This document shows, one piece after another, positions 1 to 64,000 of a DNA stretch of 64,000 nucleotides; position 1 is the stretch's first letter, and every line of letters starts with the position of its first letter. This stretch comes from Terrimicrobiaceae bacterium (lineage in GTDB: Bacteria > Verrucomicrobiota > Verrucomicrobiia > Chthoniobacterales > Terrimicrobiaceae). The translations under genes were made by a program, and so were the position numbers. Under the pieces are notes generated by a model. The model made no database searches. It had not been told where the DNA came from and saw only the letters and a list, made by a program, of their open reading frames with translations. The stretch is from contig JBAYWC010000002.1 in the NCBI GenBank assembly GCA_041674265.1, positions 8,380 to 72,379 on the forward strand, read 5' to 3'.

Positions 1-130
1 GGTCGCGCAGATCGATAAAAATCACGCCGCCGTGGTCGCGCCGCGAATCCACCCACCCGCTGAGGGTCACGGTGATCCCGGCATCTTCCGAGCGAAGGGC
101 GTTGCAGTGGTGGGTGCGGTAGGTCATCAT
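1..130 (-). CDS. aspS: aspartate--tRNA ligase, N-terminal ~43 codons only (gene runs off the window start)
   Basis: Reverse translation from ATG at 130 reads [43 protein letters not shown], the typical AspRS OB-fold opening. It is absent from the ORF track because it has no stop inside the window. Confidence 0.8.
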
Positions 131-216
131 GGGAAAAGTTTTACGTTTAGCGGGAATTTCCCGTTTAACAAGACCTTGCGGAAAAGCGGGCAAGCATCCG
201 GGCGCCTCTGTGAGAG

Positions 217-2586
217 TTGCAATCGGCGATGGACGGCCAGGGAGCGTGTGGGGCGCGGCGGCCCGATGCGAGAGCCTGGGCCCCAAGCATCCCCTGCTTG
301 CCCGGGCAGCAGTTGCATGGTAAGAGAACGGCCTGTTTGGACAACGTCGAAAATATACGCCCGCTGGCCGCTCCCCGCTTCCCGGGGAGCCGCTTCTTGG
401 AACCGGCAGGCGCCCTCTTCGGTGATCCGGCATTCCGCTACGGCTTGAAGTTCGGTTTGGCAGGAAGTCTCGCGGTTTTCCTCTCTTTGTGGGCGCGCTT
501 GGACGAGCCCGGGTGGGCGCTCTTCACCGTTTTCGTGCTGATGGTGGCCCAATATGTGGGCGCGATTGCCGAGAAGTCTATTTTCCGTCTGATGGGAACG
601 GTGGTGGGCGGCGTGGCCGGGTATCTGATCACCGGGGCCTTCGAGCAGGACCCGCTGATTTTTCTGGCGCTGATCGGCCTGATGGTGGGTGCCTGCACGG
701 CGCTCTTCGGCCAGAGCCGGTATCCTTATGCGTTCCTGCTCTGCGGGATGACAGCGCTCGTGGTGGCGGGAAACGGGATGGGAAATCCGGACAATTCCTG
801 GACATTCATGCTCTCGAGGATCGAAGAGATCCTGGTGGGGATCGTGGTCACCATGGTGGTGCAAAGCGTCCTTTGGCCGCGCTACGCGAGGGTGGAATTT
901 CTCGCCCATCTGCGGGCCTCGTTTGGCGATCTGAGGGAGTGTTTGCTGGATGCCCCCGGAATCCGCGGGCAGGCGGAGGGGTTTTCCGGGGCGCGCCGGG
1001 CGAGGGATTTTCCGGGGAGAATTTCCGGGCTGCGGGCGCTCCTGGAGTTCGGTTCGAGAGAAAGCCTTCATTTCCGCAGGCGGTTGGAGACGTATTTCGA
1101 ACTCACCGTTTGCCTCGGAAAAATCGCCGGCGCGATCGCGACGCTGCGCGAGCCGGTTCCGCCCGACTCGGCCTATCGGCGGCAGGCGGGGGAAGCGCTC
1201 GCCACTCTCCACGCCGCGCTGGCAGGGGCGCTGGAAGACTTGGCAGGCAAAACTTCTTCGCGCGCCTCCCGGGCGGCGAGGCGGACGGCCCTCTCGGAAG
1301 CGTTTGAGCAGCTGGATGGAAAATTCTACGAAATGAGAAACAACCAGGCGATCCGGAGCATCCCCGCGGACCAGGCGCTGGTCATGGGCCTGCACGTCTC
1401 CGGGCTGGATGACATCCGGGCCCGGATCGAAAAAGCCCACGAACTTCTGGATTCCCTGCCCGAGGATCCGATGCAGCGGGAATTCACCCCCATCCCCCTG
1501 GTTTCTCCCTGGCCGCCGCCTTTTTGGATCAGGGCCGGAATCAAGTCCGGGCTGGCTGTGATCGCCGCATTTCTCATCGACAATTGGCTGAGGCCGCCCG
1601 GCGGGCCGATGTTCATCCTGGGGACATGGGTTTTCACGGCCATGAACGCGGCGAGCCCGGGCGGCCAGGGGGACCGCCGCGCCTTTCACCTCATTCCCTT
1701 GAACGTATCGGCTCTGGCGGGCCTGAGCCTCGTGCTCCTCGCCGCCAGGCCGATGCTTTCGAGTTACGCGGCGATGAACACGCTGATCTTCGCCTGGCTT
1801 TTTGCCTGGGGTTACATGTCTTTCAAAACGCGTGGCATGACGATCCCGATGCAGCTCGGCATGCTTGTGATCGTGGGGATCCTCGGGCTCAACGGCCAGG
1901 AACCGATCAGCTTCCAGGCGATCGCGGGTTTCTTTTTCGGAATTGCGCTGGCGCTGGTGCTTTCGGCCTCGTTCCAGCGCCTGCTCTGGCCGTCGCTCCC
2001 GCAGTGGGAAATTCGCGACCGCTTCGCGGAGGCGACCGGCATTTGCCGCAAGATGCTGGCGCGGGAAGCCGTCCCGCTCTGGATGAAAACCCGGCTCGCC
2101 CTGATCCCCGGCGAGGTGGACGTGCGGCTGGATCACCTGGAACAACCGATCTGCCCGGAAGGGGAACCCGCCCTGCTCAGGTCCCTCATGCTTTCCATCG
2201 CGAGCCTGGGCGGCAACCTCTCCATCACGCTCGACCGATTTCCTCCCGCCGATGTTCCGGGGGATGCGCTCGAAGCCGGCAGAAAACAGATCCGACGCCT
2301 GGAGGCGCTCTTCGAAGCGCGGTTGGAGGCCGTCCAAACCGCGTTTCAGAAGGGGCAGACCCGGCAAATGGATGAAACCGAAATCCACGGCGCGATGGAA
2401 AACTGGAGGGGATGGGCTTTGGAGACCCGGAATTCCCTGCTGGAAGCCAACCGCCATCCGCTTTCGATTGCCCGGATCACGGGATTCGCCGAGCGCTACC
2501 ATTTGATGGGAGAGGGCATTCTCGAGATCGACCGGCAGTTCGCCCGCTTGCGCCTGCCCCTCTACATGGGCGATTATTCGCTGTAA
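217..2586 (+). CDS. FUSC-family (fusaric acid resistance / AaeB-like) membrane efflux protein; true start uncertain
   Basis: 789-aa ORF. Hydrophobic helix clusters sit at both ends of a long soluble helical middle. The opening [34 protein letters not shown] is typical of the family. The 5' end may use a later non-ATG start. Confidence 0.7.
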
Positions 2587-2702
2587 CCCGGATAAATCAC
2601 AGAGGGGTGGAGCCGAACTGTTCCAGCCAATGATCCTGCGGCCATGAGATCCCTGCACGTTTTCGATTCGCAAGATTTCCAGAGCGGTTCATAATCCACG
2701 GC

Positions 2703-3218
2703 ATGAACGAAGAATTCCCCAAAGCCCATCTGGAGTCGCTGTGGTCACCGTGGCGGGTCGAGTATTTCCAGGCAGAGCACCGGACGGGCGGGGATTTTCT
2801 CACCGAGGCCGCGCGGACGGATGACGATGCCGCCCATTTGGTCGTCACGAGAAGGAAATCCGCTTTGCTGATCATGAACAAGTACCCCTACTCCGCAGGA
2901 CATCTGATGGCTGTTCCCTATCGGAAGACTCATCGGATGGAAGATCTCACCGGGGGGGAGGTTCTCGAATTGTGGGAACTGGCAATCCACGCGCAGAAGT
3001 TGTTGGCGCAGGCGGTCAAGGCACAGGGGTTCAATATCGGCTGGAATCTTGGGAAAGCCGCCGGAGCGGGCGTCGAGGGCCACCTCCACATCCACATCGT
3101 CCCCCGCTGGATGGGCGACTCGAACTTCATCGCCGTGATCGGAAACACCCGCATCATCCCCGAGGGCCTGCAGCCGCTCTACGAGTGCCTGGTGAAAATT
3201 CAGGGCGAACTCCCATGA
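2703..3218 (+). CDS. HIT-family nucleotide hydrolase/transferase
   Basis: 171 aa with NKYPYSAGHLM and the histidine-triad motif HLHIHIVPRW. Confidence 0.85.
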   Translation: MNEEFPKAHLESLWSPWRVEYFQAEHRTGGDFLTEAARTDDDAAHLVVTRRKSALLIMNKYPYSAGHLMAVPYRKTHRMEDLTGGEVLELWELAIHAQKLLAQAVKAQGFNIGWNLGKAAGAGVEGHLHIHIVPRWMGDSNFIAVIGNTRIIPEGLQPLYECLVKIQGELP

Positions 3219-3993
3219 CGTTCTCGTCTCGCGGGCGGATTCTGGCGGGAGGAAGCGGCATCGAGCAATTGATGGACGATCTCGGGCACGCGCTGGCCGC
3301 CTCGGGCGCTTCGCCCCACATGCTCGGAGGGGGAAACCCGGCCCACATCCCGGGCATGGAGGAAATCTGGCGCCGCCGCATGGAGGAGATCACCGGCGAT
3401 CCGCCGCGCGCTCGCCATTTACGATCCGCCACGCGGAAACCCCGGCTGCATCCGCTGGCTGGCGGAACTCCTCCGGGAAGAATGCGGCTGGCTTCGGGCT
3501 TCCCGGCACGAGAACCGCCTTCGTGGTCGGGCCGCCGGAAATTGCCTCGGCGATTTCCTCGATGATGGCGGTCACCGGCCTCGCGAACGGGAACTTTGGC
3601 CAGGCGATCGCCGGGCCGCTCCTCGAGAGCCGGCAGGTCCTCGGCCTGGGCCGGGAAGTGATCAGGCCGTTCTATCTTCGAAAACGGAACGCGGCACTGG
3701 CAGACATCGCCGAGTTTTTTCCGGGCGACATACCCTACGCGCTGCACGAGAGCGAAGGGGCCATGTTCCTCTGGATCTGGGTCGAAAATTCCCGGCGTTC
3801 CTCCCGCGAACTCTACGAAAACCTCAAGAAACGCGGCGTCCTGGTGGTTCCCGGAGAGTACTTTTTCTTCGGCCTGCCTGAAGACGGTTGGAGACACCGC
3901 CACGAATGCCTGGGGGTTTCTTTCGCCATGCCGGACGAGGAAGTCCGCGCAGGGCTGCGGATCATCGCCGAGGAGATCGCCTGTGAACGCTAA
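3215..3993 (+). pseudogene. avtA: valine--pyruvate aminotransferase (AvtA-like) remnant with two frame changes and a large internal deletion
   Basis: The start ATG overlaps the HIT stop (ATGA). AvtA-like sequence is split over three frames. Frame 2 (3215-~3404) reads MTFSSRGRILAGGSGIEQLMDDL...GGGNPAHIPGMEE. Frame 0 (~3408-3491) reads ALAIYDPPRGNPGCIRWLAELLREECGW. Frame 1 (~3490-3993) reads GFGLPGTRTAFVVGPPEIASAISSMMAV...FLWIWVE...GVLVVPGEYFF. The total is only ~259 codons, and the SxSK PLP-lysine segment is missing. Confidence 0.7.
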
Positions 3994-4736
3994 AAATCCT
4001 CGAATCGGTTGACCCGGAACGGGCTCTTCCGTTCCGGCGGAGGTTTCAAGGAGGCCGGTTTGCCCGGAGATGTCTTGGCATTGCCACGCAGGACCGATTC
4101 GTCGGTCGGAGGGGAAACGACATTTCCCGTCCTGTAGGTATTGACAGCGATCATCGCGCTGCGGCCTCCGCCGGCAAGCTTCCGCCGGGAGGCGATGAAT
4201 TCGCCGGGACGGTAATAATTTGTGAGATCCCGGCGGAACGCGGACCGGTTGATCCCGATATCCAGGTTTTTTCGGATTTCAAAATGCAGGTGCGCGACAT
4301 ACATGCCGCGGTTCGTTCCGATCGTCCCGACCTGTTGTCCGCGCGTCATTTGTTGGCCCTCCCGGACCACGATTTTATCCAGGTGGGCATACATCGAGTC
4401 CACCGTCTGCAACCGCCCATTTTCCATGAAGATGTGCCGGATCAAAACCACATTCCCCCACCCCATGCGGGCATCGCGGGCAAACGTGACATATCCGTTG
4501 GCGATCGCATAGACCGGCGCGCCCAAATCGCTGTTGCCGCCGTGAAGCCCATTCCAATCCTCCCCCGGATGGTAGGGGAGGAACCCGCGCGACTTGTAGT
4601 AGCCCTCGGCATCCGGCTTCCCAACCGGCTGGTCGAATCCGTCAGCGATCCGCGTCCGCACCTGATCCGGTTGCGGGGCAGCAACGAGACCCGACAGCAG
4701 GCAGAGAAGGGCGATCCAAAAAAACCATCTTCGCAT
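3990..4736 (-). CDS. M23-family peptidoglycan metalloendopeptidase, secreted
   Basis: Signal peptide MRRWFFWIALLCLLSGLVAA. M23 motifs HPGEDW, GNVVLIRH and AHLHFEIR are present. Confidence 0.85.
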   Translation of the reverse strand: MRRWFFWIALLCLLSGLVAAPQPDQVRTRIADGFDQPVGKPDAEGYYKSRGFLPYHPGEDWNGLHGGNSDLGAPVYAIANGYVTFARDARMGWGNVVLIRHIFMENGRLQTVDSMYAHLDKIVVREGQQMTRGQQVGTIGTNRGMYVAHLHFEIRKNLDIGINRSAFRRDLTNYYRPGEFIASRRKLAGGGRSAMIAVNTYRTGNVVSPPTDESVLRGNAKTSPGKPASLKPPPERKSPFRVNRFEDF

Positions 4737-4915
4737 GGACCGCTCAAATTACGATGCGGACGGGCAATGCGCAACAACTCCTCTGCCTTTGGCCTTGCTC
4801 TTCGAGGGCGGGCTTGGCACAGGGGATCGATGGCCGGACCGTCCGCTTGCGATTTTGACGCAAAATTTTCGCCCCAACGATCCGGGAATGGCCGGCGGGC
4901 ACGAATTGCGCTTGA

Positions 4916-6838
4916 ATGAAAAAACCAGTGCCGAAACGAATCCCAGTCCGGGCGAAAAAGCGGAAAAAATCCTCCCTGCGGAGACGCAGGCACCGGGTAT
5001 CGGGTGCCCTGTTGAAAATCGGGCTGGTAACCCTGCTTCTTTGGGCCGTGGTGGGGCTCTTTTATTATGCCTGGGCGTTGGGCTTCGATCTGCGGACGAT
5101 CCACGAGATGGACCAGCGGTCGGTCGTTTATGATTTCCAGGGAAACTTTTACAGCCGGCTGGCGGGCGAGAACCGCATCGTCGTTCCGTTCGACAAGGTC
5201 TCGAACGATTTTGTCAACGCGCTCATCAGCCGTGAGGACACCCGGTTCTACAGGCACCACGGGGTGGATCCGATCGGGGTCGCCCGCGCCGTGGTGCGGA
5301 ACCTCGTTCTCGGCGGCTTCCGCGAGGGCGCCAGCACGATCACCCAGCAACTCGCCCGCAACAGCTTTCCCCTCGGAGGAAAAAACCTCCACCGCAAACT
5401 GATCGAGGCCGCGCTGGCCTTCCGGATCGAAACCGAGCTGACGAAGGAAGAGATCCTCGAAGCGTATATGAACCGGATCTATTTCGGCTCCGGCACCTAT
5501 GGAATCGAGGCGGCCAGCCAGACCTACTTCGGCAAGCCGGCTTCGCGGCTGAATTTGCACCAGTCGGCCACGCTGGCCGGATTGATCCGGAGCCCGGGCC
5601 GGTTTTCGCCGCTCAACAATCCGAAAGGGTCCGTGCGCGAAAGAAACACGGTTCTGAAAAGAATGTCCGACATCGGTCTCATCACGGGCGCCCAACGGGA
5701 CGAGGCCCAGGCCGAGGAACTTGTCACCGTTTCGAAAACGCGCATTTCCCTCGAGGACAACTGGGCGATGGATGCCATCCTCCGCGATCTCGACATGGTC
5801 CTCGATCCGGGCCAGATGGATGCGGGCGGGCTGAAAATTTATTCCACCATCGACGGGGGGCTCCAGAAATCCGCGGAAGAATCCGTCGCCAGGCGGCTCC
5901 GTGAAATCGAATCCCAGCCCGGCTACCCGCACCGGCCGGCGGGCGCCTTTGCGGGCAAAGCGTTGGATGCGGAAAAATCCGCCCCCTACCTGGAGGCGGC
6001 GGCCCTCGCGATGGACAACGAATCGGGCGGGATTCGCGCGATTGTGGGAGGCCGCGACTACGGGCGCAGCAAGTTCCACCGCGCGCTCTTCGGCCGCCGT
6101 CAGATCGGCTCGACGGTCAAGCCGTTTGTTTATGCCGAGGCGTTCGAGAAGGGGCTGAACCCCTCGGATCCGGTGGACGACGGCAGGCTTGGCCCCGGGG
6201 AAATTCCTTCCCGCTACGGGGCCTATGACCCCGCGAACTCCGATGGAACGTATTTGGGAATCCGCCCGGCAGGCGATGGGCTGGTGGATTCCCGGAACAC
6301 GATGACCGTGCGCATCGGACTGCGCGCCGGAATCGACGACATCGCCGATCTCATCACGCGGGTGGGCCTCTGCAAAAAGCCGCCCCGCTACCCTTCCTTG
6401 TGCCTGGGGACCTTCGAAACGAATCTCAAGGACCTCACCGCGGCCTACACCGTCTTTGCGACCGGGGGCACGAAACTCCAACCTTATCTCATCGAGCGCG
6501 TGACCGATGCCGAGGGCCATCTGCTGTACAAGGCGACCGGCGGGCGTCTCCGGATTTTCTCCCCCCAGGCCGCCAAAATGACCACGGAACTGCTCGGGGA
6601 GGTTGTCGGGAGGGGAACCGCCTCGCGAGCCCATGATCTCGGGCTGCGCGGCGCCGCTGCGGGGAAGACAGGGACCACCGACAAGTTCGTCGATGCCTGG
6701 TTTCTCGGCTTCGATTCCCGGCTGACATGCGGGGTCTGGGTCGGATTCGATCAGCCCAAAACCATCCGCCCCGGCGGCTACGGCGCCACCCTCGCCCTCC
6801 CGATCTGGGTGGATATCATCCAGGCGGCGAAAAAATAA
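4916..6838 (+). CDS. class A penicillin-binding protein (PBP1A-type transglycosylase/transpeptidase)
   Basis: N-terminal TM helix. GT51 motifs EDTRFYRHHGVD and GASTITQQLARN. Transpeptidase motifs STVKP, SRN and KTGTT. Confidence 0.9.
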   Translation: MKKPVPKRIPVRAKKRKKSSLRRRRHRVSGALLKIGLVTLLLWAVVGLFYYAWALGFDLRTIHEMDQRSVVYDFQGNFYSRLAGENRIVVPFDKVSNDFVNALISREDTRFYRHHGVDPIGVARAVVRNLVLGGFREGASTITQQLARNSFPLGGKNLHRKLIEAALAFRIETELTKEEILEAYMNRIYFGSGTYGIEAASQTYFGKPASRLNLHQSATLAGLIRSPGRFSPLNNPKGSVRERNTVLKRMSDIGLITGAQRDEAQAEELVTVSKTRISLEDNWAMDAILRDLDMVLDPGQMDAGGLKIYSTIDGGLQKSAEESVARRLREIESQPGYPHRPAGAFAGKALDAEKSAPYLEAAALAMDNESGGIRAIVGGRDYGRSKFHRALFGRRQIGSTVKPFVYAEAFEKGLNPSDPVDDGRLGPGEIPSRYGAYDPANSDGTYLGIRPAGDGLVDSRNTMTVRIGLRAGIDDIADLITRVGLCKKPPRYPSLCLGTFETNLKDLTAAYTVFATGGTKLQPYLIERVTDAEGHLLYKATGGRLRIFSPQAAKMTTELLGEVVGRGTASRAHDLGLRGAAAGKTGTTDKFVDAWFLGFDSRLTCGVWVGFDQPKTIRPGGYGATLALPIWVDIIQAAKK

Positions 6839-6863
6839 ACGCGTTGATAATCTGATTTTAAGC

Positions 6864-7601
6864 TCACCGGTCCGATTTGGGGCCTTCTTTGAGCTTCACA
6901 AAAGTCACCCGCCCGGTTTTCAAATCCTGAAGGCCGCCGACGAGCGCGATCTGCCCGTTCTCCAGCATGGAACTCAGGATCTTGCTTTTCTTCAGGATGG
7001 CCCGCATCTGCACGATGACATTCTCCACGGTTGCCCGCTCGACAAGGATTTTATTGTCCGAGGAGCGTGCGCCACCTGTCTCCCGCTCCGCGACCGCCAC
7101 GGCAGGCTCGATCTTTTTAAGCAATCCGGTCAGTTTGCCCAACTCCACCCTGTCCACGGCCCCTCTCACCGCGCCGCAGGAGTTGTGTCCAACGACGGCG
7201 ATCAGCTTGGCCCCGGCCACCTTGCAGGAAAACTCAAGGCTGCCCACGATGTCGTCGTTCACCACATTGCCGGCCACGCGCGCGCAGAAAATGTCGCCGA
7301 TGCCCTGATCAAAGACCTGCTCCGGCGCTGTGCGCGAGTCCAGGCAGCAGACGATTGCCGCATAGGGATATTGCCCAGCCGCCGTGACGCGGGCTTCCTC
7401 CAGCAGGTCGCGATGCGCCGGGCGTCCAGCCACGAAACGATGATTCCCCTCCTTGAGCCGCAGCAAGGCGTCTCTCGGGGTCATCGCGTCCTGGCTCGCC
7501 TTGGTCATCACCGCTGCGGCCGACGGAGCCTCGCCGTGGGAAGACGAGCTGGTGACGATGACCAGAGCCAGGCAGGCAAATGGGAGCGAAGTGATTTTCA
7601 T
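6864..7601 (-). CDS. beta-class carbonic anhydrase with signal peptide
   Basis: CCLDSR and HNSCGAV zinc-ligand motifs. Start set at MKITSLPFACLALV (ATG at 7601) rather than the longer ORF start at 7673. Confidence 0.85.
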   Translation of the reverse strand: MKITSLPFACLALVIVTSSSSHGEAPSAAAVMTKASQDAMTPRDALLRLKEGNHRFVAGRPAHRDLLEEARVTAAGQYPYAAIVCCLDSRTAPEQVFDQGIGDIFCARVAGNVVNDDIVGSLEFSCKVAGAKLIAVVGHNSCGAVRGAVDRVELGKLTGLLKKIEPAVAVAERETGGARSSDNKILVERATVENVIVQMRAILKKSKILSSMLENGQIALVGGLQDLKTGRVTFVKLKEGPKSDR

Positions 7602-7686
7602 GAGAGGTAATTTGTGAGGGAAGGCTTGCAAATGGATGAAAACAAGAGAGCCAACTTTTGTGTAAAAAAACAAGCGGATTGTTTAT

Positions 7687-7747
7687 CCCGAATTCAGCGA
7701 TTCCTCACGCAGGGTCACAGAGATCGCGGAGAAAAGCGGTTTTCGGG
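7687..7747 (+). repeat. dispersed intergenic repeat, copy A (CCCGAATTCAGCGATTC ... GAAAAGCGGTTTTCGGG)
   Basis: Shares both end blocks with 58967-59018. The interior can fold as a hairpin (GCGAT...ATCGC). Confidence 0.6.
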
Positions 7748-7830
7748 TTTATCACAACTGTTCTCGCGATACGGACTTGCGGTCCGACAAAAGCATTGCC
7801 GCAAAATGGAATGTTTTGCGGAGCGTTGTG

Positions 7831-7853
7831 TTATTGTAACAAATTTACAATAA
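7831..7853. promoter_or_regulatory. AT-rich perfect palindrome TTATTGTAA-N5-TTACAATAA
   Basis: 9-bp perfect inverted repeat in a 370-bp intergenic region upstream of the carbonic anhydrase gene. It stands out against GC-rich surroundings. Confidence 0.3.
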
Positions 7854-7928
7854 AAGAGTTCTGGAGCATAGAAACCCCGTAACGGCCCCAGGCCCGTCCA
7901 GCAGTCTGTATTCGCCAAATGGTGCCCG

Positions 7929-7949
7929 CCGGAGGCGGAAAGCCTCCGG
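7929..7949 (-). terminator. hairpin downstream of the bS22-like gene (weak terminator candidate)
   Basis: CCGGAGGC-GGAAA-GCCTCCGG, 8-bp GC stem about 20 nt after the stop. Only a short T-run follows on the minus strand. Confidence 0.3.
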
Positions 7950-7970
7950 GGCGTCGTCAAACCAAGCCGG

Positions 7971-8075
7971 TTACGACTTGTAGCGCAACCGCTTCTTGTG
8001 GCGGTTTTCTTTCATGCGCTTGCGTCGCTTGTGCTTCGCGATCTTCGATTTTCTTTTCTTCTTTAATGAACCCAT
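7971..8075 (-). CDS. small basic ribosomal protein bS22-like (AURKAIP1/COX24-domain family), 34 aa
   Basis: Hand translation gives MGSLKKKRKSKIAKHKRRKRMKENRHKKRLRYKS. This closely resembles the mycobacterial bS22 pattern [25 protein letters not shown]. It is too short for the supplied ORF track. Confidence 0.65.
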   Translation of the reverse strand: MGSLKKKRKSKIAKHKRRKRMKENRHKKRLRYKS

Positions 8076-8090
8076 GGGATTGCGGGGATG

Positions 8091-8969
8091 CTAGTAGACA
8101 ACTTTGTTGAGCGGATACTCGATGATCCCCTCTGCCCCGAGTGTTTTCAGTTTCGGAACGATCTCGCGGACGACTTTTTCTTCAATCACCGTCTCGATGG
8201 CGACCCATCCGGGTTGCGCCAGGGGCGAAACTGTAGGATTCCTCAATGCCGGAAGCGCCTCAAGCAAATTCTTCAGGCTTTTTTCGGGGAGGTTCATTTT
8301 CAGCCCGACGAGGTCCCTCGCCGCGAGCGCCCCGCGCAGAAGCAGGGCGAGGGTGTCGATCTTCTGGCGTTTCCAAGGATCCGCAAAAGCCTGGCTGGAC
8401 GCGAAGAGCGCCGGATACGATTCCATGAGCGTGTCCACAATCCGGAGCTTGTTGGCCCGGAGCGAGGAACCGGTCTCGGTGATGTCCACGATCGCATCCA
8501 CGAGGTCCGGAACCTTGACCTCGGTCGCGCCCCACGAGAACTCGACCTCGGCCTGGACTCCGGCGCGCTCAAAAAACCTCCGCGTGATTCCCACGGCCTC
8601 CGTGGCCACGCGCTTGCCTTCGAGGTCCTTCACCGTGCGGATCGGGGAATCCTCCGGGACGACGAGCACCCAGCGGGTCGGACTCGAACTCGCCTTGCTG
8701 TAGGCCAGGCTCACGACTTCCTCGATTTTGGATTCGTTCTCCTCGACCCAGTCGCGGCCGGTGATTCCGCAATCGAGATACCCATGCTCGATGTAGCGGC
8801 TGATTTCCTGGGCCCGGAGAAGCCGGACGCGCATCTCCGGGTCGTCCACGGCCGGGCGATACGAGCGGCTCGATCCCGCGATCGCGAAGCCGGCTTTGGC
8901 AAAAAGGGATATGGTGGGTTCCATCAAGCTTCCCGAGGGAAGCCCGACAGTGAGAATATTTTCTTCCAT
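8091..8969 (-). CDS. hisG: ATP phosphoribosyltransferase, long form
   Basis: Start set at MEENILTVGLPSGSLMEPTISLFAKAGF. Full-length HisG-like sequence of 292 aa, including the C-terminal regulatory domain. Confidence 0.9.
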   Translation of the reverse strand: MEENILTVGLPSGSLMEPTISLFAKAGFAIAGSSRSYRPAVDDPEMRVRLLRAQEISRYIEHGYLDCGITGRDWVEENESKIEEVVSLAYSKASSSPTRWVLVVPEDSPIRTVKDLEGKRVATEAVGITRRFFERAGVQAEVEFSWGATEVKVPDLVDAIVDITETGSSLRANKLRIVDTLMESYPALFASSQAFADPWKRQKIDTLALLLRGALAARDLVGLKMNLPEKSLKNLLEALPALRNPTVSPLAQPGWVAIETVIEEKVVREIVPKLKTLGAEGIIEYPLNKVVY

Positions 8970-9098
8970 GCGAGCCGGGCAGTCTAAGCGGAAACCTTCG
9001 TTCTTGGCATGCAAATTCTCGCTTGGGGGTTTGCCTGCAGATGCTCTATCCTTGATTTTTTGCCAGCCTCCATTCCTGTGAACCCCGCCCCGACTCCC

Positions 9099-10169
9099 AT
9101 GCCTCCGGCGCCGCCCGACAACCGCGGGCGCTTCCTCGCCGCCTGCCGGTGCAGGCCGGTGGATGGCACGCCGGTCTGGTTGATGCGCCAGGCCGGACGC
9201 GCGCTCCCGGAATATCGGGCGCTGAAAGAAAAGCACCCATTTATCGAACTCGTCCGGACCCCGGAGCTTGCCGCGGAAGTCACCCTGCAGCCGGTCCGTC
9301 GTTTCGGCTTCGATGTCGCGGTTTTGTTCAGTGACATCCTCGTCGTGCCGGAGGCGATGGGCCAGCCGTATCATTTCCGGGAAAATGGCGGCGGGATCGA
9401 AATGGAATTTGCCGTGCGGTCGGCGGAGGACATCCGGCGGCTGGATCACACGCATGCCCTGGAGCGGCTTCAATATGTCGCCGACGCGCTGGCATTGATC
9501 AAACCCGGGCTGGGCGGACGCACCGCTCTGCTGGGCTTTGCGGGATCGCCGTGGACGCTCGCCCGCTACATGATCGAAGGGGGGAGTTCGGGCGACTCCG
9601 ACCGGGCGAAGGCGCTCTTTTATTCCGAACCGCGCCTGTTCGGGGAACTTATGGAAAAAATCACCGCCGTGGTGGCCGGTTTTTTACAAATGCAGGTCGC
9701 CGCCGGCGCGGAGGCGCTGCAGATTTTCGACAGCAACGGCGACATCCTCGCCGACAACGCCTTCGAGGCCGCCTCGGGGCGCTGGATTCGCGAGATCATC
9801 ACGGCGCTGGAGGGAAAAGTGCCGGTGGTCCTTTTCTCCAGAGGGGCGCATGGCAGATTGGCCGATCTTGTCTCTACCGGAGCCAATGTGTTGAGCGTGG
9901 ACTGGATGCAGCCGCTGGCCGGAATCCGCAGGCAGTTGCCGGACGGAGTCGGCGTGCAGGGCAACCTCGATCCTTTTCTGCTCACCACCACGCCGGAACT
10001 CGTCGCGCGCGAAACCACGCGCATCCTGCGCGACATGGCCGGGCTCACCGGCCATGTGTTCAACCTCGGCCACGGGGTGCCGCCGACGGCCAAACTCGAA
10101 TGCATCCAGGCACTCGTGGACACCGTGAGGGATTTTAGAGAAGTAAGAAGGCTGAAGGAGGAAGGATGA
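9099..10169 (+). CDS. hemE: uroporphyrinogen decarboxylase
   Basis: RFLAACRCRPVDGTPVWLMRQAGRALPEYR signature. Start set at the internal ATG at 9099. Confidence 0.9.
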   Translation: MPPAPPDNRGRFLAACRCRPVDGTPVWLMRQAGRALPEYRALKEKHPFIELVRTPELAAEVTLQPVRRFGFDVAVLFSDILVVPEAMGQPYHFRENGGGIEMEFAVRSAEDIRRLDHTHALERLQYVADALALIKPGLGGRTALLGFAGSPWTLARYMIEGGSSGDSDRAKALFYSEPRLFGELMEKITAVVAGFLQMQVAAGAEALQIFDSNGDILADNAFEAASGRWIREIITALEGKVPVVLFSRGAHGRLADLVSTGANVLSVDWMQPLAGIRRQLPDGVGVQGNLDPFLLTTTPELVARETTRILRDMAGLTGHVFNLGHGVPPTAKLECIQALVDTVRDFREVRRLKEEG

Positions 10170-10257
10170 AGTGGCAGCCTCCCGTGCATGGCTTGGCCCT
10201 CGTGGTTACAGGCCCCCGCTTCCTACTTCAGCCTTCAGCCTTCGACCTTTTCTTCCC

Positions 10258-11634
10258 ATGAGCGCGCTGCACGTCGATCTCGATCTGGTCAAAAAATACA
10301 ACGTCGCCGGGCCGCGTTACACGAGCTACCCGCCGGCAACGAAGTTCAGCGAAAGCGCCCCGCTGGACGAACTCGGCGCGCGCATCGAAACGAACAACAT
10401 CTCCGCAAGCGATCTCTCGGTCTATTTTCACATCCCGTTTTGCGAGACCCTCTGCTGGTTCTGCGGCTGCACGACCGTCATTACTCTCAACCACGACAAG
10501 GGCGCGGACTACATCGATTATCTCGGACGCGAGGTCGCGAGGATGGCGCCCCGGTTGAATCCCGCGCGCAAGGTCGTCCAGCTCCACTTCGGCGGCGGGT
10601 CGCCGACGTTTTTGCGTCCGGATGAAATCCGGAGGCTCGGCGCGATCATCCACAAACATTTCACCTTTTCGCCGGGAATCGAAGCGAGCGTGGAGGTCGA
10701 CCCGCGCCGGCTCACGCGCGACCATCTGGTCGCCCTGCGCGAGATCGGGTTCAACCGCGCTTCGATGGGCGTGCAGGATTTCAATCCGCAGGTGCAGGAA
10801 GCGATCCATCGGATCCAGCCCCCCGAAATGACCCGCCAGGCGATGGATTGGATGCGCGAACTCGGCTTCGGCTCGATCAACCTCGACCTCATCTACGGGC
10901 TGCCGCACCAGACGCCGGAGTCGTTCGGCGAAACGCTGGACACGGTTCTCGCCATGCAGCCGGACCGCCTCGCCATGTTCAGCTACGCGCACGTTCCCTG
11001 GATCAAACCGGCCCAGAAAATCCTCGAGGCGAAAATCCTGCCCTCGCCGGAGACCAAGTTGCAGGTCCTCAAGCTGGTCATCGAAAAACTGACCGCAGGG
11101 GGCCGCTACGTTTACATCGGCATGGACCATTTCGCGCGGCCCGGCGACGAACTCGCCGTCGCCCAGCGCAACAAGCAGCTCCAGCGGAATTTCCAGGGCT
11201 ACAGCACGCGCTCCGGCTCGGACATCTACGCGTTCGGGATGTCTGCCATCTCGCAAATCCCGGATGCCTACTGGCAGAACGAAAAGGAACTGCCGAAATA
11301 CCAGGGAGCCGTCGATGCCGGGCGGATGCCGTGGCACCGCGCCTATTTCGTGACCGAGGAGGACAAAATCCGGCGCGAAACCATCATGCGCGTGATGTGC
11401 GACCTGTCGCTCGACTTCGCCGCGATGTCGCAAAAGCTGGGCCTCGACTTCGAGGCCCACTTTGCCGCGGAACTCGCCGCGCTTGCGCCGTTCCAAAGCG
11501 ACGGCCTGGTGGAACGCACCCCCGGCGGCTTCGCAATCACCGACAGCGGGCGCCTCTTCATCCGCAACATTGCGATGTGCTTCGACAACACGCTGGCACC
11601 CGCGGGCGAGCGGAGGCACTCGAAGACGGTCTGA
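10258..11634 (+). CDS. hemN: oxygen-independent coproporphyrinogen III oxidase (radical SAM)
   Basis: MSALHVDLDLVKKYNVAGPRYTSYPPA opening and the radical-SAM cluster motif CETLCWFCGC. Confidence 0.9.
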   Translation: MSALHVDLDLVKKYNVAGPRYTSYPPATKFSESAPLDELGARIETNNISASDLSVYFHIPFCETLCWFCGCTTVITLNHDKGADYIDYLGREVARMAPRLNPARKVVQLHFGGGSPTFLRPDEIRRLGAIIHKHFTFSPGIEASVEVDPRRLTRDHLVALREIGFNRASMGVQDFNPQVQEAIHRIQPPEMTRQAMDWMRELGFGSINLDLIYGLPHQTPESFGETLDTVLAMQPDRLAMFSYAHVPWIKPAQKILEAKILPSPETKLQVLKLVIEKLTAGGRYVYIGMDHFARPGDELAVAQRNKQLQRNFQGYSTRSGSDIYAFGMSAISQIPDAYWQNEKELPKYQGAVDAGRMPWHRAYFVTEEDKIRRETIMRVMCDLSLDFAAMSQKLGLDFEAHFAAELAALAPFQSDGLVERTPGGFAITDSGRLFIRNIAMCFDNTLAPAGERRHSKTV

Positions 11635-13040
11635 TGAAATCCGTCGCGATCATCGGCGCGGGCATCACGGGGCTGACCGCGGCATTTTATCTCAAACGCG
11701 CGGGCATCCCTGTCGTGATCTACGAGTCGGGCAGCCGGGTCGGCGGCGCGATCCGGTCTCTCCGGCAGGATGGCTATCTTGCGGAGTTCGGGCCGAACAC
11801 GATTCTGGAAACCTCGCCGAAAATCACGCGCCTCCTCCGCGACGCGGGCCTGGAACCCCGCCGGCTCGATCCCGCCCCGGAGGCGGATGCGCGTTATGTG
11901 GTGAGGGACAAACGCCCGATTGCCATGCCCGGCTCGCCGCTCGGGTTTTTGACGACAAAACTCTTTTCCCTCCAGGCCAAGCTGGCTGTGCTGCGCGAGC
12001 CGTTCGTGCCGCCGCGCCGTGATGGCGTGGAGGAGAGCGTCGCCGAATTTGTCCTGCGACGGTTGGGCCGGGAATTTCTCGCCCATGCGATCGACGCGAT
12101 GGTCGCCGGAGTTTACGCGGGCGACCCCGCTAGGCTGTCCCTCCAGCAGGCCTTCCCAAAACTCGCCGCGATCGAGGCCAAATATGGCTCGCTCATCAAG
12201 GGGCAGATCTTTGGTGCGCGTGAGCGCAGGAGACGCGGCGAGGTCGCCAAGGATCGTGCGCCAAAATTCTCCTTCGACGAGGGACTGCAAGTGCTGCCCG
12301 ACACACTGCTCGCGCACCTCGGCGACGCGGTGCAACTCAACACCCTGGTCACGAAGGCAACCCGGCATTCCGACGGTTGGACGCTTGGCCTCCGGACGAA
12401 TGACAGCGGATCGCGTTCTCATCACAGTGCGGTCATTTATGCGGGCACGGCATACGGCCTCGCGAAGTTGCAGGTCGAACTGATGGCTCCGGCCTCCGGT
12501 TCATCCATCGGAAATCCGCTCGACCTTTCGCCGTTTTCCGAAATCCGTCATCCGCCCGTGGCAAGCGTGGTGCTCGGTTTCCGGCGCGAAGACGTGACGC
12601 ATCCCTGCCAGGGGTTCGGCGCATTGATTCCGAATGTCGAGGGGTTCAGGATTCTCGGCACGATCTTTTCTTCGTCGCTGTTTCCGAACCGTGCGCCGGC
12701 CGGACATCTCACCCTCACCAGCTACATCGGCGGCGAACGACATCCCGGGCTGGCTTCCCTGCCGCCGGACGAACTTTTCGACCTGACCCGGCGGGATTTG
12801 CGCGCGCTGTTCGGGGCGAATGGCAGCCCGACATTCCGGCATTGCGCGTTTTTTCCCAAGGCCATCCCGCAATACAATCTCGGCTACGGGCGCTTCCGGG
12901 AACTGATGGCCGAAATCGAAACAAAAGCGCCGGGCCTGTTTTTTGCCGGACATTACCGCGACGGGATTTCGTTGGGCGATTCCATCGTCTCGGGCTGCAA
13001 CATCGCCCAACGGGTTGGGAAGTCCCTGACCATCGCATGA
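11634..13040 (+). CDS. hemY: protoporphyrinogen oxidase (HemY-type FAD oxidase)
   Basis: MKSVAIIGAGITGLTAAFYL dinucleotide-binding opening. The start overlaps the hemN stop (TGATG). Confidence 0.85.
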   Translation: MKSVAIIGAGITGLTAAFYLKRAGIPVVIYESGSRVGGAIRSLRQDGYLAEFGPNTILETSPKITRLLRDAGLEPRRLDPAPEADARYVVRDKRPIAMPGSPLGFLTTKLFSLQAKLAVLREPFVPPRRDGVEESVAEFVLRRLGREFLAHAIDAMVAGVYAGDPARLSLQQAFPKLAAIEAKYGSLIKGQIFGARERRRRGEVAKDRAPKFSFDEGLQVLPDTLLAHLGDAVQLNTLVTKATRHSDGWTLGLRTNDSGSRSHHSAVIYAGTAYGLAKLQVELMAPASGSSIGNPLDLSPFSEIRHPPVASVVLGFRREDVTHPCQGFGALIPNVEGFRILGTIFSSSLFPNRAPAGHLTLTSYIGGERHPGLASLPPDELFDLTRRDLRALFGANGSPTFRHCAFFPKAIPQYNLGYGRFRELMAEIETKAPGLFFAGHYRDGISLGDSIVSGCNIAQRVGKSLTIA

Positions 13041-13114
13041 TTTCTCCCCCCCACGAAATCCGGGCGACAGGAAGCCGGCAATCCTGTATATCGGGGAACA
13101 AACAGGAACAACCC

Positions 13115-13312
13115 ATGCCCACAACACTCGAAACCATCACACGCGAAGCGCTGGAAGTGCCCCGCCAACAGCAAATCCGGCGCGCACATTATCTACTTTC
13201 GCCCGGCGACGAGCCGGTCGATCTGGAAGTCGAAGCTGCATGGGATACGGAGATCCGCGCCCGGCTGAAAGCCTGCGATGAAGGAAAGCTGGAGACCGTG
13301 CCCTTCGAGTAA
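13115..13312 (+). CDS. addiction-module antitoxin-like ORF (TIGR02574-like), truncated by an in-frame TAA relative to its paralog at 17495
   Basis: 65 aa, about two-thirds identical by hand alignment to the antitoxin at 17495-17734. Homology continues past the stop (see pseudogene 13313-13365). Confidence 0.55.
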   Translation: MPTTLETITREALEVPRQQQIRRAHYLLSPGDEPVDLEVEAAWDTEIRARLKACDEGKLETVPFE

Positions 13313-13365
13313 GTAAAACGGGAGATAGAATCCCGTCTGCGCTAATGCAAACAACCTTTTCTTCC
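13313..13365 (+). pseudogene. remnant of antitoxin C-terminus plus the first ~7 codons of a ParE-like toxin
   Basis: Reading on in frame gives VKREIESRLR*CK, against EVKRDIAARLRECK* in the intact copy. ATGCAAACAACCTTTTCT (MQTTFS) at 13345 matches the ParE start ATGCAAGTAACGTTCTCG (MQVTFS) in the same overlapping register. Similarity then fades. Confidence 0.6.
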
Positions 13366-13421
13366 TCCACATCGGCCTTCGATTCTGGCATGACTCCCCG
13401 CTTTCTGATCTCAAAGTCGAC

Positions 13422-14684
13422 ATGACACCCAAACCTCCAGTTTTGCCTGAGCGCCCCAAGGATCGCTTCGAGGTTTATCGGCTTTTTGACGGGATCTCCA
13501 GTGAGGGAAAAGAGGGGATCGATCAGGGACGAACCCGCACTCCCTTGGTCAAATCTTTTCTCGTCGAGCATGTTTCCTCCACCAGGGGAAGGCAAACCCG
13601 CACTCCCCAAGAAATCTGGTCACGCTTGGGGGGAAGTCCGCACCCGATTGATTCAGACTTTTTTTCCATTCAAGGAACGGTGAGGGATGAATCTGGAACC
13701 CGGCAGACAACCGTTGGCTATTTGGAGCGCTACGACGAACGCTTCTTCGCCTACTACACCACGGAAGTTTCCCAGAGTGCCAAAAAGCGCGTGACAAAGT
13801 GGATCCAGAAATCTCCGGATCTCGATTCCTGCTGGTTCAACAGCGATCTTCTCCAGGTTCTTTGGAACCGGGATGTTTCACGGCGCGGGGACCAGCGATT
13901 CGGCAAGCTGACGTTCAAGCACGAGAGCATTTTTGAGATGCCCGTGAATGCCGAGGATTCGGAAGAGGAACCCGATGAGGACGCCCGGACAGAGGATTCC
14001 GATCTTGAGGAACAAGCCGGACCGGAGAGGAGGAAGGCCCGCTTTGACATGAGCGACCGCATCGGGCGCATCAAGCAGTCGCTGGGCAATCTCCAGGAGC
14101 AGTATCTTCCGCTTTACGCTCTTTATTCGCTCCGCTTTCCCTCACGACTCGGAAGGGGCAGCCACGACCTCTACCAGCATGGTCAGCTCACCAATCGCTC
14201 CGATAGCTTCGAGGACCATCGCGGCACGGCCCTCTATCTCCATCAAGTTTACAAAAATATCCTTGAGAGCACGGAGTCGAAAGCCTGGAGCGATTCGGAA
14301 ACCTCATTGAATGCCGCTACGCGGCCTCACAAAGGCGTGCCGCTGATTGTCCGTTTCGCCGAACCCCTCACCGAGACCACTTTCAAGCAATGGATTTCGC
14401 GCGCCTTCCACAAGAAGAATGTTTTTCGGCTCTGGGGCGAACCCATCTGGATGGGGCCGACGAAGGTTCATGTCTATGGAGCAGACCGACACCTCTGGCA
14501 GCCGCTGAATCTTGAAATCACAGGGGAGGGAATGGTTGCCATCCTCCCGAAAGGAACGTGCGGAAATACCTTTCACCGGCTTGTCACCAACATCCAGCGG
14601 TATGTCTGCCCGAAAGTGGATGCCTGGGTGGGCAGCACTCCGCTCACGGACCTCATGTCACAGGCCACCGGCTCGGAAAATTAA
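13422..14684 (+). CDS. hypothetical protein, island gene 1 (420 aa, no recognised motif; central acidic tract)
   Basis: Long ORF in the island. Contains NAEDSEEEPDEDARTEDSDLEE. Ends 4 nt before the next ORF. Slightly lower GC than the core genes. Confidence 0.7.
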   Translation: MTPKPPVLPERPKDRFEVYRLFDGISSEGKEGIDQGRTRTPLVKSFLVEHVSSTRGRQTRTPQEIWSRLGGSPHPIDSDFFSIQGTVRDESGTRQTTVGYLERYDERFFAYYTTEVSQSAKKRVTKWIQKSPDLDSCWFNSDLLQVLWNRDVSRRGDQRFGKLTFKHESIFEMPVNAEDSEEEPDEDARTEDSDLEEQAGPERRKARFDMSDRIGRIKQSLGNLQEQYLPLYALYSLRFPSRLGRGSHDLYQHGQLTNRSDSFEDHRGTALYLHQVYKNILESTESKAWSDSETSLNAATRPHKGVPLIVRFAEPLTETTFKQWISRAFHKKNVFRLWGEPIWMGPTKVHVYGADRHLWQPLNLEITGEGMVAILPKGTCGNTFHRLVTNIQRYVCPKVDAWVGSTPLTDLMSQATGSEN

Positions 14685-14688
14685 TGCG

Positions 14689-15033
14689 ATGACACCTGCT
14701 GAACTGATCCGCGATCTTTCACTTGAAGTGTCCGCTCAACAGTTGCTCCGTGAAACCACGCAGGGAACCGTCATCTACCTCCCCCGGCAAAAGCAGCAAA
14801 GGATGGAGAAACTCGTCGTCGAGAATATTTTCAAACGCGTCCGGGAAGTTTGGAAGGACAAGCATCCCGACTTGATCCGACTTGAGGGGAGAACCATGAC
14901 GATCAATTTTGAGTCCGACCTCCGCCGTGACGATTTCCTTGACTGGCTTGAGGACGGAGACAAAACGAAATTCTCCGACAAGGCTCCTCCTCCGGAAACC
15001 CCCGAGTTTCCCGGCATGTTCTCCCAATCATGA
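14689..15033 (+). CDS. hypothetical protein, island gene 2 (114 aa)
   Basis: ATG at 14689 (MTPAELIRDLSLEV...). 22 nt upstream of the mod start, same strand. No recognised motif. Confidence 0.55.
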   Translation: MTPAELIRDLSLEVSAQQLLRETTQGTVIYLPRQKQQRMEKLVVENIFKRVREVWKDKHPDLIRLEGRTMTINFESDLRRDDFLDWLEDGDKTKFSDKAPPPETPEFPGMFSQS

Positions 15034-15055
15034 GTCTCGCTCGGAATTCTTTTTC

Positions 15056-17410
15056 ATGCCCACTCTGAACTGGATCGGCAAGGAAGCCGTCGTCAACCAT
15101 CACCACCAGGTCCCGTTTCGTTTGCTCAACGACGTGCCGGATCTTGCATGCGGCGAACCGGGCGCGGGAAACCTCATCGTCGAGGGCGACAACCTCGAAG
15201 CCCTCAAGGCCCTCCTGCCCTACTACGCCGGACAGGTGAAGTGCATCTACATCGACCCGCCTTACAACACGGGCAACGAAGGCTGGGTTTACAATGACAA
15301 CGTCCGCAGCCCGATCATCGGGGAGTGGCTCGGAAAGACCGTCGGCAAGGAGGGCGAAACCCTCGACCGCCACGACCGATGGCTCTGCATGATGTATCCT
15401 CGCTTGGCCCTGCTGCGCGAGTTTCTGCGGGAGGATGGGATTTTGCTGATCACGATTGATGATGCTGAAGTGGAGAGTGCCATAGTTCTCGGAAATGAGA
15501 TTTTCGGCCGCAATAATAACCGAGCGACAATTATTTGGCAGCATAGCGTTCAGCCCAAAGGCTATTCTGGGAAAATTTCAATTCACCACAACTACCTTCT
15601 GGCATTTGCAAAATCTGAAGCGTTCACCTTTCGGGATATTCCACGAAAAGAGGAACACAACGCGAACTACTCCAATCCTGACAATGACCCAAATGGTCCG
15701 TGGCGGTCTGGCGATGTGCGGAATGCACTTTATCGCCCAAACCTCATTTACGACTTAGTCACGCCATCTGGAAAAATCATCAAACCGCCGACAAAAGGCT
15801 GGCGCTGGAGCAAGGAGACGATGACCGAAAGAATTCGGACTGGTGAAATTGTTTTTCGGGCAGATGAAACAAGAATTGTTCGGAAGATTTATCTCAATAA
15901 TCAAGAGGGTCGCGCCCCAGAGTCGATTTGGTTTGGTGAGGACGTTGGAACAACCCGCGATGCGAACCAAGAGCTTAAAGACATATTTACCCACTCCCCG
16001 TTTGATACCCCGAAGCCAACAAGCCTACTTGAACGCATCCTTCAAATTTGCACCAACCCCGGCGACCTGGTATTGGATTCCTTCGCCGGAAGCGGGACGA
16101 CGGGCCATGCGGTATTGAAAATGAACGCCGTAGAAGCGGCGTCCCGCCGCTTGGAATTGGAGGGAAAGACGCAGGATGCGTCTTCTACGGGAAGCGGGAC
16201 GACGGGGCACGCGGTATTGAAAGCGAACGCCGTAGAAGCGGCGTCCCGCCGCTTGGAAAACGAGGGCAAGACGCAGGATGCGTCTTCTACGGTGAACTAT
16301 TTCGACCCGTCTGAATCGGTGGCTCATTTGACCGGGAATCTGCCGCACTGGCGGCAGGATGGGGCGACATATTTTGTGACATTCCGGACAGCGGACTCGA
16401 TGCCGCAGGCCAAACTCAAGCAGTGGTTGGATGAGCGCAATGAGTGGATGGAGGAACATCCGGAACCCCACACATCCGCCGAACGCCAGGAATACACGAA
16501 GCTTTTCCCACAGAGGTTTCAGAAGTGGCTGGATGAGGGATACGGACCGTGCCACCTTGCAAGGCCCGACGTGAAGGCGATTGTCGAAAATGCGTTGAGT
16601 CATTTCGACGGGACCCGTTACCGGCTTGGGGAGTATGTCGTGATGCCGAACCACGTCCATGTGCTGGTGTCGCCGCTGGGCGAGCATGTGCTTTCGGACA
16701 TCCTACAGGCTTTGAAATCTTTCACGGCAAAGGAAATCAACCGTCTCATCGGCGAGACGGGACATTTTTGGCAGAAGGAATCCTTCGATCACATCGTGCG
16801 CAGCCCGGAGCAGATGGAACGGATCAAGGAATACATCCGGGACAATCCAAAAGCAGTAGAAGCGGCGTCCCGCCGCTTTGGAGCAAAGACGCAAGATGCG
16901 TCTTCTACGACTCGGCGTTTCATTCTCGTTGAGATGGAGCCGGAGATTGCGCCGAAGATCACGGCGGAGCGGGTGCGGCGGGTGGCGGAGGGCTACAAGA
17001 ACGCCAAGGGCGAGAAGGTTGCCGGGCTCGGCGGAGGGTTCCGCTATTGCCGTCTCGGCGAGCCGCTTTTCGATGCCGACCGGCAGATCCGTCCGTCCGT
17101 GACATTCGGCGAGTTGGCGCGGCATGTGTATTTCACCGAGACCGGCGAGCCGCTTCCGCGCGAGCGGGTGCCGAATACCCCGCTGCTCGGCGTGTGCCGT
17201 GGCGTGGCGATTTACCTGCTCTACAACGGCATCCTTGGCGACAAGAGCACGAATGGCGGCAACGTGCTGACCCGCGCCGTTCTGTCCAAGCTGCCGAAGT
17301 TCGACGGCCAGAAAGTGATCTATTGCGCGGGCTGCCTGCTCGGGACCGGGCGCCGGAATGCCGCGCGGATCGTGATCCGACAAACCCCCTACGAAATCCG
17401 CACGACATGA
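15056..17410 (+). CDS. mod: Type III-like R-M methyltransferase (Mod, beta-class N6-adenine MTase) carrying an in-frame REP/RAYT insertion
   Basis: MPTLNWIGKE opening, motif IV IYIDPPYNTGNEGW and motif I SFAGSGTTGHAVLKMN. The usual continuation RRFILVEMEP...GLGGGFRYCRLGEP...IRQTPYEI resumes only after an ~780-nt insert. The whole stretch remains one open frame. Confidence 0.85.
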   Translation: MPTLNWIGKEAVVNHHHQVPFRLLNDVPDLACGEPGAGNLIVEGDNLEALKALLPYYAGQVKCIYIDPPYNTGNEGWVYNDNVRSPIIGEWLGKTVGKEGETLDRHDRWLCMMYPRLALLREFLREDGILLITIDDAEVESAIVLGNEIFGRNNNRATIIWQHSVQPKGYSGKISIHHNYLLAFAKSEAFTFRDIPRKEEHNANYSNPDNDPNGPWRSGDVRNALYRPNLIYDLVTPSGKIIKPPTKGWRWSKETMTERIRTGEIVFRADETRIVRKIYLNNQEGRAPESIWFGEDVGTTRDANQELKDIFTHSPFDTPKPTSLLERILQICTNPGDLVLDSFAGSGTTGHAVLKMNAVEAASRRLELEGKTQDASSTGSGTTGHAVLKANAVEAASRRLENEGKTQDASSTVNYFDPSESVAHLTGNLPHWRQDGATYFVTFRTADSMPQAKLKQWLDERNEWMEEHPEPHTSAERQEYTKLFPQRFQKWLDEGYGPCHLARPDVKAIVENALSHFDGTRYRLGEYVVMPNHVHVLVSPLGEHVLSDILQALKSFTAKEINRLIGETGHFWQKESFDHIVRSPEQMERIKEYIRDNPKAVEAASRRFGAKTQDASSTTRRFILVEMEPEIAPKITAERVRRVAEGYKNAKGEKVAGLGGGFRYCRLGEPLFDADRQIRPSVTFGELARHVYFTETGEPLPRERVPNTPLLGVCRGVAIYLLYNGILGDKSTNGGNVLTRAVLSKLPKFDGQKVIYCAGCLLGTGRRNAARIVIRQTPYEIRTT
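16129..16189 (+). repeat. REP doublet 1 (CGTAGAAGCGGCGTCCCGCCGCTT ... AAGACGCAGGATGCGTCTTCTACG)
   Basis: Two inverted hairpin units (AAGCGGCG/CGCCGCTT and AAGACGCA/TGCGTCTT) bracketed by CGTAGAAG/CTTCTACG. Confidence 0.85.
16231..16291 (+). repeat. REP doublet 2
   Basis: Same structure as doublet 1, exactly 102 nt downstream. Confidence 0.85.
16856..16909 (+). repeat. REP doublet 3 (shorter spacer)
   Basis: GTAGAAGCGGCGTCCCGCCGCTTTGGAGCAAAGACGCAAGATGCGTCTTCTAC, directly after the RAYT YIRDNPK motif. Confidence 0.85.
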
Positions 17411-17420
17411 AAACTGGATA

Positions 17421-17470
17421 CGTAGAAGCGGCGTCCCGCCGCTTGCAAAGCGACAAGATGCCGCTTCTAC
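17421..17470 (+). repeat. REP doublet 4 (intergenic, between mod stop and antitoxin start)
   Basis: CGTAGAAGCGGCGTCCCGCCGCTTGCAAAGCGACAAGATGCCGCTTCTAC. The first arm is identical to doublets 1-3; the second arm is a variant. Confidence 0.8.
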
Positions 17471-17494
17471 TTGATAAAACGAAAGGAAAACGCC

Positions 17495-17734
17495 ATGGCA
17501 ACAACACTTGAAGTGATCACGCACGAGGTGCTGGAACTACCCCGCTCCCAGCAAATCCGCCTTGCCCATTATCTTCTCTCGCTGGATGACGATCCGGTGG
17601 ATCCGGAAATCGAAGCCGCGTGGGAGAATGAAATCTGCGCCCGCATGCAAGCGTATCGTGAGGGGCGGCTGGAAACTGTTCCATTTGAAGAGGTGAAACG
17701 GGACATCGCAGCCCGCTTGCGCGAATGCAAGTAA
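17495..17734 (+). CDS. addiction-module antitoxin (TIGR02574-like), partner of ParE
   Basis: MATTLEVITHEVLELPRSQQIRLAHYLLSLDDDPVDPEIEAAWENEI... AGGA lies ~7 nt upstream of the ATG at 17495. Overlaps the toxin start by 10 nt. Confidence 0.8.
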   Translation: MATTLEVITHEVLELPRSQQIRLAHYLLSLDDDPVDPEIEAAWENEICARMQAYREGRLETVPFEEVKRDIAARLRECK

Positions 17735-18012
17735 CGTTCTCGCCTCAAGCCCGCGAAGAAATCGCGGAAGCTGCGCTCTACTACGAGGGACAGCAAAGTG
17801 GGCTGGGTTCGGAATACACGGAAGAGGTGTATGCGTTCGTGCAGATGGTGACCATCGCTCCGGAGCAGCCGAGACTCAGGCGTCGTGGTTATCGAAGAGT
17901 GAATCTGGATCGTTTTCCTTACTACATCGCCTATTCGATTGAAACCGGAGTCATCTTGATTTTGGCTATCGGCCATGCTGCCCGAAAGCCCGAATACTGG
18001 ATAAAGCCATGA
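17725..18012 (+). CDS. parE: ParE/RelE-family type II toxin
   Basis: 95 aa. MQVTFSPQAREEIAEAALYYEGQ...RRVNLDRFPYYIAYSIETGVILILAIGHAARKPEYW is typical of the plasmid-stabilisation ParE/RelE fold. Its stop overlaps the res start (ATGA). Confidence 0.8.
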   Translation: MQVTFSPQAREEIAEAALYYEGQQSGLGSEYTEEVYAFVQMVTIAPEQPRLRRRGYRRVNLDRFPYYIAYSIETGVILILAIGHAARKPEYWIKP

Positions 18013-20702
18013 TCCAACTGAAGGACTACCAACAGCGGGTGCTGGAAAGCCTGCGGGCTTTTCTGAAACGCACCGCGCAAACGCGACATCCGGCGGAAGC
18101 CTTCCACGAGGTCACAGAAAAAGTCTATGGCGAGCCGCTGACCTACATTCCGGCCACGGCGGCGGGCCTGCCATCGGACATGCCGTATGTGTGCCTGCGC
18201 GTCCCAACGGGCGGAGGCAAGACGCTTCTGGCCTGCCATGCAGTGGGCATCGCGCAGACCGAGCTTCTGCGGGCCGAACACAGCGTGGTTCTCTGGCTGG
18301 TGCCGAACAATACGATCCTTGAGCAGACCGCCGACGCATTGCGCGATGTCCAGCATCCCTACCGCCGGGCGCTGGAACTCGAATGCGCCGGACCGGTCGA
18401 GGTGCTGCGGATTGATGAGGCGCTCAACCTGACCCGCGCCCGTGTCGAAGGCGCGACTGTGGTTATCGTGGCGACGATGCAAAGCTTCCGTGTCGAGGAC
18501 ACGACCGGACGCAAGGTCTATGCGCCGAGCAGCCCGTTTCAGGATCATTTTCTCAACCTGGCCCCGCAGGACAGCGCGCGGCTTTTCGAGGGGCCGGACA
18601 AGAAGCCGATCCCGAGTCTGGTGAACATGCTGCGGCTTCGACGGCCGATCGTGATCGTGGACGAGGCGCACAACGCCCGCACCGACCTTTCCTTTGCCAC
18701 GCTGGGAAATCTCCTGCCCTCGTGCATCATCGAATTCACCGCTACGCCCGCCACAACCAAGCAACCGTCGAATGTGCTGCACCGGGTATCCGCAGCCGAA
18801 CTCAAAGCCGCCGACATGGTGAAGCTGCCGCTGCGGGTCATCGCACGGGATCCGAGCCAGCGGGAGCAACTGCTCAGCGAGGCGCTTTCCCTGCGGGCCG
18901 ATCTGGAAAAACTCGCGGCCATCGAGGGCCAGCACACCGGCGAATATCTCCGGCCGATTCTGCTCATTCAGGCGGTTCGGGTGGATGACTGCAAGGACCT
19001 CAAAGCCCGGCTGGTCGCCGAGTTCGGCCTGAACGAGGCGGAGATCAAAATCTCCGTGGGCAGCTTGGATGAACTCGAAGCGATCAAGGACATCCGCGCG
19101 ACGAACTGCCCGGTGCGGATCATCATCACCGTGCAGAAACTTCGCGAGGGCTGGGATTGTCCGTTCGCGTATGTGCTGTGCAGCCTGCGCGAGACGCGGA
19201 GCGCCACCGCCATCGAGCAGATTGTCGGCCGCATACTCCGGCTTCCCGGTGCCACGCCGAAACAACATCCGGATCTCAACTGCGCGTATGCTTTTTCCGT
19301 CTCCGATTCGATGCCGGAGGTTCTGAACGAGCTGCGGCAGGCATTGGAGAGCAACGGGTTCACTCCCGCCGAGGCCGAGCGCATCGTGCTGCCGGGCGGA
19401 CAATCCACACTCGGGCTCGGGGTTCAGCCGCAGACGGTCACTGTCAATCCTGTCACGGAACTCGATGCCGCCGTGGCCCAGATCCAGAGCGGAGCACTCG
19501 CCGGAAAAGTGCGTATCAATGTGGAGAAAGGCGAGATCACGGTCATTGCCCCCCTGACTCCGGAAGAATCCGAAATGGCCGAAAGCGTGGTAAAAACGCC
19601 CGGGGCCAAAACCAAGATCCGGCAGGCCGTGCAAAAAGTGATCGAGGCCGAGAAGGCGATGGGCGGCACCGGCGCGGCCCGCGCCGCGAGCGGATACGAG
19701 CAGCAACTGGATTTCATCGTGCCGCTCCTCTGCGTGGACGAGGACGGCGAGTTGTTGGAATTTGAGAGCACGTTCCTCCTCGAACATCCGTGGAAACTGA
19801 GCGCGAAGGACGCCGCGCAGCCCGCGCACTACAATCCGCTTCAACGTCCGACCGGCGTGCTCGGGGTGATCGATGTCGGGGCCAAGGGCACGGTCGAGGG
19901 AGTGACCGTCGCCCGCGATGAGGCCGAGGATTTTATCGCCACGCTCCACCAGCAGACGCTCCAGCTCGGCGGTGACAGCCATTGGTCGCTCGAAGCCCTG
20001 GTGGCATGGATCGACGTCCGCATTCCGCACGAAGACATCCCCATGGGAGAATCCGCCGGGTTCCTGCGAAAAGTCGTTCGCGGCCTCATGGCACAACACG
20101 GATTGCAGGATGTGGACACCATCGCCCTGGACCGCTTCCGCCTGCGTGATGAGGTCGAGGATCTGATCCAGGCCCATCGCATCCACGAGAGGGAGGCTGC
20201 CTTCAAGAATTGGCTCCTTCCGGAATCCGCTCTGTCAGTGAGCGACGCGCGCGCGCTGAACTTCAAGACAAGCAGCTACGAACCGAGCTGGCTTTACGAG
20301 GGTGGACATCAGTTCAAGAAACACTACTTCGGTCCGGAGCCCGGCGAACTCCGCGAGAAGAAATCCGACGGCAAGCTGACGGAAGAGTTCCAATGCGCCT
20401 GCTACCTCGATGCGCTTCCCGCCGTGCTCTGGTGGGTGCGCAACCTGTCCCAGAAGAGCAGTTCATTCCGCCTTCAAACTTCCAAGCAGTGGTTCTTCCC
20501 CGATTTCATCTGCCAGCTTACCGATGGCCGGATTATGGCGGTGGAATACAAAGGAAAACACCTGTGGAATGATGCCGAAGAAAAGCGCGCAGTCGGGGCC
20601 GTATGGCAATCCCGGAGCAAGGGACAGTGCGTGTTTGTGATGCCAACAGATGGCGATTTTGGAGTCATCGGGAAAACCTGTCTTTCGGGAGCGAGGGAAT
20701 GA
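18009..20702 (+). CDS. res: Type III-like restriction enzyme Res subunit (SF2 helicase plus C-terminal PD-(D/E)xK nuclease)
   Basis: Walker A VPTGGGKTLLA, DEAH box IVIVDEAHNAR, and the C-terminal FFPDFICQLTDGRIMAVEYKGKHL nuclease-like motif. 897 aa. Confidence 0.85.
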   Translation: MIQLKDYQQRVLESLRAFLKRTAQTRHPAEAFHEVTEKVYGEPLTYIPATAAGLPSDMPYVCLRVPTGGGKTLLACHAVGIAQTELLRAEHSVVLWLVPNNTILEQTADALRDVQHPYRRALELECAGPVEVLRIDEALNLTRARVEGATVVIVATMQSFRVEDTTGRKVYAPSSPFQDHFLNLAPQDSARLFEGPDKKPIPSLVNMLRLRRPIVIVDEAHNARTDLSFATLGNLLPSCIIEFTATPATTKQPSNVLHRVSAAELKAADMVKLPLRVIARDPSQREQLLSEALSLRADLEKLAAIEGQHTGEYLRPILLIQAVRVDDCKDLKARLVAEFGLNEAEIKISVGSLDELEAIKDIRATNCPVRIIITVQKLREGWDCPFAYVLCSLRETRSATAIEQIVGRILRLPGATPKQHPDLNCAYAFSVSDSMPEVLNELRQALESNGFTPAEAERIVLPGGQSTLGLGVQPQTVTVNPVTELDAAVAQIQSGALAGKVRINVEKGEITVIAPLTPEESEMAESVVKTPGAKTKIRQAVQKVIEAEKAMGGTGAARAASGYEQQLDFIVPLLCVDEDGELLEFESTFLLEHPWKLSAKDAAQPAHYNPLQRPTGVLGVIDVGAKGTVEGVTVARDEAEDFIATLHQQTLQLGGDSHWSLEALVAWIDVRIPHEDIPMGESAGFLRKVVRGLMAQHGLQDVDTIALDRFRLRDEVEDLIQAHRIHEREAAFKNWLLPESALSVSDARALNFKTSSYEPSWLYEGGHQFKKHYFGPEPGELREKKSDGKLTEEFQCACYLDALPAVLWWVRNLSQKSSSFRLQTSKQWFFPDFICQLTDGRIMAVEYKGKHLWNDAEEKRAVGAVWQSRSKGQCVFVMPTDGDFGVIGKTCLSGARE

Positions 20703-21736
20703 GCTTCCAGCACAAACCGGGCGTTTTGTTGATGAATCTCGGATCGCCGGATTCGACCTCCGTGTCCGACGTGAGGGAATACCTGCGCGAGTTTCTCATG
20801 GACCCGCGCGTGCTCGACTCCCCGTGGCTTGTCCGCTGGTGCGTGGTCCATTTCGCGATCCTGCCGACCCGCCCCGCGCAATCGGCGGAGGCCTACGAAA
20901 AAATCTGGACGAAGGGCGGCTCGCCGCTCGTCGCCACAAGCCGCAACGTGCAGCGCGAGATGCAGCGCCGGTTCGGGGACGGCGCCGTCATCGAACTCGC
21001 GATGCGTTACCGGAACCCCGGGATCGGGTCCGCCATCCGGCATCTGCGCGAACAGGGAGTCACGGACCTTTTGGTGTTCCCGCTTTTTCCCCACTTTGCG
21101 ATGTCGAGTTTTGAAACGGCGGTTGTCCGCGCGCGGGAAGTCGCCGCCCGGCTGGCGCCGGAGATGAAGCTGAAAATCGCGGAGCCGTATTACGACGACC
21201 CCGGCTACATCGCGGCGCTCGCCGCCAGCGCGGAGGATTTCCTCGATGCGGGCTACGATCATCTGCTGTTCAGTTTCCACGGTCTGCCCGAACGTCACCT
21301 CCGCAAGGCCAACCCGGGCCATTGCCTGGCCGCCCCCAACTGCTGCGAAACCCCCGGCCCCGCCCTCCACACCTGCTACCGCGCCCAATGCTTCGCCACC
21401 GTCCGCGCCTTTGTCGAAGCAACCGGCGTCCCCACAAACAAGCACTCGGTCTCCTTCCAGTCGCGGCTCGGACGCGATCCCTGGCTCAAGCCCTACACCG
21501 ATTTCGAGTTCACCCGTCTTGCCGGAACCGGCGTCAAAAAACTTCTGGTCATCTGCCCGGCCTTCGTCTCCGACTGCCTCGAAACCGTCGAGGAAATCGC
21601 CATCCGCGGACGCGCAACCTTCCTCGAAGCCGGCGGAACCGAATTCGCCCTCACCCCGTGCATGAACGAGCATCCACGATGGCTCGAAGCGCTGGAAAAA
21701 ATCCTCCGCGCGGAATTGCCGGCGAACCAGGACTAG
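20699..21736 (+). CDS. hemH: ferrochelatase
   Basis: MSFQHKPGVLLMNLGSPDSTSVSDVREYLREFLMDPRVLD opening. The ATG overlaps the res stop. Confidence 0.9.
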   Translation: MSFQHKPGVLLMNLGSPDSTSVSDVREYLREFLMDPRVLDSPWLVRWCVVHFAILPTRPAQSAEAYEKIWTKGGSPLVATSRNVQREMQRRFGDGAVIELAMRYRNPGIGSAIRHLREQGVTDLLVFPLFPHFAMSSFETAVVRAREVAARLAPEMKLKIAEPYYDDPGYIAALAASAEDFLDAGYDHLLFSFHGLPERHLRKANPGHCLAAPNCCETPGPALHTCYRAQCFATVRAFVEATGVPTNKHSVSFQSRLGRDPWLKPYTDFEFTRLAGTGVKKLLVICPAFVSDCLETVEEIAIRGRATFLEAGGTEFALTPCMNEHPRWLEALEKILRAELPANQD

Positions 21737-22025
21737 GCCCTGCCCGACTCCAATGGGACAGGAATGTGGCGGAACACGGGCGTGTTTCGCAAACATGGTT
21801 TTCGCTCTTAGCCCGGAACACCCGCGAGAGGGCGCTTGTCGTGATATGGGCGAGTCGGATTGGTTTTTCTCCGTTCCTTCGCGCCTCCGCGGCTTGGCGG
21901 GAGATACTCTGGTTGATTCGATGGCGGGCAGGGTGCCCGCGCTCCGTTTACCCTGCGCCTCTGCGCGAGATCGCCTGTGTTTCGGACGCGTGACAACCGG
22001 CGCGGGATCTGCGAGAGAAGGCGGC

Positions 22026-24674
22026 ATGCCGGACGATGCTGAATCACGACGGATGGCGGCGCGGGATGCGGGTCATGAACCTTGGGGGCTCTGGGGATCC
22101 TATCTGAGCGACCGGCAGTGGGGCACGGTGCGCGAAGATTATTCCGCCGACGGGGATGCATGGACATTTTTCCCGCATGAACATGCCCGATCTCGTGTTT
22201 ACCGTTGGGGCGAGGATGGACTCTTGGGAATCAGCGATTCCGATGGCAGATTATGCTTTGCTCCTGCCTTTTGGAACGGCAAGGACCGGATGCTCAAGGA
22301 ACGTCCGTTCGGGCTCTCGAACCCGCAGGGCAATCATGGCGAGGATCTCAAGGACTATTTTTATCACCTCGACAATACACCCGCGCACAGCTTCATGCGG
22401 GGGCTCTACAAATACCCGCAGGCCGCTTTTCCGTATGACCACCTGGTCGAAGAAAATGGCCGCCGCCCGCGCAGCGAACCGGAATACGAGCTTGTGGACA
22501 CCGGAGTTTTCAACGACGGCCGCTATTTTGATATCTTCGTGGAATACGCGAAAGAGACCGCCGAGGACATCGGCATCCGGATCCGCGCCATCAACCGCGG
22601 GCCCGATCCCGCGCCGCTGACCGTTCTCCCGACACTCTGGTTCCGCAATACCTGGTCGTGGGGCCAGGCGGAGGCCACGAAGCCGGAGATGCATCTTGCC
22701 GCGCATGGGACTGCGGTCATCGCTCATCCGTGGGGGTTGCCCGAGTACCACCTCTATTGCGAGGCTGCCGGCGAATTCCTTTTCACGGATAATGAGACAA
22801 ATGCCGGCCGGCTTTTCGGAGCCAAAAATCCCGCACCTTATTTGAAGGACGGTTTTCACGATTTTCTCATCGGCGGAAAAGCCGATGCGGTGAATCCTTC
22901 GCATTGCGGGACCAAGGCGGCGCCGGTTTATCGGCGGACGCTTGCAGCCGGCGAGGAATGGACGCTCCGCCTGCGTTTGTGCCGTCCGCCGAAGCCGGAG
23001 GCATTCGGCCAGGCCTTTGAGGAGTTGTTCCAGCGCAGGGAACGGGAGTGCGCGGAGTTTTACGAGCGCCGCTCTCCCGGCATGCCCGCGGAACTCGCGC
23101 TCGTCCATCGCAGCGCTCTGGCCGGCCTCCTCTGGTGCAAAAAGTTCTATTACTACCCGGTCATTCAATGGCTCCAGGGCGACCCCACCATGCCGCCCCC
23201 GCCGCCGGGGCGGTGGCACGGACGGAACAGTTTCTGGAAGGAGCTGCACGCGCACGATGTCATTTCGATGCCCGATTCGTGGGAGTATCCGTATTTCTGC
23301 GCGTGGGACCTGATGTTCCAGTCGGTCGCGTTCACGGTGGCCGATCCCGCCACCGCAAAGAAGCAGAGCATGCTTCTGCGCGGCGAGCGCTACACGTCCC
23401 CCAGCGCGCAACAGCCCGCCTACGAATGGGCGCTCTCGGATGCGAACCCCCCGATCGGAGGCTGGGCGAGCTGGCGGATTTATTCCATCGAGCGCGGGAT
23501 GACCGGAAAAGGGGATGTCTTCTACCTCAAAAAGGCCTTCAACAAATTGCTGCTCGGGTATTCCTGGTGGGCGAACCGAGTGGACCAGACCGGCGACAAT
23601 GTCTTCGAGGGCGGGTTCCTCGGCCTCGACAACATCGGGGTCTTCGACCGGAGATACCCTCTCCCCGATGGGAGCAAAATCGAGCAAAGCGACGGCACCG
23701 CGTGGATGGCGATGTTCTGCCTCAACATGCTCAACATCGCGATCGAACTGGCGAAAACCGAGCCGGAATACGAGGACATCGCCGACAAATTTCTCAACGA
23801 CTTCATCTATCTTGCCGCCGCGGTCAACGCCGTGGGTTCGGGAGGCTTTGCGCTCTGGGACGATGACGACGGATTTTATTATGATGTGCTCAAGCGACCG
23901 GATGGTTCGAATGCCTATTTGAAGACCCGCTCGATCGCGGGCCTGACCCCCCTGTTTGCGGTGGAGAGCTTTGACTCGGCGACCGCACAGCAGTTTCCCC
24001 TCCTCTGCAAGCGGATCGAATGGTTTGCCAAGCACCGCCCGCACCTGCTCGAACAGCTTCATCATATCGGTCGGCAAGTGGATGGCAGGCTGCTCGTCTC
24101 GCTGGTTCCTCCGGAGCGCCTGCGCCGGCTCTGTGAACGGCTCTTCGACGAGGAGGAATTTCTCTCGCCTCATGGCATCCGCGCCCTCTCGCGCGTTTAC
24201 AAAGACCAGCCCTACACGTTCACCGAGGGGGAGGAAACAGAGACCCTCTGCTACACCGCCGCAGACAGCCCGGTGGCGATGTTCGGCGGAAATTCCAACT
24301 GGCGCGGCCCGGTCTGGATGCCGATGAATTACCTCCTCATCGAAGCCCTCCAAAAATTCGCGTTTTATTTCGGCGATACGTTCGAAGTCGAATTTCCCAG
24401 CGGCAGCGGCATCGAGATGAACCTCTGGGACATCACCATCGAACTCGAACGCCGGCTCGTCGGAATCTTCGCGCGGGGCGCCGACGGACGCCGCCCGTTC
24501 AACGGCGGCGTGGACCTCTTCCAAAACGACCCCCACTGGCGCGACCTCCTCCTCTTCAACGAATACTTCAACGGGGACAACGGCGCCGGTGTTGGAGCCA
24601 GCCACCAGACCGGCTGGACCGCTCTCGTCGCCAAGATGGCCCGCCAAATTCACACGTTCGACAAATCGATTTAG
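22026..24674 (+). CDS. GH63-like (MGH1/YgjK-type) glycoside hydrolase
   Basis: ~880 aa. WGLWGSYLSDRQWGTVREDYSADGDAWTFFPHEHARSRVYRWGEDG matches my recollection of this family. Start set at ATG 22026 rather than the upstream ORF extension. Confidence 0.6.
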   Translation: MPDDAESRRMAARDAGHEPWGLWGSYLSDRQWGTVREDYSADGDAWTFFPHEHARSRVYRWGEDGLLGISDSDGRLCFAPAFWNGKDRMLKERPFGLSNPQGNHGEDLKDYFYHLDNTPAHSFMRGLYKYPQAAFPYDHLVEENGRRPRSEPEYELVDTGVFNDGRYFDIFVEYAKETAEDIGIRIRAINRGPDPAPLTVLPTLWFRNTWSWGQAEATKPEMHLAAHGTAVIAHPWGLPEYHLYCEAAGEFLFTDNETNAGRLFGAKNPAPYLKDGFHDFLIGGKADAVNPSHCGTKAAPVYRRTLAAGEEWTLRLRLCRPPKPEAFGQAFEELFQRRERECAEFYERRSPGMPAELALVHRSALAGLLWCKKFYYYPVIQWLQGDPTMPPPPPGRWHGRNSFWKELHAHDVISMPDSWEYPYFCAWDLMFQSVAFTVADPATAKKQSMLLRGERYTSPSAQQPAYEWALSDANPPIGGWASWRIYSIERGMTGKGDVFYLKKAFNKLLLGYSWWANRVDQTGDNVFEGGFLGLDNIGVFDRRYPLPDGSKIEQSDGTAWMAMFCLNMLNIAIELAKTEPEYEDIADKFLNDFIYLAAAVNAVGSGGFALWDDDDGFYYDVLKRPDGSNAYLKTRSIAGLTPLFAVESFDSATAQQFPLLCKRIEWFAKHRPHLLEQLHHIGRQVDGRLLVSLVPPERLRRLCERLFDEEEFLSPHGIRALSRVYKDQPYTFTEGEETETLCYTAADSPVAMFGGNSNWRGPVWMPMNYLLIEALQKFAFYFGDTFEVEFPSGSGIEMNLWDITIELERRLVGIFARGADGRRPFNGGVDLFQNDPHWRDLLLFNEYFNGDNGAGVGASHQTGWTALVAKMARQIHTFDKSI

Positions 24675-24684
24675 CCCGGAAAAA

Positions 24685-25737
24685 TCACAGGGAGGCCAGC
24701 CGGCCGCCGGCGAGTTTGAAGACCGTGTCGGAGGGTTTGTGTTCGGCCCAGTCGAGGAAGGTGGTGGTGATGATCGTCTGGCTTTGCGGGGGGAGCGAGG
24801 CGAGGAGCCTGTTGCGGCGGTCGGGGTCGAGTTCTCCGAAGATATCGTCGATGAGGAGGATGGGGGCGCGGTTCTGGACAGCTTCCAAATGGCGGGCCTG
24901 GGCCAGCTTCAAGGAAAGCGCGAGCCCGCGGTGCTGGCCCTCGGAGGCGAACCCGGCGGCCTCCCGGCCATTGATCGCGATGCCCAAATCGTCGCGGTGC
25001 GGGCCGACGACCGTCTGCCGGAGGCGCGTCTCTTCCTGCCGCGAGCCGGCCAGCGTTGCCGCAAACGGACTCCCGCCGCCCGCCCGGTAGGAAATCTTCA
25101 CGGAATCCGATCCGCCGCTGATTTCCAGGCAGGCGGTGCGCGCAATGGGAGCCAGCTCTTCGCAAAGCCGCGCGCGGGCGGCAAAGAGGAACTCCGCGGC
25201 TTCCACCAGCGGCGGATCAAAGGCCTCGATCTCGCGGCGGGGGCGGTTGTCTTTGAGCAACGCATTTCGCGAACGCAGCGCCTTTTCATAGGAGCGGAGG
25301 GATTTTCTGTAGCCCGGCACACATTGCATCCCAGCAAAGTCCAGATATCGGCGCCGGACCGATCCGCCTCCGCGCACGAGATCGAGATCGGTATTCGCGA
25401 ACCAGGCCACCCTTCCCACGTCGAGGTAGTCATCGGTATGGGTCTGCGGCTTCGAATCCAGAAGCAATTCCCGTCCCTCGTGCGAATAGTGGAAGACCAG
25501 GTGGATTCCGGAAAAGTGGGCATTAAGGGAAAACCGCGGACGGCCGAACCGGATGGCCTCGGCGGTTGTGATGGTGCGCGGCGATTGCAGGCGCAGCAAC
25601 AGGCAGACCGCCTCCAGGATCGAAGTTTTTCCCTGCGCGTTTGCGCCCATCACGAACGTGCGTCCCGGTTCCAAGGAAATCTCCAGCAAGTCGAAGCAGC
25701 GAAAATCCTGCAATCTCAAATCGGTGAGCACCCGCAC
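24685..25737 (-). CDS. recF: DNA replication and repair protein RecF
   Basis: MRVLTDLRLQDFRCFD...GANAQGKTSILEAV Walker A. C-terminal LLIDDIFGELD. Confidence 0.9.
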   Translation of the reverse strand: MRVLTDLRLQDFRCFDLLEISLEPGRTFVMGANAQGKTSILEAVCLLLRLQSPRTITTAEAIRFGRPRFSLNAHFSGIHLVFHYSHEGRELLLDSKPQTHTDDYLDVGRVAWFANTDLDLVRGGGSVRRRYLDFAGMQCVPGYRKSLRSYEKALRSRNALLKDNRPRREIEAFDPPLVEAAEFLFAARARLCEELAPIARTACLEISGGSDSVKISYRAGGGSPFAATLAGSRQEETRLRQTVVGPHRDDLGIAINGREAAGFASEGQHRGLALSLKLAQARHLEAVQNRAPILLIDDIFGELDPDRRNRLLASLPPQSQTIITTTFLDWAEHKPSDTVFKLAGGRLASL

Positions 25738-25776
25738 ATCATGCCCGACGCGGACACGAGGTCAAACCCGGGGAAT

Positions 25777-26113
25777 CAAAAGGCGGTCAGCCGATCGCGG
25801 AATCCTTTCGCTCCGCCGCATCGGGATTCCACCAACGGCCGATGGCCGAGGATCGCGAAGACGTTGGATGTATAGATGATGAACGTATCTTCGGCGATGG
25901 CGAATATGGCCGGGATCGAATCCACCGCAAAGAGGAGATCGCTCGCTTCGATGCAGAGAAGGGCGGCGAAAAGCGGGTGGCGGCGAGGCGCCCGGATTCG
26001 CGGGCGAAGAATTTCCGCCCATGGTAATCCTTGGTGGCCGGCGCCCGTTTCCGCAACAGCCTGAGGGCGATGTTTTTTCCCGGATCCATCGGCTCGTGCC
26101 TGCCGAAAACCAT
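25777..26113 (-). pseudogene. TerC-family membrane protein fragment (central ~105 codons, one frameshift)
   Basis: One frame reads [37 protein letters not shown]. After a 1-nt shift the next reads [44 protein letters not shown]. Together these form the conserved TerC core. The N- and C-terminal thirds are absent. Confidence 0.7.
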
Positions 26114-26128
26114 CCGGAATCGGGGCGG

Positions 26129-26776
26129 CTATTTTTTTTCGGCGGGCTTCTTTTTCTTGGAAGGCCGGACGATCACATAGGAACCTTTGGCTCCGGGAAC
26201 CGCCCCGCTGACGACAATGACACCCTCTTCGCCGCGCACCTGGAGGATGCGGAGGTTTTGAAGGGTGACGCGCCCATCGCCCATATGGCCGGGCATGCCC
26301 ATGTTTTTCCAGACGCGGCCCGGTGTCGAGCGGTTGCCGATGGCGCCGTTCCGGCGGTGCATCGTCGAACCGTGGGTCATGGGCTGGCCTTGGAAGTTGT
26401 GCTTTTTGATCGTGCCCTGAAAGCCCTTGCCCTTCGACTGGCCGATGACATCCACGAATTGGCCGGTTTCGAAGACCGTGACCGCGACGTCCGCGGATTC
26501 CGGAGCGGTTTCGCCCTCGGCAAGACGGAATTCGCGGATGAACCGCTTGGGCGTCGAGGAGGTTTTTCCAAAGTGCCCGGTTTGCGCCTTCGTCACGCGC
26601 TGGGGTTTCTGGTCGTCAAATCCGACCTGGACCGCCGCGTAGCCGTCCTTGTCGGCGTTTTTGGTTTGAAGAATGCGATTGCCTCCGGCCGCGATGACGG
26701 TGGCGGGAGTGCTGCGGCCCTTGTCGTCGTAGACGCGGGTCATTCCGAGTTTTTTTCCGAGAAGTCCAATGCTCAT
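26129..26776 (-). CDS. rplC: 50S ribosomal protein L3
   Basis: [28 protein letters not shown]... Full-length L3. Confidence 0.95.
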
Positions 26777-26781
26777 GGCTG

Positions 26782-27099
26782 TCAGATTTTGATGGTGATG
26801 TCGACCCCGGCCGGAAGGTTCAGTTTGCGGAGCTCGTCAACGGTCTTGGCCGTGGGTTCCACGATGTCGAGAAGCCGTTTGTGGGTGCGGATTTCGAATT
26901 GCTCCATCGACTTTTTGTCGACGTGGGGCGAGCGGTTGACGGTGAATTTTTCGATGCGTGTCGGGAGGGGGATCGGTCCGGTCACTTTGGACCCCGTGCG
27001 CTTCGCGGTTTCCACAATCTCATGCGCGGAGGCATCGAGAATGCGGTAGTCGAATCCTTTGAGCCGGATCCGGATTTTTTGGGCTGATGGTGCTGACAT
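26782..27099 (-). CDS. rpsJ: 30S ribosomal protein S10
   Basis: Start set at [22 protein letters not shown] (ATG at 27099). 105 aa. Confidence 0.95.
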
Positions 27100-27298
27100 A
27101 AGAAAGAACAGTGAATGTTTGTGTGAAATCCCGACATCGAACGGGATGGAGAGAGTAGGGATGCGCGCCGCGGTGGCAAGGGAATTTTTCGAAAAATGTT
27201 GGCGGCGGACGGCCTCTGATTCTTTTCCATGACAGATCGTCGCGCGCGCCAGGGGGCCGATCAAATTTCTTTTCCTGGCGGCTTGGCGGCGTCATGCT

Positions 27299-28771
27299 GT
27301 GCCGGTGAGCATTCTTCTGACCCGCGCACAGATGATCGATGCCGAACGGACGGCATTTGCAGCGGGGGTCGATCCTTCCGCGCTCATGGAGTCCGCGGGA
27401 AGGCAGATGGCGGGTTTCGTCCGCCAGAACCATCCGTGTCCCGGTCTCTGCAGGGTCTTTGCGGGCAAAGGGCACAATGGGGGCGATGCGCTCGTTGCGG
27501 CCCGCCACCTGGCCGCCGCGGGCTGGGGCGTGGAAACCGTTCTTCCCGAGTCCCCGTTGGCATCCCTCACGGAATCGCAGCTCAGGCGACTGGATGGAAC
27601 CGGCTCGCAGGGAGAGGGGAGACCGCTGGTTGTCCTCGACGGGCTGCTGGGGATCGGGGCGAAGGGAAATCCGCGGGCTCGCACCGCATCGGGGATTCGT
27701 GAGATCAACCGCCTGCGGAAGAATTTCGGGGCCTGGGTGTTGGCGGCCGATCTGCCAAGCGGTCTCGATGCGGATACCGGCATGCCGGGAGAGCCCTGTG
27801 TGCAGGCGGATGCCACGATGGCGATGGGGTTTGCCAAGGCCGGTCTTCTTGCCGATCAGGCGGTGAATTTTGTGGGGCGTCTTGCCATCGCGCCTCTCGA
27901 AGGACTCGCTGTGCCGGATTCCGCGAGGGACGCCCCGCAGGTGATCGTGCCAGAGAGGCTTCGCCCGCACCTGCCGCCGCGTGTCTTCGATACCCACAAG
28001 GGAATGGCCGGACGGGTGGCCATTGTGGCGGGCTCCGCAGGCTTCTCCGGTGCCGCGCGCCTGTGTTCCGCGGCGGCTGTCGCCGGTGGCGCCGGTCTCA
28101 TCACGCTCTTTGCCAAGAAGGATGTCTATCCGCTCCTTGCCGCGGCGGTCGTTCCCGAGGTGATGGTCCGGCAGGTGGAGTCTTATCGGGAAGTGCTCCG
28201 GGACCGATGGGATGCGATCGCCATCGGGCCCGGACTCTCGACCCGTTGTTCCGGGGAGATTCTTTCGATCGTCCAAGGGGCGCCCCCTCCATGTGTCGTC
28301 GATGCCGACGCCCTGAATGCCGTGTCGGAATCACCCGGGGTCCTGGGCGACTGCGCCGGCCCGAGACTCCTCACCCCACACCCCGGCGAAATGGAAAGGC
28401 TCTCGCCTTGCCGGGGGCGGACCCGGCTTCAATGGATGCAGGAGTTTGTCCATCGATACCCGGTGACCCTGCTCCTGAAAGGCGCGCGCACGATCATCGG
28501 CCGGGCAAACCGGCCCGCCTCCTACAACACGACGGGAAATCCGGGCATGGGGAGCGGCGGGATGGGCGATGCGCTCACCGGGATCACGGCCTCTCTCCTG
28601 GCGCAGGGGCTCGATCCGTATGATGCCGCGATGGTTGGAGCGTGGGTCTGCGGCCGATCGGCGGAAATCGCGCTCGCCTCGGGCGGAGAATCCCAGGAAT
28701 CCCTCCGCGCAAGCCATGTGGTCCGGCATGCCGGACGGGCATTCCAAGGGTTGCGTGGCGGAGATCTCTGA
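27299..28771 (+). CDS. nnr: bifunctional NAD(P)H-hydrate repair enzyme (epimerase/ADP-dependent dehydratase)
   Basis: GKGHNGGDALVAARHL in the YjeF-N domain; HKGMAGRVAIVAGS and GNPGMGSGGMGDALTG in the carbohydrate-kinase domain. GTG start. Confidence 0.85.
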   Translation: MPVSILLTRAQMIDAERTAFAAGVDPSALMESAGRQMAGFVRQNHPCPGLCRVFAGKGHNGGDALVAARHLAAAGWGVETVLPESPLASLTESQLRRLDGTGSQGEGRPLVVLDGLLGIGAKGNPRARTASGIREINRLRKNFGAWVLAADLPSGLDADTGMPGEPCVQADATMAMGFAKAGLLADQAVNFVGRLAIAPLEGLAVPDSARDAPQVIVPERLRPHLPPRVFDTHKGMAGRVAIVAGSAGFSGAARLCSAAAVAGGAGLITLFAKKDVYPLLAAAVVPEVMVRQVESYREVLRDRWDAIAIGPGLSTRCSGEILSIVQGAPPPCVVDADALNAVSESPGVLGDCAGPRLLTPHPGEMERLSPCRGRTRLQWMQEFVHRYPVTLLLKGARTIIGRANRPASYNTTGNPGMGSGGMGDALTGITASLLAQGLDPYDAAMVGAWVCGRSAEIALASGGESQESLRASHVVRHAGRAFQGLRGGDL

Positions 28772-28839
28772 CTTCCTCCCGGCAGGCGGACGGAAATATC
28801 GCGCTCCCGTTGAGGGCGCGTCCGATGAAAAAATCAGCC

Positions 28840-28867
28840 TTGTTTGCCGGTGGGAAAGCGATATTGT
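28840..28867 (+). promoter_or_regulatory. candidate sigma70-type promoter for tRNA(CAU)-rpsT
   Basis: TTGTTT, a 16-nt spacer, then TATTGT, ending ~11 nt before the tRNA 5' end. Confidence 0.3.
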
Positions 28868-28878
28868 CCCATCCCCAC

Positions 28879-28953
28879 GCCAGGGTAGCTCAGCGGTAGA
28901 GCAGGGGACTCATAAGCCCTTGGTCGGGAGTTCGATTCTCCCCTCTGGCACCA
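28879..28953 (+). tRNA. tRNA with anticodon CAU (Met or lysidine-modified Ile2), CCA encoded
   Basis: Cloverleaf folded by hand. Acceptor GCCAGGG/CTCTGGC, D arm GCTC-AGCGGTA-GAGC, anticodon loop CTCATAA, T arm GGGAG-TTCGATT-CTCCC. The body resembles E. coli ileX (GAGCAGGCGACTCATAATCGCTTGGTCG). Confidence 0.85.
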
Positions 28954-28963
28954 ACAACTATTT

Positions 28964-29227
28964 ATGGCCAATACCAAATCTGCAGCAAAGAGCGCCCGCC
29001 AAAGCGTGCGCCGACGCGAAATCAACGCCGGTGTGATCACCGGGCTCAAGACCGAACAGAAAAAGTTCCGCGCAGCCATCGCCGGGGGGGCGGACGCCGC
29101 GCGCGCGGAGTTCGTCAAGCTGACGTCCGCCCTCGACAAAGCCGCCAAGCGCGGGATCATCCACAGCAATGTGGCCGATCGCAGGAAGGGCCGCTTGAAC
29201 AAGGCGCTCGCCAAAGCGAAAGCCTGA
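28964..29227 (+). CDS. rpsT: 30S ribosomal protein S20
   Basis: MANTKSAAKSARQSVRRREIN... Starts 10 nt after the tRNA CCA end. Confidence 0.9.
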   Translation: MANTKSAAKSARQSVRRREINAGVITGLKTEQKKFRAAIAGGADAARAEFVKLTSALDKAAKRGIIHSNVADRRKGRLNKALAKAKA

Positions 29228-29230
29228 AGC

Positions 29231-32200
29231 TCAGGAATCCGAGATGATCGATGCCAGGCGTTTGACCGCCGGGTAGGCGAGCATTTCCCCCCAGGCGCAT
29301 TTGACCGGCTCGATGCGGGCCGGGGGAAGGATCGCGAGCCATGCGGCGGCAGAGTCCGGCGGGAAGTCCGAGGGGATGATGATCCGGGGACTGAGGTCGC
29401 AGGGCACGAAGCGGTATCGCCGCCATGCCTCCTCATGGGTTTTTGCGGGTTCTCCAATGGAGGGGAATGGTTCCAGTCGGTCTTCCGGGTTCCAGCGTTT
29501 GAAGACATTTTTCATCGAAGACAGCCATCCGGAGGGTTTTTCGGTTTGGGGAGGCGGTGTGCCGATGAGGACGAGGCCGGGGATGCGGCGCTTGGCGGCC
29601 GCGAGCTGGCGGGCCATCTCCAGGGCGGCAATCCCGCCATAGCCGAACCCGCACAAGCCAAACGACAGGGACGGATCTTCCTCCGCGAGCGCGTCGATCC
29701 ATGCCGCTGCGGCGCTCTCGACAGTCGTGTGGCAGGCTTCCGGATCGCAGGCTCCGCGGGCGGTCAGCCCGAGGATGCGGCGACCGTTTCCCAGCGCGGA
29801 AACGAAATCGCGGTAAGTCCCGGTGACTCCCGAGGCCGTGGGCACGAGCACCAGTGGCGGGGAGGTTCCCTCTTTTTGAAGGACGCTGACCGGAGTCCAG
29901 GGGATCGCCGGGCGCGGCTGTTCGCTGGGAATGGCTTGGGGAGCCTTGTGCGTGGCGGGCGGTTCCGGTCTGGGGAGTGCGGACTCGTCGATCCAGCCGC
30001 CGCGGGTCAGCGGCCATTCCGCAACGGAGAGCGCGCCATCCACGGGGCCGGACGAGAGGGCCCAGGTTTGCCCGCCCGTCAGACAGTCCACGACGCCGGG
30101 AAGCGAGCGGAGCCGGAGGGATGCCGGTGACAAGTCGGGAAACCGGCTGGCCGGGCCTTCCAGTTGGAAGACCCCCTTTCCATTGCGCCATGCCCGCAAT
30201 CCGGTCTCGACGCCCTTTCGACCACGGGGTTGGGAAATTTTTTTCCAGCCGGGGAACTTCATCCACAGCGAGCCCGAAAATCCCGGCGGAACATCCAATC
30301 CGTCCTCGTCGCAAATCGAGGCTTCCACATCCGGAGTGGGCTTTCCGACCATGAGCAGGGGACCCTCCGCGGCGGCATCGCCCGCAAGTCCCAGCCCGCA
30401 GAGTCCGGCGGGGCTGAAAAAGGAAATCGTCCCCACGCTTTCGCCCGTGCAGCGATTCCAAATATCCAGCGCGGATGTCGAAGCCGTCCCGCATTCAACG
30501 GCAATGATCCGGGGAGGAATCGGAACTTGATCCCCTCCCCGGGACCAGCGCGCGGCCTGGTTGTTCCACTCCGGAGCCGTGAGGCGGAGGTGCGTGACAT
30601 TGCAGGAGACCGGATCCAGCACATCGTCGTCCGCCACCCGGACGGTCCCGCCGGCCAGGATCGGCAACAGCCACTCATCAAAGAAGGCGCCGCCGCCCGG
30701 CGCGGAGTGTGCCAGGAAGGAATCGGAGGGGCCGAAATCGAGGATCCGCGCGCCCTCGATGGCCGCGGTCACGAGCAATTCGTGGGTGAGGGCGCGGATT
30801 GGGGGCGGCGCGCCGTCGGCATGCCCCGGAAGGATGGCCGCGGGGGATTCCGGAGTGATTTCCGGGCTCGGGATTTCGCTCGTTTCCAAATGGTCCCATT
30901 CCTGATCCAGGACAATCCGTTTTCGCGTGGAGGCGTCGAGAAGTGGAGCACTGGCGGCATCGCACATGACAACACCCGCATCGTGGGAGGTGAGCATGGA
31001 CTCGATCCATTCCGGGGGGGCGGCCGGATCCAGGGCCAGGCAGGAATTTCCGGCCTTCCAGGAGCCGATGAGGGCGATGGCAATCCATGATGACGGGGAG
31101 AGAAACAGGGCCACATGCCATCCTCCGGCGAGCGAGGCCTGCGCGAGATGGGCGGCGAGGCGGTCGGACAGGGAGTCCAGCTCGGCATACGTGAGCTCGT
31201 AGTCCCCATCGCGGACCGCCACATTTTTCGGGGATTTTTCCACCGCGATCCGGAATGCCGCGAGTATGTTCTTCGGGCGCTCCAGGCCCTCGGGCCCGCG
31301 CGACCACTCCTTCAGGATTCGCGTTTCCTGGGGAAGGAGCAGCGGGATCTGGCCGACCGGCTTGCTTTCCAGCGAATCCAGCGATCCCATCAACCCGACC
31401 AGACGCGCGAGAAGATCGCGGCCGAGAGATTCGCTGCCAACCGGCCCATGAATTTGCAGGGAGAGTTGCGTTCCGTCGCGCACTTCGAGAAGCAGAAGAT
31501 CCGGGCGGGATCGTTGGAGCCTCGCATCAAAATTGATCCATCGGGGCAGGGCCGTTTGGATGAGATCCCGGACTTCGGGGCCGCGCCATGCGAACCCCAC
31601 CCCAAGGCTGTCGATTGTCAGGGTGGTTGGGGACGCCGTCAGGGCCGAGGCCGGCGAAATCCACGCATTGTCCGAGATGGCATCGCAGGCTTGTTGGGCA
31701 TCCCGGAGCCAATCTTTCGCATCCCAGCGATGCGCCACGGGCAGCCAGTTCTCAAAAAAGCCGGCTTCGCCGGGACTGCGGCGCGCATCGAAAAGCCCGA
31801 GCGTCACATTTCCCGTGGCTCCCAGACGGCGCAGCAGGAGTGCCCACAGGGAGTGGAAAACCACACCCGGATCCAAAGACTTCGCCTTGCAGGAGCCCAG
31901 GAACGCGCGGGATTCATCCCGTCCGACGGATAGCGCCGCGCTGATGGAATCAGGGGCCTGCGGTCTGGGGCGCAGGAGCAGCGGCGCATCGGCAAGCTTC
32001 AGGATCTCCGTCCATGCCGCGGTGGTGGCCAGCGGGGCCGGCGTTTCCGCGGGCATGGCCGGCGGACGCTCGAGAGCCACCAGCCAGTCGAGGAGCACCC
32101 TGGCAATGGAGGGCTCGTCGACGAGATACGAGGGCACGGTGAGCAGATAATGCGACGCTCCCTCCGGCAGGAGGATTTCCGCGATCCTGACCAACGCATC

Positions 32201-32530
32201 GGGATCGAACGGTCCGGCGAGGTCGGATTTTTGGAACTCCGCCCATTTGTCCGGAATCTCCCCGAGCGCCAGTGCCTTCCAGTCGAGTTCCCGCCAGGTG
32301 GTTTTTGCTGCCGGGGAATCCTGAAGCGTGACGTCCCCGACGGTGGAACGGGAGAACCGGGACCGGAGGACGGGATGAGTCGCGCAAACCACCTCCCATG
32401 CCGCGCGCAACGCTCCGGAATCCATCCGCTCGCCGAAACTGATCGAGACTTGGGTGTGGTGGTTCCCTGTGCCGGTTCGCTCGCGGAGGAACGCTGCCGC
32501 CTGCATGGGGTTGGCTGCACGCTCGTTCAT
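29231..32530 (-). CDS. NRPS-like protein (condensation-like, adenylation-like, thioesterase-like; no carrier domain seen) with degenerate catalytic motifs
   Basis: Start set at MNERAANPMQ (ATG at 32530). Fold-level landmarks are present: THPVLRSRF (C2), LTYAELD (A1), WKAGNSCLALD (A2) and a TE-like C-terminus. The key catalytic motifs are altered (see finding). Confidence 0.7.
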   Translation of the reverse strand: MNERAANPMQAAAFLRERTGTGNHHTQVSISFGERMDSGALRAAWEVVCATHPVLRSRFSRSTVGDVTLQDSPAAKTTWRELDWKALALGEIPDKWAEFQKSDLAGPFDPDALVRIAEILLPEGASHYLLTVPSYLVDEPSIARVLLDWLVALERPPAMPAETPAPLATTAAWTEILKLADAPLLLRPRPQAPDSISAALSVGRDESRAFLGSCKAKSLDPGVVFHSLWALLLRRLGATGNVTLGLFDARRSPGEAGFFENWLPVAHRWDAKDWLRDAQQACDAISDNAWISPASALTASPTTLTIDSLGVGFAWRGPEVRDLIQTALPRWINFDARLQRSRPDLLLLEVRDGTQLSLQIHGPVGSESLGRDLLARLVGLMGSLDSLESKPVGQIPLLLPQETRILKEWSRGPEGLERPKNILAAFRIAVEKSPKNVAVRDGDYELTYAELDSLSDRLAAHLAQASLAGGWHVALFLSPSSWIAIALIGSWKAGNSCLALDPAAPPEWIESMLTSHDAGVVMCDAASAPLLDASTRKRIVLDQEWDHLETSEIPSPEITPESPAAILPGHADGAPPPIRALTHELLVTAAIEGARILDFGPSDSFLAHSAPGGGAFFDEWLLPILAGGTVRVADDDVLDPVSCNVTHLRLTAPEWNNQAARWSRGGDQVPIPPRIIAVECGTASTSALDIWNRCTGESVGTISFFSPAGLCGLGLAGDAAAEGPLLMVGKPTPDVEASICDEDGLDVPPGFSGSLWMKFPGWKKISQPRGRKGVETGLRAWRNGKGVFQLEGPASRFPDLSPASLRLRSLPGVVDCLTGGQTWALSSGPVDGALSVAEWPLTRGGWIDESALPRPEPPATHKAPQAIPSEQPRPAIPWTPVSVLQKEGTSPPLVLVPTASGVTGTYRDFVSALGNGRRILGLTARGACDPEACHTTVESAAAAWIDALAEEDPSLSFGLCGFGYGGIAALEMARQLAAAKRRIPGLVLIGTPPPQTEKPSGWLSSMKNVFKRWNPEDRLEPFPSIGEPAKTHEEAWRRYRFVPCDLSPRIIIPSDFPPDSAAAWLAILPPARIEPVKCAWGEMLAYPAVKRLASIISDS

Positions 32531-32538
32531 GTCATTCC

Positions 32539-34236
32539 CTAGAGTCCCAAGTCGGTAACAGCTCCCAGGGAGGCTGTCGAGACATGGGAAGCATATTTGG
32601 CAAGAACGCCGCGGCGATAGCGGGGCTTCGGTTTTTTCCAAGCCGCCAGCCGCGCCGCGATCTCGCTGGCGGGGAGATCGAGGGAAAGTTTGCGTGCGGG
32701 CGCGTCGATGGTGACCGTGTCTCCTTCGCGGACGATGGCGAGAGGCCCCCCTTCGAAGGCTTCCGGAGTGATGTGGCCGACGACAAATCCATGCGTGCCT
32801 CCGGAGAATCGCCCATCGGTGATAAGCGCGACATCCTTGCCGAGACCGCGTCCCATCACGGCGCTCGTGGGCGAGAGCATTTCGCGCATGCCCGGGCCGC
32901 CGCGGGGTCCCTCGTAGCGGACCACAATCACGTCGCCCTTCCGGATTTTTCCGTCGAGGATCGCGGCGAGCGCCTTTTCCTCGGATTCGAACACGCGGGC
33001 CTTGCCGCGGAACCTTTCGCCTTCCTTGCCCGAGATTTTCGCGACCGCGCCTTCGGGGGCGAGGTTGCCGCGAAGGATCACGAGGTGGCTTTCCTTTTTG
33101 ATCGGGTTCTTGAGCGGGGCGATGATCTGCTGGTTTTTGGGATAGGGTTTGAAGGCGGCGAGATTCTGTTTGAGGGTTTTTCCCGTGACGGTGAGGCACC
33201 CGCCGTGCAGGAGCCCCGCCCCCAGAAGATCTTTCATCATGGGAACGATGCCGCCGATCTCCACCAACTGGGACATGAGGAAGCGCCCGCTGGGTTTCAG
33301 ATCCGCGAGCACCGGAACATTTTTCCCAACGCGGGTGAAATCATCGATCGTGAGCCTCACTCCCGCGGAATGCGCGATGGCGAGGAGGTGGAGAACGGAA
33401 TTCGTCGAGCCGCCGAGCGCGATCGTCACGGCGATGGCGTTCTCGAACGCCTCCCTCGAAAAGATATCCGACGGCCGGATGCCTTTTTTCAAAAGGTTGA
33501 TGACCGCGGCGCCGGCATCGCGGCAATCCCGGGTCTTGTGTCCGGAGATCGCGGCCTGCGCGGAGCTGTTTGGGAGGCTGAATCCCAGGGCTTCGATGGC
33601 GGAGGCCATGGTGTTTGCGGTATACATGCCGCCGCACGACCCCGGACCGGGGATCGCGCAGGATTCGACATCGTGGAGTTCCTTGCTCGATATCTTGTTC
33701 GCCGCCCGCTGGCCGACCGCCTCGAACACCGAGACGACATCCAGGTTTTTTCCGGCGAGGCAGCCGGGGAGGATCGTTCCTCCATAGACGAACACAGCCG
33801 CCCGGTTCATGCGGGCGATGGCGATCAGGCAACCGGGCATGTTTTTGTCGCAACCGCCGATCGCGACAAAGCCGTCGAACCCCTGGCATCCGACGACGGT
33901 TTCAATCGAATCGGCGATCACTTCCCTCGACACGAGCGAATACTTCATCCCCTCGGTTCCCATGGAAATCCCGTCCGAGATGGTGATCGTGTTGAAAATC
34001 GTGGCCTTGCCGCCCGCCGAGTCGATCCCCAGAGCCGATTCGCGGGCGAGCTGATCGATATGCATGTTGCAAGGGGTGACCATGCTCCATGTCGAGGCCA
34101 CGCCGATCTGCGGCTTCGCAAAGTCGCTTTCCTTGTAACCCGCCGGATAAAGCATCGCCCGGCTCGGCGCCCGGCTCAGGCCATCAAGAACGATGGCGGA
34201 ATGCGGGCGAAGCTTGGCGGAGGACTTGGAACTCAT
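32539..34236 (-). CDS. ilvD: dihydroxy-acid dehydratase
   Basis: 565 aa. LRPHSAIVLDGLSRAPSRAMLYPAGY...TPCNMHI and the full IlvD/Edd pattern. Confidence 0.95.
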   Translation of the reverse strand: MSSKSSAKLRPHSAIVLDGLSRAPSRAMLYPAGYKESDFAKPQIGVASTWSMVTPCNMHIDQLARESALGIDSAGGKATIFNTITISDGISMGTEGMKYSLVSREVIADSIETVVGCQGFDGFVAIGGCDKNMPGCLIAIARMNRAAVFVYGGTILPGCLAGKNLDVVSVFEAVGQRAANKISSKELHDVESCAIPGPGSCGGMYTANTMASAIEALGFSLPNSSAQAAISGHKTRDCRDAGAAVINLLKKGIRPSDIFSREAFENAIAVTIALGGSTNSVLHLLAIAHSAGVRLTIDDFTRVGKNVPVLADLKPSGRFLMSQLVEIGGIVPMMKDLLGAGLLHGGCLTVTGKTLKQNLAAFKPYPKNQQIIAPLKNPIKKESHLVILRGNLAPEGAVAKISGKEGERFRGKARVFESEEKALAAILDGKIRKGDVIVVRYEGPRGGPGMREMLSPTSAVMGRGLGKDVALITDGRFSGGTHGFVVGHITPEAFEGGPLAIVREGDTVTIDAPARKLSLDLPASEIAARLAAWKKPKPRYRRGVLAKYASHVSTASLGAVTDLGL

Positions 34237-34470
34237 AAGCCCGGCACTCTAACAGAGCCCGCCCCGTGTCCATCAAGGGCAAAAGGAAACTGAGCAGGAG
34301 ATCAAACCGCAAACGGACGGATAGGCAAGGGGGCGGCTGTGCGCAAATGGCGTGGTCCTGGGGGGTGGTCGAGCATAATCTGGCAGGCCAACTCCTCAAG
34401 CTCCAGGCGCAACGCGAATCAACTGAGACCGAAACGAAGGGGCGTGCCGCCCATGCCTCCCGGCGCCTGC

Positions 34471-34500
34471 ATGATTTGTTTGATCATGATTTGTTTGATC
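34471..34500 (+). repeat. 15-bp perfect tandem duplication ATGATTTGTTTGATC x2
   Basis: AT-rich, contains TGATCA palindromes. Lies in the divergent ilvD / DAHP-synthase intergenic region, 35 nt before the DAHP synthase start. Confidence 0.8.
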
Positions 34501-34534
34501 ATCGGAAGTCGATGCTCTTCACTGATGGCGCGCC

Positions 34535-35551
34535 ATGATTATCGTTCTTCGCCCACATACCCCCAAAGCCGCCATCGATGAGGTCATTGCCGAGGTCGCA
34601 AAACTCGGCTACGAGCCGGCTCCGATTTTCGGGGCCACGCAGACGGTCATCGCGGCCATCGGCGACGAGCGGACCCACCAGAATCTCGAGTCGCTCACCG
34701 CCCTGCCGCAGGTCGAGAGTGTCCTGCGTGTCCAGAAGCGCTACAAGCTCGCGAGCCGCGAATCCCACCCCGCCGATACCGTGGTCGATGTGGACGGCGT
34801 GAAAATCGGCGGCGGACATTTCGCTCTCATGGCGGGGCCGTGCTCGGTCGAGAGCGAGGAGCAACTGCTTTCCACGGCATGGGCCGTCAAGGCGGCCGGA
34901 GCGACGATTCTTCGGGGGGGGGCCTACAAGCCCCGCACCTCGCCCTACGAGTTTCAGGGACTCGGAAAAGAAGGGCTCCGCCTCCTGGAACTCGCCCGCA
35001 AGGAAACCGGCTTGAAAATCATCACCGAGGTCCTCAGCGAGCGCGATGTCGAGCATGTCGCCGCCTCGGCGGACATTCTCCAGATCGGCGCCCGCAACGC
35101 GCAGAATTTTCAGCTCTTGATCGAGTGCGCGAAATCCGGCAAGGCCATCCTTCTCAAGCGCGGGATGAGCGAGAAAATCGAAGAATGGCTGTTGGCGGCC
35201 GAATATATCCTGGCTCATGGAAATCCCAATGTCCTGCTCTGCGAGCGCGGCATCCGGACGTTCGAGACCTACACCCGGAACACCCTCGATCTCGCGGCGG
35301 TCGCCGTCGCCAAAAAAGAATCCCACCTGCCCGTGATCGTGGACCCCAGCCAGGGCTGCGGGCGCTCCGACCTCGTCCTCGCGCTCTGCTGCGGCGCGGT
35401 GGCGCTCAAGGCGGACGGCTTGCTCGTCGAAGTCCACCCGAATCCCGCCGAAGCCATGAGCGACGGCCAGCAGCAGGTCGATTTCTCCTCCTTCCAAGAA
35501 CTCACCGAAATGATCAAACCGTTCCTCGCGGCCGCCGGACGGGCCGGTTGA
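34535..35551 (+). CDS. 3-deoxy-7-phosphoheptulonate (DAHP) synthase, type I-beta with N-terminal regulatory domain
   Basis: MIIVLRPHTPKAAIDEVIAEV... ferredoxin-like N-domain, followed by the GGHFALMAGPCSVESEEQLL catalytic barrel. Confidence 0.9.
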   Translation: MIIVLRPHTPKAAIDEVIAEVAKLGYEPAPIFGATQTVIAAIGDERTHQNLESLTALPQVESVLRVQKRYKLASRESHPADTVVDVDGVKIGGGHFALMAGPCSVESEEQLLSTAWAVKAAGATILRGGAYKPRTSPYEFQGLGKEGLRLLELARKETGLKIITEVLSERDVEHVAASADILQIGARNAQNFQLLIECAKSGKAILLKRGMSEKIEEWLLAAEYILAHGNPNVLLCERGIRTFETYTRNTLDLAAVAVAKKESHLPVIVDPSQGCGRSDLVLALCCGAVALKADGLLVEVHPNPAEAMSDGQQQVDFSSFQELTEMIKPFLAAAGRAG

Positions 35552-35565
35552 GGCCGCAAAAGGAA

Positions 35566-37980
<2,415 letters not shown>

Positions 37981-38330
37981 ACCCGCCCCCCCCCTGGCTG
38001 CGCGAGGAAACGGCCAAGGCCGGGGAGCTCCTTGCCCTGAAGTTTTCCAAGCCGGGTTTCTATCGCAACAGACGAATGGTTCCAATGTGCGAAGCGGATC
38101 GCTCAGATACCGGCTGAGGAAAAAGCCTCCAATTCCGAGAACCAGACAAAGAACAATGCCGGGCGAGATCCAGCGCGCGACATGGCTCTTGCGCCGCTTT
38201 TGCAAAACAGGGCTCTCCGCATCTGAAAATGGGGAGATGATCGGATTCCCTCCGGGGTCGCTTGGTTGGTTGTCCTGCATCGGAGCGTATGCTGAAGGGA
38301 TTTCTGGGCCACTTCGCGCTCAAAGGAACA

Positions 38331-39119
38331 TCACAAGCGACAACCGGCAGCGGACGAATCGGGGCTTTTCCTTTCTCCTGCCGCCAGAAACTTCCGCATG
38401 TCTGCAGGCAACCCGCAGGACCACGTCAGTGGGGCTCCGTTCCATTCCAGCGCCAGTTCCGCCGAGTGGAGGGCATGGCGCGGGAGCAGGAGGCGTTCCG
38501 CGAGCGCGGGGGTCCAGCCGGCGCGGATGAATTCCAGATAGCAGTCGGGCGATGGTCCATAGATCTTGTCGCCGACGACCGGATGGCCGCGATGGGAGAG
38601 ATGAACCCGGATCTGGTGGGTCCTGCCGGTGAGCGGTTCGGCGGAGATCAAGGCGAACCGGCCGTCGTGTCGCCCGATGCGCGACAGGACGCGGAAGCGG
38701 GTCCGCGCCGCGGCTCCAGACGGATGCACGGCGCGCTGGAGGTGGATTTTCGACTCGCCGACCTCGCCGAGACGGAGGATCGGGGCCTCGACCTCGAACT
38801 GGTCTTCCGGCCAGCCGGAGACGATGGCCAGATAGGATTTCTTGATTTTTCCCTCCTGCATGGCCATTGCGGCGGTCCGGGCCGCGCGGGAGGATTTGGC
38901 CACGAGGACGACCCCGCTGGTTTCGCGGTCGAGGCGGTTGATGAGCGAGACCTGGCCGCCGTTCGCGAGCTCGTAGCCCAGGAGATCCCGGAGCCCGTCC
39001 CACAGCGTCCGTGGTCCGCCCGGCTTGGTGGGATGCACCAGCAGTCCGGCCGGCTTGTTCACGCCAAGGAGATCCGGGGTCTCCCCGAGGATCTCGAAGT
39101 CTTCTTGAACGGGATTCAT
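38331..39119 (-). CDS. RluA-family pseudouridine synthase
   Basis: LGVNKPAGLLVHP, catalytic NRLDRETSGVVLVAK, and GRTHQIRVHL. Start set at ATG 39119. Confidence 0.85.
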   Translation of the reverse strand: MNPVQEDFEILGETPDLLGVNKPAGLLVHPTKPGGPRTLWDGLRDLLGYELANGGQVSLINRLDRETSGVVLVAKSSRAARTAAMAMQEGKIKKSYLAIVSGWPEDQFEVEAPILRLGEVGESKIHLQRAVHPSGAAARTRFRVLSRIGRHDGRFALISAEPLTGRTHQIRVHLSHRGHPVVGDKIYGPSPDCYLEFIRAGWTPALAERLLLPRHALHSAELALEWNGAPLTWSCGLPADMRKFLAAGERKSPDSSAAGCRL

Positions 39120-39374
39120 CACATCGCGGCAATGGTGGCGCGTCCAATATGATCCCTTTGCGGAGTGCCCTGCGAACGTATTCTTCGGCGGCCCGAGCGG
39201 GGGAGGGGCGGACTGCTCCTCTCGGGAAAACCCGGCGCACGCCTGAATCCGGCGAATGCCGCGAATTCCTGTCTCCAAACGGGAGGGACGCCCGTTCCCC
39301 TTGGGCTCCGCACCTTTCGGAGAGGCTCCTCCTTTCCGAGGGGCGCCAAAATGGTATTTGACTCCCTTTCATTC

Positions 39375-39396
39375 AAATGATAATTGATTCTCATAT
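39375..39396. promoter_or_regulatory. Fur-family (Zur/Fur/Mur-like) box candidate upstream of the metal ABC importer
   Basis: AAATGATAATTGATTCTCATAT. The left half matches the Fur-box core AATGATAAT exactly. It is AT-rich, ~70 nt upstream of the SBP start, and is preceded by TTGACT at 39358. Confidence 0.45.
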
Positions 39397-39465
39397 ATGG
39401 ACCGCCGCGCCGGTTGCCGGCGGACGTGCGGCGATCCGTTTCCGACCGCAACCGAAAACACACCC

Positions 39466-40341
39466 ATGAAACCAAAACCGCCCACCGGTCGCGCCGCGGC
39501 CATCGCCGCCGTCTCGTTGCTCTTCGTTTGCGCCGCGAACGCCAAGGCCCTGGAAATCCTCACGTCGTTCTATCCGATGTATGTGAGCGCCCTGAACGTG
39601 GTGGGCGACACGCCCGGCGTGGGCGTGGCCTGCCTGACCCCGCCCATCGTGGGCTGCCTGCACGACTACCAGCTCACGCCGGGAGACATGAAAAAGATCG
39701 CCGGGGCGGACCTCTTTGTCGCCAACGGCGCCGGCATGGAATCGTTCATCGACAAGGCGCTGAAGCAATCCCCCTCGCTCAAGCTGGTGGATGCCAGCAA
39801 GGGCATCAAACTCGCCGGGGACAACCCTCACATCTGGGTCGGGATTTCCGGCGCCATCGAGCAGGTGAAAAACATCGCCCGCGGGCTGGCGGCGGCCGAT
39901 CCCGTCCACGCGGAACAATACCGGAAAAACGCGGCGGCCTACGTGGCGAAGCTGAAAACCCTGCGAACCGAAATGCACGCGGCATTGGACGGATTGAAAA
40001 ACCGCGGCATCGTCACCTTCCACGAGGCGTTTCCCTACTTTGCCAGCGAGTTCGGCTTGCACATCGCCGGGGTGATCGAGCGCGAGCCCGGCTCCGAACC
40101 CAACGCGAAGGAACTGGCCGACACGGTGGAGACCGTCAAGAAGCTGAAGGTCCGCGCCCTTTTCGCCGAGCCCCAATATCCCGCCAAGAGCGCCAAGGTC
40201 ATCGAGCGCGAGACCGGAGTGCCCGTCAGCATCCTCGACCCCGCCGTCTCGGGCCCGAGAGATCCCGCCGCGGCCCGCGACTCCTACCTCGTGACCATGA
40301 GGAAAAATCTCGACGTCCTGCGGAAAGCCCTGTCTGAATGA
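39466..40341 (+). CDS. metal (Zn/Mn) ABC transporter substrate-binding protein (ZnuA/TroA cluster 9 family)
   Basis: Signal peptide. ILTSFYPMY, CLHDYQLTPGD, NPHIWVG and FHEAFPYFA motifs. Confidence 0.85.
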   Translation: MKPKPPTGRAAAIAAVSLLFVCAANAKALEILTSFYPMYVSALNVVGDTPGVGVACLTPPIVGCLHDYQLTPGDMKKIAGADLFVANGAGMESFIDKALKQSPSLKLVDASKGIKLAGDNPHIWVGISGAIEQVKNIARGLAAADPVHAEQYRKNAAAYVAKLKTLRTEMHAALDGLKNRGIVTFHEAFPYFASEFGLHIAGVIEREPGSEPNAKELADTVETVKKLKVRALFAEPQYPAKSAKVIERETGVPVSILDPAVSGPRDPAAARDSYLVTMRKNLDVLRKALSE

Positions 40342-40379
40342 CGGATTGAAGATGGTAATTTTTCCTTCCTGCGCGGAAA

Positions 40380-40429
40380 ATCTGCGGATGGCAAAGAAGG
40401 GTATCCGCAGATCACAGATTTACGCGGAT
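40380..40429 (+). other. alternative-hairpin element in the SBP-ATPase intergenic spacer
   Basis: ATCTGCGGAT (40380-40389) pairs perfectly with ATCCGCAGAT (40403-40412). The same ATCCGC can instead pair with GCGGAT at 40424-40429. Confidence 0.4.
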
Positions 40430-40452
40430 TTCCAGAAGGGAACCTGAGGGGA

Positions 40453-41229
40453 ATGCAGACTTCTTCCGATCACCATACGGGAATTGCCCCCCACCAGTGC
40501 GGCCGGTGCTGCACGAACATCGACAAGATCAGCGTCACGCTGGACCGCCATCCGGTCATTGAAGACATTTCCCTGCACCTTCATTGCGGGGAACTGACCA
40601 CGGTCGTCGGGCCGAACGGGGCGGGAAAATCCACCCTGCTGCGCGCCCTGCTCGGCGAAGTGCCCCACACGGGAAGCATCCACTTTCTGCCCGTCTTCGG
40701 GCCGGGGCGCGAGGATGCCCCGTCCATCGGCTATGTTCCGCAGAGCCTGGATTTCGACCGCTTTTCCCCCTGCAGCGTCTGCGATCTCTTCGCCGCATCC
40801 GCCTCGCGATTTCCGGTTCCCCTCGGATGCCGGGGAGGAGTCCGGCAGACCGCCCTTTCCGCATTGGAGGCGGTGGAGGCCGGCGGGCTCCTGGACCGCA
40901 AGCTGGGAAAACTCTCCGGCGGGGAACTCCAGCGTGTCCTGCTGGCCCTGTCCCTGACGCCGGTGCCGAATCTCCTGCTCCTCGACGAGCCGGTGTCCGG
41001 GATCGATCTCCCGGGACGCGAGCTTTTTTACCGCACGGTCTCCGGCCTCCGGCGCCGGTTCGACCTCTCGATCCTGATGGTCTCGCACGATCTGGCGGGC
41101 ATCGCGTCCGTGTCCGACCGCATCGTCTTTCTCGACCGCCGCGTGGTTTGTGTCGGCTCCCCCGGGGAGGTCCTGGCCAACCGGGACTTCCGGCACGCCT
41201 TCGGGCTCGATCTGGAGGATTTGTCATGA
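40453..41229 (+). CDS. metal ABC transporter ATP-binding protein
   Basis: Walker A GPNGAGKST, signature LSGGELQR, Walker B LLLLDEP. Confidence 0.9.
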   Translation: MQTSSDHHTGIAPHQCGRCCTNIDKISVTLDRHPVIEDISLHLHCGELTTVVGPNGAGKSTLLRALLGEVPHTGSIHFLPVFGPGREDAPSIGYVPQSLDFDRFSPCSVCDLFAASASRFPVPLGCRGGVRQTALSALEAVEAGGLLDRKLGKLSGGELQRVLLALSLTPVPNLLLLDEPVSGIDLPGRELFYRTVSGLRRRFDLSILMVSHDLAGIASVSDRIVFLDRRVVCVGSPGEVLANRDFRHAFGLDLEDLS

Positions 41230-42062
41230 GCTTCCTGATCGATCTTCTGGCCAGCCTTCCGTTCGAGTGGGCGCGGTATGGGTTCATGCGCAACGCGCTG
41301 GTCGCGGTGGCCCTCGTCTCCCCGCTCTTTGGCGTGATGGGAACCCTGGTCGTGAACAACCGGATGGCATTTTTTTCCGATGCCATCGGCCATGCGTCCC
41401 TGACCGGCCTCGGGCTGGGGATTCTTCTCGGGCTGGCCGACCCCTTGTTGGCGCTTGTCGCCTTCGCGATGCTTCTTGGCATCGGCATCCTCGCCCTCCA
41501 TCGGTTCACGCGCTCCGCCATGGACACCATCATTTCCCTCTGCATGTCGTTCAGCGTCGCGCTCGGGGTGGTGCTGCTTTCCCGCGGGGGAAATTTCAAC
41601 CGCTACAGCCACTACCTCATCGGGGATTTGCTGAGCATCACGCCGCGGGAAATCGGCTGGCTTTGCCTGACGGCGTTCCTCGTCGGCGGCGGGCTCCTGC
41701 TTTGTTACAACCGCATTCTTCTCGTCGGCCTGAATGAATCCCTCGCCCGCAGCCGGGGGGTGAACACCTGGTGGACACAGATGTTTTTCGTGTCCTCGAT
41801 CGTGATGGTTGTCACCATGAACCTCAGTTGGGTCGGCCTCCTGATCATCAATTCGCTGCTGATTCTTCCGGCCGCCGCGGCCCGCAATATCGCGGGGAAC
41901 ACCCGCCAATACGTCCTGTTCGCCATGACCACAGCCCTCGCTTCGGGGATCTGCGGGCTCCTGATTTCCTATTACGCCGACACGGCGAGCGGGGCCACGA
42001 TCGTCCTCGTCGCGATGGGTTTCTATTTTCTCACGCTCGCGGCCAAGGCCCTGCGGCAGTGA
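41226..42062 (+). CDS. metal ABC transporter permease (ZnuB/MntB-like)
   Basis: MSFLIDLLASLPFEWARYGFMRNAL... Multi-pass membrane protein. The start overlaps the upstream stop (ATGA). Confidence 0.9.
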   Translation: MSFLIDLLASLPFEWARYGFMRNALVAVALVSPLFGVMGTLVVNNRMAFFSDAIGHASLTGLGLGILLGLADPLLALVAFAMLLGIGILALHRFTRSAMDTIISLCMSFSVALGVVLLSRGGNFNRYSHYLIGDLLSITPREIGWLCLTAFLVGGGLLLCYNRILLVGLNESLARSRGVNTWWTQMFFVSSIVMVVTMNLSWVGLLIINSLLILPAAAARNIAGNTRQYVLFAMTTALASGICGLLISYYADTASGATIVLVAMGFYFLTLAAKALRQ

Positions 42063-42078
42063 GGAGATGTGAAAGAAC

Positions 42079-44637
42079 TCACGCCTCCCCGCTTTCCTCC
42101 TCGTCGTCGTCGCTGACGACCGGGGCGATGGCCTGGAGATTTTCGCCCTCGCGCAGGTCGATGAGCTTCACGCCCTGGGCATTGCGGCCGGTTTCCCGGA
42201 TTTCCTGAATCCGGGTGCGGACCATTTTGCCCTTGTTCGTGATGAGCATGAGCTCGTCCGCATCGCGGACCGTGAGGGCACCGGCGACGCCGCCGGTTTT
42301 CTCGTTGGTCTTCATCGTGATGATCCCCTTGCCGCCGCGGGACTGGACGCGGTATTCCTCGAAGCTGGTGCGCTTGCCGAGACCGTTCTCGCCGGCGACG
42401 AGGAGCTGGGCGTCTTTGTTCACCACGGCTGCGGCGACGATGTAATCGCCTTTTCCGGGGCGGATGCCCCAGACGCCGACCGTGTCGCGGCCCTGGTCGC
42501 GCATTTCTTCCTCGTGGAAGCGGATGCTCTGGCCTTCATGGGTGATGAGCACGATTTCGTCCTGCCCGCTCGTCATCTTGCAGTCGATCAGGCGGTCGCC
42601 CTCTTCGATCTTGATCGCGATGATCCCGCCCTTGCGGATATTCTTGAAGTCGTTGAGATTGGATTTTTTGACGATGCCGCTGCGGGTGGCGAAGACGACG
42701 TGGAGTTTTTCGTTCCAGGTGTCCTCGTCCGTCTTCTGGCCTTGGACGCGGATGGTGGACGCGATTTTCTCATCGTTGCGGAGTTCGAGCAGATTGGCGA
42801 TCGAGCGGCCCTTGCTGGCCCGCGATCCCTCCGGAATTTCAAAAACCCGTTCCACGTAGCAACGTCCGGTCTCGGTGAAGAACATGAGGTAGTCGTGGGT
42901 GGTCGCGGTGAAAAGATATTCGACGAAATCGCTGTCCTCCTCGTTCTCGGATTCGCGGGCGGTCATGCCGATGACTCCCTTGCCGCCGCGCTTCTGGGCG
43001 CGGAACGCGCTGACCAGCGTGCGCTTGATGAACCCGTTGTGGGTGAGTGTGACGATGACTCCGTCGTTGGCGATCAGGTCTTCGATGGCGATCTCGCCCT
43101 CCGCGGGGACGATCTGGGTGCGGCGGGGAGTCGCGAATTTCACCTGCAACGCGCGGAGCTCGTCCTTGATGATCGCGAGAACGCGTTTTTCCTTCGCGAG
43201 GATGTCGAGGAGGTCCTTGATGGTGGCGACCAGAGCGTCGTATTCGTTCTTGATGCTGTCGCGTTCGAGGCCGGTGAGCTGGTAGAGCCGGAGATCGAGA
43301 ATGTGACCGACCTGCTTCTCGGAGAATTTGTAGTGGCCGTCCGCGATGCGGGCCTCGTTGCGGATGAGGATGCCGAGCTTCTCGACGGCTTTCTGCGTCC
43401 AGGAGAGCGCGAGAAGCTTTCCCTTCGCGTCATCGCGGTCCCGGGAGTCGCGGATGATTTTGATGAAGTCGTCGATGTTGGCGAGGGCGATGAGATAGCC
43501 CTCCAGTTTCTCGGCCTCGACCTCGGCCTCGTTGAGGAGGAACCGGGTCCGGCGGAGGATGACCTCCCGGCGGTGCTCGATGTAGCAATTGATCGCTTCT
43601 TTCAGCGAGAGGAGCTTGGGTTTGCCGCGGTCGATCGCCAGCATGTTGACGCTGAACGAGGATTCCAGCGCGGTGTGCTTGAAAAGGTTGTTGATGATGA
43701 CCTTCGGGTTTCCGTCGCGCTTGAGCTCGATGACCACCCGCGTGTCTTCAGCGCTTTCGTCGCGCACATCGCTGATGCCCGTGAGGATCTTCTCGTTCAC
43801 GAGGTCGGCGATCCGCTTCACCAGATCCGAGCGGTTCACATTGTAGGGGATCTCGGTGACGATGATGCTCTCGCGTCCGCCCTTGCCCTCCTCGACCGCC
43901 ACGCGCCCGCGCACCCGCACCTGCCCGCGGCCGGTTTCGAAATACTGGCGGATCCCCGAGGAACCCTGGATGACGCAGCCGGTCGGGAAATCCGGACCGA
44001 CGATGTGGGCCATCAGGCCGTCCGTCGTGATATCCGGGTCGTCGATCTGCGCGCAGATTCCGTCGATGCACTCGCCGAGATTGTGGGGCGCGATATTCGT
44101 CGCCATGCCGACGGCGATGCCTGTGCCGCCATTGACGAGAAGGTTCGGGAATGCGGCGGGAAAAACCGTGGGCTCGGATTCCGTCTCGTCGTAGTTCGGG
44201 ATGAAATCGACGGTCCCCTTGTCCATGTCCGTCATGAGCACCGCGCCGAGATGATCGAGACGGGCCTCGGTATATCGCATCGACGCGGGAGGATCCCCTT
44301 CGACCGATCCAAAGTTACCCTGTCCGTTGATAAGCATTTCCCGCATCGCCCAGGGCTGGGCCATGTGGACGAGGGTTGGGTAAATCGCCTGGTCGCCGTG
44401 CGGGTGGTATTTGCCCATCGTCTCTCCGACGATCCTCGCGCACTTGAGGTGCTTGCGGGTCGGCTGCACCCCGAGTTCGTTCATGGCGAAAAGAATCCGG
44501 CGCTGGGAGGGCTTCAACCCGTCGCGGGCATCCGGCAGGGCGCGGGAGATGATGACCGACATCGAATAGTCGAGAAACGACTTCGACATCTCGTCGGCCA
44601 CGTTCACCAACTCCACTTTTTCATTTTGCGTATACAT
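42079..44637 (-). CDS. gyrA: DNA gyrase subunit A
   Basis: 852 aa. FLDYSMSVIISRALPDARDGLKPSQRRILFAM...HPHGD. Confidence 0.97.
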   Translation of the reverse strand: MYTQNEKVELVNVADEMSKSFLDYSMSVIISRALPDARDGLKPSQRRILFAMNELGVQPTRKHLKCARIVGETMGKYHPHGDQAIYPTLVHMAQPWAMREMLINGQGNFGSVEGDPPASMRYTEARLDHLGAVLMTDMDKGTVDFIPNYDETESEPTVFPAAFPNLLVNGGTGIAVGMATNIAPHNLGECIDGICAQIDDPDITTDGLMAHIVGPDFPTGCVIQGSSGIRQYFETGRGQVRVRGRVAVEEGKGGRESIIVTEIPYNVNRSDLVKRIADLVNEKILTGISDVRDESAEDTRVVIELKRDGNPKVIINNLFKHTALESSFSVNMLAIDRGKPKLLSLKEAINCYIEHRREVILRRTRFLLNEAEVEAEKLEGYLIALANIDDFIKIIRDSRDRDDAKGKLLALSWTQKAVEKLGILIRNEARIADGHYKFSEKQVGHILDLRLYQLTGLERDSIKNEYDALVATIKDLLDILAKEKRVLAIIKDELRALQVKFATPRRTQIVPAEGEIAIEDLIANDGVIVTLTHNGFIKRTLVSAFRAQKRGGKGVIGMTARESENEEDSDFVEYLFTATTHDYLMFFTETGRCYVERVFEIPEGSRASKGRSIANLLELRNDEKIASTIRVQGQKTDEDTWNEKLHVVFATRSGIVKKSNLNDFKNIRKGGIIAIKIEEGDRLIDCKMTSGQDEIVLITHEGQSIRFHEEEMRDQGRDTVGVWGIRPGKGDYIVAAAVVNKDAQLLVAGENGLGKRTSFEEYRVQSRGGKGIITMKTNEKTGGVAGALTVRDADELMLITNKGKMVRTRIQEIRETGRNAQGVKLIDLREGENLQAIAPVVSDDDEEESGEA

Positions 44638-44643
44638 AGGAAA

Positions 44644-45081
44644 TCAGGCTGGGGAGAGGGTTTCGGGAAAGATCGGCATCTTCAGCAACTCCGCGGCTTC
44701 GCGCATCCGGCGGTCGGTCGTGCAGAGCGGAAAATCCTGGCTGAGGTCGCAGGCGGAGAGATGGATGGCGTCCAGCGTGCGCAGGGCGACCACGGGGTGG
44801 GTTGCCGAGAGAATCCTGTTGGCATTCCGCAAAGTCCGGGTCTCCAGCAACTCCAGTTCGATAACCTCCTCATCCGTCCAATTCTGGAAAAGTTGCCAGG
44901 CTTGCAGCCGCTGGCCCGGGGAGATCCTCCCGGCGCGTTCCTTCGAGAGAAGCGCGGCGGCGACCTCGGAGAAAGCCAGTTCCGAAGAGCTGATCTGGCG
45001 GCCCGTCACCGCGTTCTGAAAAACGGGGCTGTCCGGCTCCGCGACCAGAAGTTTGATAAGAATGCAGGTGTCCAGATACAT
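44644..45081 (-). CDS. vapC: PIN-domain toxin (VapC-like)
   Basis: MYLDTCILIKLLVAE (N-terminal Asp), SELAFSEV, LRTLDAIHLSAC and TTDRRM acidic residues in PIN spacing. 145 aa. Confidence 0.75.
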   Translation of the reverse strand: MYLDTCILIKLLVAEPDSPVFQNAVTGRQISSSELAFSEVAAALLSKERAGRISPGQRLQAWQLFQNWTDEEVIELELLETRTLRNANRILSATHPVVALRTLDAIHLSACDLSQDFPLCTTDRRMREAAELLKMPIFPETLSPA

Positions 45082-45084
45082 AAT

Positions 45085-45423
45085 CTACCAACCCCGTCCG
45101 TCGCGGTCTGCCCGGATGATCTCTTCCGCAGTTGGACCGCCGGCCCATGCCGGCATCGTGGCAAGGTGCTCGAGGGATCCCGGAAAAACCTTCCGCACTT
45201 TTTGAACCTTCATGGGGGAGAGTCTGGCTTTTGGCTTTCCACCGCTGGTAATAACGATTTCGCGCCCTTTTTCGACCAGCCCGAGAAGCGCGGAAAGATG
45301 GGCCTTTGCCGCACGGACGCTGATTGTTTCTCCCAAGCCGGGAAGAACGGCAACCTCACGCAGAACCGGCGATGGAATCAGCGGCTCGCCGTCTGTGATT
45401 CGGGATCTCGGGATTTCTTTCAT
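45085..45423 (-). CDS. Phd/YefM-type antitoxin (VapB-like); start uncertain
   Basis: ISVRAAKAHLSALLGLVEKGREIVITSGGKPKARLSP is the canonical Phd/YefM N-domain. It lies 3 nt upstream of the PIN gene. Confidence 0.7.
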   Translation of the reverse strand: MKEIPRSRITDGEPLIPSPVLREVAVLPGLGETISVRAAKAHLSALLGLVEKGREIVITSGGKPKARLSPMKVQKVRKVFPGSLEHLATMPAWAGGPTAEEIIRADRDGRGW

Positions 45424-45462
45424 GCCGAAATGTAGTCACATGTAGTCACTTTTGTCAAGCGA

Positions 45463-48144
<2,682 letters not shown>

Positions 48145-48173
48145 TTATCTGGCTTTTTCCACAGGATATTGGG

Positions 48174-49784
48174 ATGGAGAAAAACTCCGTCCACAATATG
48201 TTGGGTCTACCCGCATTTTTCTCCCGTTCTCTCAAGGTTTTCGCGGCATGGGTTTTCCCCGTGCTGGTTGCCGGATTGGGCCTGGCGGCATTCGCGTGGA
48301 ATGCCGAGGCGGTTTTTTTTGGAGGAAACGTCTATTTTACCGACGGGGACTGTTACGCGCGAATGACCCGCGCACGACTCGTGCAGGAACATCCGCTTGC
48401 GCCAATCCGGCAGCATGATTTTGAAAATTATCCGGCGGGCACGCGTCCCCATACCACGGCTCCTCTCGACTATCTCATCGCCGGTCTTGCCGCGGTGCTC
48501 GGGCCCTTTTCCCATGCGGCGCTTTCGTTGGCCGGCGCCTGGATTTCTCCAATCCTCGGTGTGGCGATGCTGGGGGTCTTGGCGCTTTGGGAACGGAAGA
48601 CGCCATTCGGCGGCGCGACGATCCTTCTGCTCGCTGTTTCCCCGATCGTCTCGCATGGATTCCTCCTCGGTCGCCCGGATCACCAGTCGCTGCTGATGCT
48701 GTCAATCGCCATTGCCCTGGCAGCCGAGGTCGACATGTGGACGAACGAAATCCGGGGAGTGCCGGGCAGAAAGCATGCCGCGACACCGGCCTCCTGCTTT
48801 CCATCGCGCAGGACAGGATGGATTTCAGCGCTTGCCTGGGGACTTGCGCTTTGGGTTTCGCTTTTCGAGCCGCTCATTCTTTTGACGCTTGTCGTGTTGC
48901 TCCGCCTTTTTGCGCGGCGTTTCAGGTTTTCCCGGATGCCGGCTGCCATCTTTCTCGCCGTTCTCGTTCTGGGATTTCTGGTGGATGGGTTTCATGTGGC
49001 GGCCTTCGATGCGCATTTCGCCAACTGGTCGCTCAACATCGGGGAATTGCGCCACGGGTCATTTCCGGTTCTATTCCGTTGGGCGGGATGGCTGGCCGTC
49101 GTGGCTCCCTTCGGCTTGCTGGCCGGCTATTTCAGGAAAAAAGAGCCCGTTTATCTGCTTCTTTGCGCCTTGACCCTGATCTTGGGGGGGCTGGCCATTT
49201 GGCATCTGCGGTGGGGGTATTTCTTCGTCATCGCCTTTGCCCTCAGCCTGCCGTGGTTGCTTCCATTGGCCCGGTGGAAAATTGCCGGGTGGGCAATTTT
49301 TCTTCTTTCGCTCTGGCCGGTTGCCGCCGATTGGGAAAAGACGCTGTATCCGGATGAGGCCACTTTCCGGGCACGGGCCGAATCCGTCGTGGATGCGGTG
49401 GCTCTCCGTGATGCCGCGATCCAGATCAAAGGGCTTCCCGAGCGCGGGGTCCTCGCTCCTTGGTGGTTCAGCCCTGCCATTGTCTGGTGGTCCGGCCAAC
49501 CTTGCGTCGCCGGAACCTCCCACCAGAGCCTCCCCGGGATTGTTGATGTCTCGGAATTTTTCCTTTCGGAGGGCGACGGGCAGGAGATCCTTGCCAGGCG
49601 GAAGGCCGGTTACATCTTTGTCTATGAGCCCGACCGGGTGATCTCCAATGCCGCTCAAATTCTCGGGCGGGCCGCCCCTTCCAACCCGCTTGGCCGGCGC
49701 CTCTATGGACATCCAAAGACGGCGGACTACGAGTTGCTCTACGCAAACCGGTTTTTCAAGGTCTTTGAAAATCCTCAGAAATAA
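48174..49784 (+). CDS. polytopic membrane protein, GT-C fold glycosyltransferase-like (STT3/AglB-like features)
   Basis: Many TM helices. First-loop motif FTDGDCYARMTRAR resembles the DxD..Y..R loop of oligosaccharyltransferases. The later APWWFSPAIVWWSG resembles a degenerate WWDYG region. Confidence 0.45.
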   Translation: MEKNSVHNMLGLPAFFSRSLKVFAAWVFPVLVAGLGLAAFAWNAEAVFFGGNVYFTDGDCYARMTRARLVQEHPLAPIRQHDFENYPAGTRPHTTAPLDYLIAGLAAVLGPFSHAALSLAGAWISPILGVAMLGVLALWERKTPFGGATILLLAVSPIVSHGFLLGRPDHQSLLMLSIAIALAAEVDMWTNEIRGVPGRKHAATPASCFPSRRTGWISALAWGLALWVSLFEPLILLTLVVLLRLFARRFRFSRMPAAIFLAVLVLGFLVDGFHVAAFDAHFANWSLNIGELRHGSFPVLFRWAGWLAVVAPFGLLAGYFRKKEPVYLLLCALTLILGGLAIWHLRWGYFFVIAFALSLPWLLPLARWKIAGWAIFLLSLWPVAADWEKTLYPDEATFRARAESVVDAVALRDAAIQIKGLPERGVLAPWWFSPAIVWWSGQPCVAGTSHQSLPGIVDVSEFFLSEGDGQEILARRKAGYIFVYEPDRVISNAAQILGRAAPSNPLGRRLYGHPKTADYELLYANRFFKVFENPQK

Positions 49785-50587
49785 AACGGGATCCCCCGCT
49801 CGTGGAAGGCGGCTTTCTGGCCGCCGAGATATTTGTCCCCCAACCGCTCGAATCCGCCGGACGCGCGATAAGATTTGAGGAAGTCGTTGATCTGGGCGCG
49901 AAGCTCGTCGTTGTCCAGCCTCAGGCCTATTGCCCAATTTTCATTCTTTACCGGAGTGAGCAATGCGCGCGTGGTTCCGGCTTGTTCCTTCGCATTTTTC
50001 CAGACGCTCATCTGGTCGTAGAGGAAGGCATCGGCTTTTCCCTGCACGACCTCGAGGACCGCGGCGGCCTCCTTCTCCAACGCGATGATTTGGGCGTTTT
50101 TCAAATTGGCCCGGGCCCAGACTTCGCCCGTCGTGCCCTGGCGGACCGCCAGCGACTTTCCGGGTCGATCGATGTCGGCAATACCCCGGATCGCGGAATC
50201 CTTTGCGACAAGCAGCGCAAGTCCTATGGTCAGGTAGGGGTCGGAGAAGGAAATGGAAGTCCGGCGTTCCGGGGTATCGGTCATCGAGGAAATAACGCAG
50301 TCGATCTTTCCGGTTTTCAGCGAAGGGATCAGGCCGGTGAACGGGATGTTTTCAATCCGGACGGGCCTGCCGAGATGTCCGCCAAGCGCCCGCGCCAGAT
50401 CCACGCTCACGCCGGCGGGCTTGCCCGAGGCATCGATGGTTTCGAAGGGCGGGTACGAGAGATCCATGCCCACGACGAGTTCGTTGGAGTTTCGTTTCTT
50501 TGTGCAGGCGCTGATGGCGCACGCCGCGAGAACGATGAAGAGAAGGCGTGCCGCTGCGTGGAAGACATTCCGTGGCATCCCGCGCAT
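49775..50587 (-). CDS. amino-acid ABC transporter substrate-binding lipoprotein (family 3 SBP)
   Basis: LAACAISAC lipobox-like signal. LVVGMDLSYPPFETIDASGKPAGVSVDLARAL...SSMTDTPER. Confidence 0.8.
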   Translation of the reverse strand: MRGMPRNVFHAAARLLFIVLAACAISACTKKRNSNELVVGMDLSYPPFETIDASGKPAGVSVDLARALGGHLGRPVRIENIPFTGLIPSLKTGKIDCVISSMTDTPERRTSISFSDPYLTIGLALLVAKDSAIRGIADIDRPGKSLAVRQGTTGEVWARANLKNAQIIALEKEAAAVLEVVQGKADAFLYDQMSVWKNAKEQAGTTRALLTPVKNENWAIGLRLDNDELRAQINDFLKSYRASGGFERLGDKYLGGQKAAFHERGIPFYF

Positions 50588-50743
50588 GTCCTGCCGGATT
50601 GTTGCGCATGGGCAAGATGCCCATGCCACAGGAGTTGGCCGGTGGTTCACTCCGGAAAAAAAGGCTCGGCAATACCGTTTCATCCGGGGATTCTTGGAAG
50701 GTCATCCATTTTTGTGCGAGCAATAATCTCGTGAAATCCCCGG

Positions 50744-51448
50744 ATGGTCTGGCATTGTGGCCGGGTGAAAATTCGCTTTTCAGTTCTTTGTCTCTTCCTG
50801 GTCACGGCACTGGTCCGGGCGGACAGCGAAGCGGAGGAGATCCTCAAAGCCGCGCGCACGAATCCGCTCGGCCAACCGGTGGTCCTGAGCGCGCAACTCC
50901 GCGCCAATGGAACGAAGGTCCCGTTCCAAATCGCCGTCCGGGATGGAAAGATCTCCTATATTTTCGAGAGTCCCTCCCAGGAAATCCTTCTCGGGTTGGG
51001 CGAAGAGGAGTCAACGCTGGAAGAACGCAAAGGCGGCAAAACCCAGCCTGTCGCTCCCGCGCGGTTTGACGATCCCGTCCGCGGCGGGCTCCTCACCTAC
51101 GAAGACCTGGCCATGCGGTTCCTTTACTGGAAAAATCCGAACCTTCTGGGCGAGGAAAAAATCGGCCCGAGCACCGCGTATAAAATTGAAATCCCGGCCC
51201 CTCCATCCGCCACGGAATACGGGGTCATGCGCGTCTGGGTGGACAAAAATACGGGCGCGCTCACGAAAATCGAGGGCTATGACCGGAAGGGACGGCTTTC
51301 AAAAAAATTCACCGTGGTCTCGGTCCAGAAGATCGATGGGCAATATATGTTGAAATCCATGAGCGTGGAACGCATCGATCCACAAACCCGCAAGGTTGCC
51401 CTTCGAACGTATCTCGAGATTCTCGGAAAAGCCGGGCCTGGACTTTAG
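50744..51448 (+). CDS. LolA-like outer-membrane lipoprotein-sorting family protein
   Basis: Signal peptide. GGLLTYEDLAMRFLYWKNP and the C-terminal pattern are typical of LolA-like (PF17131-type) proteins, as I recall them. Confidence 0.6.
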   Translation: MVWHCGRVKIRFSVLCLFLVTALVRADSEAEEILKAARTNPLGQPVVLSAQLRANGTKVPFQIAVRDGKISYIFESPSQEILLGLGEEESTLEERKGGKTQPVAPARFDDPVRGGLLTYEDLAMRFLYWKNPNLLGEEKIGPSTAYKIEIPAPPSATEYGVMRVWVDKNTGALTKIEGYDRKGRLSKKFTVVSVQKIDGQYMLKSMSVERIDPQTRKVALRTYLEILGKAGPGL

Positions 51449-52572
51449 CCGTTACCGTCAATTGCCGAAGGACGCGTGAGGCTCTCCCGGGCCATCTTCC
51501 TCCGGGTGGTCCAAAGCCTGATGGCCAGCCACACCGCCAGCACGAGGGTGACAAACAACCAGAAGAAAAATGCGCGGGGAACCGCGCGGGAGGTTTCGGC
51601 GGGAAGCTCCGAAATTGGGAGCAACGAAGCCGTCGCATAGAACGGCATACTCAACGGAGAAATCCCCACCAGCCAGGCGGCGGCGGGAATCATCCGGTTG
51701 CTGACCACGCCGAGCACGGCTCCCGCCATCACGGGTACGATCCCACCGAGGATGCCGGCAAGGAGGGCCACGCGGCCACCTTTGGCCTCAAGCAGCGTCT
51801 GATAACCGGCACCGCCTGCCAGCAGGACCGCAACAAAACAGACGAACAGTCCCGCGGGCGCATGGTGTCCGGGAAACCATCGGGATTCGACGAGAGCCTG
51901 TGTGAAAAGGAACCAGCCCGCCGCGCCCGCGAGAACCATTACGAGCAAAAACCAGAATCCCGTGGCCTCATCTCCCAGTGGCGGCAGCGAGGACCGGCCC
52001 TGCTTGCGGGCCCGACGCCATCCCTTGATCTGGTGATCGACGGAAGGCGTAATGAGGCTCGCCAGAACGATCATCAGCACAAATGTGACCAGCCCGTATG
52101 TTCCGGTCATGAAGACGGCTTCGACCGGTTGTGGTGTCCAGTTGGCGATCTGCTTCACCATGCCCGAAAATCCCTGCGACGGGAAAAGCCTGCCGGGTTC
52201 AATCAGGGGGAGCGCGTTGCCGAGGAGCAGAATCTGGATCCAAATGAAAAAGCCGGACGCCCAGGCTTTCAGGTCGCCCGGAACCGGTGCAAGATCGGGC
52301 ATGTATCCGAGGATCCGTCTCGCCCCCTCGTGATCATCGAGCACGTCCACACCCTCCAGAATCACCTCGCCGTACGTCGGCTCGATCAGAGTGGTCAGGA
52401 CCCGGAATGTGCTGGTTTTTCCCGCTCCGTTCGGTCCGACCAACCCGAAGATCTCCCCGGGAGGAACAGTGAGGGTGAGATCATCGACCGCAAGAAAATT
52501 TCCATAGTCCACACGGAGGCTGCGGATGTCGATTGCCGGCGCACCGGGGCTGATCGGGGATCCCGTTTCCAT
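51445..52572 (-). CDS. truncated ABC ATPase N-terminus fused in frame to a multi-pass permease domain (probable deletion fusion)
   Basis: Residues ~15-95 are an NBD opening (IDIRSLRVDYGNFLAV...GPNGAGKTSTFRVL...GYMPD). The sequence then runs directly into ~275 aa of TM helices. No Q-loop, LSGGQ signature, Walker B or H-loop is present. Confidence 0.6.
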   Translation of the reverse strand: METGSPISPGAPAIDIRSLRVDYGNFLAVDDLTLTVPPGEIFGLVGPNGAGKTSTFRVLTTLIEPTYGEVILEGVDVLDDHEGARRILGYMPDLAPVPGDLKAWASGFFIWIQILLLGNALPLIEPGRLFPSQGFSGMVKQIANWTPQPVEAVFMTGTYGLVTFVLMIVLASLITPSVDHQIKGWRRARKQGRSSLPPLGDEATGFWFLLVMVLAGAAGWFLFTQALVESRWFPGHHAPAGLFVCFVAVLLAGGAGYQTLLEAKGGRVALLAGILGGIVPVMAGAVLGVVSNRMIPAAAWLVGISPLSMPFYATASLLPISELPAETSRAVPRAFFFWLFVTLVLAVWLAIRLWTTRRKMARESLTRPSAIDGNG

Positions 52573-52576
52573 GCGG

Positions 52577-53545
52577 TCAGTGGAATGCGCCCTCGTCGAA
52601 GAATTCCCAACCCTCCGGGAGCGTCAGCCCCATGGTTTCGAGATCCTTCGCTGCCTCCGTGCGCCGGCGCTGTTGTTCGGCTTCAAATGCCCTGCGCTGG
52701 TCGGGCCGCAGGATCGTGAGGAGGTTGGCTCGGCGGTTGGCTGCCGGGGCCGCGGCAATTTCGCCGGTCACACCATGGATTTGCATGGAAGGGTCGTAAT
52801 CGCGCGAGCTGCGGGCGATAATGTCGAAGACTTGGTCCCGCTGTCTTTCATCGAGACCCACGATCGCGTCGAGTCGCTGAACCCGCTGGTCCGCCTCCTG
52901 CTGGACTGCCTGTGCGCGCTCGTCCATCCTTTCGGCCTGGAAGGCGGCCAGTTTTTCGCCGCGGAGCTGGCGGGCCATGAATTGGTCCAACCCGTCGTAA
53001 GGGCGGACGTCTCTCGCCGCCTGGACCAGATCCTCGAGGCGGGTGTTGTCGCTTGCGACCAGATCGTTCCAACGTTTGCCCTCCTCATTGCCTTTCGTTT
53101 CAAACCAAGATTTCAGCTCGTCCTGTTGGCGTGGCGTTAGGAGATACTTCCGGGCCAGTTCTCCGGTTTTTGATTCGATCATATCCTGTTGTTGCCTCAC
53201 GCGCATCCGGTCAAAAAGGGGAGCCAAGTCACGGAGCAGGGGCTGGCTTGCCCGGAAGATATCGTCGGGGCTCACAGGCCGGCCGGCGCGGATGTCCTCG
53301 CCGATGCGGCGAGCCCCATCGGCAAGAGTGCGCCGGGTTCTCTGGCGGCCATCGGGATTCTCCGCTTCCATCTTGGCTATCCGGTTTACGGCCTGCTTCA
53401 ACTCCACCTCGAGCTTCGTGGCTCGTTCTTCGGAAGATCCCTCGGGGCCAGGAAGGCTTTGAAGAAACATTGTTGCCCCGATCCCCCCGATGGCCAGTCC
53501 GGCCAGCAACGGAATCAGAAGGTTAAGGGACGGGGGCAGGGGCAT
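52577..53545 (-). CDS. hypothetical membrane-anchored coiled-coil protein
   Basis: N-terminal TM LNLLIPLLAGLAIGGIGATMFL, then a charged helical sequence. Ends 4 nt before the next gene. Confidence 0.6.
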   Translation of the reverse strand: MPLPPSLNLLIPLLAGLAIGGIGATMFLQSLPGPEGSSEERATKLEVELKQAVNRIAKMEAENPDGRQRTRRTLADGARRIGEDIRAGRPVSPDDIFRASQPLLRDLAPLFDRMRVRQQQDMIESKTGELARKYLLTPRQQDELKSWFETKGNEEGKRWNDLVASDNTRLEDLVQAARDVRPYDGLDQFMARQLRGEKLAAFQAERMDERAQAVQQEADQRVQRLDAIVGLDERQRDQVFDIIARSSRDYDPSMQIHGVTGEIAAAPAANRRANLLTILRPDQRRAFEAEQQRRRTEAAKDLETMGLTLPEGWEFFDEGAFH

Positions 53546-53626
53546 GCGACGGAGAATAGGGTGCGCCGGGCGGACGACAAAAGACTTTTGATCAGAAGAT
53601 CCGCAGGCCGCTTGGTCGGAGTCTCT

Positions 53627-54547
53627 TCAACGGACGTCCAGCGGGCGATAGACAACGATCCCGTAATGGCCGCCCGAGCGTTTGAGATACGACGAGATCC
53701 GCCCATCGAGTATCACCTTGCGTCCGGCGCTCCGGCGGGATGTCGCGTGCATGAAATGAACGCCATCCCCCTTGCGCACGGCAATCCCCACGTGGGAGGT
53801 GTATCCGCTCTTGTCGCGCGATGTGATCGCGACGATGTCCCCGGTCTGGATGAGTCGCTCCGCCGCAGCCACGCGGTCCCGGGGGATATGATAAACCGGC
53901 AGGGAGGAAACCTGACCCTGAATCCTGGCCATCGCCGGAAGCATCCCGGGGTTGTTGCGGAGATACCTGTAGCTTCTCCAGGCCGAGGTCATCTCGGTGA
54001 TATTCCGGCTCAGCCGGACCCCGCCCATCCGGCTGGTTGGATTGACCGAGATTCCCCGGGCGCCATTATTGGCAAAGACCTCCTCGAGAAAATGCATCCT
54101 GGAGAGGTAGCTGCCCGTGCAATGTCCGTCCCGGTATCGTTCCAACTCGATCAAACCAAGGAGATCCTCCGGACGGTAGTCCGATTCCTTGACTCTCAGC
54201 ATCCGGGCGAAAGCCAGCGAGATCTCGTAAAATGTCCAGCAATCCAGGCCGTTGAAGTTGACCGACGGAGATTCAATCCGGTCGTCGATCTCGAGCGTGT
54301 AGTTGACATAGGGAGTTCCCACCAATGCCGCGCCAACCCTCGCCGTCCGCTCGCCGATCGGCAGTGAGCGCCAGTTCTCCCGCACCGCCCGGGCAACGAG
54401 CCGGTCAAATTTGTCCTTTCCCTTGAAGACCGTCGCGAAGGGCAGCCGGGGTTGATATTCAGGAACCAACACGGCTGCAATGCCAGGAGCGGAAAAGGCA
54501 GCGAACAGGATACCGGCCATGACGGCGGCAAGCGATTTATTTGGCAT
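53627..54547 (-). CDS. DUF1460-like secreted protein (cell-wall amidase-like fold)
   Basis: Signal peptide MPNKSLAAVMAGILFAAFSAPGIAA. NFNGLDCWTFYEISLAFARML and GDIVAITSRDKSGYTSHVGIAV resemble the DUF1460 family as I recall it. Confidence 0.55.
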   Translation of the reverse strand: MPNKSLAAVMAGILFAAFSAPGIAAVLVPEYQPRLPFATVFKGKDKFDRLVARAVRENWRSLPIGERTARVGAALVGTPYVNYTLEIDDRIESPSVNFNGLDCWTFYEISLAFARMLRVKESDYRPEDLLGLIELERYRDGHCTGSYLSRMHFLEEVFANNGARGISVNPTSRMGGVRLSRNITEMTSAWRSYRYLRNNPGMLPAMARIQGQVSSLPVYHIPRDRVAAAERLIQTGDIVAITSRDKSGYTSHVGIAVRKGDGVHFMHATSRRSAGRKVILDGRISSYLKRSGGHYGIVVYRPLDVR

Positions 54548-54700
54548 GCCAGACACTCGGTGTCCGCCCGAATAAATCAAATCCCAAATGCGCTGAAGCT
54601 GGCGCAGCGTTCCTCCCTGTCAACCCTGTCTAAAAACCCGTTTTCAGGCTTAAGAATGCCCGCGCTCGTGTTTTTCGGCAAAGGGAACGGTTATTGGCGG

Positions 54701-56014
54701 CTACCAGCCCCGGTTTTCGATGGCATCGAGATGGAGGCTGAGCGGGTCTGTCCGCTTCGGGGCTTCAGGCGGGCTGGTGACTTCCAGAAAGTTTTCGCTC
54801 AGGGTGTCGAGCTGGGTGGCCTCGAACCAATTCAGATAGTCGTCCACCTGGCCTGTGCGCTGGAGGAGCAGGTCCAGGATTTTTCCGTTTTCCTCGATTT
54901 GCCTGTCCACATTTTTTTTGGGTTTGGAGGCGAGTTGGGTGGTGATCTTGCGGTATTCTTCGATCACGGGCCTGAGCAGGGGATGGGCGCGAAATTCCAG
55001 GGCCATGAATTCCGCGGATTTCTGCCGCATCAGATAAGGGCCTCCCTCGCTTTTGGCCAGTGGGGGAAAGGCCGCCGCCCCCGTCGCCTTTCCCAGTTCC
55101 GGCTTCTTCGGATCTTTCGGGCTGGAAACGTCCAGCAGTTCCTTCAAAGCGCGCATGGTCTCGCCGACCGAACAGGGATCCACGTTTTTTGAGGCCGAGT
55201 TGCGGGCGATGGAGAGAGTCCAGAGTTTTCCGAGGCGGGACGGGACGTTCTCCAAAGACGGATAGGCGGCCAGGAGGGTCTTGAGACTGGCGTCATTTTC
55301 GGCAAGCGAGTCGAGAAAAGTTCCCAGACCTTTCGGGCCCTCGGGGAGTTGCTGCAAGGTCTTGAGCAAAGCGAGGGCCTGCGTGCGGTAGAGCGTCAGG
55401 GAGGTCGCATCCATCAACCCGGGCTTGGCTTTGAGAAAGTCCTCGATCCTGGGAGGATGGTCGCTCTTGAGCAATGTGGCATAGATGCCTTCAGGGCTTC
55501 CGTTTGCCTTGATCCGCTTTTCCTCGACGAGACCTTCGAGCAGCCAGGGCGGCGGGGAGTGGAATGCCTTGCCTGCTTTTGGCGGGAGGTTCCTGTAAAT
55601 CCAATCGAGGCCAAGCGCGCGATAGATCTCCCTTTCCAATGTCTGGCCGCGAAGGACAGAAGCATCATAGATGTCTGTCTGGACCTTCATCGCTCCCCCG
55701 TCGCCTTCAAAAACGCCGGTGAGCACATTCGCGTTGCCCCGCGGTTTTTCGGTGCCAATCAGGTCCCGGATGATGATCGGGGGGGGCGCCCCCCCCTTGC
55801 CGCCGATTTTTTGCAGCCACTGGGTCCGGGCTTCATCGGCCCGTTGCGCGAGATTTGTGCGCCGCGCGGCGTCTTTCGAATAAATCACAAACTGGCCGGA
55901 GGCGCTGGTCGTCTTTCCGGGCAACGTGTTCTCACGGGCGTCCAGGGGAGCCGCGAATGCCGCCAGAAGGCAGAGGCCCGTCAGGGCTGTGTTGGTTTTC
56001 CAGTGCCCGGCCAT
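54701..56014 (-). CDS. hypothetical secreted protein (437 aa)
   Basis: Signal peptide ALTGLCLLAAFAAPLDA. No motif recognised. Confidence 0.6.
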   Translation of the reverse strand: MAGHWKTNTALTGLCLLAAFAAPLDARENTLPGKTTSASGQFVIYSKDAARRTNLAQRADEARTQWLQKIGGKGGAPPPIIIRDLIGTEKPRGNANVLTGVFEGDGGAMKVQTDIYDASVLRGQTLEREIYRALGLDWIYRNLPPKAGKAFHSPPPWLLEGLVEEKRIKANGSPEGIYATLLKSDHPPRIEDFLKAKPGLMDATSLTLYRTQALALLKTLQQLPEGPKGLGTFLDSLAENDASLKTLLAAYPSLENVPSRLGKLWTLSIARNSASKNVDPCSVGETMRALKELLDVSSPKDPKKPELGKATGAAAFPPLAKSEGGPYLMRQKSAEFMALEFRAHPLLRPVIEEYRKITTQLASKPKKNVDRQIEENGKILDLLLQRTGQVDDYLNWFEATQLDTLSENFLEVTSPPEAPKRTDPLSLHLDAIENRGW

Positions 56015-56802
56015 TGGAGAGTGGCGTCATTCGGAGTGATGGTCACTGATTTTGCCGTTTTGAGAAGTTCCAGGGGTTGGGCCAGACCGGTGATGGTCGG
56101 TCCGAACAGCCGGAGAAAAACCGGCGTCAGCGCCGGATGGATCGGCAGGCGCCCGATCGCTCCACCGGTCGGCGTGACCTCCAACCCGGATCCGGCGACC
56201 CCCGGCTCAAGCTCCAGGCCGAAGTAGAGGTGGGTGTCGAGAAACTTTTGATCGATATAGAGCGCAAAGCTTCCGCTGCGGAGCCTGACAAAAGCCCTTT
56301 GGAACCGGGCGCTTATTGCCGACAGGCCGGCATCGCCAGGTTTCATTTGGATGGTGGTCTCGAGAAACTGGTTGATCGCCTTGCCGTTGACTGTCCAACT
56401 GACGGGCTTGGTGGACCCCACCAAATCCCTCAGCGTCGTAAAAGTTTCTTGCGCGGCGGCCGTGTCGATCCCGACGACATCCGGGATGTCGTCCGGGGGC
56501 CGGACCATCTGAATCACACAAGCCAGCGTGGCCGAGACAACGGCCATCCAGAAAAGACTGGAAACCAGGAAACCGGTCGCTCCGCGCTCATGAGCCACAG
56601 CCGGTTTCTTTGGTTTTCTTGCCGGAATCCGGGGCAATGGGGGAGCGGCGATGCCGGTGGCCGGCAGGCTGGGAACAGATCCGGGTTGGACCGCGGGCCC
56701 GGTCGGATCCGACGGGCCCGGTTCGGGCAATCTGGTGCCGCAATTGCCGCAGAAAACGCGTGTGTCGTCGTTGTTTACCCCGCAATGTTGACAGGTGCGC
56801 AT
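55981..56802 (-). CDS. zinc-ribbon membrane protein
   Basis: N-terminal CQHCGVNNDDTRVFCGNCG, a Pro-rich linker, and one TM helix (LVSSLFWMAVVSATLACVIQMV). Overlaps the downstream gene by 34 nt. Confidence 0.6.
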   Translation of the reverse strand: MRTCQHCGVNNDDTRVFCGNCGTRLPEPGPSDPTGPAVQPGSVPSLPATGIAAPPLPRIPARKPKKPAVAHERGATGFLVSSLFWMAVVSATLACVIQMVRPPDDIPDVVGIDTAAAQETFTTLRDLVGSTKPVSWTVNGKAINQFLETTIQMKPGDAGLSAISARFQRAFVRLRSGSFALYIDQKFLDTHLYFGLELEPGVAGSGLEVTPTGGAIGRLPIHPALTPVFLRLFGPTITGLAQPLELLKTAKSVTITPNDATLQWPGTGKPTQP

Positions 56803-56805
56803 ACT

Positions 56806-57123
56806 TCAATCCTTGGAAGGTTTGGTTTCCTTTTTCGGCTTGGCCTCCGGTTTTGTCTCCGCCTTTTTCGTTTCGGATTTGGAAGGCTCGTCTTTCTTCG
56901 CGGCCTGCTTGTAGCCCTCGCTGCGGTAGTCGGTGATGTAAAAACCGCTGCCTTTGAAAATCAGTCCCGCACCGGTTCCCAAGAGCCGGCGGACCTTGCC
57001 TTTGCCCCACTTCTTCATTTGACACCTGGCTTGCGGGCAGGTTTTCAGGGCGTCATCTTTCATGGACTGAAACGTCTCAAACGTCTTCCGGCACTTTTCG
57101 CATTCGTATTCGTATGTAGGCAT
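56806..57123 (-). CDS. FmdB-family zinc-ribbon protein
   Basis: MPTYEYECEKCRKTFETFQSMKDDALKTCP... with a Lys/Glu-rich tail. Start set at ATG 57123. Confidence 0.8.
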   Translation of the reverse strand: MPTYEYECEKCRKTFETFQSMKDDALKTCPQARCQMKKWGKGKVRRLLGTGAGLIFKGSGFYITDYRSEGYKQAAKKDEPSKSETKKAETKPEAKPKKETKPSKD

Positions 57124-57252
57124 GCTGAGCCAGCAGGTTCTAGCAGTTCTCCAACAGGCCCGCAAGGATCAGGGTGAAAACGAAACGCGCGCGTTCGAAT
57201 TCACTGAAAAGTCTCGCGTCAAGCGCCCTCTTCGGGTAAATTACCCAATTCG

Positions 57253-57783
57253 GTGAAAACGATCCCCATTGCGTTCTTCTTGTCGGTTTCCCTTCCCGTG
57301 TCCGGGTTTTCCCAGACGCAGGAAGTCAAACTCGTCGACCGGATCATGCACCCGAACATGGAGCTTGGGAACCCGTTGCAAAGCAAATCCTTCTCGGGGA
57401 CAAGCTCGGTGCCGATCAAAAGCTCATCGAAGGCCGGCAAGGGATTTTATGGTCTCAAGGATGCCGAGACAAAAGCTTTTCCCTTCACGCGGTCCTTTTT
57501 GGGAGTGAAAAACCCATGGTTTGGCGGCAAGGTCTTTGCGACGAAGAAAACGGCCCCGTTGTCGAAATACGATGCGAAGAAAGCGGGAACCGACAAAACG
57601 ACAGACGTTGTCGCTTACTACGGGGCCACGAAAAGCGCCGATTATTTCGGCTCGCCGGTTGTGCCCCTGTCGACATTCGTCCCCCGACCCGCGGCCGGTG
57701 GGGCCGTGAGCCGGATTTCGGACAAGATCAACCAGAAGATGACGATTGACGAAGTGCGGGAGTTGCTGAACAAACCCCGTTGA
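57253..57783 (+). CDS. hypothetical secreted protein
   Basis: GTG start. Signal peptide MKTIPIAFFLSVSLPVSGFSQ. No motif recognised. Confidence 0.5.
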   Translation: MKTIPIAFFLSVSLPVSGFSQTQEVKLVDRIMHPNMELGNPLQSKSFSGTSSVPIKSSSKAGKGFYGLKDAETKAFPFTRSFLGVKNPWFGGKVFATKKTAPLSKYDAKKAGTDKTTDVVAYYGATKSADYFGSPVVPLSTFVPRPAAGGAVSRISDKINQKMTIDEVRELLNKPR

Positions 57784-57791
57784 GTTTTCCG

Positions 57792-58955
57792 ATGTCAACG
57801 CTTTCCGCTCTCATCAGGGGTTGTGCAAAAATCCACAGCGAAGCCGAGCTGGAAGCCAAACTCTCCCTCGGACGTCCGCTGAGAATCAAGCTCGGGGTGG
57901 ATCCGACCGCTCCCGATATCCACCTGGGGCACGGGGTCGTGCTCTCGAAACTCCGGGATTTTCAGGATGCGGGCCACGATGCGATTCTCATCATCGGCGA
58001 TTTCACCGCCATGATCGGAGATCCGAGCGGACGTTCGGCCACGCGACCGCAGCTCAGCCACGATCAGGTCCTCGCGAATGCGAAGAGCTATCAGGAACAG
58101 GCTTTCAAAATCCTGAACCGCGACCGCGCACGGATTGTTTTCAACGGCGAGTGGTTCGAGGCGATGAGCTTCGAGGAAGTGATCAAACTCAACAGCCGCG
58201 TGACCCTCCAGCAGATGCTGGTCCGGGAAGATTTCCGCGAGCGCCTCGACAAAGGCCAGCCGATCCGCGCCCACGAAATCCAATATCCGATCATGCAGGG
58301 ATGGGATTCCGTCATGGTCGGGGCGGATGTCGAGCTGGGCGGAACCGACCAGCTTTTCAATATCATGGTCGGCCGCGACCTCCAGCGCGAGGAAGGCCAA
58401 CCCCAGCAGGTCGCCATGACGATGCCGATCCTCGAGGGGCTCGACGGACGCCAGAAAATGAGCAAGAGCCTCGGAAATTACGTCGCCCTCAACGAGCAGC
58501 CGTCCGACATGTTCGGCAAACTCATGAGCATCAGCGACGATCTGATGGCGCGCTACTACGACATCCTCCTCCGGGAAACGATCCCGGCAGGCACGCATCC
58601 GATGGATGCCAAAAAGACCCTGGCCCACCGGATCACCGCCCGCTTCCATGACCAGGCCGCTGCGGCCCATGCCCTCGGGGAGTTCAACAAGCGGTTCAGC
58701 GCCCGCGACCTCGACTCCGCCGAGCTTCCGAGTTTTGTGCCGGGAGCCGCGCGCGACTTCGTGACCTTGGTCGTCGAAGCCTGCGCCCAATGCTTCCAGA
58801 TTTCCCGTTCAAGATCCGATGCGCGTCGCCTGATCGAGGGCGGAAGCGTCCAGTGGCGCGGCGAGAAAGTGACCGGCGCAAAGGCAACCCTCCCACCGGG
58901 AGAGGCCGGGGTCCTCAAGCTCGACAAGACCCGCGCTGTCAGAATCGGGGGCTGA
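57792..58955 (+). CDS. tyrS: tyrosine--tRNA ligase
   Basis: HIGH motif DIHLGHGV, KMSKS motif, and a C-terminal S4-like domain. Confidence 0.92.
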   Translation: MSTLSALIRGCAKIHSEAELEAKLSLGRPLRIKLGVDPTAPDIHLGHGVVLSKLRDFQDAGHDAILIIGDFTAMIGDPSGRSATRPQLSHDQVLANAKSYQEQAFKILNRDRARIVFNGEWFEAMSFEEVIKLNSRVTLQQMLVREDFRERLDKGQPIRAHEIQYPIMQGWDSVMVGADVELGGTDQLFNIMVGRDLQREEGQPQQVAMTMPILEGLDGRQKMSKSLGNYVALNEQPSDMFGKLMSISDDLMARYYDILLRETIPAGTHPMDAKKTLAHRITARFHDQAAAAHALGEFNKRFSARDLDSAELPSFVPGAARDFVTLVVEACAQCFQISRSRSDARRLIEGGSVQWRGEKVTGAKATLPPGEAGVLKLDKTRAVRIGG

Positions 58956-58966
58956 GTTTTCGTCAA

Positions 58967-59018
58967 CCCGAATTCAGCGATTCTCCGCGCGGAGAGCGCT
59001 GAAAAAGCGGTTTTCGGG
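58967..59018 (+). repeat. dispersed intergenic repeat, copy B (terminator-like)
   Basis: Same end blocks as 7687-7747. The interior TCAGCG-ATT-CTCC-GCGC-GGAG-AG-CGCTGA hairpin is followed by AAAAGCGGTTTTC. Confidence 0.6.
58974..59014 (+). terminator. candidate intrinsic terminator of tyrS
   Basis: ~12-bp interrupted GC-rich stem (58974-59002), then a T4 run at 59011-59014. Begins 19 nt after the tyrS stop. Confidence 0.4.
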
Positions 59019-59019
59019 A

Positions 59020-59280
59020 GTGCGCCGGGGAAGCCGGCAGCCACGTGGGAGGAAGTCCCACCGGTCGAATGAGACGGTTTACGACCGGAAGAGACCCAAG
59101 CGCAGCATGGGAACGCCTGCAGCGACGAACGGCTCCACGATCACTACGGCTTGGTCAACATCCCCATGCGCACCAAATGGCAAACCTCATGAAGCAAATC
59201 GAAGAACGGCACTCCGAGAGCCGGATGCGGGCAATCCGCACGTCCGGTTCGATGAGGGGGAGTTCCCCACGACGGTCATT
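59020..59280 (+). mobile_element. truncated, ORF-less group II intron remnant (5' GUGCGCC plus domains V and VI)
   Basis: GAGCCGGATGCGGGCAATCCGCACGTCCGGTTC (59218-59250) matches the domain V consensus GAGCCGUAU...GNRA...ACGUACGGUUC, including the AGC triad and the AC bulge. A DVI-like GGGG-AGTT-CCCC hairpin with an unpaired A follows. GTGCGCC at 59020 matches the intron 5' consensus. The ~260-nt total is far too short for a complete intron. Confidence 0.6.
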
Positions 59281-59358
59281 GGCCTCCGCGCCTCTCAACC
59301 CCGTCTGGGTCTCCCTACCCCGCTCAAGCGCTGAAATCGCCGATTGCAACTCTCGCAG

Positions 59359-60777
59359 ATGCGCCCCGGTCTTCGGCAGTCCGTAAAAAGCATTTACTTT
59401 GAAACCATTCGTGCGAATCTCGCTTTTTCAAGAAACCAGCCTGCTGTGGCACGAGATTTATATCAAAAATGCCGGGAATACCGGGATAGCGCGGATGCGC
59501 GGGCGCAGGGATTTTACCCTTACTTCCGCTGCATTGAAGAACCCCACGGGAACTATGTTGTCTGTGAGGGACAGCCGAAAATCATGATCGGCTCGAACAA
59601 TTACCTGGGTCTGGCCCAGGACCCCCGGGTCATCGAAGCGGCCTGCGAGGCGACGCGACGCTACGGGGCGGGCTGCACGGGTTCCCGCCTGCTGAATGGA
59701 ACGATCAAACTTCATGTCGAGCTGGAAGAAGCGTTGGCCGCCTTTCTTCAAAGGGAATCGGTCGTCCTGTTTTCCACGGGATTTTTTGCCAATCAAGGGG
59801 CGTTGGCCTCGCTGACCGAGGAAGGGGACGCCATCCTCTGCGACCGGGAGAACCATGCGAGCATCATCGATGGCTGCCAGTTTGCGGACGCAAAATTGAT
59901 CCCCTACCGGCACAATTCGGCCACCTCGCTGCGCAACCGCCTGAAGCGATTGCCGGACGACGCCGGTCGTCTGGTGGTGATGGACGGGGTTTTCAGCATG
60001 TCCGGCGACATCGCCGACCTGCCTCCCCTTGTCGAGGCCGCCAAGGAATACGGCGCGCTCTTTTATGTGGACGAGGCGCACTCGCTCGGGGTCCTGGGAC
60101 CACAGGGCCGGGGGACCGTGCATCATTTTGGGTTGAACGACGAGGTGGATATTGTGATGGGCACGTTCTCGAAGTCCCTCGGATCGATGGGGGGGTTCAT
60201 TGCGGGGGATGCCCAGATGGTGGAATATTTGAAACACCGCGCCCGCTGCTTTATCTTCACCGCATCGCTCGCGCCGGCTGTTGCGGGAGCGGTTCTCAAG
60301 GCCCTCGAGATCATGCAGGCCGAACCCGGCCGGATCGAACAGCTCTGGCGCAACACCCGCAAGATGCACGAAGGCTTCAAAGACATCGGCTTCAAAATCG
60401 GAACCACCCAGACGCCGATCGTCCCCATCCTCATCGGCAGCGAGGCAAAGGCGTTTGTCTTCACCCAACGACTCTACGAAGAGGGGGTTTTTGCCACGCC
60501 GGCCATCTACCCGGCCGTCCGCTATGGGGAAGCGATCGTCCGCACCAGCTTCATGGCCACCCATACGGACTCCGATCTCGATCGCGTGCTCGAGATTTTC
60601 GAGAAACTCGCGCGCGAGCTTGGAACTTTCGATGATCCCGCCTACGTCAATCCCACGCGCAGAAAAAACGTGTTCGATTTCCGTCTGCCGGTCACCGGGG
60701 GAGCGGACGACATTCGAGCGGACGGCGGAGGCGCTTCACGGAACGGATCCGGCTTTCATCCCGCCATTTCCAGGTAG
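59359..60777 (+). CDS. alpha-oxoamine synthase family PLP enzyme (serine palmitoyltransferase / 8-amino-7-oxononanoate synthase-like)
   Basis: GSNNYLGL, DEAHSLGVLG, and TFSKSLGSMGG (PLP lysine). The start (ATG 59359 vs TTG 59344) and the long C-terminal tail are uncertain. Confidence 0.8.
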   Translation: MRPGLRQSVKSIYFETIRANLAFSRNQPAVARDLYQKCREYRDSADARAQGFYPYFRCIEEPHGNYVVCEGQPKIMIGSNNYLGLAQDPRVIEAACEATRRYGAGCTGSRLLNGTIKLHVELEEALAAFLQRESVVLFSTGFFANQGALASLTEEGDAILCDRENHASIIDGCQFADAKLIPYRHNSATSLRNRLKRLPDDAGRLVVMDGVFSMSGDIADLPPLVEAAKEYGALFYVDEAHSLGVLGPQGRGTVHHFGLNDEVDIVMGTFSKSLGSMGGFIAGDAQMVEYLKHRARCFIFTASLAPAVAGAVLKALEIMQAEPGRIEQLWRNTRKMHEGFKDIGFKIGTTQTPIVPILIGSEAKAFVFTQRLYEEGVFATPAIYPAVRYGEAIVRTSFMATHTDSDLDRVLEIFEKLARELGTFDDPAYVNPTRRKNVFDFRLPVTGGADDIRADGGGASRNGSGFHPAISR

Positions 60778-61786
60778 CATCGCCAAGTATCTTTCCCCGA
60801 AGTCGGCATTTCACCTCCGGCACGGGAAAATCTCGGCCTTCGTGGCGAGACGCAACGGTCGTCCGGTCGGACGCATCGCCGCGATCATCAACCGTTCCCA
60901 CAACGAGCGTTATTCGGACAAGACCGGATTCTTCGGATTCTTCGAATGCGAGAACGACCCCGCGACCGCGAACGCTTTGTTCGAGCGGGCCGGGGAGGTT
61001 TTGAGGGGGGCGGGGAGGGATTGCATGCGCGGCCCCTACAACCCGAGCATCAACGATGAATGCGGAATGCTCGCCGACCGGTTCGATCTTCCGCCATGCA
61101 TCGGGCTCACTTGGAACCCCGAATACTATTTAACCCTGCTTGCCGGGGCCGGATTTTCCGGTGTCCGGGTCCTGCATGGCATGAACCTTCCGATGCACCG
61201 GCTGCCGCAGCCCGCGCGGTTGGCCCGGATCGTCGGGAGAATCGCCTCCCGCTCGAAGTTGAAGATGCGGACGATGGATATTTCCCGGCTTCCCGAGGAA
61301 CTGAAAATCGTGCGGGAAGTTTACAACGCGACCTTGGAGAGGAACTGGGGGTTCGTGCCCATTTCGATGGAGGATCTTCTCGCCGCAGCGGGTGATATCC
61401 GCGCCATCGCGGATCCCAGGCTTCTCCTCATTGCCGAGATGGATGGCGGGAGTGCTGGCGTGGCCCTCACCCTTCCGAATTTCAACGAGATCCTCGCCAG
61501 GGTGAAACAGACGCCCCACTGGTTGCGGCTTCCCCACATCTTTTTGTTGATGAAAACGCACAAAATCAACTCCTGCCGACAGACCGTGCTCGGGGTTGTG
61601 CCCGGTTGCAGGGATCGGGGGATTCACGCGTGGCTGATCCACGAGCAGTTCGTTCGCGCCCAGGAACGTTACGACAATGCCACCTTGGGCTGGATGGAGG
61701 ACACGAACTCCGAGATTCTGAAAAACTGCGAGATTGTCGGTGGCGAACGCGAGAGAACCTGGAGAATCTTCGAAAAGGTGCTGTAA
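60632..61786 (+). CDS. large GNAT-like N-acyltransferase family protein; start uncertain
   Basis: DPAFIPPFPGSI...GRPVGRIAAIINRSHNERYSDKTGFFGFFECENDP...RGPYNPSINDECGML matches a conserved ~380-aa GNAT-like family as I recall it. The first in-frame ATG overlaps the upstream gene by 146 nt in another frame. Confidence 0.55.
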   Translation: MIPPTSIPRAEKTCSISVCRSPGERTTFERTAEALHGTDPAFIPPFPGSIAKYLSPKSAFHLRHGKISAFVARRNGRPVGRIAAIINRSHNERYSDKTGFFGFFECENDPATANALFERAGEVLRGAGRDCMRGPYNPSINDECGMLADRFDLPPCIGLTWNPEYYLTLLAGAGFSGVRVLHGMNLPMHRLPQPARLARIVGRIASRSKLKMRTMDISRLPEELKIVREVYNATLERNWGFVPISMEDLLAAAGDIRAIADPRLLLIAEMDGGSAGVALTLPNFNEILARVKQTPHWLRLPHIFLLMKTHKINSCRQTVLGVVPGCRDRGIHAWLIHEQFVRAQERYDNATLGWMEDTNSEILKNCEIVGGERERTWRIFEKVL

Positions 61787-61856
61787 GGCTTCCCGAAGGA
61801 CGCCCGTGAAAATGCGGTCCTTGATCTTCATGTAATCCCGTCTAGTTTTGTCGTCT

Positions 61857-62312
61857 ATGCAGCTTTCGATGCGAACGGATTACGCGCTGCGGGCGCTTTT
61901 CACCTTGGTGGAACACCACGGCGGAAACCCCATTCCCATCGGAGAACTGGCGCGCAGAAACGATGTCCCCAAGCGGTTTCTGGAGCACATCATGCTTGAC
62001 CTCAAGGCCCAGGGCTGGGTGGAAAGTCTCCCCGGCAAGCGGGGCGGGTATATGCTGAGAAAAAAACCGGAAAAAATCACAATGGGAGAAGTCGTGCGAC
62101 ACTTTGACGGATATCTCGCGCCGATTGCCTGTGTCTCGGTGACCGATTACAAACGCTGTTCGCAGGAACCGGTTTGCCGATTCCGCCGGGTCTTGCTGCG
62201 AGCCCGGAACATGGTGGCCGAATTGATGGACAAGGCCACGCTCGCCGATGTTTTCCGGGGTGCCCCTGTTGCTGATGCCGAGATCGTCGGAATGTATGGC
62301 GACGGGATTTGA
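61857..62312 (+). CDS. Rrf2-family transcriptional regulator
   Basis: MQLSMRTDYALRALFTLVEHHG...IGELARRNDVPKRFLEHIMLDLKAQGWVES wHTH. Confidence 0.88.
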   Translation: MQLSMRTDYALRALFTLVEHHGGNPIPIGELARRNDVPKRFLEHIMLDLKAQGWVESLPGKRGGYMLRKKPEKITMGEVVRHFDGYLAPIACVSVTDYKRCSQEPVCRFRRVLLRARNMVAELMDKATLADVFRGAPVADAEIVGMYGDGI

Positions 62313-62463
62313 TTTTTTTTTGCTGGGAAGAAACAGGAGGCCGGCCAAGCACGTTGGGGCCGCAGCGGCGGGTGGCCAAGGGTGGCTGGAGGGGAAAAAA
62401 GGGGGGCTGCCGCACGACGGCACTCTTGAAAAATACCGGCGGCGGGTGCATTCTTCCACTTCC

Positions 62464-62730
62464 ATGAAATCCGTCCAGGTTCACTACGAAGGCCGCGTGC
62501 AGGGGGTGGGCTTCCGGTGGACGGTGAAAAATCTCTCCCGGGAGTTCGATGTCTCCGGAACGGTGAAAAACCTTTCCGACGGACGCGTGGAACTCGTGGT
62601 CCAGGGCGACGAAACCGAGGCATTCCTCGACGCCATCCGCCGGAGCGCGCTCGCGGGGCACATCGAAAAGGAACGGCTGGAAACCATCCCGTGTGTGCAG
62701 GGCCTCCGCGGATTTCTTATCATCCCATGA
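62464..62730 (+). CDS. acyP: acylphosphatase
   Basis: 88 aa with the VQGVGFR signature. Confidence 0.85.
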   Translation: MKSVQVHYEGRVQGVGFRWTVKNLSREFDVSGTVKNLSDGRVELVVQGDETEAFLDAIRRSALAGHIEKERLETIPCVQGLRGFLIIP

Positions 62731-63569
62731 ATGCCGTATCCGTTGAAAATCTCACGAAAGTCTATCCGATCCCGATGCGGCGCCAGCGCGTCGTGGCGGT
62801 CAAAAACCTGAGCCTCACCGTCCGGGAAGGCGAGGTCTATGGCCTGCTCGGGCCGAACGGTTCCGGAAAAAGCACGACACTCAAGGTGCTTCTCGGGCTG
62901 GTAACCCCCACGCAGGGTCAAACCACCATTTTCGAAAAGGACAGCCGGGACTACCGGAGCCGCGCGGAAGTGGGGTTCCTTCCCGAGAATCCGTATTTCT
63001 ACAAATTCCTCACCGCGGAGGAAACGCTTCGTTTTTATGGCAAGATTTGTGGGATTCCCGCCGGCGAACTGAATGCCCGGGTCGCCGATCTGATTTCGCT
63101 GGTCGGATTGGAAGACGCCCGCCACCGGCGTGTGGGGGGGTTTTCGAAAGGCATGCTCCAACGCATCGGCCTGGCCCAGTCGCTGATCCAGAACCCGAAG
63201 CTCGTCGTCCTTGACGAGCCGACCGCCGGCGTCGATCCGGTCGGCTCCCGCCAAATCCGCGATTTGATTCTGGACTTGAAGAAGCGCGGGAAGACCGTGC
63301 TTCTGACCTCGCACCTGCTCGGCCAGGTCCAGGAGGTTTGCGACCGAGTGGGGATCATGGCCCGCGGAGAAATGGTGCGCGAGGGCAGCCTCGATGAGTT
63401 GACAACCATCGACCGCCAGACGGAATTCATCGTGGAAGACGCCCCCGCCGGGATGCGCGAGAAAATTGAGGCGATGGTCCGGGAATCCGGGGCGCGCTTC
63501 GTGGCGGCTCGTCGTCCGCAGCGCGATCTCGAGGGCGTCTTTTTGGAGTCCACAACCCCGAAGGAATGA
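62727..63569 (+). CDS. ABC transporter ATP-binding protein (ABC-2 type)
   Basis: GPNGSGKST, FSKGMLQR and LVVLDEPTAGVDP. The start overlaps the acyP stop (ATGA). Confidence 0.9.
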   Translation: MNAVSVENLTKVYPIPMRRQRVVAVKNLSLTVREGEVYGLLGPNGSGKSTTLKVLLGLVTPTQGQTTIFEKDSRDYRSRAEVGFLPENPYFYKFLTAEETLRFYGKICGIPAGELNARVADLISLVGLEDARHRRVGGFSKGMLQRIGLAQSLIQNPKLVVLDEPTAGVDPVGSRQIRDLILDLKKRGKTVLLTSHLLGQVQEVCDRVGIMARGEMVREGSLDELTTIDRQTEFIVEDAPAGMREKIEAMVRESGARFVAARRPQRDLEGVFLESTTPKE

Positions 63570-64000
63570 GAGCCTTCGTCACCGGCACCGACACCGGGGT
63601 CGGGAAAACGTTTGTGACGGCGTTGCTTGCCCGCGCGCTCCGGCGGGCCGGACTCGACACGCTCGCCCTCAAACCCATCTGCTCCGGGGACCGCGGCGAC
63701 GCGGAGATCCTGTGGGCGGCTTGCGAAGCGGAACTCGATCTGGATGACGTGAATCCGCTCTGGTTCCAGATGCCGGTGGCCCCGCATTTGGCCGCCCGTC
63801 GCGAAAACCGGAATGTTTCGATTTCCTTTCTCGAAGCCTGGTTCCGGTCCGTCTCGACGGGCAGGCAATCCGTGCTGGTCGAGGGGGCGGGGGGATGGCT
63901 GGCGCCGATCGCGGACAAGACGCTGATTGCCGATCTGGCTGTCGCGCTCGGGCTGCCTGTGATCGTCGTCGTCGCCAACCGGCTCGGCTGCATCAACCAC
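63566..64000 (+). CDS. bioD: dethiobiotin synthase, partial (runs off window end)
   Basis: Hand translation MRAFVTGTDTGVGKTFVTALLARAL...VLVEGAGGWLAP. The ATG overlaps the upstream stop. Not in the ORF track because no stop lies within the window. Confidence 0.8.
   Translation, partial: MRAFVTGTDTGVGKTFVTALLARALRRAGLDTLALKPICSGDRGDAEILWAACEAELDLDDVNPLWFQMPVAPHLAARRENRNVSISFLEAWFRSVSTGRQSVLVEGAGGWLAPIADKTLIADLAVALGLPVIVVVANRLGCINH

Follow-up and report, generated by a model that had tools for sequence, protein, structure and literature searches.

Toxin-antitoxin, Type III restriction-modification and REP/RAYT elements nested between hemY and hemH of a Terrimicrobiaceae heme operon

Genes between hemY and hemH

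We analyzed a 64-kb window, that is, the whole stretch of 64,000 nucleotides, in which hemE, hemN and hemY are separated from hemH by an island of co-directional genes (Table 1). The arrangement given in the original prediction was borne out: hemY ends at 13040 and hemH starts 7.7 kb further on at 20699, the hemN stop overlaps the hemY start, and the res stop (20702) shares an ATGA with the hemH start. The decayed toxin-antitoxin (TA) remnant expected at the left end was also found (AT1 is truncated and ParE1 is cut to about four codons), as was an intact antitoxin/ParE pair, both members of which are complete and match Pfam families. PADLOC, proposed as a check on the island, returned MTase_III and REase_III matches. 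The claim that the genes are packed with 4–22 nt gaps or overlapping codons stood only in part, since hemY and AT1 are 74 nt apart, AT1 and the MJECL33-family gene (ORF420) 109 nt, and mod and AT2 84 nt; elsewhere the genes overlap or are separated by 4 or 22 nt. The predicted lower GC content was seen over 13.0–16.7 kb (0.47–0.58 versus 0.63–0.64 in the heme genes), while res and the 3' part of mod (0.62–0.65) match the flanks. No long repeat flanking the island was found, as predicted, the tetranucleotide ATGA alone being present at both outer borders. Internal direct repeats do exist, however: 13047–13361 is a 72–85% copy of 17385–17741 (TA leader, antitoxin and ParE 5' end), and repeat D14 pairs 13047–13073 with 17385–17411. 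Where no integrase or recombinase had been noted, a transposase is present, namely the RAYT within mod, which is part of a small REP element and not of the whole island.

Table 1. Features of the heme operon and of the island, in window coordinates.
Feature	Position	Strand	Evidence or remarks
hemE	9009–10169	+	Pfam URO-D 1e-112
hemN	10171–11634	+	Pfam Radical_SAM + HemN_C
hemY	11631–13040	+	Pfam Amino_oxidase 4e-60; start overlaps hemN stop
Island	13041–20698	+ (all genes)	between hemY and hemH, 7.7 kb
Resident TA leader	13041–13114	+	aligns with hemY-antitoxin spacers of L001, L002, L103, L104
AT1 antitoxin remnant	13115–13312	+	Pfam PF09720 1e-06
ParE1 remnant	13345–13355	+	first ~four codons of resident toxin gene (ATGCAAACAAC)
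Mobile defence cassette	13356–20668	+	MJECL33, partner, Mod, antitoxin, ParE, Res; blastn
Cassette leader	13356–13421	+	conserved in L096, L093, L088 despite differing upstream contexts
MJECL33-family protein	13422–14684	+	420 aa; Pfam PF25924
Partner remnant	14689–15033	+	114 aa; residues 1–9 fused to about 246–350 of 350-aa partner
mod (Type III)	15056–17410	+	784-aa ORF; PADLOC MTase_III PDLC03644 2.5e-186; Pfam N6_N4_Mtase, Y1_Tnp
Mod target-recognition domain	15470–16006	+	replaced allele; GC 0.47
Tandem duplication, 102 nt	16088–16291	+	in frame; two copies, 92% identity; repeat family D2
REP units (four, all inside island)	16130–16190, 16232–16292, 16856–16909, 17422–17471		
REP-REP-RAYT-REP insertion	16141–16912	+	772 nt, in mod frame; blastn versus L096 and L093
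RAYT (Y1 HUH transposase) domain	16292–16855	+	Pfam Y1_Tnp 7.6e-09
REP4	17422–17471	+	in leader of cassette TA pair (AT2/ParE2); absent in L096
AT2	17495–17734	+	Pfam PF09720 4e-12
ParE2	17725–18012	+	Pfam ParE_toxin 4e-11; stop overlaps res start (ATGA)
res (Type III)	18009–20702	+	897 aa, full length; PADLOC REase_III PDLC03650 1e-127; Pfam ResIII
hemH (ferrochelatase)	20699–21736	+	ORF and translation; ATG at 20699 overlaps res stop

Heme operon synteny and the origin of the inserted DNA

We compared 112 related Verrucomicrobiota loci in which hemY precedes hemH. The two genes were less than 150 nt apart in 97, so that most relatives have hemY directly before hemH without an island, as anticipated; none of the 112 carries mod or res. 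The order hemE-hemN-hemY recurs in ~100 related loci, and contiguous hemE-hemN-hemY-hemH is found across the Verrucomicrobiota sample and in other phyla. In directly read junctions, hemY and hemH overlap by ATGA, including in the closest relative, L106 (83% HemH identity; homologues in L001–L009 and L106 share 80–83%). Since hemY and hemH are adjacent in 97 of the 112 loci and none has a restriction-modification (R-M) system, the island is secondary. These comparisons indicate that hemE-hemN-hemY (9009–13040) is the upstream part of an ancestral heme operon and hemH its displaced last gene.

The left end of the island is shared with relatives. An antitoxin and a ParE gene lie between hemY and hemH in L001, L002, L103, L104/L105, L110, L112 and L113, and in L100 ParE is directly 5' of hemH. 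The relatives with this resident TA are several Chthoniobacterales/Terrimicrobiaceae, in which hemH has a new start codon that overlaps the stop of ParE. The module is present in L001 and absent from its nearest neighbor L009 (89% identity); the HemH tree is star-like. In the window, AT1 has 65 aa versus 79 aa in intact copies, owing to a premature TAA in place of GAG, as seen when it is aligned with AT2 and the L001/L002 antitoxins. The ParE1 stub ATGCAAACAAC aligns with the ParE2 start ATGCAAGTAAC, and ParE homology ends where cassette homology starts. The leader of the resident TA, which may contain the TA promoter or operator, also aligns with the mod-to-antitoxin spacer of L096. This remnant, originally counted among the island genes, belongs to an older, separate insertion common to relatives.

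From 13356 onward the DNA has counterparts elsewhere. Homology to L096, L093 and L088 (blastn, 84–89% nucleotide identity) begins exactly at 13356 in all three, where the DNA further upstream is unrelated, and its right-hand limit is 20668 in L096 and L093 and 20670 in L095. L096 has an intact six-gene cassette in a different genomic context, L093 the cassette without TA, L088 the MJECL33-partner-mod start, and L095 Mod and Res alone, without TA and at 88% Res identity. The cassette is found intact at other loci in metagenomes; its left junction at 13356 is seen in the window alone. Its leader would contain a putative promoter of its own. Between mod and res, AT2/ParE2 form an intact type II TA pair with 81% (AT2) and 78% (ParE2) amino acid identity to the TA at the hemY|hemH site of L104, but 56% and 49% to the same-site TA of L096. 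A TA pair is optional within the cassette, since L093 has none and L096 a different allele.

The contiguity of the operon in relatives, together with a cassette with identical ends at unrelated loci, upheld the prediction that defence and selfish genes entered the operon secondarily. Collectively, the comparisons show that the island consists of three nested layers, namely a resident decayed TA, a discrete cassette, and REP/RAYT insertions. It is a patchwork of separable elements instead of the single unrecognized architecture first proposed.

Restriction-modification genes and the REP/RAYT insertion

All 584 homologues of the MJECL33-family protein are annotated PF25924. In Type III R-M, DrmD-linked and BREX-3-like loci, their genes directly precede those for a 350-aa partner and for an N6_N4 methyltransferase. 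No PADLOC or NCBIfam model matched the protein itself, and its AlphaFold model (pLDDT 80.5) gave weak Foldseek matches only, to TBP-like folds. The full-length partner was modeled with pLDDT 92.6; its top Foldseek matches are weak and mostly to PD-(D/E)xK nucleases, it contains the motif PD73...E88-A-K90, and it is a predicted nuclease of this type. In the window, an in-frame deletion of 708 nt (236 codons), with 4-nt microhomology, has taken out the predicted nuclease core (blastn versus L088 and L096; protein alignment). The 114-aa reading frame that had been listed as an unknown gene of its own is a remnant of this deletion, and the nuclease function was presumably lost.

Mod retains its DPPY and FxGxG motifs, yet has 784 aa versus 558–569 aa in L096, L093 and L095. 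Its target-recognition domain shares 33–35% amino acid identity with those of L096 and L093, versus 91–96% for the flanking parts; the replaced allele implies a different specificity. It carries the REP-REP-RAYT-REP insertion, which takes the place of a variable loop of 79 nt and adds ~257 residues (693 nt or 231 codons net), leaving the mod frame free of stop codons across 16141–16912. The loop already varies in length among functional-looking Mods, and none of the Mod genes of L096, L093 and L095 contains REP/RAYT sequence. Each copy of the 102-nt duplication comprises 41 nt of mod motif I and one REP unit, so that GSGTTGHAVLK...AVEAASRRLE.EGKTQDASST appears twice in the translation. The RAYT has an intact HVH motif and C-terminal Tyr, scores 5e-16 against NCBIfam REP_Tyr_transpos (below the model's cut-off), and has a GTG at 16292 that aligns with Met1 of stand-alone homologues; many of its 10,974 homologues are embedded in frame in other host proteins, flanked by translated REPs. 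Folding of the REP units gave -18 to -20 kcal/mol (z -4 to -5.8), and a search of the 64 kb gave four matches, all within the island, versus 0.03 expected. REP4 also occurs in L004, a relative whose positions 8940–9023 match 17431–17514 of the window at 92%, and is therefore older than the split of the two lineages.

The REase_III match of Res spans 1–879 of 898, and the protein shares 94% amino acid identity with its homologue P0121 (dN/dS 0.054). Pairwise dN/dS, which is blind to recent inactivation, was 0.05–0.13 at dS 0.3–0.6 for MJECL33 (0.065 versus L096), the N- and C-terminal parts of Mod, and Res. The window lineage has no excess of nonsynonymous change, except a modest one in the N-terminal part of Mod. 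Purifying selection has thus acted on MJECL33, Mod and Res through most of their past, so that the three probably still constitute a Type III R-M system with an altered specificity domain.

The res-hemH joint and the proposed history

The last 34 nt of res (20669–20702; 11 codons and stop) are not cassette-derived; they diverge from L096, L093 and L095, and are common to L004 (= L115). The 30-nt tail of res, the ATGA and also REP4 recur in this independent MAG with 82–92% nucleotide identity, although most of its island is deleted and its hemH has lost hemY as a neighbor. Only REP4, the leader of TA2 and an in-frame ORF, AT2(1–7)::Res(812–897), lie 5' of hemH in L004, and the next gene upstream is the divergent xseA. 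The recurrence of the joint in L004 suggests that it is authentic and old. In the window there is no intergenic space 5' of hemH, but an SD-like GGGAG lies 7 nt upstream of its ATG, so that hemH translation does not have to be coupled to that of res. A consensus scan for sigma-70 promoters, cassette leader included, gave nothing above shuffled expectation, and the region between hemY and hemH has no terminator-like site beyond shuffle expectation. No promoter or terminator could be assigned. The predicted dependence of hemH on transcription through the island is plausible, given the missing intergenic space and the arrangement in L004.

We consider it probable that the island was built up by one insertion after another, all in the same direction, at the hemY|hemH junction of a heme operon (hemE-hemN-hemY-hemH) whose genes were ancestrally contiguous, and that parts of it then decayed. 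On the comparative evidence, an antitoxin/ParE module with a ~70-nt leader first entered directly after the hemY stop. The 7.3-kb cassette then landed within the resident ParE gene, which was deleted but for about four codons, the orphaned antitoxin later gaining its stop codon. At the right end, some 8 to 12 codons were lost from the end of Res, which now reads through 30 nt of putatively local sequence to the TGA that overlaps the hemH ATG. Lastly, a GTAG-type REP/RAYT element invaded, placing REP-REP-RAYT-REP in frame in a variable surface loop of Mod and one REP in the TA leader, and the partner gene lost its 236 codons. The insert may have been tolerated because all genes are co-directional and no terminator-like site intervenes. 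Beyond the cassette leader, every later indel preserved the reading frame, so that transcription and translation would continue into hemH. Its transcription probably starts within the island, at promoters in the leader of the cassette and/or that of TA2, with or without a contribution of read-through from the heme promoter.

A different reading of the same decay is that the R-M system is non-functional, and that its DNA persists because removal would cut hemH off from its promoter or from coupled translation. All four indels downstream of the leader (-708, +693, +102 and the L004 deletion) are in frame, for which the chance under neutrality is ~0.01–0.04, as would fit selection against polarity on hemH; in L004 just the leader is left, with a fused ORF that runs up to the ATG of hemH, the nuclease core of the partner is gone, and the insertion in Mod sits beside the SAM-binding motif. 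We nevertheless regard this as unlikely, given the full-length, conserved Res, the dN/dS of 0.06–0.13 for MJECL33 and the Mod ends with little nonsynonymous excess in the window lineage, and the naturally variable length of the Mod loop. Moreover, in-frame REP and REP-RAYT insertions are common in otherwise intact host genes (RAYT family; PMC3733652).

That the unknown pair acts together with Mod, TA, Res and RAYT as one new composite defence system is very improbable. MJECL33, partner and Mod do form a recurrent triad, and in the window as in L096 a TA separates mod from res, but the TA is missing from L093 and L095, its alleles differ (49–56% amino acid identity) between flanking genes that are 94% identical, the promiscuous REP/RAYT element is missing from the three Mod genes compared, the partner is deleted in the window, and L095 has Mod and Res alone. 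Even less probable is an assembly chimera in which the repeated TA or REP sequences led to a false join of the heme operon with an unrelated R-M locus. Two TA and four REP copies could mislead an assembler, and the 13356 junction has no second witness; against this, at just 72% identity the TA copies are too divergent for k-mer collapse, the right junction, REP4 included, recurs in L004, the sequence at the left junction is unique and has just ~6 nt of microhomology, and the hemY-to-AT1 side is orthologous to relatives. Least probable is an ancestral island lost by clean deletion from relatives with adjacent hemY and hemH: L004 does illustrate large internal deletions that spare hemH, and the res-hemH joint is old enough to be common to two lineages at about 82% nucleotide identity, but hemY-hemH contiguity with the ATGA overlap extends across the phylum sample and to other phyla, the cassette has identical ends at unrelated loci, and it interrupts a ParE gene with intact orthologues at the same site in relatives.

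Successive insertion into the hemY|hemH junction therefore remains the reading we favor. As an event, it is of an already known type, a defence or selfish insertion, and not a new system; insertion of R-M genes into operons is documented.

Layout and origin of the insertion between hemY and hemH

The ORF map, the sequence and domain searches bore out the gene layout of the original prediction, in which accessory genes separate hemY from hemH. The predicted tight packing (spacers of 4–22 nt or overlaps) holds except at three spacers of 74–109 nt. As also predicted, part of the island is lower in GC than its flanks: 0.47–0.58 across 13.0–16.7 kb, against 0.63–0.64 in the heme genes, with res and the 3′ part of mod host-like.

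Features of the interrupted heme operon (window coordinates)
Feature	Position	Strand	Basis or remark
hemE	9009-10169	+	ORF map, domain searches
hemN	10171-11634	+	ORF map, domain searches
hemY	11631-13040	+	start overlaps hemN stop
AT1, truncated PF09720 antitoxin	13115-13312	+	domain searches
420-aa ORF (MJECL33 family)	13422-14684	+	
114-aa ORF (partner remnant)	14689-15033	+	
Type III mod, with Y1_Tnp/RAYT domain	15056-17410	+	PADLOC MTase_III 2.5e-186
TRD of Mod	15470-16006		GC 0.47
Tandem duplication in mod	16088-16291		102 nt, 92% identity
Segment replacing a Mod loop	16141-16912		772 nt
RAYT	16292-16855		188 codons
AT2, intact antitoxin	17495-17734	+	
ParE2	17725-18012	+	
Type III res, full length	18009-20702	+	PADLOC REase_III 1e-127
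hemH	ATG at 20699	+	ATG overlaps res TGA
Internal direct repeat, TA leader + antitoxin	13047-13361 and 17385-17741		72–85% identity

The original prediction had noted neither an integrase or recombinase nor flanking direct repeats. Domain searches indeed found no integrase domain in any island ORF, although a RAYT transposase (a Y1 HUH domain inside mod) is present. When both borders were aligned with insert-free junctions, the island ends had only ATGA in common, and no long (>30 bp) target duplication was found there; repeats do exist inside the island. A tRNA scan found no tRNA near the borders (the closest is at 28879), and an Rfam scan of the region returned no family. None of the features of an integrase-type genomic island (integrase/recombinase, tRNA/att target, flanking repeats) was therefore found.

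A HemH search of GTDB species genomes and JGI metagenomes yielded 160 loci, mostly from Verrucomicrobiota, all of which were then probed by tblastn with every gene of the region. The nearest HemH homologues belong to Chthoniobacterales/Terrimicrobiaceae (80–83% identity); an exact-protein look-up of the window HemY returned no record. Among the 112 loci with both genes in order, hemH follows hemY within 150 nt in 97, the island-free arrangement that had been proposed as a check. Seven loci carry an antitoxin and ParE insert of ~610–720 nt, five have a gap of 150–500 nt, two from other phyla have hemB in between (L074, 8940–9923; L076, 8979–9956), and one has a single giant LTD/CotH surface-protein gene. 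By tblastn, mod, res or the 420-aa gene lies between hemY and hemH in none of the 112. In the junctions that we read directly, including that of the closest relative, L106, ATGA is common to the hemY stop and the hemH start. This overlap and the contiguity in 97 of 112 loci argue that a contiguous, translationally coupled operon is ancestral. Judged by these comparisons, the island is a secondary insertion into that operon, as predicted; the predicted joint welded to hemH, where the res stop overlaps the hemH start, also holds. The HemH tree is star-like (79–83% identity), its resolution being too low to order TA gains and losses or to date the insertion.

Other heme-operon junctions are also invaded in other lineages. 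A RAYT-like ORF lies between hemN and hemY in L016 (7912–8448), and the giant LTD/CotH protein between hemY and hemH in L049 (2143–9912) has 2589 aa; the two hemB loci, L074 and L076, are further cases.

The first element after hemY is a decayed toxin–antitoxin (TA) pair, AT1/ParE1. The 74 nt after the window hemY stop, together with AT1, align with the hemY-to-antitoxin region of four relatives (L001, L002, L103 and L104). These have a complete antitoxin/ParE pair after hemY, with hemH beginning at a new, N-terminally extended start that the ParE stop overlaps (ATGA or GTGA). In the window, a GAG-to-TAA change removes the last ~14 codons of AT1, leaving an orphan truncated antitoxin, and ParE1 is cut down to ATGCAAACAAC (13345–13355), ~4 codons of the toxin.

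A mobile restriction-modification cassette and its additions

The accessory genes recur in unrelated surroundings. On L096, a 9.2-kb metagenomic contig, genes for MJECL33 (420 aa), its partner (350), Mod (558), an antitoxin (77), ParE (95) and Res (896) are followed by LpqE/SCO1/cytochrome c genes, not by hemH. L093 has MJECL33, partner, Mod and Res without a TA, L095 has Mod and Res only, and L088 has MJECL33, partner and the start of mod. Homology to the window (blastn, 84–89% nucleotide identity) starts at 13356 in L096, L093 and L088, whose upstream DNA is unrelated among themselves and to the window, and stops at 20668 in L096 and L093. A common start and end in unrelated contexts mark 13356–20668 as a mobile cassette with defined ends. 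The left end adjoins codon 4 of ParE1, with ~6 nt of microhomology. The right end lies ~8 to 12 codons short of the native res stop, and the last 30 nt of the res ORF are local, non-cassette sequence leading into the TGA that overlaps the hemH ATG. The hemY tail and the ParE-hemH linker were considered as sources of these 30 nt; the similarity was too weak to claim.

A single Campbell-type homologous recombination between TA copies was rejected, because one crossover is not expected to give the order TA stub, MJECL33 to mod, TA2, res, and because the two TA copies are only 72% identical. As reconstructed from relatives, the TA came first, followed by insertion of the restriction-modification (R-M) cassette into the toxin gene, then by the REP/RAYT element, and finally by decay. 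Upstream of the TA-less cassette of L093 (2219–5723) are five co-directional small genes, one encoding an AAA_25 (RepA-like) ATPase; these genes may belong to a larger mobile element that carries the cassette.

At the level of sequence, Mod and Res have the defining features of Type III systems. Mod is a beta-class methyltransferase (Pfam N6_N4_Mtase, 2e-35) with a TRD and, in the alignment, the DPPY and FxGxG motifs (as IDPPY and FAGSGTT); its fold is interrupted after motif I by an insert of ~257 residues (231 net). Res aligns over residues 1–879 with positions 1–876 of the 898 in PADLOC REase_III (PDLC03650), matches Pfam ResIII and has a C-terminal PDF...VEYK motif in its translation. It is thus a full-length SF2 helicase with a C-terminal PD-(D/E)xK endonuclease, and it is 94% identical to intact homologues. 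In L093 and L095, mod and res adjoin, overlapping at ATGA; in the window and L096 they are separated by a TA pair that is co-directional and overlaps res. Pairwise dN/dS of the window against L096 and L093 (dS 0.3–0.6) was 0.065–0.071 for MJECL33, 0.11–0.13 and 0.058–0.079 for the N- and C-terminal parts of Mod, and 0.054–0.076 for Res. These values indicate long-term purifying selection on all of them, in a comparison with no power for recent inactivation. The TRD is only 33–35% identical to those of L096 and L093, whereas its flanks are 91–96% identical. This points to a specificity swap, and implies that the TRD is a replaced allele whose recognition sequence would differ from those of the L096 and L093 cassettes.

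The insert in Mod is a 772-nt segment found immediately behind motif I in place of a variable loop of 79 nt; in L096, L093 and L095, the corresponding loop has 5–29 unrelated residues. The segment is stop-free in the mod frame and comprises, in order, a REP, a duplicated 41-nt piece of mod with a second REP, the RAYT and a third REP. The tandem duplication includes the Mod SAM-binding motif (GSGTTGHAVLK) and one REP unit, so that Mod carries motif I twice. In the RAYT, HVHVL and EYIRDNP are present, with HVH and Tyr intact as in RAYT transposases. It matches Pfam Y1_Tnp (7.6e-09) and NCBIfam REP_Tyr_transpos (5e-16, at 58.8 bits, below the model's 80-bit cut-off), and is flanked by two palindromic units on one side and one on the other. 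Each of these units opens with GTAG and folds strongly (z −4 to −5.8) into a double hairpin inside an outer stem. The 64-kb window has four copies, all within the island, the fourth (REP4) lying in the leader of TA2.

A full-library search returned 10,974 RAYT homologues. Among the best 150 of these, a representative set that may over-sample long fusions, roughly half lie mid-way in long host proteins, which include Type I HsdR, PglX-like methyltransferases, a Mur ligase and a DinG-like helicase. Host proteins that we read directly have the RAYT flanked in frame by translated REPs (e.g. 'VEAASRRL...RQDAAST'). This resembles a REP/RAYT element compatible with read-through. In-frame intragenic GTAG REPs are known, including in the verrucomicrobium Opitutus terrae (PMC3733652), and in-frame carriage of an entire REP-RAYT-REP unit seems a natural extension of them. 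The observation covers P0303, P0304, P0306, P0309, P0312 and P0314; P0314 has a solo in-frame REP at the site of REP-RAYT-REP in P0306.

TA2, the intact AT2/ParE2 pair, occupies the exact interval between the stop of mod and the start of res. Its genes overlap by 10 nt and match PF09720 (4e-12), TIGR02574 (1e-09) and ParE_toxin (4e-11), as in a putative type II TA system. The leader of TA2 is a homologue of the one between hemY and AT1 and provides the final mod codons (EIRTT*; the TA-less L093 has EIKVS*), and the ParE2 stop restores the ATGA overlap with res. L096 has a TA at the same position, but the view that TA2 is the cassette's original TA is weakened by amino acid identities of only 56% and 49% between the two, with flanking genes at 94–96%. 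TA2 is 81% and 78% identical to the hemY-hemH-site TA of L104 and 93% identical to part of another TA from that site, in L100, whereas the nearest counterparts of the L096 TA are in L002 and L103. The alleles are mosaic, the L100 ParE being part window type and part L001 type. TA2 could have arrived either by allele replacement or by independent insertion.

In the 2.2 Mb of loci examined, this PF09720/ParE family occurs only at hemY-hemH or mod-res junctions, with a conserved leader of ~50–70 nt and a ParE stop that overlaps the downstream start each time. It is found at such junctions in the window (13041–13355 and 17385–18012) and in L001, L002, L096, L100, L103, L104, L110 and L113.

The 420-aa protein had no direct match in the local Pfam copy, so that its assignment to PF25924 ('MJECL33') rests on homologues and not on a direct HMM score: 584 were found, and among those listed 120 of 120 (54–94% identity, full length) carry precomputed PF25924 annotation. 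Source names, PADLOC and NCBIfam gave no functional annotation for these homologues, and a literature search for the name 'MJECL33' returned no papers. The MJECL33 model (pLDDT 80.5) has repeated alpha/beta units. The 114-aa ORF is the partner gene after an in-frame 708-nt deletion with 4-nt microhomology, residues 10–245 being gone. A model of the full-length partner (pLDDT 92.6) had weak top Foldseek matches, mostly to PD-(D/E)xK nucleases (YaeQ, cap-snatching endonucleases, Can2, BspD6I). The full-length protein carries PD73...E88-A-K90, a core that the window deletion removes, and we predict from the model that it is a PD-(D/E)xK nuclease. Foldseek against the PDB gave no match at E ≤ 1e-3 for either protein, which leaves fold-level hints, namely these nucleases for the partner and a weak resemblance to TBP-like folds for MJECL33; PDB sequence searches with both profiles gave no meaningful match.

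Neither protein matches a PADLOC v2 model. A PADLOC check, which the original prediction had advised, returned only MTase_III and REase_III in the window, and no signature proteins of the multi-gene systems in PADLOC v2 (BREX, DISARM, Hma and others). Elsewhere, MJECL33 and its partner lie directly upstream of N6/N4 methyltransferases in three kinds of defence locus (L081, L085, L087, L090, L093, L096): Type III R-M (L093, L096), loci with a DrmD-like SNF2 helicase (DrmD, 1e-203) and Type III genes (L081, L090), and a BREX-3-like locus with BrxC, the pair, PglXI, PglZ and BrxL (L085). The DrmD-like and PglXI/PglZ/BrxL neighbours occur in L081, L090 and L085, not in the window. MJECL33 and its predicted nuclease partner are candidates for an accessory module of methylation-based defence.

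Expression of hemH behind the island

L004 (= L115), an independent Terrimicrobiaceae MAG, shares REP4 and the TA2 leader with the window (92% identity). It keeps the last 86 res codons with the window's non-cassette tail and joins hemH at the same ATGA (82% over 1262 nt). Missing from it is window 17515–20441, a deletion that leaves codon 7 of AT2 followed in frame by codon 812 of Res; upstream is a divergent xseA, with no hemY within 9 kb. The presence of the res-hemH joint in L004 indicates that the joint is real and older than the split of the two lineages. In the L004 context, hemH must be transcribed from ~240 nt of REP/TA-leader sequence or from inside the res remnant; by analogy, promoters within the island probably play a part in expressing hemH in the window. 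A promoter and terminator consensus scan of 8000–22500 gave counts at or below shuffle expectation and was thus uninformative on hemH transcription; with no signal above background, this expression model is one that we infer. GGGAG lies 7 nt upstream of the hemH ATG and counts against obligatory coupling.

Downstream of the cassette leader, no indel breaks the reading frame: three in the window (−708, +693 net, +102) and the deletion in L004 all preserve it, an outcome whose chance under neutrality is ~0.01–0.04. This fits selection against polarity on hemH and, for mod, could equally reflect selection on Mod itself. In L004, the breakpoint that parts hemH from the rest of the heme operon (8760–9285) falls inside a REP unit beside xseA, and window regions 49773–54593 are inverted a few kb upstream; both suggest REP-associated rearrangement.

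A joint reading, which we consider improbable, is that operon capture 'anchors' the island and that the antitoxin/ParE family is specialised for ATGA junctions of co-translated pairs. A cassette inserted co-directionally just upstream of the operon's last gene would become the sole transcriptional and translational path into hemH and, as such, would be hard to lose; the only deletions to survive would be those that spare a promoter of the island and an open frame running up to the hemH ATG, as in L004. If true, TA modules would have a hitherto undescribed insertion niche in overlapping stop/start junctions (hemY-hemH, mod-res).

The locus is a clear natural case of a biosynthetic operon that tolerates mobile defence and addiction genes in its interior, each step being reconstructible from relatives. 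It raises the hypothesis that the essential downstream hemH can come to depend on promoters or reading frames of selfish DNA, a dependence that would in turn stabilise that DNA.

Comparison with known systems

Canonical Type III R-M systems of the EcoP15I/EcoP1I type have two genes, Mod then Res. Like them, the window encodes a beta-class N6_N4 methyltransferase with DPPY, TRD and FxGxG and an SF2 helicase whose C-terminus bears a D...EYK nuclease motif, and both match PADLOC Type III models at full length. Unlike them, it has the MJECL33 gene and the predicted PD-(D/E)xK partner ahead of Mod (as in L093 and L096, not L095), a Mod interrupted in frame by REP/RAYT, and a TA pair between mod and res. 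The TA module resembles chromosomal type II systems of the ParE/RelE superfamily with a PF09720 (TIGR02574) antitoxin: its short antitoxin gene overlaps that of a 95-aa ParE-like toxin, its alleles are patchy and mosaic among relatives, and one copy has eroded to an orphan truncated antitoxin. It differs from other such modules in its confinement, within the 2.2 Mb, to the two overlapping junctions, which may reflect either targeting or a survival filter.

GTAG-tagged REPs with RAYT ('REPtrons'), intragenic REPs and Rickettsia palindromic elements were described by Di Nocera et al. 2013 (PMC3733652). As in GTAG REPtrons, the palindromic units of the window open with GTAG and lie on either side of a Y1 HUH transposase and, as with the intragenic REPs of Opitutus terrae and Rickettsia, they are translated in frame in a host gene (PMC3733652). 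Unlike in the reported intragenic REPs, the whole REP-RAYT-REP is in frame in mod, as it also is in many database homologues; the double hairpin within an outer stem is a further difference.

R-M complexes that insert as mobile units into operon-like clusters, often without an integrase, were documented by Kobayashi and co-workers (PMC2993543, PMC2853133). The island likewise has an R-M unit without a linked integrase, an insertion inside a conserved cluster found by genome comparison, allelic replacement of the specificity domain and a link to local rearrangement. In contrast to those complexes, only ATGA stands in place of a long target duplication, the target was a pre-existing TA toxin gene within an operon, and the cassette has two extra conserved genes and an embedded TA. 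As at defence islands and hotspots, R-M, TA and transposon genes are stacked at one site and the content varies between relatives. The site differs, however: it is not a tRNA gene or an intergenic stretch separating core operons, but the point where two genes of one biosynthetic operon overlap, and all cargo is co-directional with the heme genes.

The composite had been taken for one unrecognised architecture. It is instead a historical stack of separable, partly decayed elements (the TA is absent from L093, and Mod-Res stand alone in L095), and the island is an ordinary, known class of event, not a single new system. The novelty lies in the details: a hotspot inside an operon, where a stop and a start codon overlap; a resident toxin gene as the target of an R-M cassette; L004 as evidence that expression signals derived from the island can sustain hemH; and the uncharacterised accessory pair of MJECL33 and its partner.

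Follow-up and report, generated by a model that had tools for sequence, protein, structure and literature searches.

What are the two open reading frames that lead the Type III restriction-modification (R-M) operon in this stretch of Terrimicrobiaceae DNA (64,000 nt, hereafter the window; every feature described lies on its + strand)? ORF A (13422..14684; 420 aa) is followed after 4 nt by ORF B (14689..15033; 114 aa from its ATG), and a further 22 nt separate ORF B from the ATG of mod at 15056. This arrangement, as given in a preliminary description of the locus, was confirmed, as was the presence of an acidic tract in A (NAEDSEEEPDEDARTEDSDLEE) and of an acidic DFLDWLEDGD segment in the small ORF. 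The two ORFs had been proposed as candidate new defence components or as a controller or DNA mimic attached to the R-M system. The reading that we favor, with moderate confidence, is that A and B represent one copy of a conserved, coupled two-gene defence cassette, consisting of a sensor or regulator and a predicted nuclease, and that the nuclease domain has been deleted here. The pair is thus put forward as a candidate new nuclease-based defence cassette, and not as a dedicated Type III subunit, a controller, or a DNA mimic.

ORF A, the first gene of the conserved pair, is a real gene, as demonstrated by its 584 homologues (553 representative clusters) and by a dN/dS of 0.065–0.074 against close relatives, which indicates strong purifying selection. 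The protein belongs to the MJECL33 family (Pfam PF25924), named after an ORF on an extrachromosomal element of M. jannaschii. The match is found in the precomputed annotation of an identical 420-aa protein, where it carries no "weak" or "faint" mark, and the same label, likewise unmarked, is present on all 120 of the 584 homologues that are listed. MJECL33 itself, on M. jannaschii pDSM2661_1, aligns with residues 249–393 of A (tblastn, E 6e-7), and the motifs GK.T.R, VD.H, and CGNT..R are common to both proteins (alignment A6). Sequence conservation is strong across the whole family, with about 20 residues, most of them polar, kept invariant or nearly invariant from bacteria to archaea. Over this range the polar residues E49, D135, D355, and R386 are invariant in the alignment, and K44, H357, C380, and N382 are at least 90% conserved. 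As the family has no assigned function, membership in PF25924 gives no mechanistic explanation for A.

ORF A and ORF B had no matches in Pfam (in a model set that does not contain PF25924), NCBIfam, or PADLOC, and none of the P-loop or AAA+ family models in Pfam and NCBIfam matches A. PDB sequence searches with A, with B, and with a profile of the full-length partner described below found nothing. In this operon the PADLOC, Pfam, and NCBIfam models match the downstream mod and res alone, and the possibility that A or B is a homologue of Mod or Res was therefore rejected. Scanning A and B with Pfam, NCBIfam, PADLOC, and PHROGs yielded a single match, between the C-terminal half of A and PHROG 22469, a family of unknown function.

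The predicted structure of A points to an unusual fold. The AlphaFold2 (AF2) model has a pLDDT of 82 and a pTM of 0.85, and a Foldseek search against the PDB and BFVD, the kind of structure search that the preliminary description had called for, returned no match with E < 0.001 (best E 0.009). At least 31 of the top 50 PDB matches, counted from entry descriptions, are nevertheless TBP or TBP-like folds (TBP, RnlA, CENP-L), and the secondary structure of the model shows a repeated beta-alpha-beta4-alpha topology. Judged from this model, A looks like several TBP-like alpha/beta modules joined in a novel architecture. The resemblance to TBP and to RnlA/LsoA-type toxins is weak but recurs among the matches; however, TM-scores do not exceed 0.30, E-values are 0.009 or higher, and A lacks both a HEPN domain and an internal sequence repeat, none having emerged when its putative modules were compared by hhalign.

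The acidic tract of A, which had suggested a DNA mimic, lies in a linker (residues 173–203; 13938..14030) that is disordered and non-conserved. The AF2 pLDDT falls below 50 at residues 176–203, and both the length and the sequence of the tract vary among homologues. The calculated pI of this 31-aa linker is 4.05, versus 9.3 and 9.5 for the folded halves that flank it. A mimic of the Ocr or ArdA type was rejected for A on these grounds, since the acidic residues cluster in a linker that is not conserved, between folded halves that are basic. What the locus shares with such mimics, and with the controller (C) proteins of R-M systems, is limited to the acidic segments and a location at the start of an R-M operon.

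The small ORF proved to have a different origin from the one that its size suggests. In the closest relative, whose A protein is 94% identical, the order is A, 4 nt, a partner gene of 350 aa, 22 nt, and mod, and in all four close relatives examined (L050, L052, L053, and L055) the partner has 350 aa and is set off by 4 nt from A and by 22 nt from mod. Alignment to L050 by BLASTP and at the DNA level shows that residues 1–8 of B are residues 1–8 of the partner, and that residues 9–114 of B match partner residues 245–350 at 90% identity. Comparison of the breakpoints in L050, L055, and L052 places the junction at 14713..14716, at a GATC microhomology; the in-frame loss amounts to 708 nt (236 codons). 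The missing residues, 9–244, include the PD...ExK motif of the partner, so that ORF B retains the first eight residues and the C-terminal domain (245–350), and the PD-(D/E)xK catalytic domain is absent from it. By sequence comparison, then, ORF B is not an independent small protein but what an internal deletion has left of a 350-aa gene: the ORF reported in the preliminary description exists, and its standing as a gene of its own does not hold. For the same reason, and because B has no HTH or other Pfam or NCBIfam match at E-values up to 1, a role as a C-protein-like controller was rejected.

The deletion is not an assembly artefact, as the same allele recurs in different samples, on the four metagenome contigs L001–L004, and an identical 114-aa protein is recorded from an NCBI Terrimicrobiaceae genome. 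Purifying selection, which had been raised as a test of both ORFs, was borne out not only for A (dN/dS ~0.07) but also for the retained part of B (0.08–0.09). In the lineage of the window this part has accumulated 12 synonymous versus 3 non-synonymous changes, which means that constraint has not been relaxed and that the remnant may still be functional and not dead. With the predicted nuclease domain deleted, the cassette in the window most likely has no effector activity, and this copy is probably non-functional as a cassette.

The nuclease prediction comes from the full-length partner. In 54 partner sequences, conservation reaches 90% or more at P72, E88, A89, and K90, and most have D or E at position 73; the equivalent motif reads PE...ECK in the Bacillus partner and PD...ECK in that of M. 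jannaschii. In the AF2 model of the full-length protein (pLDDT 92) the motif residues sit on consecutive strands of an alpha-beta-beta-beta-alpha-beta core. About 27 of its top 50 Foldseek PDB matches are PD-(D/E)xK nucleases by their entry descriptions, including YaeQ, N.BspD6I, Can2, the arenavirus endonuclease, DdmD, BstEII, and CdiA-CT, with a best E of 0.084. The partner has no Pfam, PDB-sequence, or PADLOC model match, and nothing above noise came out of a permissive Pfam search of the 54 homologues. Given that no Foldseek, Pfam, PDB-sequence, or PADLOC match is significant, the call draws on the motif, the topology, and the enrichment among structural matches, from which the full-length partner is predicted to be a PD-(D/E)xK endonuclease with a restriction-endonuclease-like fold. 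The absence of a recognized motif, as first described, applies to the two ORFs of the window and not to the intact partner. The small C-terminal domain, which the model suggests may be winged-helix-like, has DFLDWLED as its most conserved motif, with W322 and D325 invariant; this is the acidic segment of ORF B.

The pairing of the two genes extends far beyond this lineage. Of 35 GTDB loci, 30 have the partner immediately after A, and gene calls place the junction at either an 11-nt overlap or a 4-nt gap. The partner on Bacillus cereus pBFR_2 fits the partner profile (hhalign 97%, E 2.4e-11). In M. jannaschii, the gene that follows MJECL33 encodes TPDVIL...FECK and has sub-threshold matches to L_protein_N, HSDR_N_2, and DUF234, all PD-(D/E)xK families, in the same place as this motif; by these sequence features the A-partner pair is probably also present on the M. 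jannaschii extrachromosomal element. The family is represented in Verrucomicrobiota, Planctomycetota, Acidobacteriota, Bacillus plasmids, and an archaeal extrachromosomal element, a patchy distribution that crosses phyla and domains. No relatives of the pair were found in a phage collection searched by tblastn or in IMG/VR viral contigs.

If the pair served Type III systems specifically, R-M genes should be regular neighbors. We took a census of three ORFs on either side of the pair in 32 GTDB loci. The Pfam families met most often in the neighboring ORFs are N6_N4_Mtase and ResIII, and in several lineages the pair sits in tight Type III or Type III-like operons, of at least four architectures: A-P-mod-res (where P is the partner), ResIII-BroN-A-P-MT-MT, mod-A-P-ResIII (L034), and SNF2-A-P-MT-HATPase-Res. 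Together with the purifying selection on the retained part of B, this lends some credit to the idea of A and the partner as dedicated accessory subunits in Type III or Type III-like R-M, acting as an extra nuclease, a specificity factor, or a regulator of restriction timing, with A and the nuclease-less B of the window still modulating Mod and Res. However, R-M genes adjoin the pair in only about 8 of the 32 loci, leaving about three quarters with no R-M gene within three ORFs, and most loci have housekeeping neighbors. Elsewhere other defence genes take the place of Type III: in one locus the pair is directly upstream of Type I hsdM/hsdS, and on B. cereus pBFR_2 Hachiman adjoins it. The Res of the window, moreover, has its own C-terminal PD..ExK motif in translation (FFPDFIC...AVEYKGK), and B matches no HTH or controller protein. 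We consider a dedicated accessory role unlikely, and an obligate Type III subunit was rejected from the census. Co-occurrence of the homologues with R-M and defence genes is real and takes many arrangements, but it is not universal.

Further neighborhoods broaden the picture. One locus has the pair beside a DUF6079 protein, and in M. jannaschii it lies near genes for an OLD-like "ATP-dependent endonuclease", EVE, PIN, and VapBC. The upstream ORFs of the distant loci L026, L033, and L035 have an EAL domain or nothing in PDB annotation. Among close relatives, the four-gene unit A-partner-mod-res is found in three different chromosomal settings.

Toxin–antitoxin genes (MazF-like, VapBC, and ParE) also stand beside the pair, and it occurs on plasmids, which raises the question of whether it is itself an addiction module that stabilizes an island or plasmid, with the partner as toxin, A as antidote, and the toxin disarmed by deletion in the window. 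An upstream antidote coupled in translation to a downstream toxin would fit the gene order, and a deletion confined to the predicted catalytic domain is what typically befalls a toxin. Yet, for an antitoxin, A would be very large and its sequence highly conserved, it is still under strong purifying selection in a lineage without the predicted toxin domain, and neither protein has a match among known toxin or antitoxin families; we regard this explanation as doubtful, with a small share of the probability. Smaller still is the chance that A and the partner make up a selfish mobile element with no role in host defence, such as a homing-type nuclease accompanied by a DNA-binding helper. The patchy spread of the pair across phyla and domains, as a compact cassette of ~2.3 kb among unrelated housekeeping genes, is what such an element would produce; against it, the census revealed no consistently associated recombinase or transposase, the sequence is strongly conserved family-wide, and the pair is repeatedly embedded in R-M operons.

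Under the favored reading of a two-gene defence cassette, the first gene (~420 aa, basic) would bind nucleic acid and either sense or target foreign DNA or regulate its partner, possibly in a complex with it, and the second (~350 aa) would be the DNA-cutting effector. The two, which are translationally coupled, would form a self-contained restriction-like or abortive defence module that travels alone or inside R-M operons, the mobile unit in the lineage of the window being A-partner-mod-res. In the window, the 708-nt in-frame deletion would then have removed the entire nuclease domain of the second gene, and Res, with its own nuclease motif, would operate independently of the cassette.

Such a module would have functional analogues among known systems. 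As in the Type IV system McrBC, a PD-(D/E)xK nuclease gene is directly downstream of a larger, putatively DNA-recognizing partner; like McrBC, the pair would work without a cognate methyltransferase, and it often stands beside R-M systems. However, A has no P-loop or AAA+ model match, and the pair resembles McrB and McrC neither in sequence nor in fold. Hachiman (the HamA PD-(D/E)xK nuclease with the HamB helicase) and Shedu (the SduA nuclease) likewise join a divergent PD-(D/E)xK effector to a partner or domain for sensing, but no PADLOC model matches A or the partner, and A is not a helicase. The canonical Type III systems, of the EcoP15I kind, are represented by the typical Mod and Res downstream in the window, and relatives move A, partner, mod, and res as one unit; A and the partner are nonetheless not homologous to Mod or Res, and the pair occurs mostly without R-M genes.

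When A, B, 24 diverse homologues of A, and eight of the partner were compared with PADLOC-DB v2, nothing matched apart from two chance-level cases (E 0.011 and 0.025). We found no relevant literature on PF25924/MJECL33 or on TBP-like anti-phage nucleases, and no experimental support for a defence role. Taken with the conserved, uncharacterized pair and its enrichment in defence contexts, this absence from PADLOC-DB v2 and from the literature makes "candidate new defence components" a reasonable description of the family, without the dedicated Type III role that had been attached to it. It is tempting to go further and propose that an MJECL33-family protein and its PD-(D/E)xK partner form an undescribed anti-mobile-element system of Bacteria and Archaea, in which a sensor built of TBP-like modules would carry a conserved, possibly catalytic polar site, which would serve as an extra defence layer in R-M operons, and of which the A protein and 114-aa remnant of the window may have been kept by selection in a second, regulatory role. 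We offer this broader proposal only tentatively.

Should the full-length pair prove to be an active defence module, the catalogue of prokaryotic immunity would gain a family with an unrecognized sensor fold, and the pair would provide an example of defence modules grafted into Type III R-M operons. As the "small acidic protein" of the window is a deletion remnant, experiments are best served by a full-length allele (of the L050/L055 type, or that of B. cereus pBFR_2) and not by the copy described here.

The remainder of the operon has itself been altered. It departs from the bare mod-res order that had been named as canonical: its genes encode a typical Mod and Res, but mod carries an insertion and a toxin–antitoxin pair lies between the two genes. 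The third gene, mod (15056..17410; 784 aa), matches PADLOC MTase_III (E 2.5e-186) and Pfam N6_N4_Mtase and Y1_Tnp; it carries an in-frame REP/RAYT insertion at ~16088–16909, as indicated by the Y1_Tnp match and by repeats, and the mod of relatives encodes 558–561 aa versus 784 aa here. The Unstab_antitox/ParE pair (17495..18012; Pfam) also occurs in L053 and L055 but not in L052. It is followed by res (18009..20702; 897 aa), which matches PADLOC REase_III (E 1e-126) and Pfam ResIII. A scan for promoters and terminators was uninformative, with counts at the level of shuffled sequence. At the left edge of the island, an orphan antitoxin paralogue (13116..13312) with a weak Unstab_antitox match ends in a premature stop; it is 68% identical to the antitoxin at 17495–17731, and the similarity continues through the stop codon. 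One defence island therefore displays several structural changes: the deletion in the partner nuclease, the REP/RAYT insertion in mod, and the nonsense antitoxin paralogue.

Checked against the raw sequence, the ORF list places ORF A (420 aa) at 13422–14684 and ORF B (114 aa from its ATG) at 14689–15033, both on the + strand, with 4 nt between them and 22 nt between the end of B and the mod ATG at 15056, confirming the two tightly spaced ORFs first described ahead of mod. The Type III mod gene (15056–17410; PADLOC MTase_III, E 2.5e-186) is followed by an Unstab_antitox/ParE toxin–antitoxin pair (17495–18012) and then by res (18009–20702; PADLOC REase_III, E 1e-126). The island of ~7.6 kb (13116–20702) splits a heme-biosynthesis cluster, with URO-D, HemN and a protoporphyrinogen-oxidase-like (amino-oxidase) gene on its 5′ side (9009–13040) and ferrochelatase downstream (20603–21736).

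Comparison with related loci indicates that ORF B is a deletion remnant of a partner protein of ~350 aa. A search with B matched only B itself, annotated in a Terrimicrobiaceae genome, and one fragment. In almost all of the A loci fetched, tblastn places a B-like segment ~780 nt beyond the point where A ends. Gene calls show that these loci encode a ~350–360-aa partner, which starts 4 nt after the A stop codon or overlaps A by 11 nt. In L050, which is the closest relative and has an A that is 94% identical, a 350-aa partner lies 4 nt after A and 22 nt before mod; residues 1–8 of this partner match residues 1–8 of B, and its residues 245–350 share 90% identity with B residues 9–114. The 708 nt between were lost in frame, with GATC microhomology at both breakpoints. 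Four metagenome contigs of differing sample origin carry the deleted allele without any change, and an NCBI genome also lists an identical 114-aa protein. The retained part has acquired 12 synonymous versus 3 non-synonymous changes on the window lineage (dN/dS 0.08–0.09); as constraint is not relaxed, the deletion is either recent or has left a remnant that still acts, for example by binding A or DNA.

What B lacks is the entire predicted nuclease domain of the partner. The partner family comprises 61 matches, 53 of which were aligned together with ORF B, and its N-terminal portion carries a conserved motif, P72-D/E73 ... E88-A89-K90, that an AlphaFold2 model (pLDDT 92, pTM 0.88) places on successive strands within an alpha-beta-beta-beta-alpha-beta core. 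Foldseek returned no significant match for this model; by our own count about 27 of its top 50 matches, none of them significant, are PD-(D/E)xK nucleases, including YaeQ, N.BspD6I, Can2, an arenavirus cap-snatching endonuclease, DdmD, BstEII and CdiA-CT. The Bacillus cereus plasmid partner fits the family profile (hhalign 97%) with the motif PE...ECK, and the Methanocaldococcus jannaschii gene after MJECL33 reads TPDVIL...FECK, a segment with sub-threshold Pfam matches to three PD-(D/E)xK families. We therefore regard a PD-(D/E)xK nuclease as the likely identity of the partner. The C-terminal domain, which is what stays in B, is suggested to be winged-helix-like by weak Foldseek matches to the Cdt1 C-terminal domain and a cohesin head module. 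Its most conserved motif is FLDWLED; the acidic DFLDWLEDGD segment singled out in the preliminary description is present, but not as part of a standalone small protein.

ORF A is a conserved, real gene of an uncharacterised family. Neither A nor B matched a model in Pfam (scanned without PF25924), NCBIfam or PADLOC, and the sole PHROG match is that of PHROG 22469, with function unassigned, to A residues 250–400. A protein identical to A is labelled PF25924 'MJECL33' in precomputed annotation, and A residues 249–393 match, by tblastn, MJECL33 itself, which is encoded on the extrachromosomal element of M. jannaschii. At E ≤ 0.001 there are 584 homologues, the best 120 of which are 54–94% identical and all ~400–515 aa long; searched with a profile, 1.84 billion cluster representatives yielded 553 clusters. 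Against close relatives, dN/dS is 0.065–0.074. The AlphaFold2 model of A (pLDDT 82, pTM 0.85) has low confidence only at residues 176–203, the acidic tract, and 294–300. This tract varies in length and sequence across the family, with distant members having a short one or none, and separates folded halves that are basic (pI 9.3 and 9.5), which argues against a DNA mimic, one of the options raised in the preliminary description. Foldseek found no significant match for A in the PDB or BFVD; of the 50 best PDB matches, all non-significant, at least 31 are TBP or TBP-like folds (TBP, RnlA, CENP-L) when counted from entry descriptions. The predicted secondary structure has a recurring beta-alpha-beta4-alpha pattern, and no internal sequence repeat is detectable. 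The polar residues E49, D135, D355 and R386 are invariant from bacteria to the archaeal member, and K44, H357, C380, N382 and Q392 are at least 90% conserved; the conserved polar residues could form either a binding or a catalytic site.

Of 35 species-representative genome loci, 30 have the partner directly downstream of A, the five exceptions being contigs that end early or degraded copies, and by gene order the conserved unit is the A–partner (A–P) pair. The order A-P-mod-(TA)-res recurs among close relatives in three distinct chromosomal contexts, which indicates that the four genes travel together in the window lineage. A less likely reading is that the pair serves Type III systems specifically, as an accessory or regulator. 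Res, however, keeps its own C-terminal PD..ExK motif in translation (FFPDFIC...AVEYKGK), and restriction is therefore independent of the pair; moreover, R-M genes adjoin the pair in only about eight of the 32 loci with neighbours examined. Five loci read ResIII-(Bro-N)-A-P-MTase-MTase, a further one has both MTases upstream, one Nitrospiraceae genome has MTase-A-P-ResIII, and another locus has Type I hsdM/hsdS immediately downstream. Two further arrangements, from metagenome relatives, are SNF2-A-P-MTase-HATPase-Res and A-P-SNF2-170-aa ORF-AIPR-76-aa ORF-Fic-MTase. The families that turn up most often in the 160 neighbouring ORFs are N6_N4_Mtase (7) and ResIII (6); the rest are mostly unrelated housekeeping genes.

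On B. cereus and Metabacillus plasmids the A homologue is immediately preceded by a MazF/PemK-like gene of ~240 aa (L058, 7049–7786; L060, 7045–7761), which may be a third component of the Firmicutes cassette. Hachiman hamAB adjoins the pair on the B. cereus plasmid pBFR_2, and in the M. jannaschii element the pair lies beside 'ATP-dependent endonuclease', EVE, PIN and VapBC genes. No relatives were found in phage and viral collections. Further rival readings are a toxin–antitoxin-like addiction module and a selfish nuclease element. The reading we favor is of a two-component cassette that is nuclease-based and self-contained, is often taken up into R-M operons and probably serves in defence; A would be its sensor or regulator, and the partner its effector. 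The initial proposal of new defence components would then apply to the two-gene family, the window copy having presumably been disarmed by loss of its nuclease domain, which makes it a poorer exemplar of the pair. The pair is absent from PADLOC-DB v2, and no description was found in searchable literature. While the A family is already in Pfam, with function unassigned, its PD-(D/E)xK pairing and defence-island spread are undescribed as far as the tools used can tell; the system type, a nuclease effector with a sensing partner, is already familiar. Several genome copies are split between two reading frames (the partner in L016/L040 and L022, the A homologue in L029 and L031), through either frameshifts or MAG sequencing errors, and the cassette may decay often.

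Other changes were observed in the island. Relative to the 558–561-aa mod of close relatives, mod carries a ~257-aa in-frame insertion (16088–16909) that begins with two tandem 102-nt units, each of which repeats the motif-I codons together with a REP hairpin; a segment coding for a RAYT/IS200-like Y1 transposase comes next, and another REP ends the insertion. A fourth REP copy lies past the mod stop codon (17421–17471), and the REP core occurs at just these four sites in the 64-kb window. Mod residues 121–300 (15416–15955), presumably the target-recognition domain, are strongly diverged from the relative L055, whereas the N-terminal 120 residues are ~98% and the C-terminal 165 residues 96% identical, which suggests a swapped specificity domain. 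The Unstab_antitox/ParE pair overlaps the start of res, and the same insertion is present in the relatives L053 and L055, not in L052. An orphan Unstab_antitox paralogue (13116–13312), 68% identical to the 17495–17731 antitoxin, has a premature stop beyond which similarity continues. As it lacks a neighbouring toxin gene, it probably represents the remnant of a decayed toxin–antitoxin system at the left island edge. Unrelated to the pair, Rfam identifies a tRNA-Met (28879–28953, +) and a group II intron catalytic domain (59216–59323, +; 43.5 bits, gathering threshold 40).

What the first reader, a model, noticed from the sequence alone, without database searches (positions are those of the whole stretch)
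16088..16912. REP-RAYT cassette inserted in frame inside the Mod methyltransferase, leaving one continuous 785-codon ORF
Immediately after MTase motif I (SFAGSGTTGHAVLKMN), the normal continuation (RRFILVEMEP...) is displaced by about 780 nt. The insert consists of:
- two palindromic REP doublets
- a complete-looking HUH/Y1 transposase-like domain (LPHWRQDGATYFVTFRT, PNHVHVLV, EYIRDNP), of the REP-associated tyrosine transposase type
- a third REP doublet

There is no stop codon at either junction, so the REP hairpins are translated as AVEAASRRLE.EGKTQDASST linkers. The RAYT lacks its own stop and its usual C-terminal tail.

This is either a very recent mobile-element hit that happens to preserve the frame in a surface loop, or a selected MTase-HUH fusion. 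I am not aware of an HUH ssDNA-nicking domain inside an R-M modification subunit having been described.
Basis: partly seen in the sequence, partly recalled or inferred. Interest (0 to 1): 0.8.

Follow-up and report, generated by a model that had tools for sequence, protein, structure and literature searches.

The report
REP-flanked transposase nested inside Mod methyltransferase
A small REP-associated HUH transposase gene (RAYT) with its flanking DNA hairpins sits in frame in a surface loop of an apparently working Type III restriction-modification methyltransferase; it has been kept there under selection, and the same transposase family lives inside many other host genes, especially phage-defence methyltransferases, which I found described in no paper.

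Summary
ORF 15056-17410 (784 aa) is a Type III Mod. A REPIN-RAYT-REPIN unit is inserted in frame between methyltransferase motif I and the RRFILVEMEP strand.

It is not a fresh accident:
- Six other full-length Mod-RAYT chimeras exist in independent assemblies (55-76% identical), all in the same loop, all open, all followed by a res gene (split into two calls in one locus).
- RAYT dN/dS is 0.10-0.24. It is 0.11 for a pair that also shares the 102-nt duplication, so that divergence happened in the embedded state.
- The HUH histidines, the catalytic Tyr and the GTAG hairpins are kept.
- AlphaFold gives an intact Mod fold plus a separate TnpA-REP-like domain on disordered REP-encoded linkers.

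The "missing C-terminal tail" is a subfamily trait, not a truncation.

The wider pattern: 37 of 138 cluster representatives of this RAYT subfamily are embedded in host proteins. Hosts include PglX/Type IIG methylases, HsdR, HsdS, tRNA synthetases and Mur ligase.

Best reading: a REPtron living as a guest domain in genes the cell cannot afford to break. A direct role in Mod function is not shown. The searchable literature does not describe this.

The parts
15056..17410 (+). Chimeric mod-RAYT ORF: 784 aa plus stop, one continuous reading frame.
   Evidence: The AlphaFold model has mean pLDDT 85.5 and pTM 0.71.
15254..15265 (+). Methyltransferase motif IV, DPPY (aa 67-70). These are the catalytic residues of a beta-class N6-adenine methyltransferase.
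   Evidence: Invariant in alignment A1. PF01555 match.
15450..16050 (+). Target-recognition region of Mod. G+C is low (about 46-47%, against about 60% in the flanks), and this is the part that differs most among the chimeras.
16076..16102 (+). Methyltransferase motif I, DSFAGSGTT (aa 341-349), the AdoMet-binding loop.
   Evidence: Eight of the nine residues are invariant columns in A1 (the fourth, Ala, is Gly in P0017 and P0053). Aligns to EcoP15I and H. pylori Mod.
16088..16291 (+). Tandem duplication of 102 nt, two copies 92% identical. Each copy holds 41 nt of mod (GSGTTGHAVLKxN) plus one REPIN.
   Evidence: L001 shares the duplication.
16130..16188 (+). REPIN 1: a GTAG-tagged REP plus an inverted REP, translated as VEAASRRLELEGKTQDASST.
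   Evidence: ssDNA fold -19.4 kcal/mol, z = -5.1.
16232..16290 (+). REPIN 2, translated as VEAASRRLENEGKTQDASST.
   Evidence: Fold z = -4.1.
16292..16852 (+). Complete RAYT (HUH/Y1) domain, aa 413-599. It begins at a GTG that aligns with the start of free-standing relatives. HUH histidines are H533 (16652-16654) and H535 (16658-16660). The catalytic Tyr is Y593 (16832-16834).
   Evidence: all family-invariant residues are kept. pLDDT is above 90. Foldseek matches 4er8, E = 1e-5. dN/dS is 0.10-0.24.
16856..16908 (+). REPIN 3, translated as VEAASRRFGAKTQDASST. Homology with the uninterrupted mod of L010 resumes at about 16910-16913.
   Evidence: Fold z = -5.2.
16913..17410 (+). Mod C-terminal part, from RRFILVEMEP (aa 620) to the stop. 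It is 95-98% identical in protein to the uninterrupted homologs P0017, P0021 and P0022.
17422..17470 (+). REPIN 4, in the intergenic space just after the mod stop. Absent from the otherwise near-identical locus L010.
   Evidence: Fold z = -5.9.
17471..18012 (+). Antitoxin (Unstab_antitox, 17471-17734) and ParE toxin (17725-18012) pair, lying between mod and res.
   Evidence: The same pair follows the mod gene in L001 and L010.
18009..20702 (+). res: the Type III restriction subunit, 897 aa and intact. It carries the GGGKT, DEAH and PD..EYK motifs.
   Evidence: Translation and ResIII domain. A res gene follows every chimera found; it is cut by the contig end in L001 and L005 and split into two calls in L006.

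Best explanation
A REPtron is nested in frame in the variable surface loop of an active Type III Mod methyltransferase. A REPtron is a RAYT gene (HUH/Y1 single-strand DNA nuclease) bracketed by its own GTAG-tagged REP hairpin doublets. The loop lies between the motif I helix and the next beta strand (RRFILVEMEP).

**How it works**
- Translation from the mod start reads through the REP hairpins. They encode short, disordered Ala/Ser/Arg-rich linkers.
- The product is one polypeptide: a normal Mod fold carrying an independently folded RAYT domain as a guest.
- Losing Mod while Res is active should be lethal. Any frameshift or stop in the insert is therefore removed by selection. The element is locked in and expressed from mod signals.
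- The RAYT domain itself is also under purifying selection. Its REP hairpins are kept at the DNA level, so it most likely still binds and cuts its REPs. Locally this shows as REP gain and duplication.

**Wider context**
This locus is one case of a general habit of this tail-less RAYT subfamily. It lives in frame inside genes the cell cannot afford to inactivate, with a strong bias towards defence methyltransferases and restriction subunits.

**Shown versus inferred**
- Shown: the anatomy, its conservation, purifying selection, the predicted fold and the broad host range.
- Inferred: that Mod is active, that the RAYT is catalytically active, and that indispensability of the host gene is why the arrangement persists.
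For: **Architecture**
-.

**Independent chimeras**
- Six other full-length Mod-RAYT chimeras carry PF01797 plus PF01555 in the same loop.
- They come from separate assemblies. P0003 lies on 8 contigs and P0013 on 6. A res gene lies downstream in every locus; it is complete in L002-L004 and L007-L009, cut by the contig end in L001 and L005, and split into two calls in L006.

**Selection**
- RAYT dN/dS is 0.095-0.24 in unsaturated pairs.
- WIN-L001 gives 0.11 at dS 0.50. That pair shares the same junction and the same duplication, so the divergence accrued while embedded.
- The Mod halves give dN/dS 0.08-0.11 for the same pair.
- The HUH histidines, the Tyr and all other family-invariant residues are kept.

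**REP hairpins**
- REP stems differ between lineages by paired changes that keep the hairpin.
- The 23-nt REP is identical between lineages whose RAYT dS is saturated.

**Structure**
- AlphaFold: Mod and RAYT are confident. The linkers at aa 378-410 and 609-615 are disordered.
- Foldseek: EcoP15I Mod 4zcf at 1e-24 and TnpA-REP 4er8 at 1e-5.

**Permissive loop**
- Of 102 uninterrupted homologs, 18 carry inserts of 23-42 aa there, most of them reading like translated palindromic elements. One (P0037) is a solo REPIN.

**Wider habit of the subfamily**
- 37 of 138 representatives are embedded, with REP-encoded peptides on both sides.
- Hosts include 15 PglX/Type IIG methylases, HsdR, HsdS, tRNA synthetases and Mur ligase.
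- Three MAGs in the GTDB genome collection (metagenome-assembled genomes) carry the RAYT in HsdR at one and the same site.
Against: - No methylome, expression or biochemical data exist. Activity of Mod and of the RAYT domain is inferred.
- dN/dS rests on seven sequences and pairwise Nei-Gojobori estimates.
- The cluster library is biased. Its representatives are probably the longest members, so 37 of 138 overstates the share of embedded copies. Only 3 of the 120 best 90%-identity clusters have flanks of 100 aa or more.
- The cassette tree disagrees with the Mod backbone. RAYT is 85-90% identical between backbones that are only 58% identical in the Mod C-terminal part. Backbones 95-98% identical to the window lack the RAYT. 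So recombination or repeated insertion occurred. Part of the divergence between backbones may predate embedding.
- Whether there was one capture or several is unresolved.
- The bias towards defence genes could equally mean a functional link rather than a safe haven.
Confidence: 0.62

Rival explanations
1. Functional exaptation. The HUH domain has become a working part of the restriction-modification enzyme. It might tether Mod to single-stranded or hairpin DNA at replication forks, add a second nuclease activity, or regulate methylation. On this view the recurrence in defence methyltransferases reflects a shared function.
For: - Embedded copies show a strong bias towards DNA methyltransferases and restriction subunits. 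Hosts include 15 of 61 PglX/Type IIG proteins, HsdR, HsdS, a Type ISP protein and Type III Mod.
- Insertion sites are conserved within host families.
- The domain is under purifying selection.
- From established knowledge: Mod acts as a dimer, so two HUH domains would be held close together.
Against: - Hosts also include unrelated housekeeping enzymes: LeuRS and MetRS, Mur ligase, PdxA, ExoVII, Sua5 and radical SAM proteins.
- The linkers are REP hairpins kept at the DNA level, as expected of an element rather than a designed linker.
- Closely related Mod backbones function without the insert.
- No data bear on activity.
Confidence: 0.2
2. Allele-shuffling device. The REPs and the RAYT promote recombination. 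This swaps segments of restriction-modification genes, such as specificity domains or whole cassettes, between alleles or genomes. The element is kept because it diversifies specificity.
For: - The cassette phylogeny is incongruent with the Mod flanks.
- WIN and L001 are about 95% identical outside the target-recognition region, but 76% overall because that region differs.
- The target-recognition region has atypical G+C.
- The insert lies next to a domain boundary in Mod, HsdR and HsdS.
Against: - From established knowledge, exchange of target-recognition domains is common in Type III mod genes that have no RAYT.
- No REP lies on the other side of the target-recognition region in the window.
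- This reading does not explain embedding in housekeeping enzymes.
Confidence: 0.1
3. Recent neutral hit or gene death. A mobile element landed in mod and preserved the frame by chance. The locus is decaying.
For: For a single event the chance of frame preservation is not negligible, roughly a few percent.
Against: - Seven diverged full-length chimeras are all open.
- dN/dS is 0.1-0.2 in the RAYT and 0.08-0.11 in the Mod halves.
- res is intact with all its motifs.
- The linkers have been remodelled, always in multiples of 3 nt.
Confidence: 0.03
4. Assembly artefact. Repeat-induced misjoining at the REPs created a false chimera.
For: REPs are repeated sequences, and most of the related sequences come from metagenomes.
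Against: - The same architecture appears in independent assemblies from JGI, ENA and NCBI, with diverged sequences.
- The REPs (23-60 nt) are shorter than the assembly k-mers (k141 contigs).
- Homology to the uninterrupted mod resumes exactly at the REPIN edge.
Confidence: 0.01

Closest known systems
REPtron: a RAYT/TnpA-REP gene flanked by its REPs or REPINs (Nunvar 2010; Bertels and Rainey 2011; Ton-Hoang 2012; Messing 2012, PMC3479197; Quentin 2018, PMC6006769)
   Same: - An HUH motif and a YIxxNP tyrosine.
- GTAG-tagged hairpins in inverted pairs on both sides of the gene.
- A predicted fold that matches E. coli TnpA-REP, 4er8.
- JGI names close free-standing relatives "REP element-mobilizing transposase RayT".
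   Different: - Known REPtrons are intergenic, stand-alone genes. Here the whole unit is translated as an internal domain of a host protein.
- This subfamily has no autoinhibitory C-terminal tail.
- It scores below the NCBIfam RAYT cutoff, 63.9 against 80 bits.
- Its REPs are rare around the locus.
In-frame intragenic palindromic repeats: Rickettsia RPEs, and GTAG REPs inside Opitutus terrae genes (Ogata 2000; Di Nocera 2013, PMC3733652)
   Same: - Palindromic repeats are inserted in frame, translated as short peptides, and presumed to sit in permissive loops.
- Verrucomicrobia are the richest source of intragenic GTAG REPs.
- Solo REPIN or other palindromic inserts occupy this same Mod loop in 18 of 102 homologs.
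   Different: Those inserts are 20-80 aa of repeat-encoded peptide only. Here the repeats bring a complete, conserved 187-aa enzyme domain with them.
Type III restriction-modification Mod subunits (EcoP15I 4zcf, H. pylori 6k0w, Mbo45V 7dsu)
   Same: - Beta-class motif order: DPPY, then the target-recognition region, then FxGxG.
- Sequence and fold matches.
- An adjacent res gene.
   Different: The solved Mod subunits have only a short loop where this protein carries 262 aa.
Inteins, and IStrons (group I intron plus IS200/IS605 chimeras)
   Same: Selfish elements that reside inside essential or conserved genes without destroying them.
   Different: - There is no removal step here. Pfam reported no Hint/intein domain among its hits on this protein, and the junction residues are wrong for an intein.
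- Rfam finds no ribozyme.
- The guest stays in the mature protein.
SETMAR-type transposase-methyltransferase fusions in eukaryotes (from my own knowledge)
   Same: A transposase domain joined to a methyltransferase in one polypeptide and kept under selection.
   Different: SETMAR is an end-to-end fusion of unrelated enzyme classes in primates. It is not an internal insertion bracketed by the element's own end hairpins.

Membership tests
Type III R-M Mod (beta-class N6-adenine DNA methyltransferase) | Motif IV (DPPY) lies upstream of the target-recognition region and of motif I (FxGxG). | tested here: met
   DPPY is at aa 67-70 and DSFAGSGTT at aa 341-349. PF01555 matches at 1.8e-35.
Type III R-M Mod (beta-class N6-adenine DNA methyltransferase) | Sequence and fold similarity to solved Mod subunits. 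| tested here: met
   phmmer: 6k0w at 4e-50 and 4zcf at 4.7e-43. Foldseek: 4zcf at 1.3e-24.
Type III R-M Mod (beta-class N6-adenine DNA methyltransferase) | A partner res gene with helicase motifs and a PD-(D/E)xK nuclease motif. | tested here: met
   res is at 18009-20702, 897 aa, with a ResIII domain. GGGKT, DEAH and PD..EYK are read from the translation.
Type III R-M Mod (beta-class N6-adenine DNA methyltransferase) | Site-specific m6A methylation activity. | not testable with these tools
   Needs a methylome or an enzyme assay.
RAYT / TnpA-REP (REP-associated tyrosine transposase) | An HUH motif and a catalytic Tyr in a YIxxNP helix. | tested here: met
   NHVHVLV (H533, H535) and EYIRDNP (Y593). 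These positions are invariant in 63 relatives.
RAYT / TnpA-REP (REP-associated tyrosine transposase) | The gene is flanked by GTAG-tagged REP hairpins in inverted pairs. | tested here: met
   The same holds in all the other chimeras.
RAYT / TnpA-REP (REP-associated tyrosine transposase) | A match to the curated family models. | tested here: inconclusive
   Pfam Y1_Tnp scores 36.2 bits against a cutoff of 23, so it passes. NCBIfam REP_Tyr_transpos scores 63.9 against a cutoff of 80, so it fails. Foldseek matches 4er8 at 1e-5.
RAYT / TnpA-REP (REP-associated tyrosine transposase) | The cognate REPs are dispersed through the host genome. | tested here: inconclusive
   The 64-kb window has none outside the mod locus. 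The exact 23-mer is dispersed in many PVC (Planctomycetes-Verrucomicrobia-Chlamydiae superphylum) and other genomes: more than 119 loci, of which only 7 carry a RAYT. The rest of the source genome was not available.
RAYT / TnpA-REP (REP-associated tyrosine transposase) | An autoinhibitory C-terminal extension of about 25 aa, as in E. coli TnpA-REP. | tested here: not met
   Absent here and in free-standing relatives, which end after YIRDNPK. PMC6006769 says subclasses 2.4 and 2.7 lack it, so it is not universal to RAYTs.
IS200/IS605 insertion sequence | A TnpA of the IS200 type. Multi-copy status was not assessed. | tested here: not met
   NCBIfam transpos_IS200 scores 30.8 bits against a cutoff of 55. 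The Tyr motif is YIxxNP, not Y---Q.
Intein | A Hint domain, an N-terminal Cys or Ser, and a C-terminal His-Asn followed by Cys, Ser or Thr. | tested here: not met
   Pfam reports only N6_N4_Mtase and Y1_Tnp. The junctions read KMN/AVEAAS and DASST/TRRF.
IStron / self-splicing intron carrying a transposase | A ribozyme that removes the element from the mRNA. | tested here: not met
   Rfam finds no match below E = 0.2 in 14800-18200.
In-frame intragenic REP/RPE insertions | Palindromic repeats translated in frame within a conserved protein, at a site that is variable among homologs. | tested here: met
   The linkers are disordered in the model.

The most novel reading that the evidence does not exclude
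This tail-less RAYT subfamily would represent an undescribed lifestyle for a bacterial transposase-derived element. The whole REP-RAYT-REP unit lives as an unspliced guest domain in frame inside host proteins. It prefers DNA methyltransferases and restriction subunits of defence systems: Type III Mod, Type I HsdR and HsdS, and Type IIG/BREX PglX. It persists, and perhaps spreads between phyla, by riding genes that cells cannot inactivate and that move horizontally. A stronger version is that the HUH domain gives these defence enzymes a new single-strand or hairpin DNA activity.
Probability: 0.5. Interest if true: 0.85.

Novelty: new variant of a known kind. Interest (0 to 1): 0.78.

Why it matters
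- RAYTs are regarded as single-copy, intergenic, domesticated transposases whose benefit to the host is an open question. If a whole subfamily survives as in-frame guest domains of indispensable or addictive genes, that suggests a new persistence strategy for selfish DNA. It would resemble an intein without splicing.
- It also gives a concrete reason why REPs and RAYTs persist.
- The exact 23-nt REP is shared across phyla. This hints that defence islands act as vehicles for these elements.
- If the HUH domain is instead functionally coupled to methyltransferases, these would be a new class of restriction-modification and BREX enzymes with a single-strand DNA nicking and joining module.
- Either way, annotation pipelines currently mislabel these proteins. 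The chimera is named "transposase" in one record, and free RAYTs are named "type I restriction enzyme R subunit" in JGI.

Tried and rejected
**Alternatives rejected**
- Intein: Pfam reported no Hint domain among its hits and the junction residues are wrong.
- Intron or IStron: Rfam finds nothing below E = 0.2.
- Separate expression signals inside the insert: the promoter and terminator scan gave no more sites than shuffled sequence. No Shine-Dalgarno-like sequence precedes the GTG at 16292 (read).
- Assembly artefact: rejected by independent, diverged assemblies.
- Truncated RAYT: rejected by alignment to free-standing relatives.

**Analyses that led nowhere**
- Single versus multiple origin of the Mod-embedded RAYTs could not be settled. 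WIN, L001, L002 and L004 form a tight group. L006 and L007 are as close to free-standing RAYTs (68-70%) as to that group (66-71%). L005 groups with free-standing copies.
- The word-indexed protein search did not return the known chimeras when queried with the RAYT domain or with a junction-spanning segment. So a census of Mod-RAYT chimeras beyond the seven (six full-length, one partial) was not obtained.
- A test for a universal frame lock between the REPs and the RAYT failed. In free-standing copies the REPs are read in other frames, or the RAYT has its own stop (L048, L088). The in-frame state is therefore a selected subset, not a built-in property.

**Literature**
- Searches found no description of a RAYT nested in a restriction-modification gene.
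Full report
**1. Observation**

The window holds one uninterrupted ORF from ATG 15056 to the stop at 17408-17410, 784 aa. Pfam finds a DNA methylase domain (N6_N4_Mtase, aa 61-357, 1.8e-35). It also finds an IS200-like Y1 transposase domain (aa 521-596, 7.6e-09, above the curated cutoff).

The REP arm GTAGAAGCGGCGTCCCGCCGCTT occurs four times in the window, and its inverted partner AAGACGCAGGATGCGTCTTCTAC three times within one mismatch (the fourth doublet carries a diverged partner). All lie at this locus, and shuffled sequence gave none. They form doublets (REPINs) at 16130-16188, 16232-16290 and 16856-16908 inside the ORF. A fourth lies at 17422-17470, just after the stop. As single-stranded DNA the doublets fold far better than shuffles, with z from -4.1 to -5.9.

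The first two doublets belong to a 102-nt tandem duplication, 16088-16189 and 16190-16291. Each copy also carries 41 nt of mod, encoding GSGTTGHAVLKxN.

**2. The host gene is a Type III mod in an intact system**

- The protein aligns to H. pylori Mod (6k0w, 4e-50) and EcoP15I Mod (4zcf, 4.7e-43).
- The insert falls where those proteins have a short loop, between the helix after motif I (DSFAGSGTT) and the next strand.
- DPPY and FxGxG are present.
- Downstream lie an antitoxin/ParE pair and a 897-aa res gene. res has a ResIII domain and intact GGGKT, DEAH and PD..EYK motifs.
- Nothing points to gene death.

**3. The guest is a complete RAYT**

Free-standing relatives are 190-260 aa and 57-66% identical. 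JGI names many of them "REP element-mobilizing transposase RayT". They cover the whole 187-aa domain, begin a few residues before FDPSEP, and end right after YIRDNPK. The GTG at 16292 aligns with their start codons. The embedded copy is therefore not truncated.

The missing C-terminal tail is a trait of this subfamily. In E. coli TnpA-REP the tail of about 25 aa is an autoinhibitor (PMC3479197). Quentin et al. report that subclasses 2.4 and 2.7 lack it (PMC6006769).

All residues invariant in 63 relatives are kept, including H533, H535 and Y593. The domain scores below the NCBIfam RAYT cutoff, 63.9 against 80 bits. It is therefore a distant subfamily.

**4. Not a one-off**

A search with the whole protein found one identical partial sequence, labelled Terrimicrobiaceae. 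It also found six other full-length proteins carrying both domains, 55-76% identical.

- In all six the RAYT sits in the same loop and the frame is open.
- Their DNA was recovered from independent JGI, ENA and NCBI assemblies. P0003 lies on 8 contigs and P0013 on 6.
- Every locus has a res gene downstream, after a variable accessory gene: a toxin-antitoxin pair, ORF6N, Bro-N or RhuM (absent in L006). res is complete in L002-L004 and L007-L009, cut by the contig end in L001 and L005, and split into two calls in L006.
- In every chimera the linkers on both sides are GTAG-tagged REP hairpins read in the same frame, as VEAASRRL and KTQDASST.
- Their number and sequence differ by lineage. L005 uses GTAGACGCGGCG. 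L006 has four to five tandem copies of GTAGAAGCGACTTCCAGTCGCTT. Every unit is a multiple of 3 nt.
- Stem changes are paired, so the hairpins persist. One example is GACGCA..TGCGTC changing to GACGCG..CGCGTC.
- The 23-nt REP is identical between the window and L007, although synonymous sites of their RAYT domains are saturated. This points to constraint, or re-copying, at the DNA level.

**5. Selection**

| Segment and pair | dN/dS | Note |
|---|---|---|
| RAYT, WIN-L001 | 0.11 | dS 0.50 |
| RAYT, WIN-L002 | 0.15 | |
| RAYT, WIN-L004 | 0.095 | |
| RAYT, L001-L004 | 0.14 | |
| RAYT, L002-L004 | 0.24 | |
| Mod N-terminal part, WIN-L001 | 0.11 | |
| Mod C-terminal part, WIN-L001 | 0.08 | |

All values come from pairwise Nei-Gojobori estimates. 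WIN and L001 share the same junction and the same 102-nt duplication. Their divergence therefore happened while the RAYT was embedded. The domain is under purifying selection as part of the chimera. This rejects a neutral or decaying insert.

**6. Structure**

AlphaFold2, run on a 124-sequence alignment, gives mean pLDDT 85.5 and pTM 0.71.

- Both Mod parts and the RAYT domain are confident.
- Residues 378-410 and 609-615, the REP-encoded linkers and the duplicated motif I copy, fall below pLDDT 50.
- Foldseek matches EcoP15I Mod (1.3e-24), H. pylori Mod and Mbo45V Mod.
- For the guest domain it matches E. coli TnpA-REP bound to a REP hairpin (4er8, 1e-5) and the ISDra2 transposase.
- The model fits an intact methyltransferase carrying a tethered, independently folded HUH domain.

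**7. History of the cassette**

- RAYT domains of WIN, L001, L002 and L004 are 85-94% identical.
- The Mod C-terminal parts of WIN and L002/L004 are only 58% identical.
- Uninterrupted homologs P0021, P0022 and P0017 are 95-98% identical to the window in that part.
- A DNA alignment with the uninterrupted locus L010, which has the same toxin-antitoxin pair downstream, shows about 95% identity resuming at 16910-16913, the edge of REPIN 3. REPIN 4 is absent from L010.
- The left junction, AAC GCC | GTAGAAGCGG, is the same in WIN, L001, L002 and L004.

So the cassette, or the flanks, has been exchanged between mod alleles. Whether L005, L006 and L007 are separate captures is unresolved.

The loop is a hot spot. 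Of 102 uninterrupted homologs, 18 carry 23-42 aa inserts, most of which read like translated palindromic elements. P0037 has a solo REPIN of the L005 type. The 102-nt insert in L010 starts with GTAG and folds as an imperfect long hairpin, z = -2.2. Recombination between the two flanking REPINs would delete the RAYT and leave such an in-frame solo REPIN. This last step is inference.

**8. The wider pattern**

A full phmmer scan of 1.84 billion cluster representatives with the RAYT domain gave 10,747 hits at E <= 1e-3. The best 150 were listed, and 138 of them contain a near full-length domain. Their context is as follows.

| Context of the RAYT domain | Representatives |
|---|---|
| 100 aa or more of other sequence on both sides | 37 |
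| 100 aa or more on the N-terminal side only | 21 |
| 100 aa or more on the C-terminal side only | 13 |
| Free-standing | 67 |

In the embedded cases where the domain boundaries could be located by motif, REP-encoded peptides such as VEAASRRL...RQDAAST usually flank the domain on both sides.

Pfam on the 61 proteins of 400 aa or more shows these hosts:

- Eco57I (12), MmeI (11) and N6_Mtase (9) methylase domains
- class I tRNA synthetases (4)
- EcoEI R C-terminal domain (3) and ResIII (3)
- Mur ligase, adenosine deaminase, radical SAM, ExoVII, PdxA, HypF, Sua5 and a DinG-like helicase

PADLOC assigns 15 of the 61 to PglX (BREX) or Type IIG enzyme models, with E-values down to 0. The last protein search added more HsdR (EcoEI_R_C), Type ISP, DprA, GIY-YIG and radical SAM hosts. 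P0235 is an HsdS-REP-RAYT chimera.

The exact 23-nt REP occurs in more than 119 loci of the GTDB genome collection. These span Verrucomicrobiota, Planctomycetota, Kiritimatiellae, Lentisphaerae, Deltaproteobacteria, Nitrospirales and others. Only seven of those loci hold a RAYT. In three of them, all metagenome-assembled genomes (Verrucomicrobiales, Limisphaerales, Proteobacteria), the RAYT is in frame inside HsdR at the same site...DPDxVEAASRRL. This explains why JGI labels some free RAYTs "type I restriction enzyme R subunit".

Caveat: cluster representatives are probably the longest members, so the embedded share is inflated. Among the 120 best 90%-identity clusters, only 3 have flanks of 100 aa or more.

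**9. Interpretation**

The best-supported reading is a REPtron living as an in-frame guest domain.

- Selection on the host gene forbids frameshifts and stops in the insert. For Mod, the reason is that loss of methylation with an active Res should kill the cell. For housekeeping hosts, the reason is essentiality.
- Selection on the RAYT itself keeps the domain and its hairpins.
- The bias towards defence genes may reflect their addictive nature and their horizontal mobility. It could instead reflect a real functional link.
- The data here do not separate these possibilities.
- Free-standing copies do not show a fixed frame relation to their REPs. The in-frame state is therefore a selected subset.

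**10. Comparison with the literature**

- In-frame intragenic REPs are known. Examples are Rickettsia RPEs and GTAG REPs in Opitutus terrae genes (PMC3733652), and REPs inside tnpA-REP genes (PMC6006769).
- Six literature searches found no description of a RAYT nested in a restriction-modification gene or in any other host gene. The library lacks most subscription-journal papers, so absence is not proof.
- I rate the finding a new variant of a known kind: REPtron plus intragenic REP.

**11. Verdict**

- The "recent hit" reading is rejected.
- The "selected fusion" reading is supported for maintenance of the frame and the domain, but not shown for function.
- The finding opens onto a broader and apparently undescribed pattern.

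Noticed in passing
Mod homologs P0004, P0011, P0017, P0021, P0022, P0037, P0041, P0044, P0081, P0095, P0099, P0112 and others. In DNA, the loop segment inside the L010 mod gene (L010 1610-3307), which aligns to the insert region of the window (about 16100-16912).: The same Mod loop holds 23-42 aa inserts in 18 of 102 uninterrupted homologs. Most read like translated palindromic elements, for example AKDAKE...LGEHSELC or HKEHKE...SLSSLRS. One (P0037) is a solo REPIN. The loop is a hot spot for in-frame hairpin elements of more than one family.
   Followed up: partly
L128 (Verrucomicrobiales MAG CAYTNL010000042), L115 (Limisphaerales MAG JBKJKE010000237) and L044 (Proteobacteria MAG JAJZRU010000001): The RAYT is nested in frame in Type I HsdR at one and the same site, ...DPDxVEAASRRL, just before the EcoEI_R_C domain. 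The 1181-aa HsdR of L128 also has a separate in-frame REP insert.
   Followed up: partly
L129 (Chthoniobacter flavus MAG DYRS01000005), about 6179-7585: Two tandem RAYT copies, with identical tblastn scores, lie in one continuous open frame of more than 709 aa. REP-encoded peptides separate them.
   Followed up: no
Proteins P0248, P0249, P0252 and P0267: PglX/MmeI-like methylases from different 50%-identity clusters carry the RAYT at one shared site. It lies between ...EYLRF(V/A)KV and ...PAAG(T/K/S)F(D/E)GWP, upstream of motif I (LDPCxGSGHFLV). This is a second host family with a conserved insertion point.
   Followed up: partly
window 13131-13312 compared with 17471-17734: A second, shorter antitoxin-like sequence (MPTTLETITREALEVPRQQQIRRAHYLL...ETVPFE) lies upstream of the mod region. 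It clearly resembles the Unstab_antitox gene downstream of mod but has no adjacent ParE. The two copies bracket the 420-aa unknown gene and mod.
   Followed up: no
window 15450-16050: The target-recognition region of mod has 46-47% G+C, against about 60% around it. It is the segment that differs between otherwise near-identical alleles (WIN and L001). This fits exchange of specificity domains.
   Followed up: partly
Genome-contig scan, loci L012-L130: The exact 23-nt REP GTAGAAGCGGCGTCCCGCCGCTT is shared by genomes of many phyla. These include Verrucomicrobiota, Planctomycetota, Kiritimatiellae, Lentisphaerae, Deltaproteobacteria, Nitrospirales, Eisenbacteria, a Clostridia MAG, Thiobacillus and Sulfuriferula. 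That is unusual conservation for a REP and suggests horizontal spread.
   Followed up: partly
L001 9937-9995 and 12436-12540; L007 10032 (equivalent positions in L008 and L009): Extra REP copies sit immediately upstream of the mod start and downstream of its stop in L001, and just after res in L007-L009. Almost none occur elsewhere in flanks of up to 10 kb. REP spread looks local to the RAYT.
   Followed up: partly
window 13422-14684: A 420-aa ORF upstream of mod has no Pfam or NCBIfam match. In L011 a 421-aa gene (annotated PF25924, MJECL33) lies two genes upstream of mod, separated from it by a 350-aa gene; homology to the window ORF was not tested.
   Followed up: no
Tool behaviour: The word-indexed protein search did not return the known Mod-RAYT chimeras (P0002, P0003, P0007) when queried with the RAYT domain. 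It also missed them with a segment copied from P0007 itself. Counts of chimeras from that tool are therefore lower bounds.
   Followed up: no
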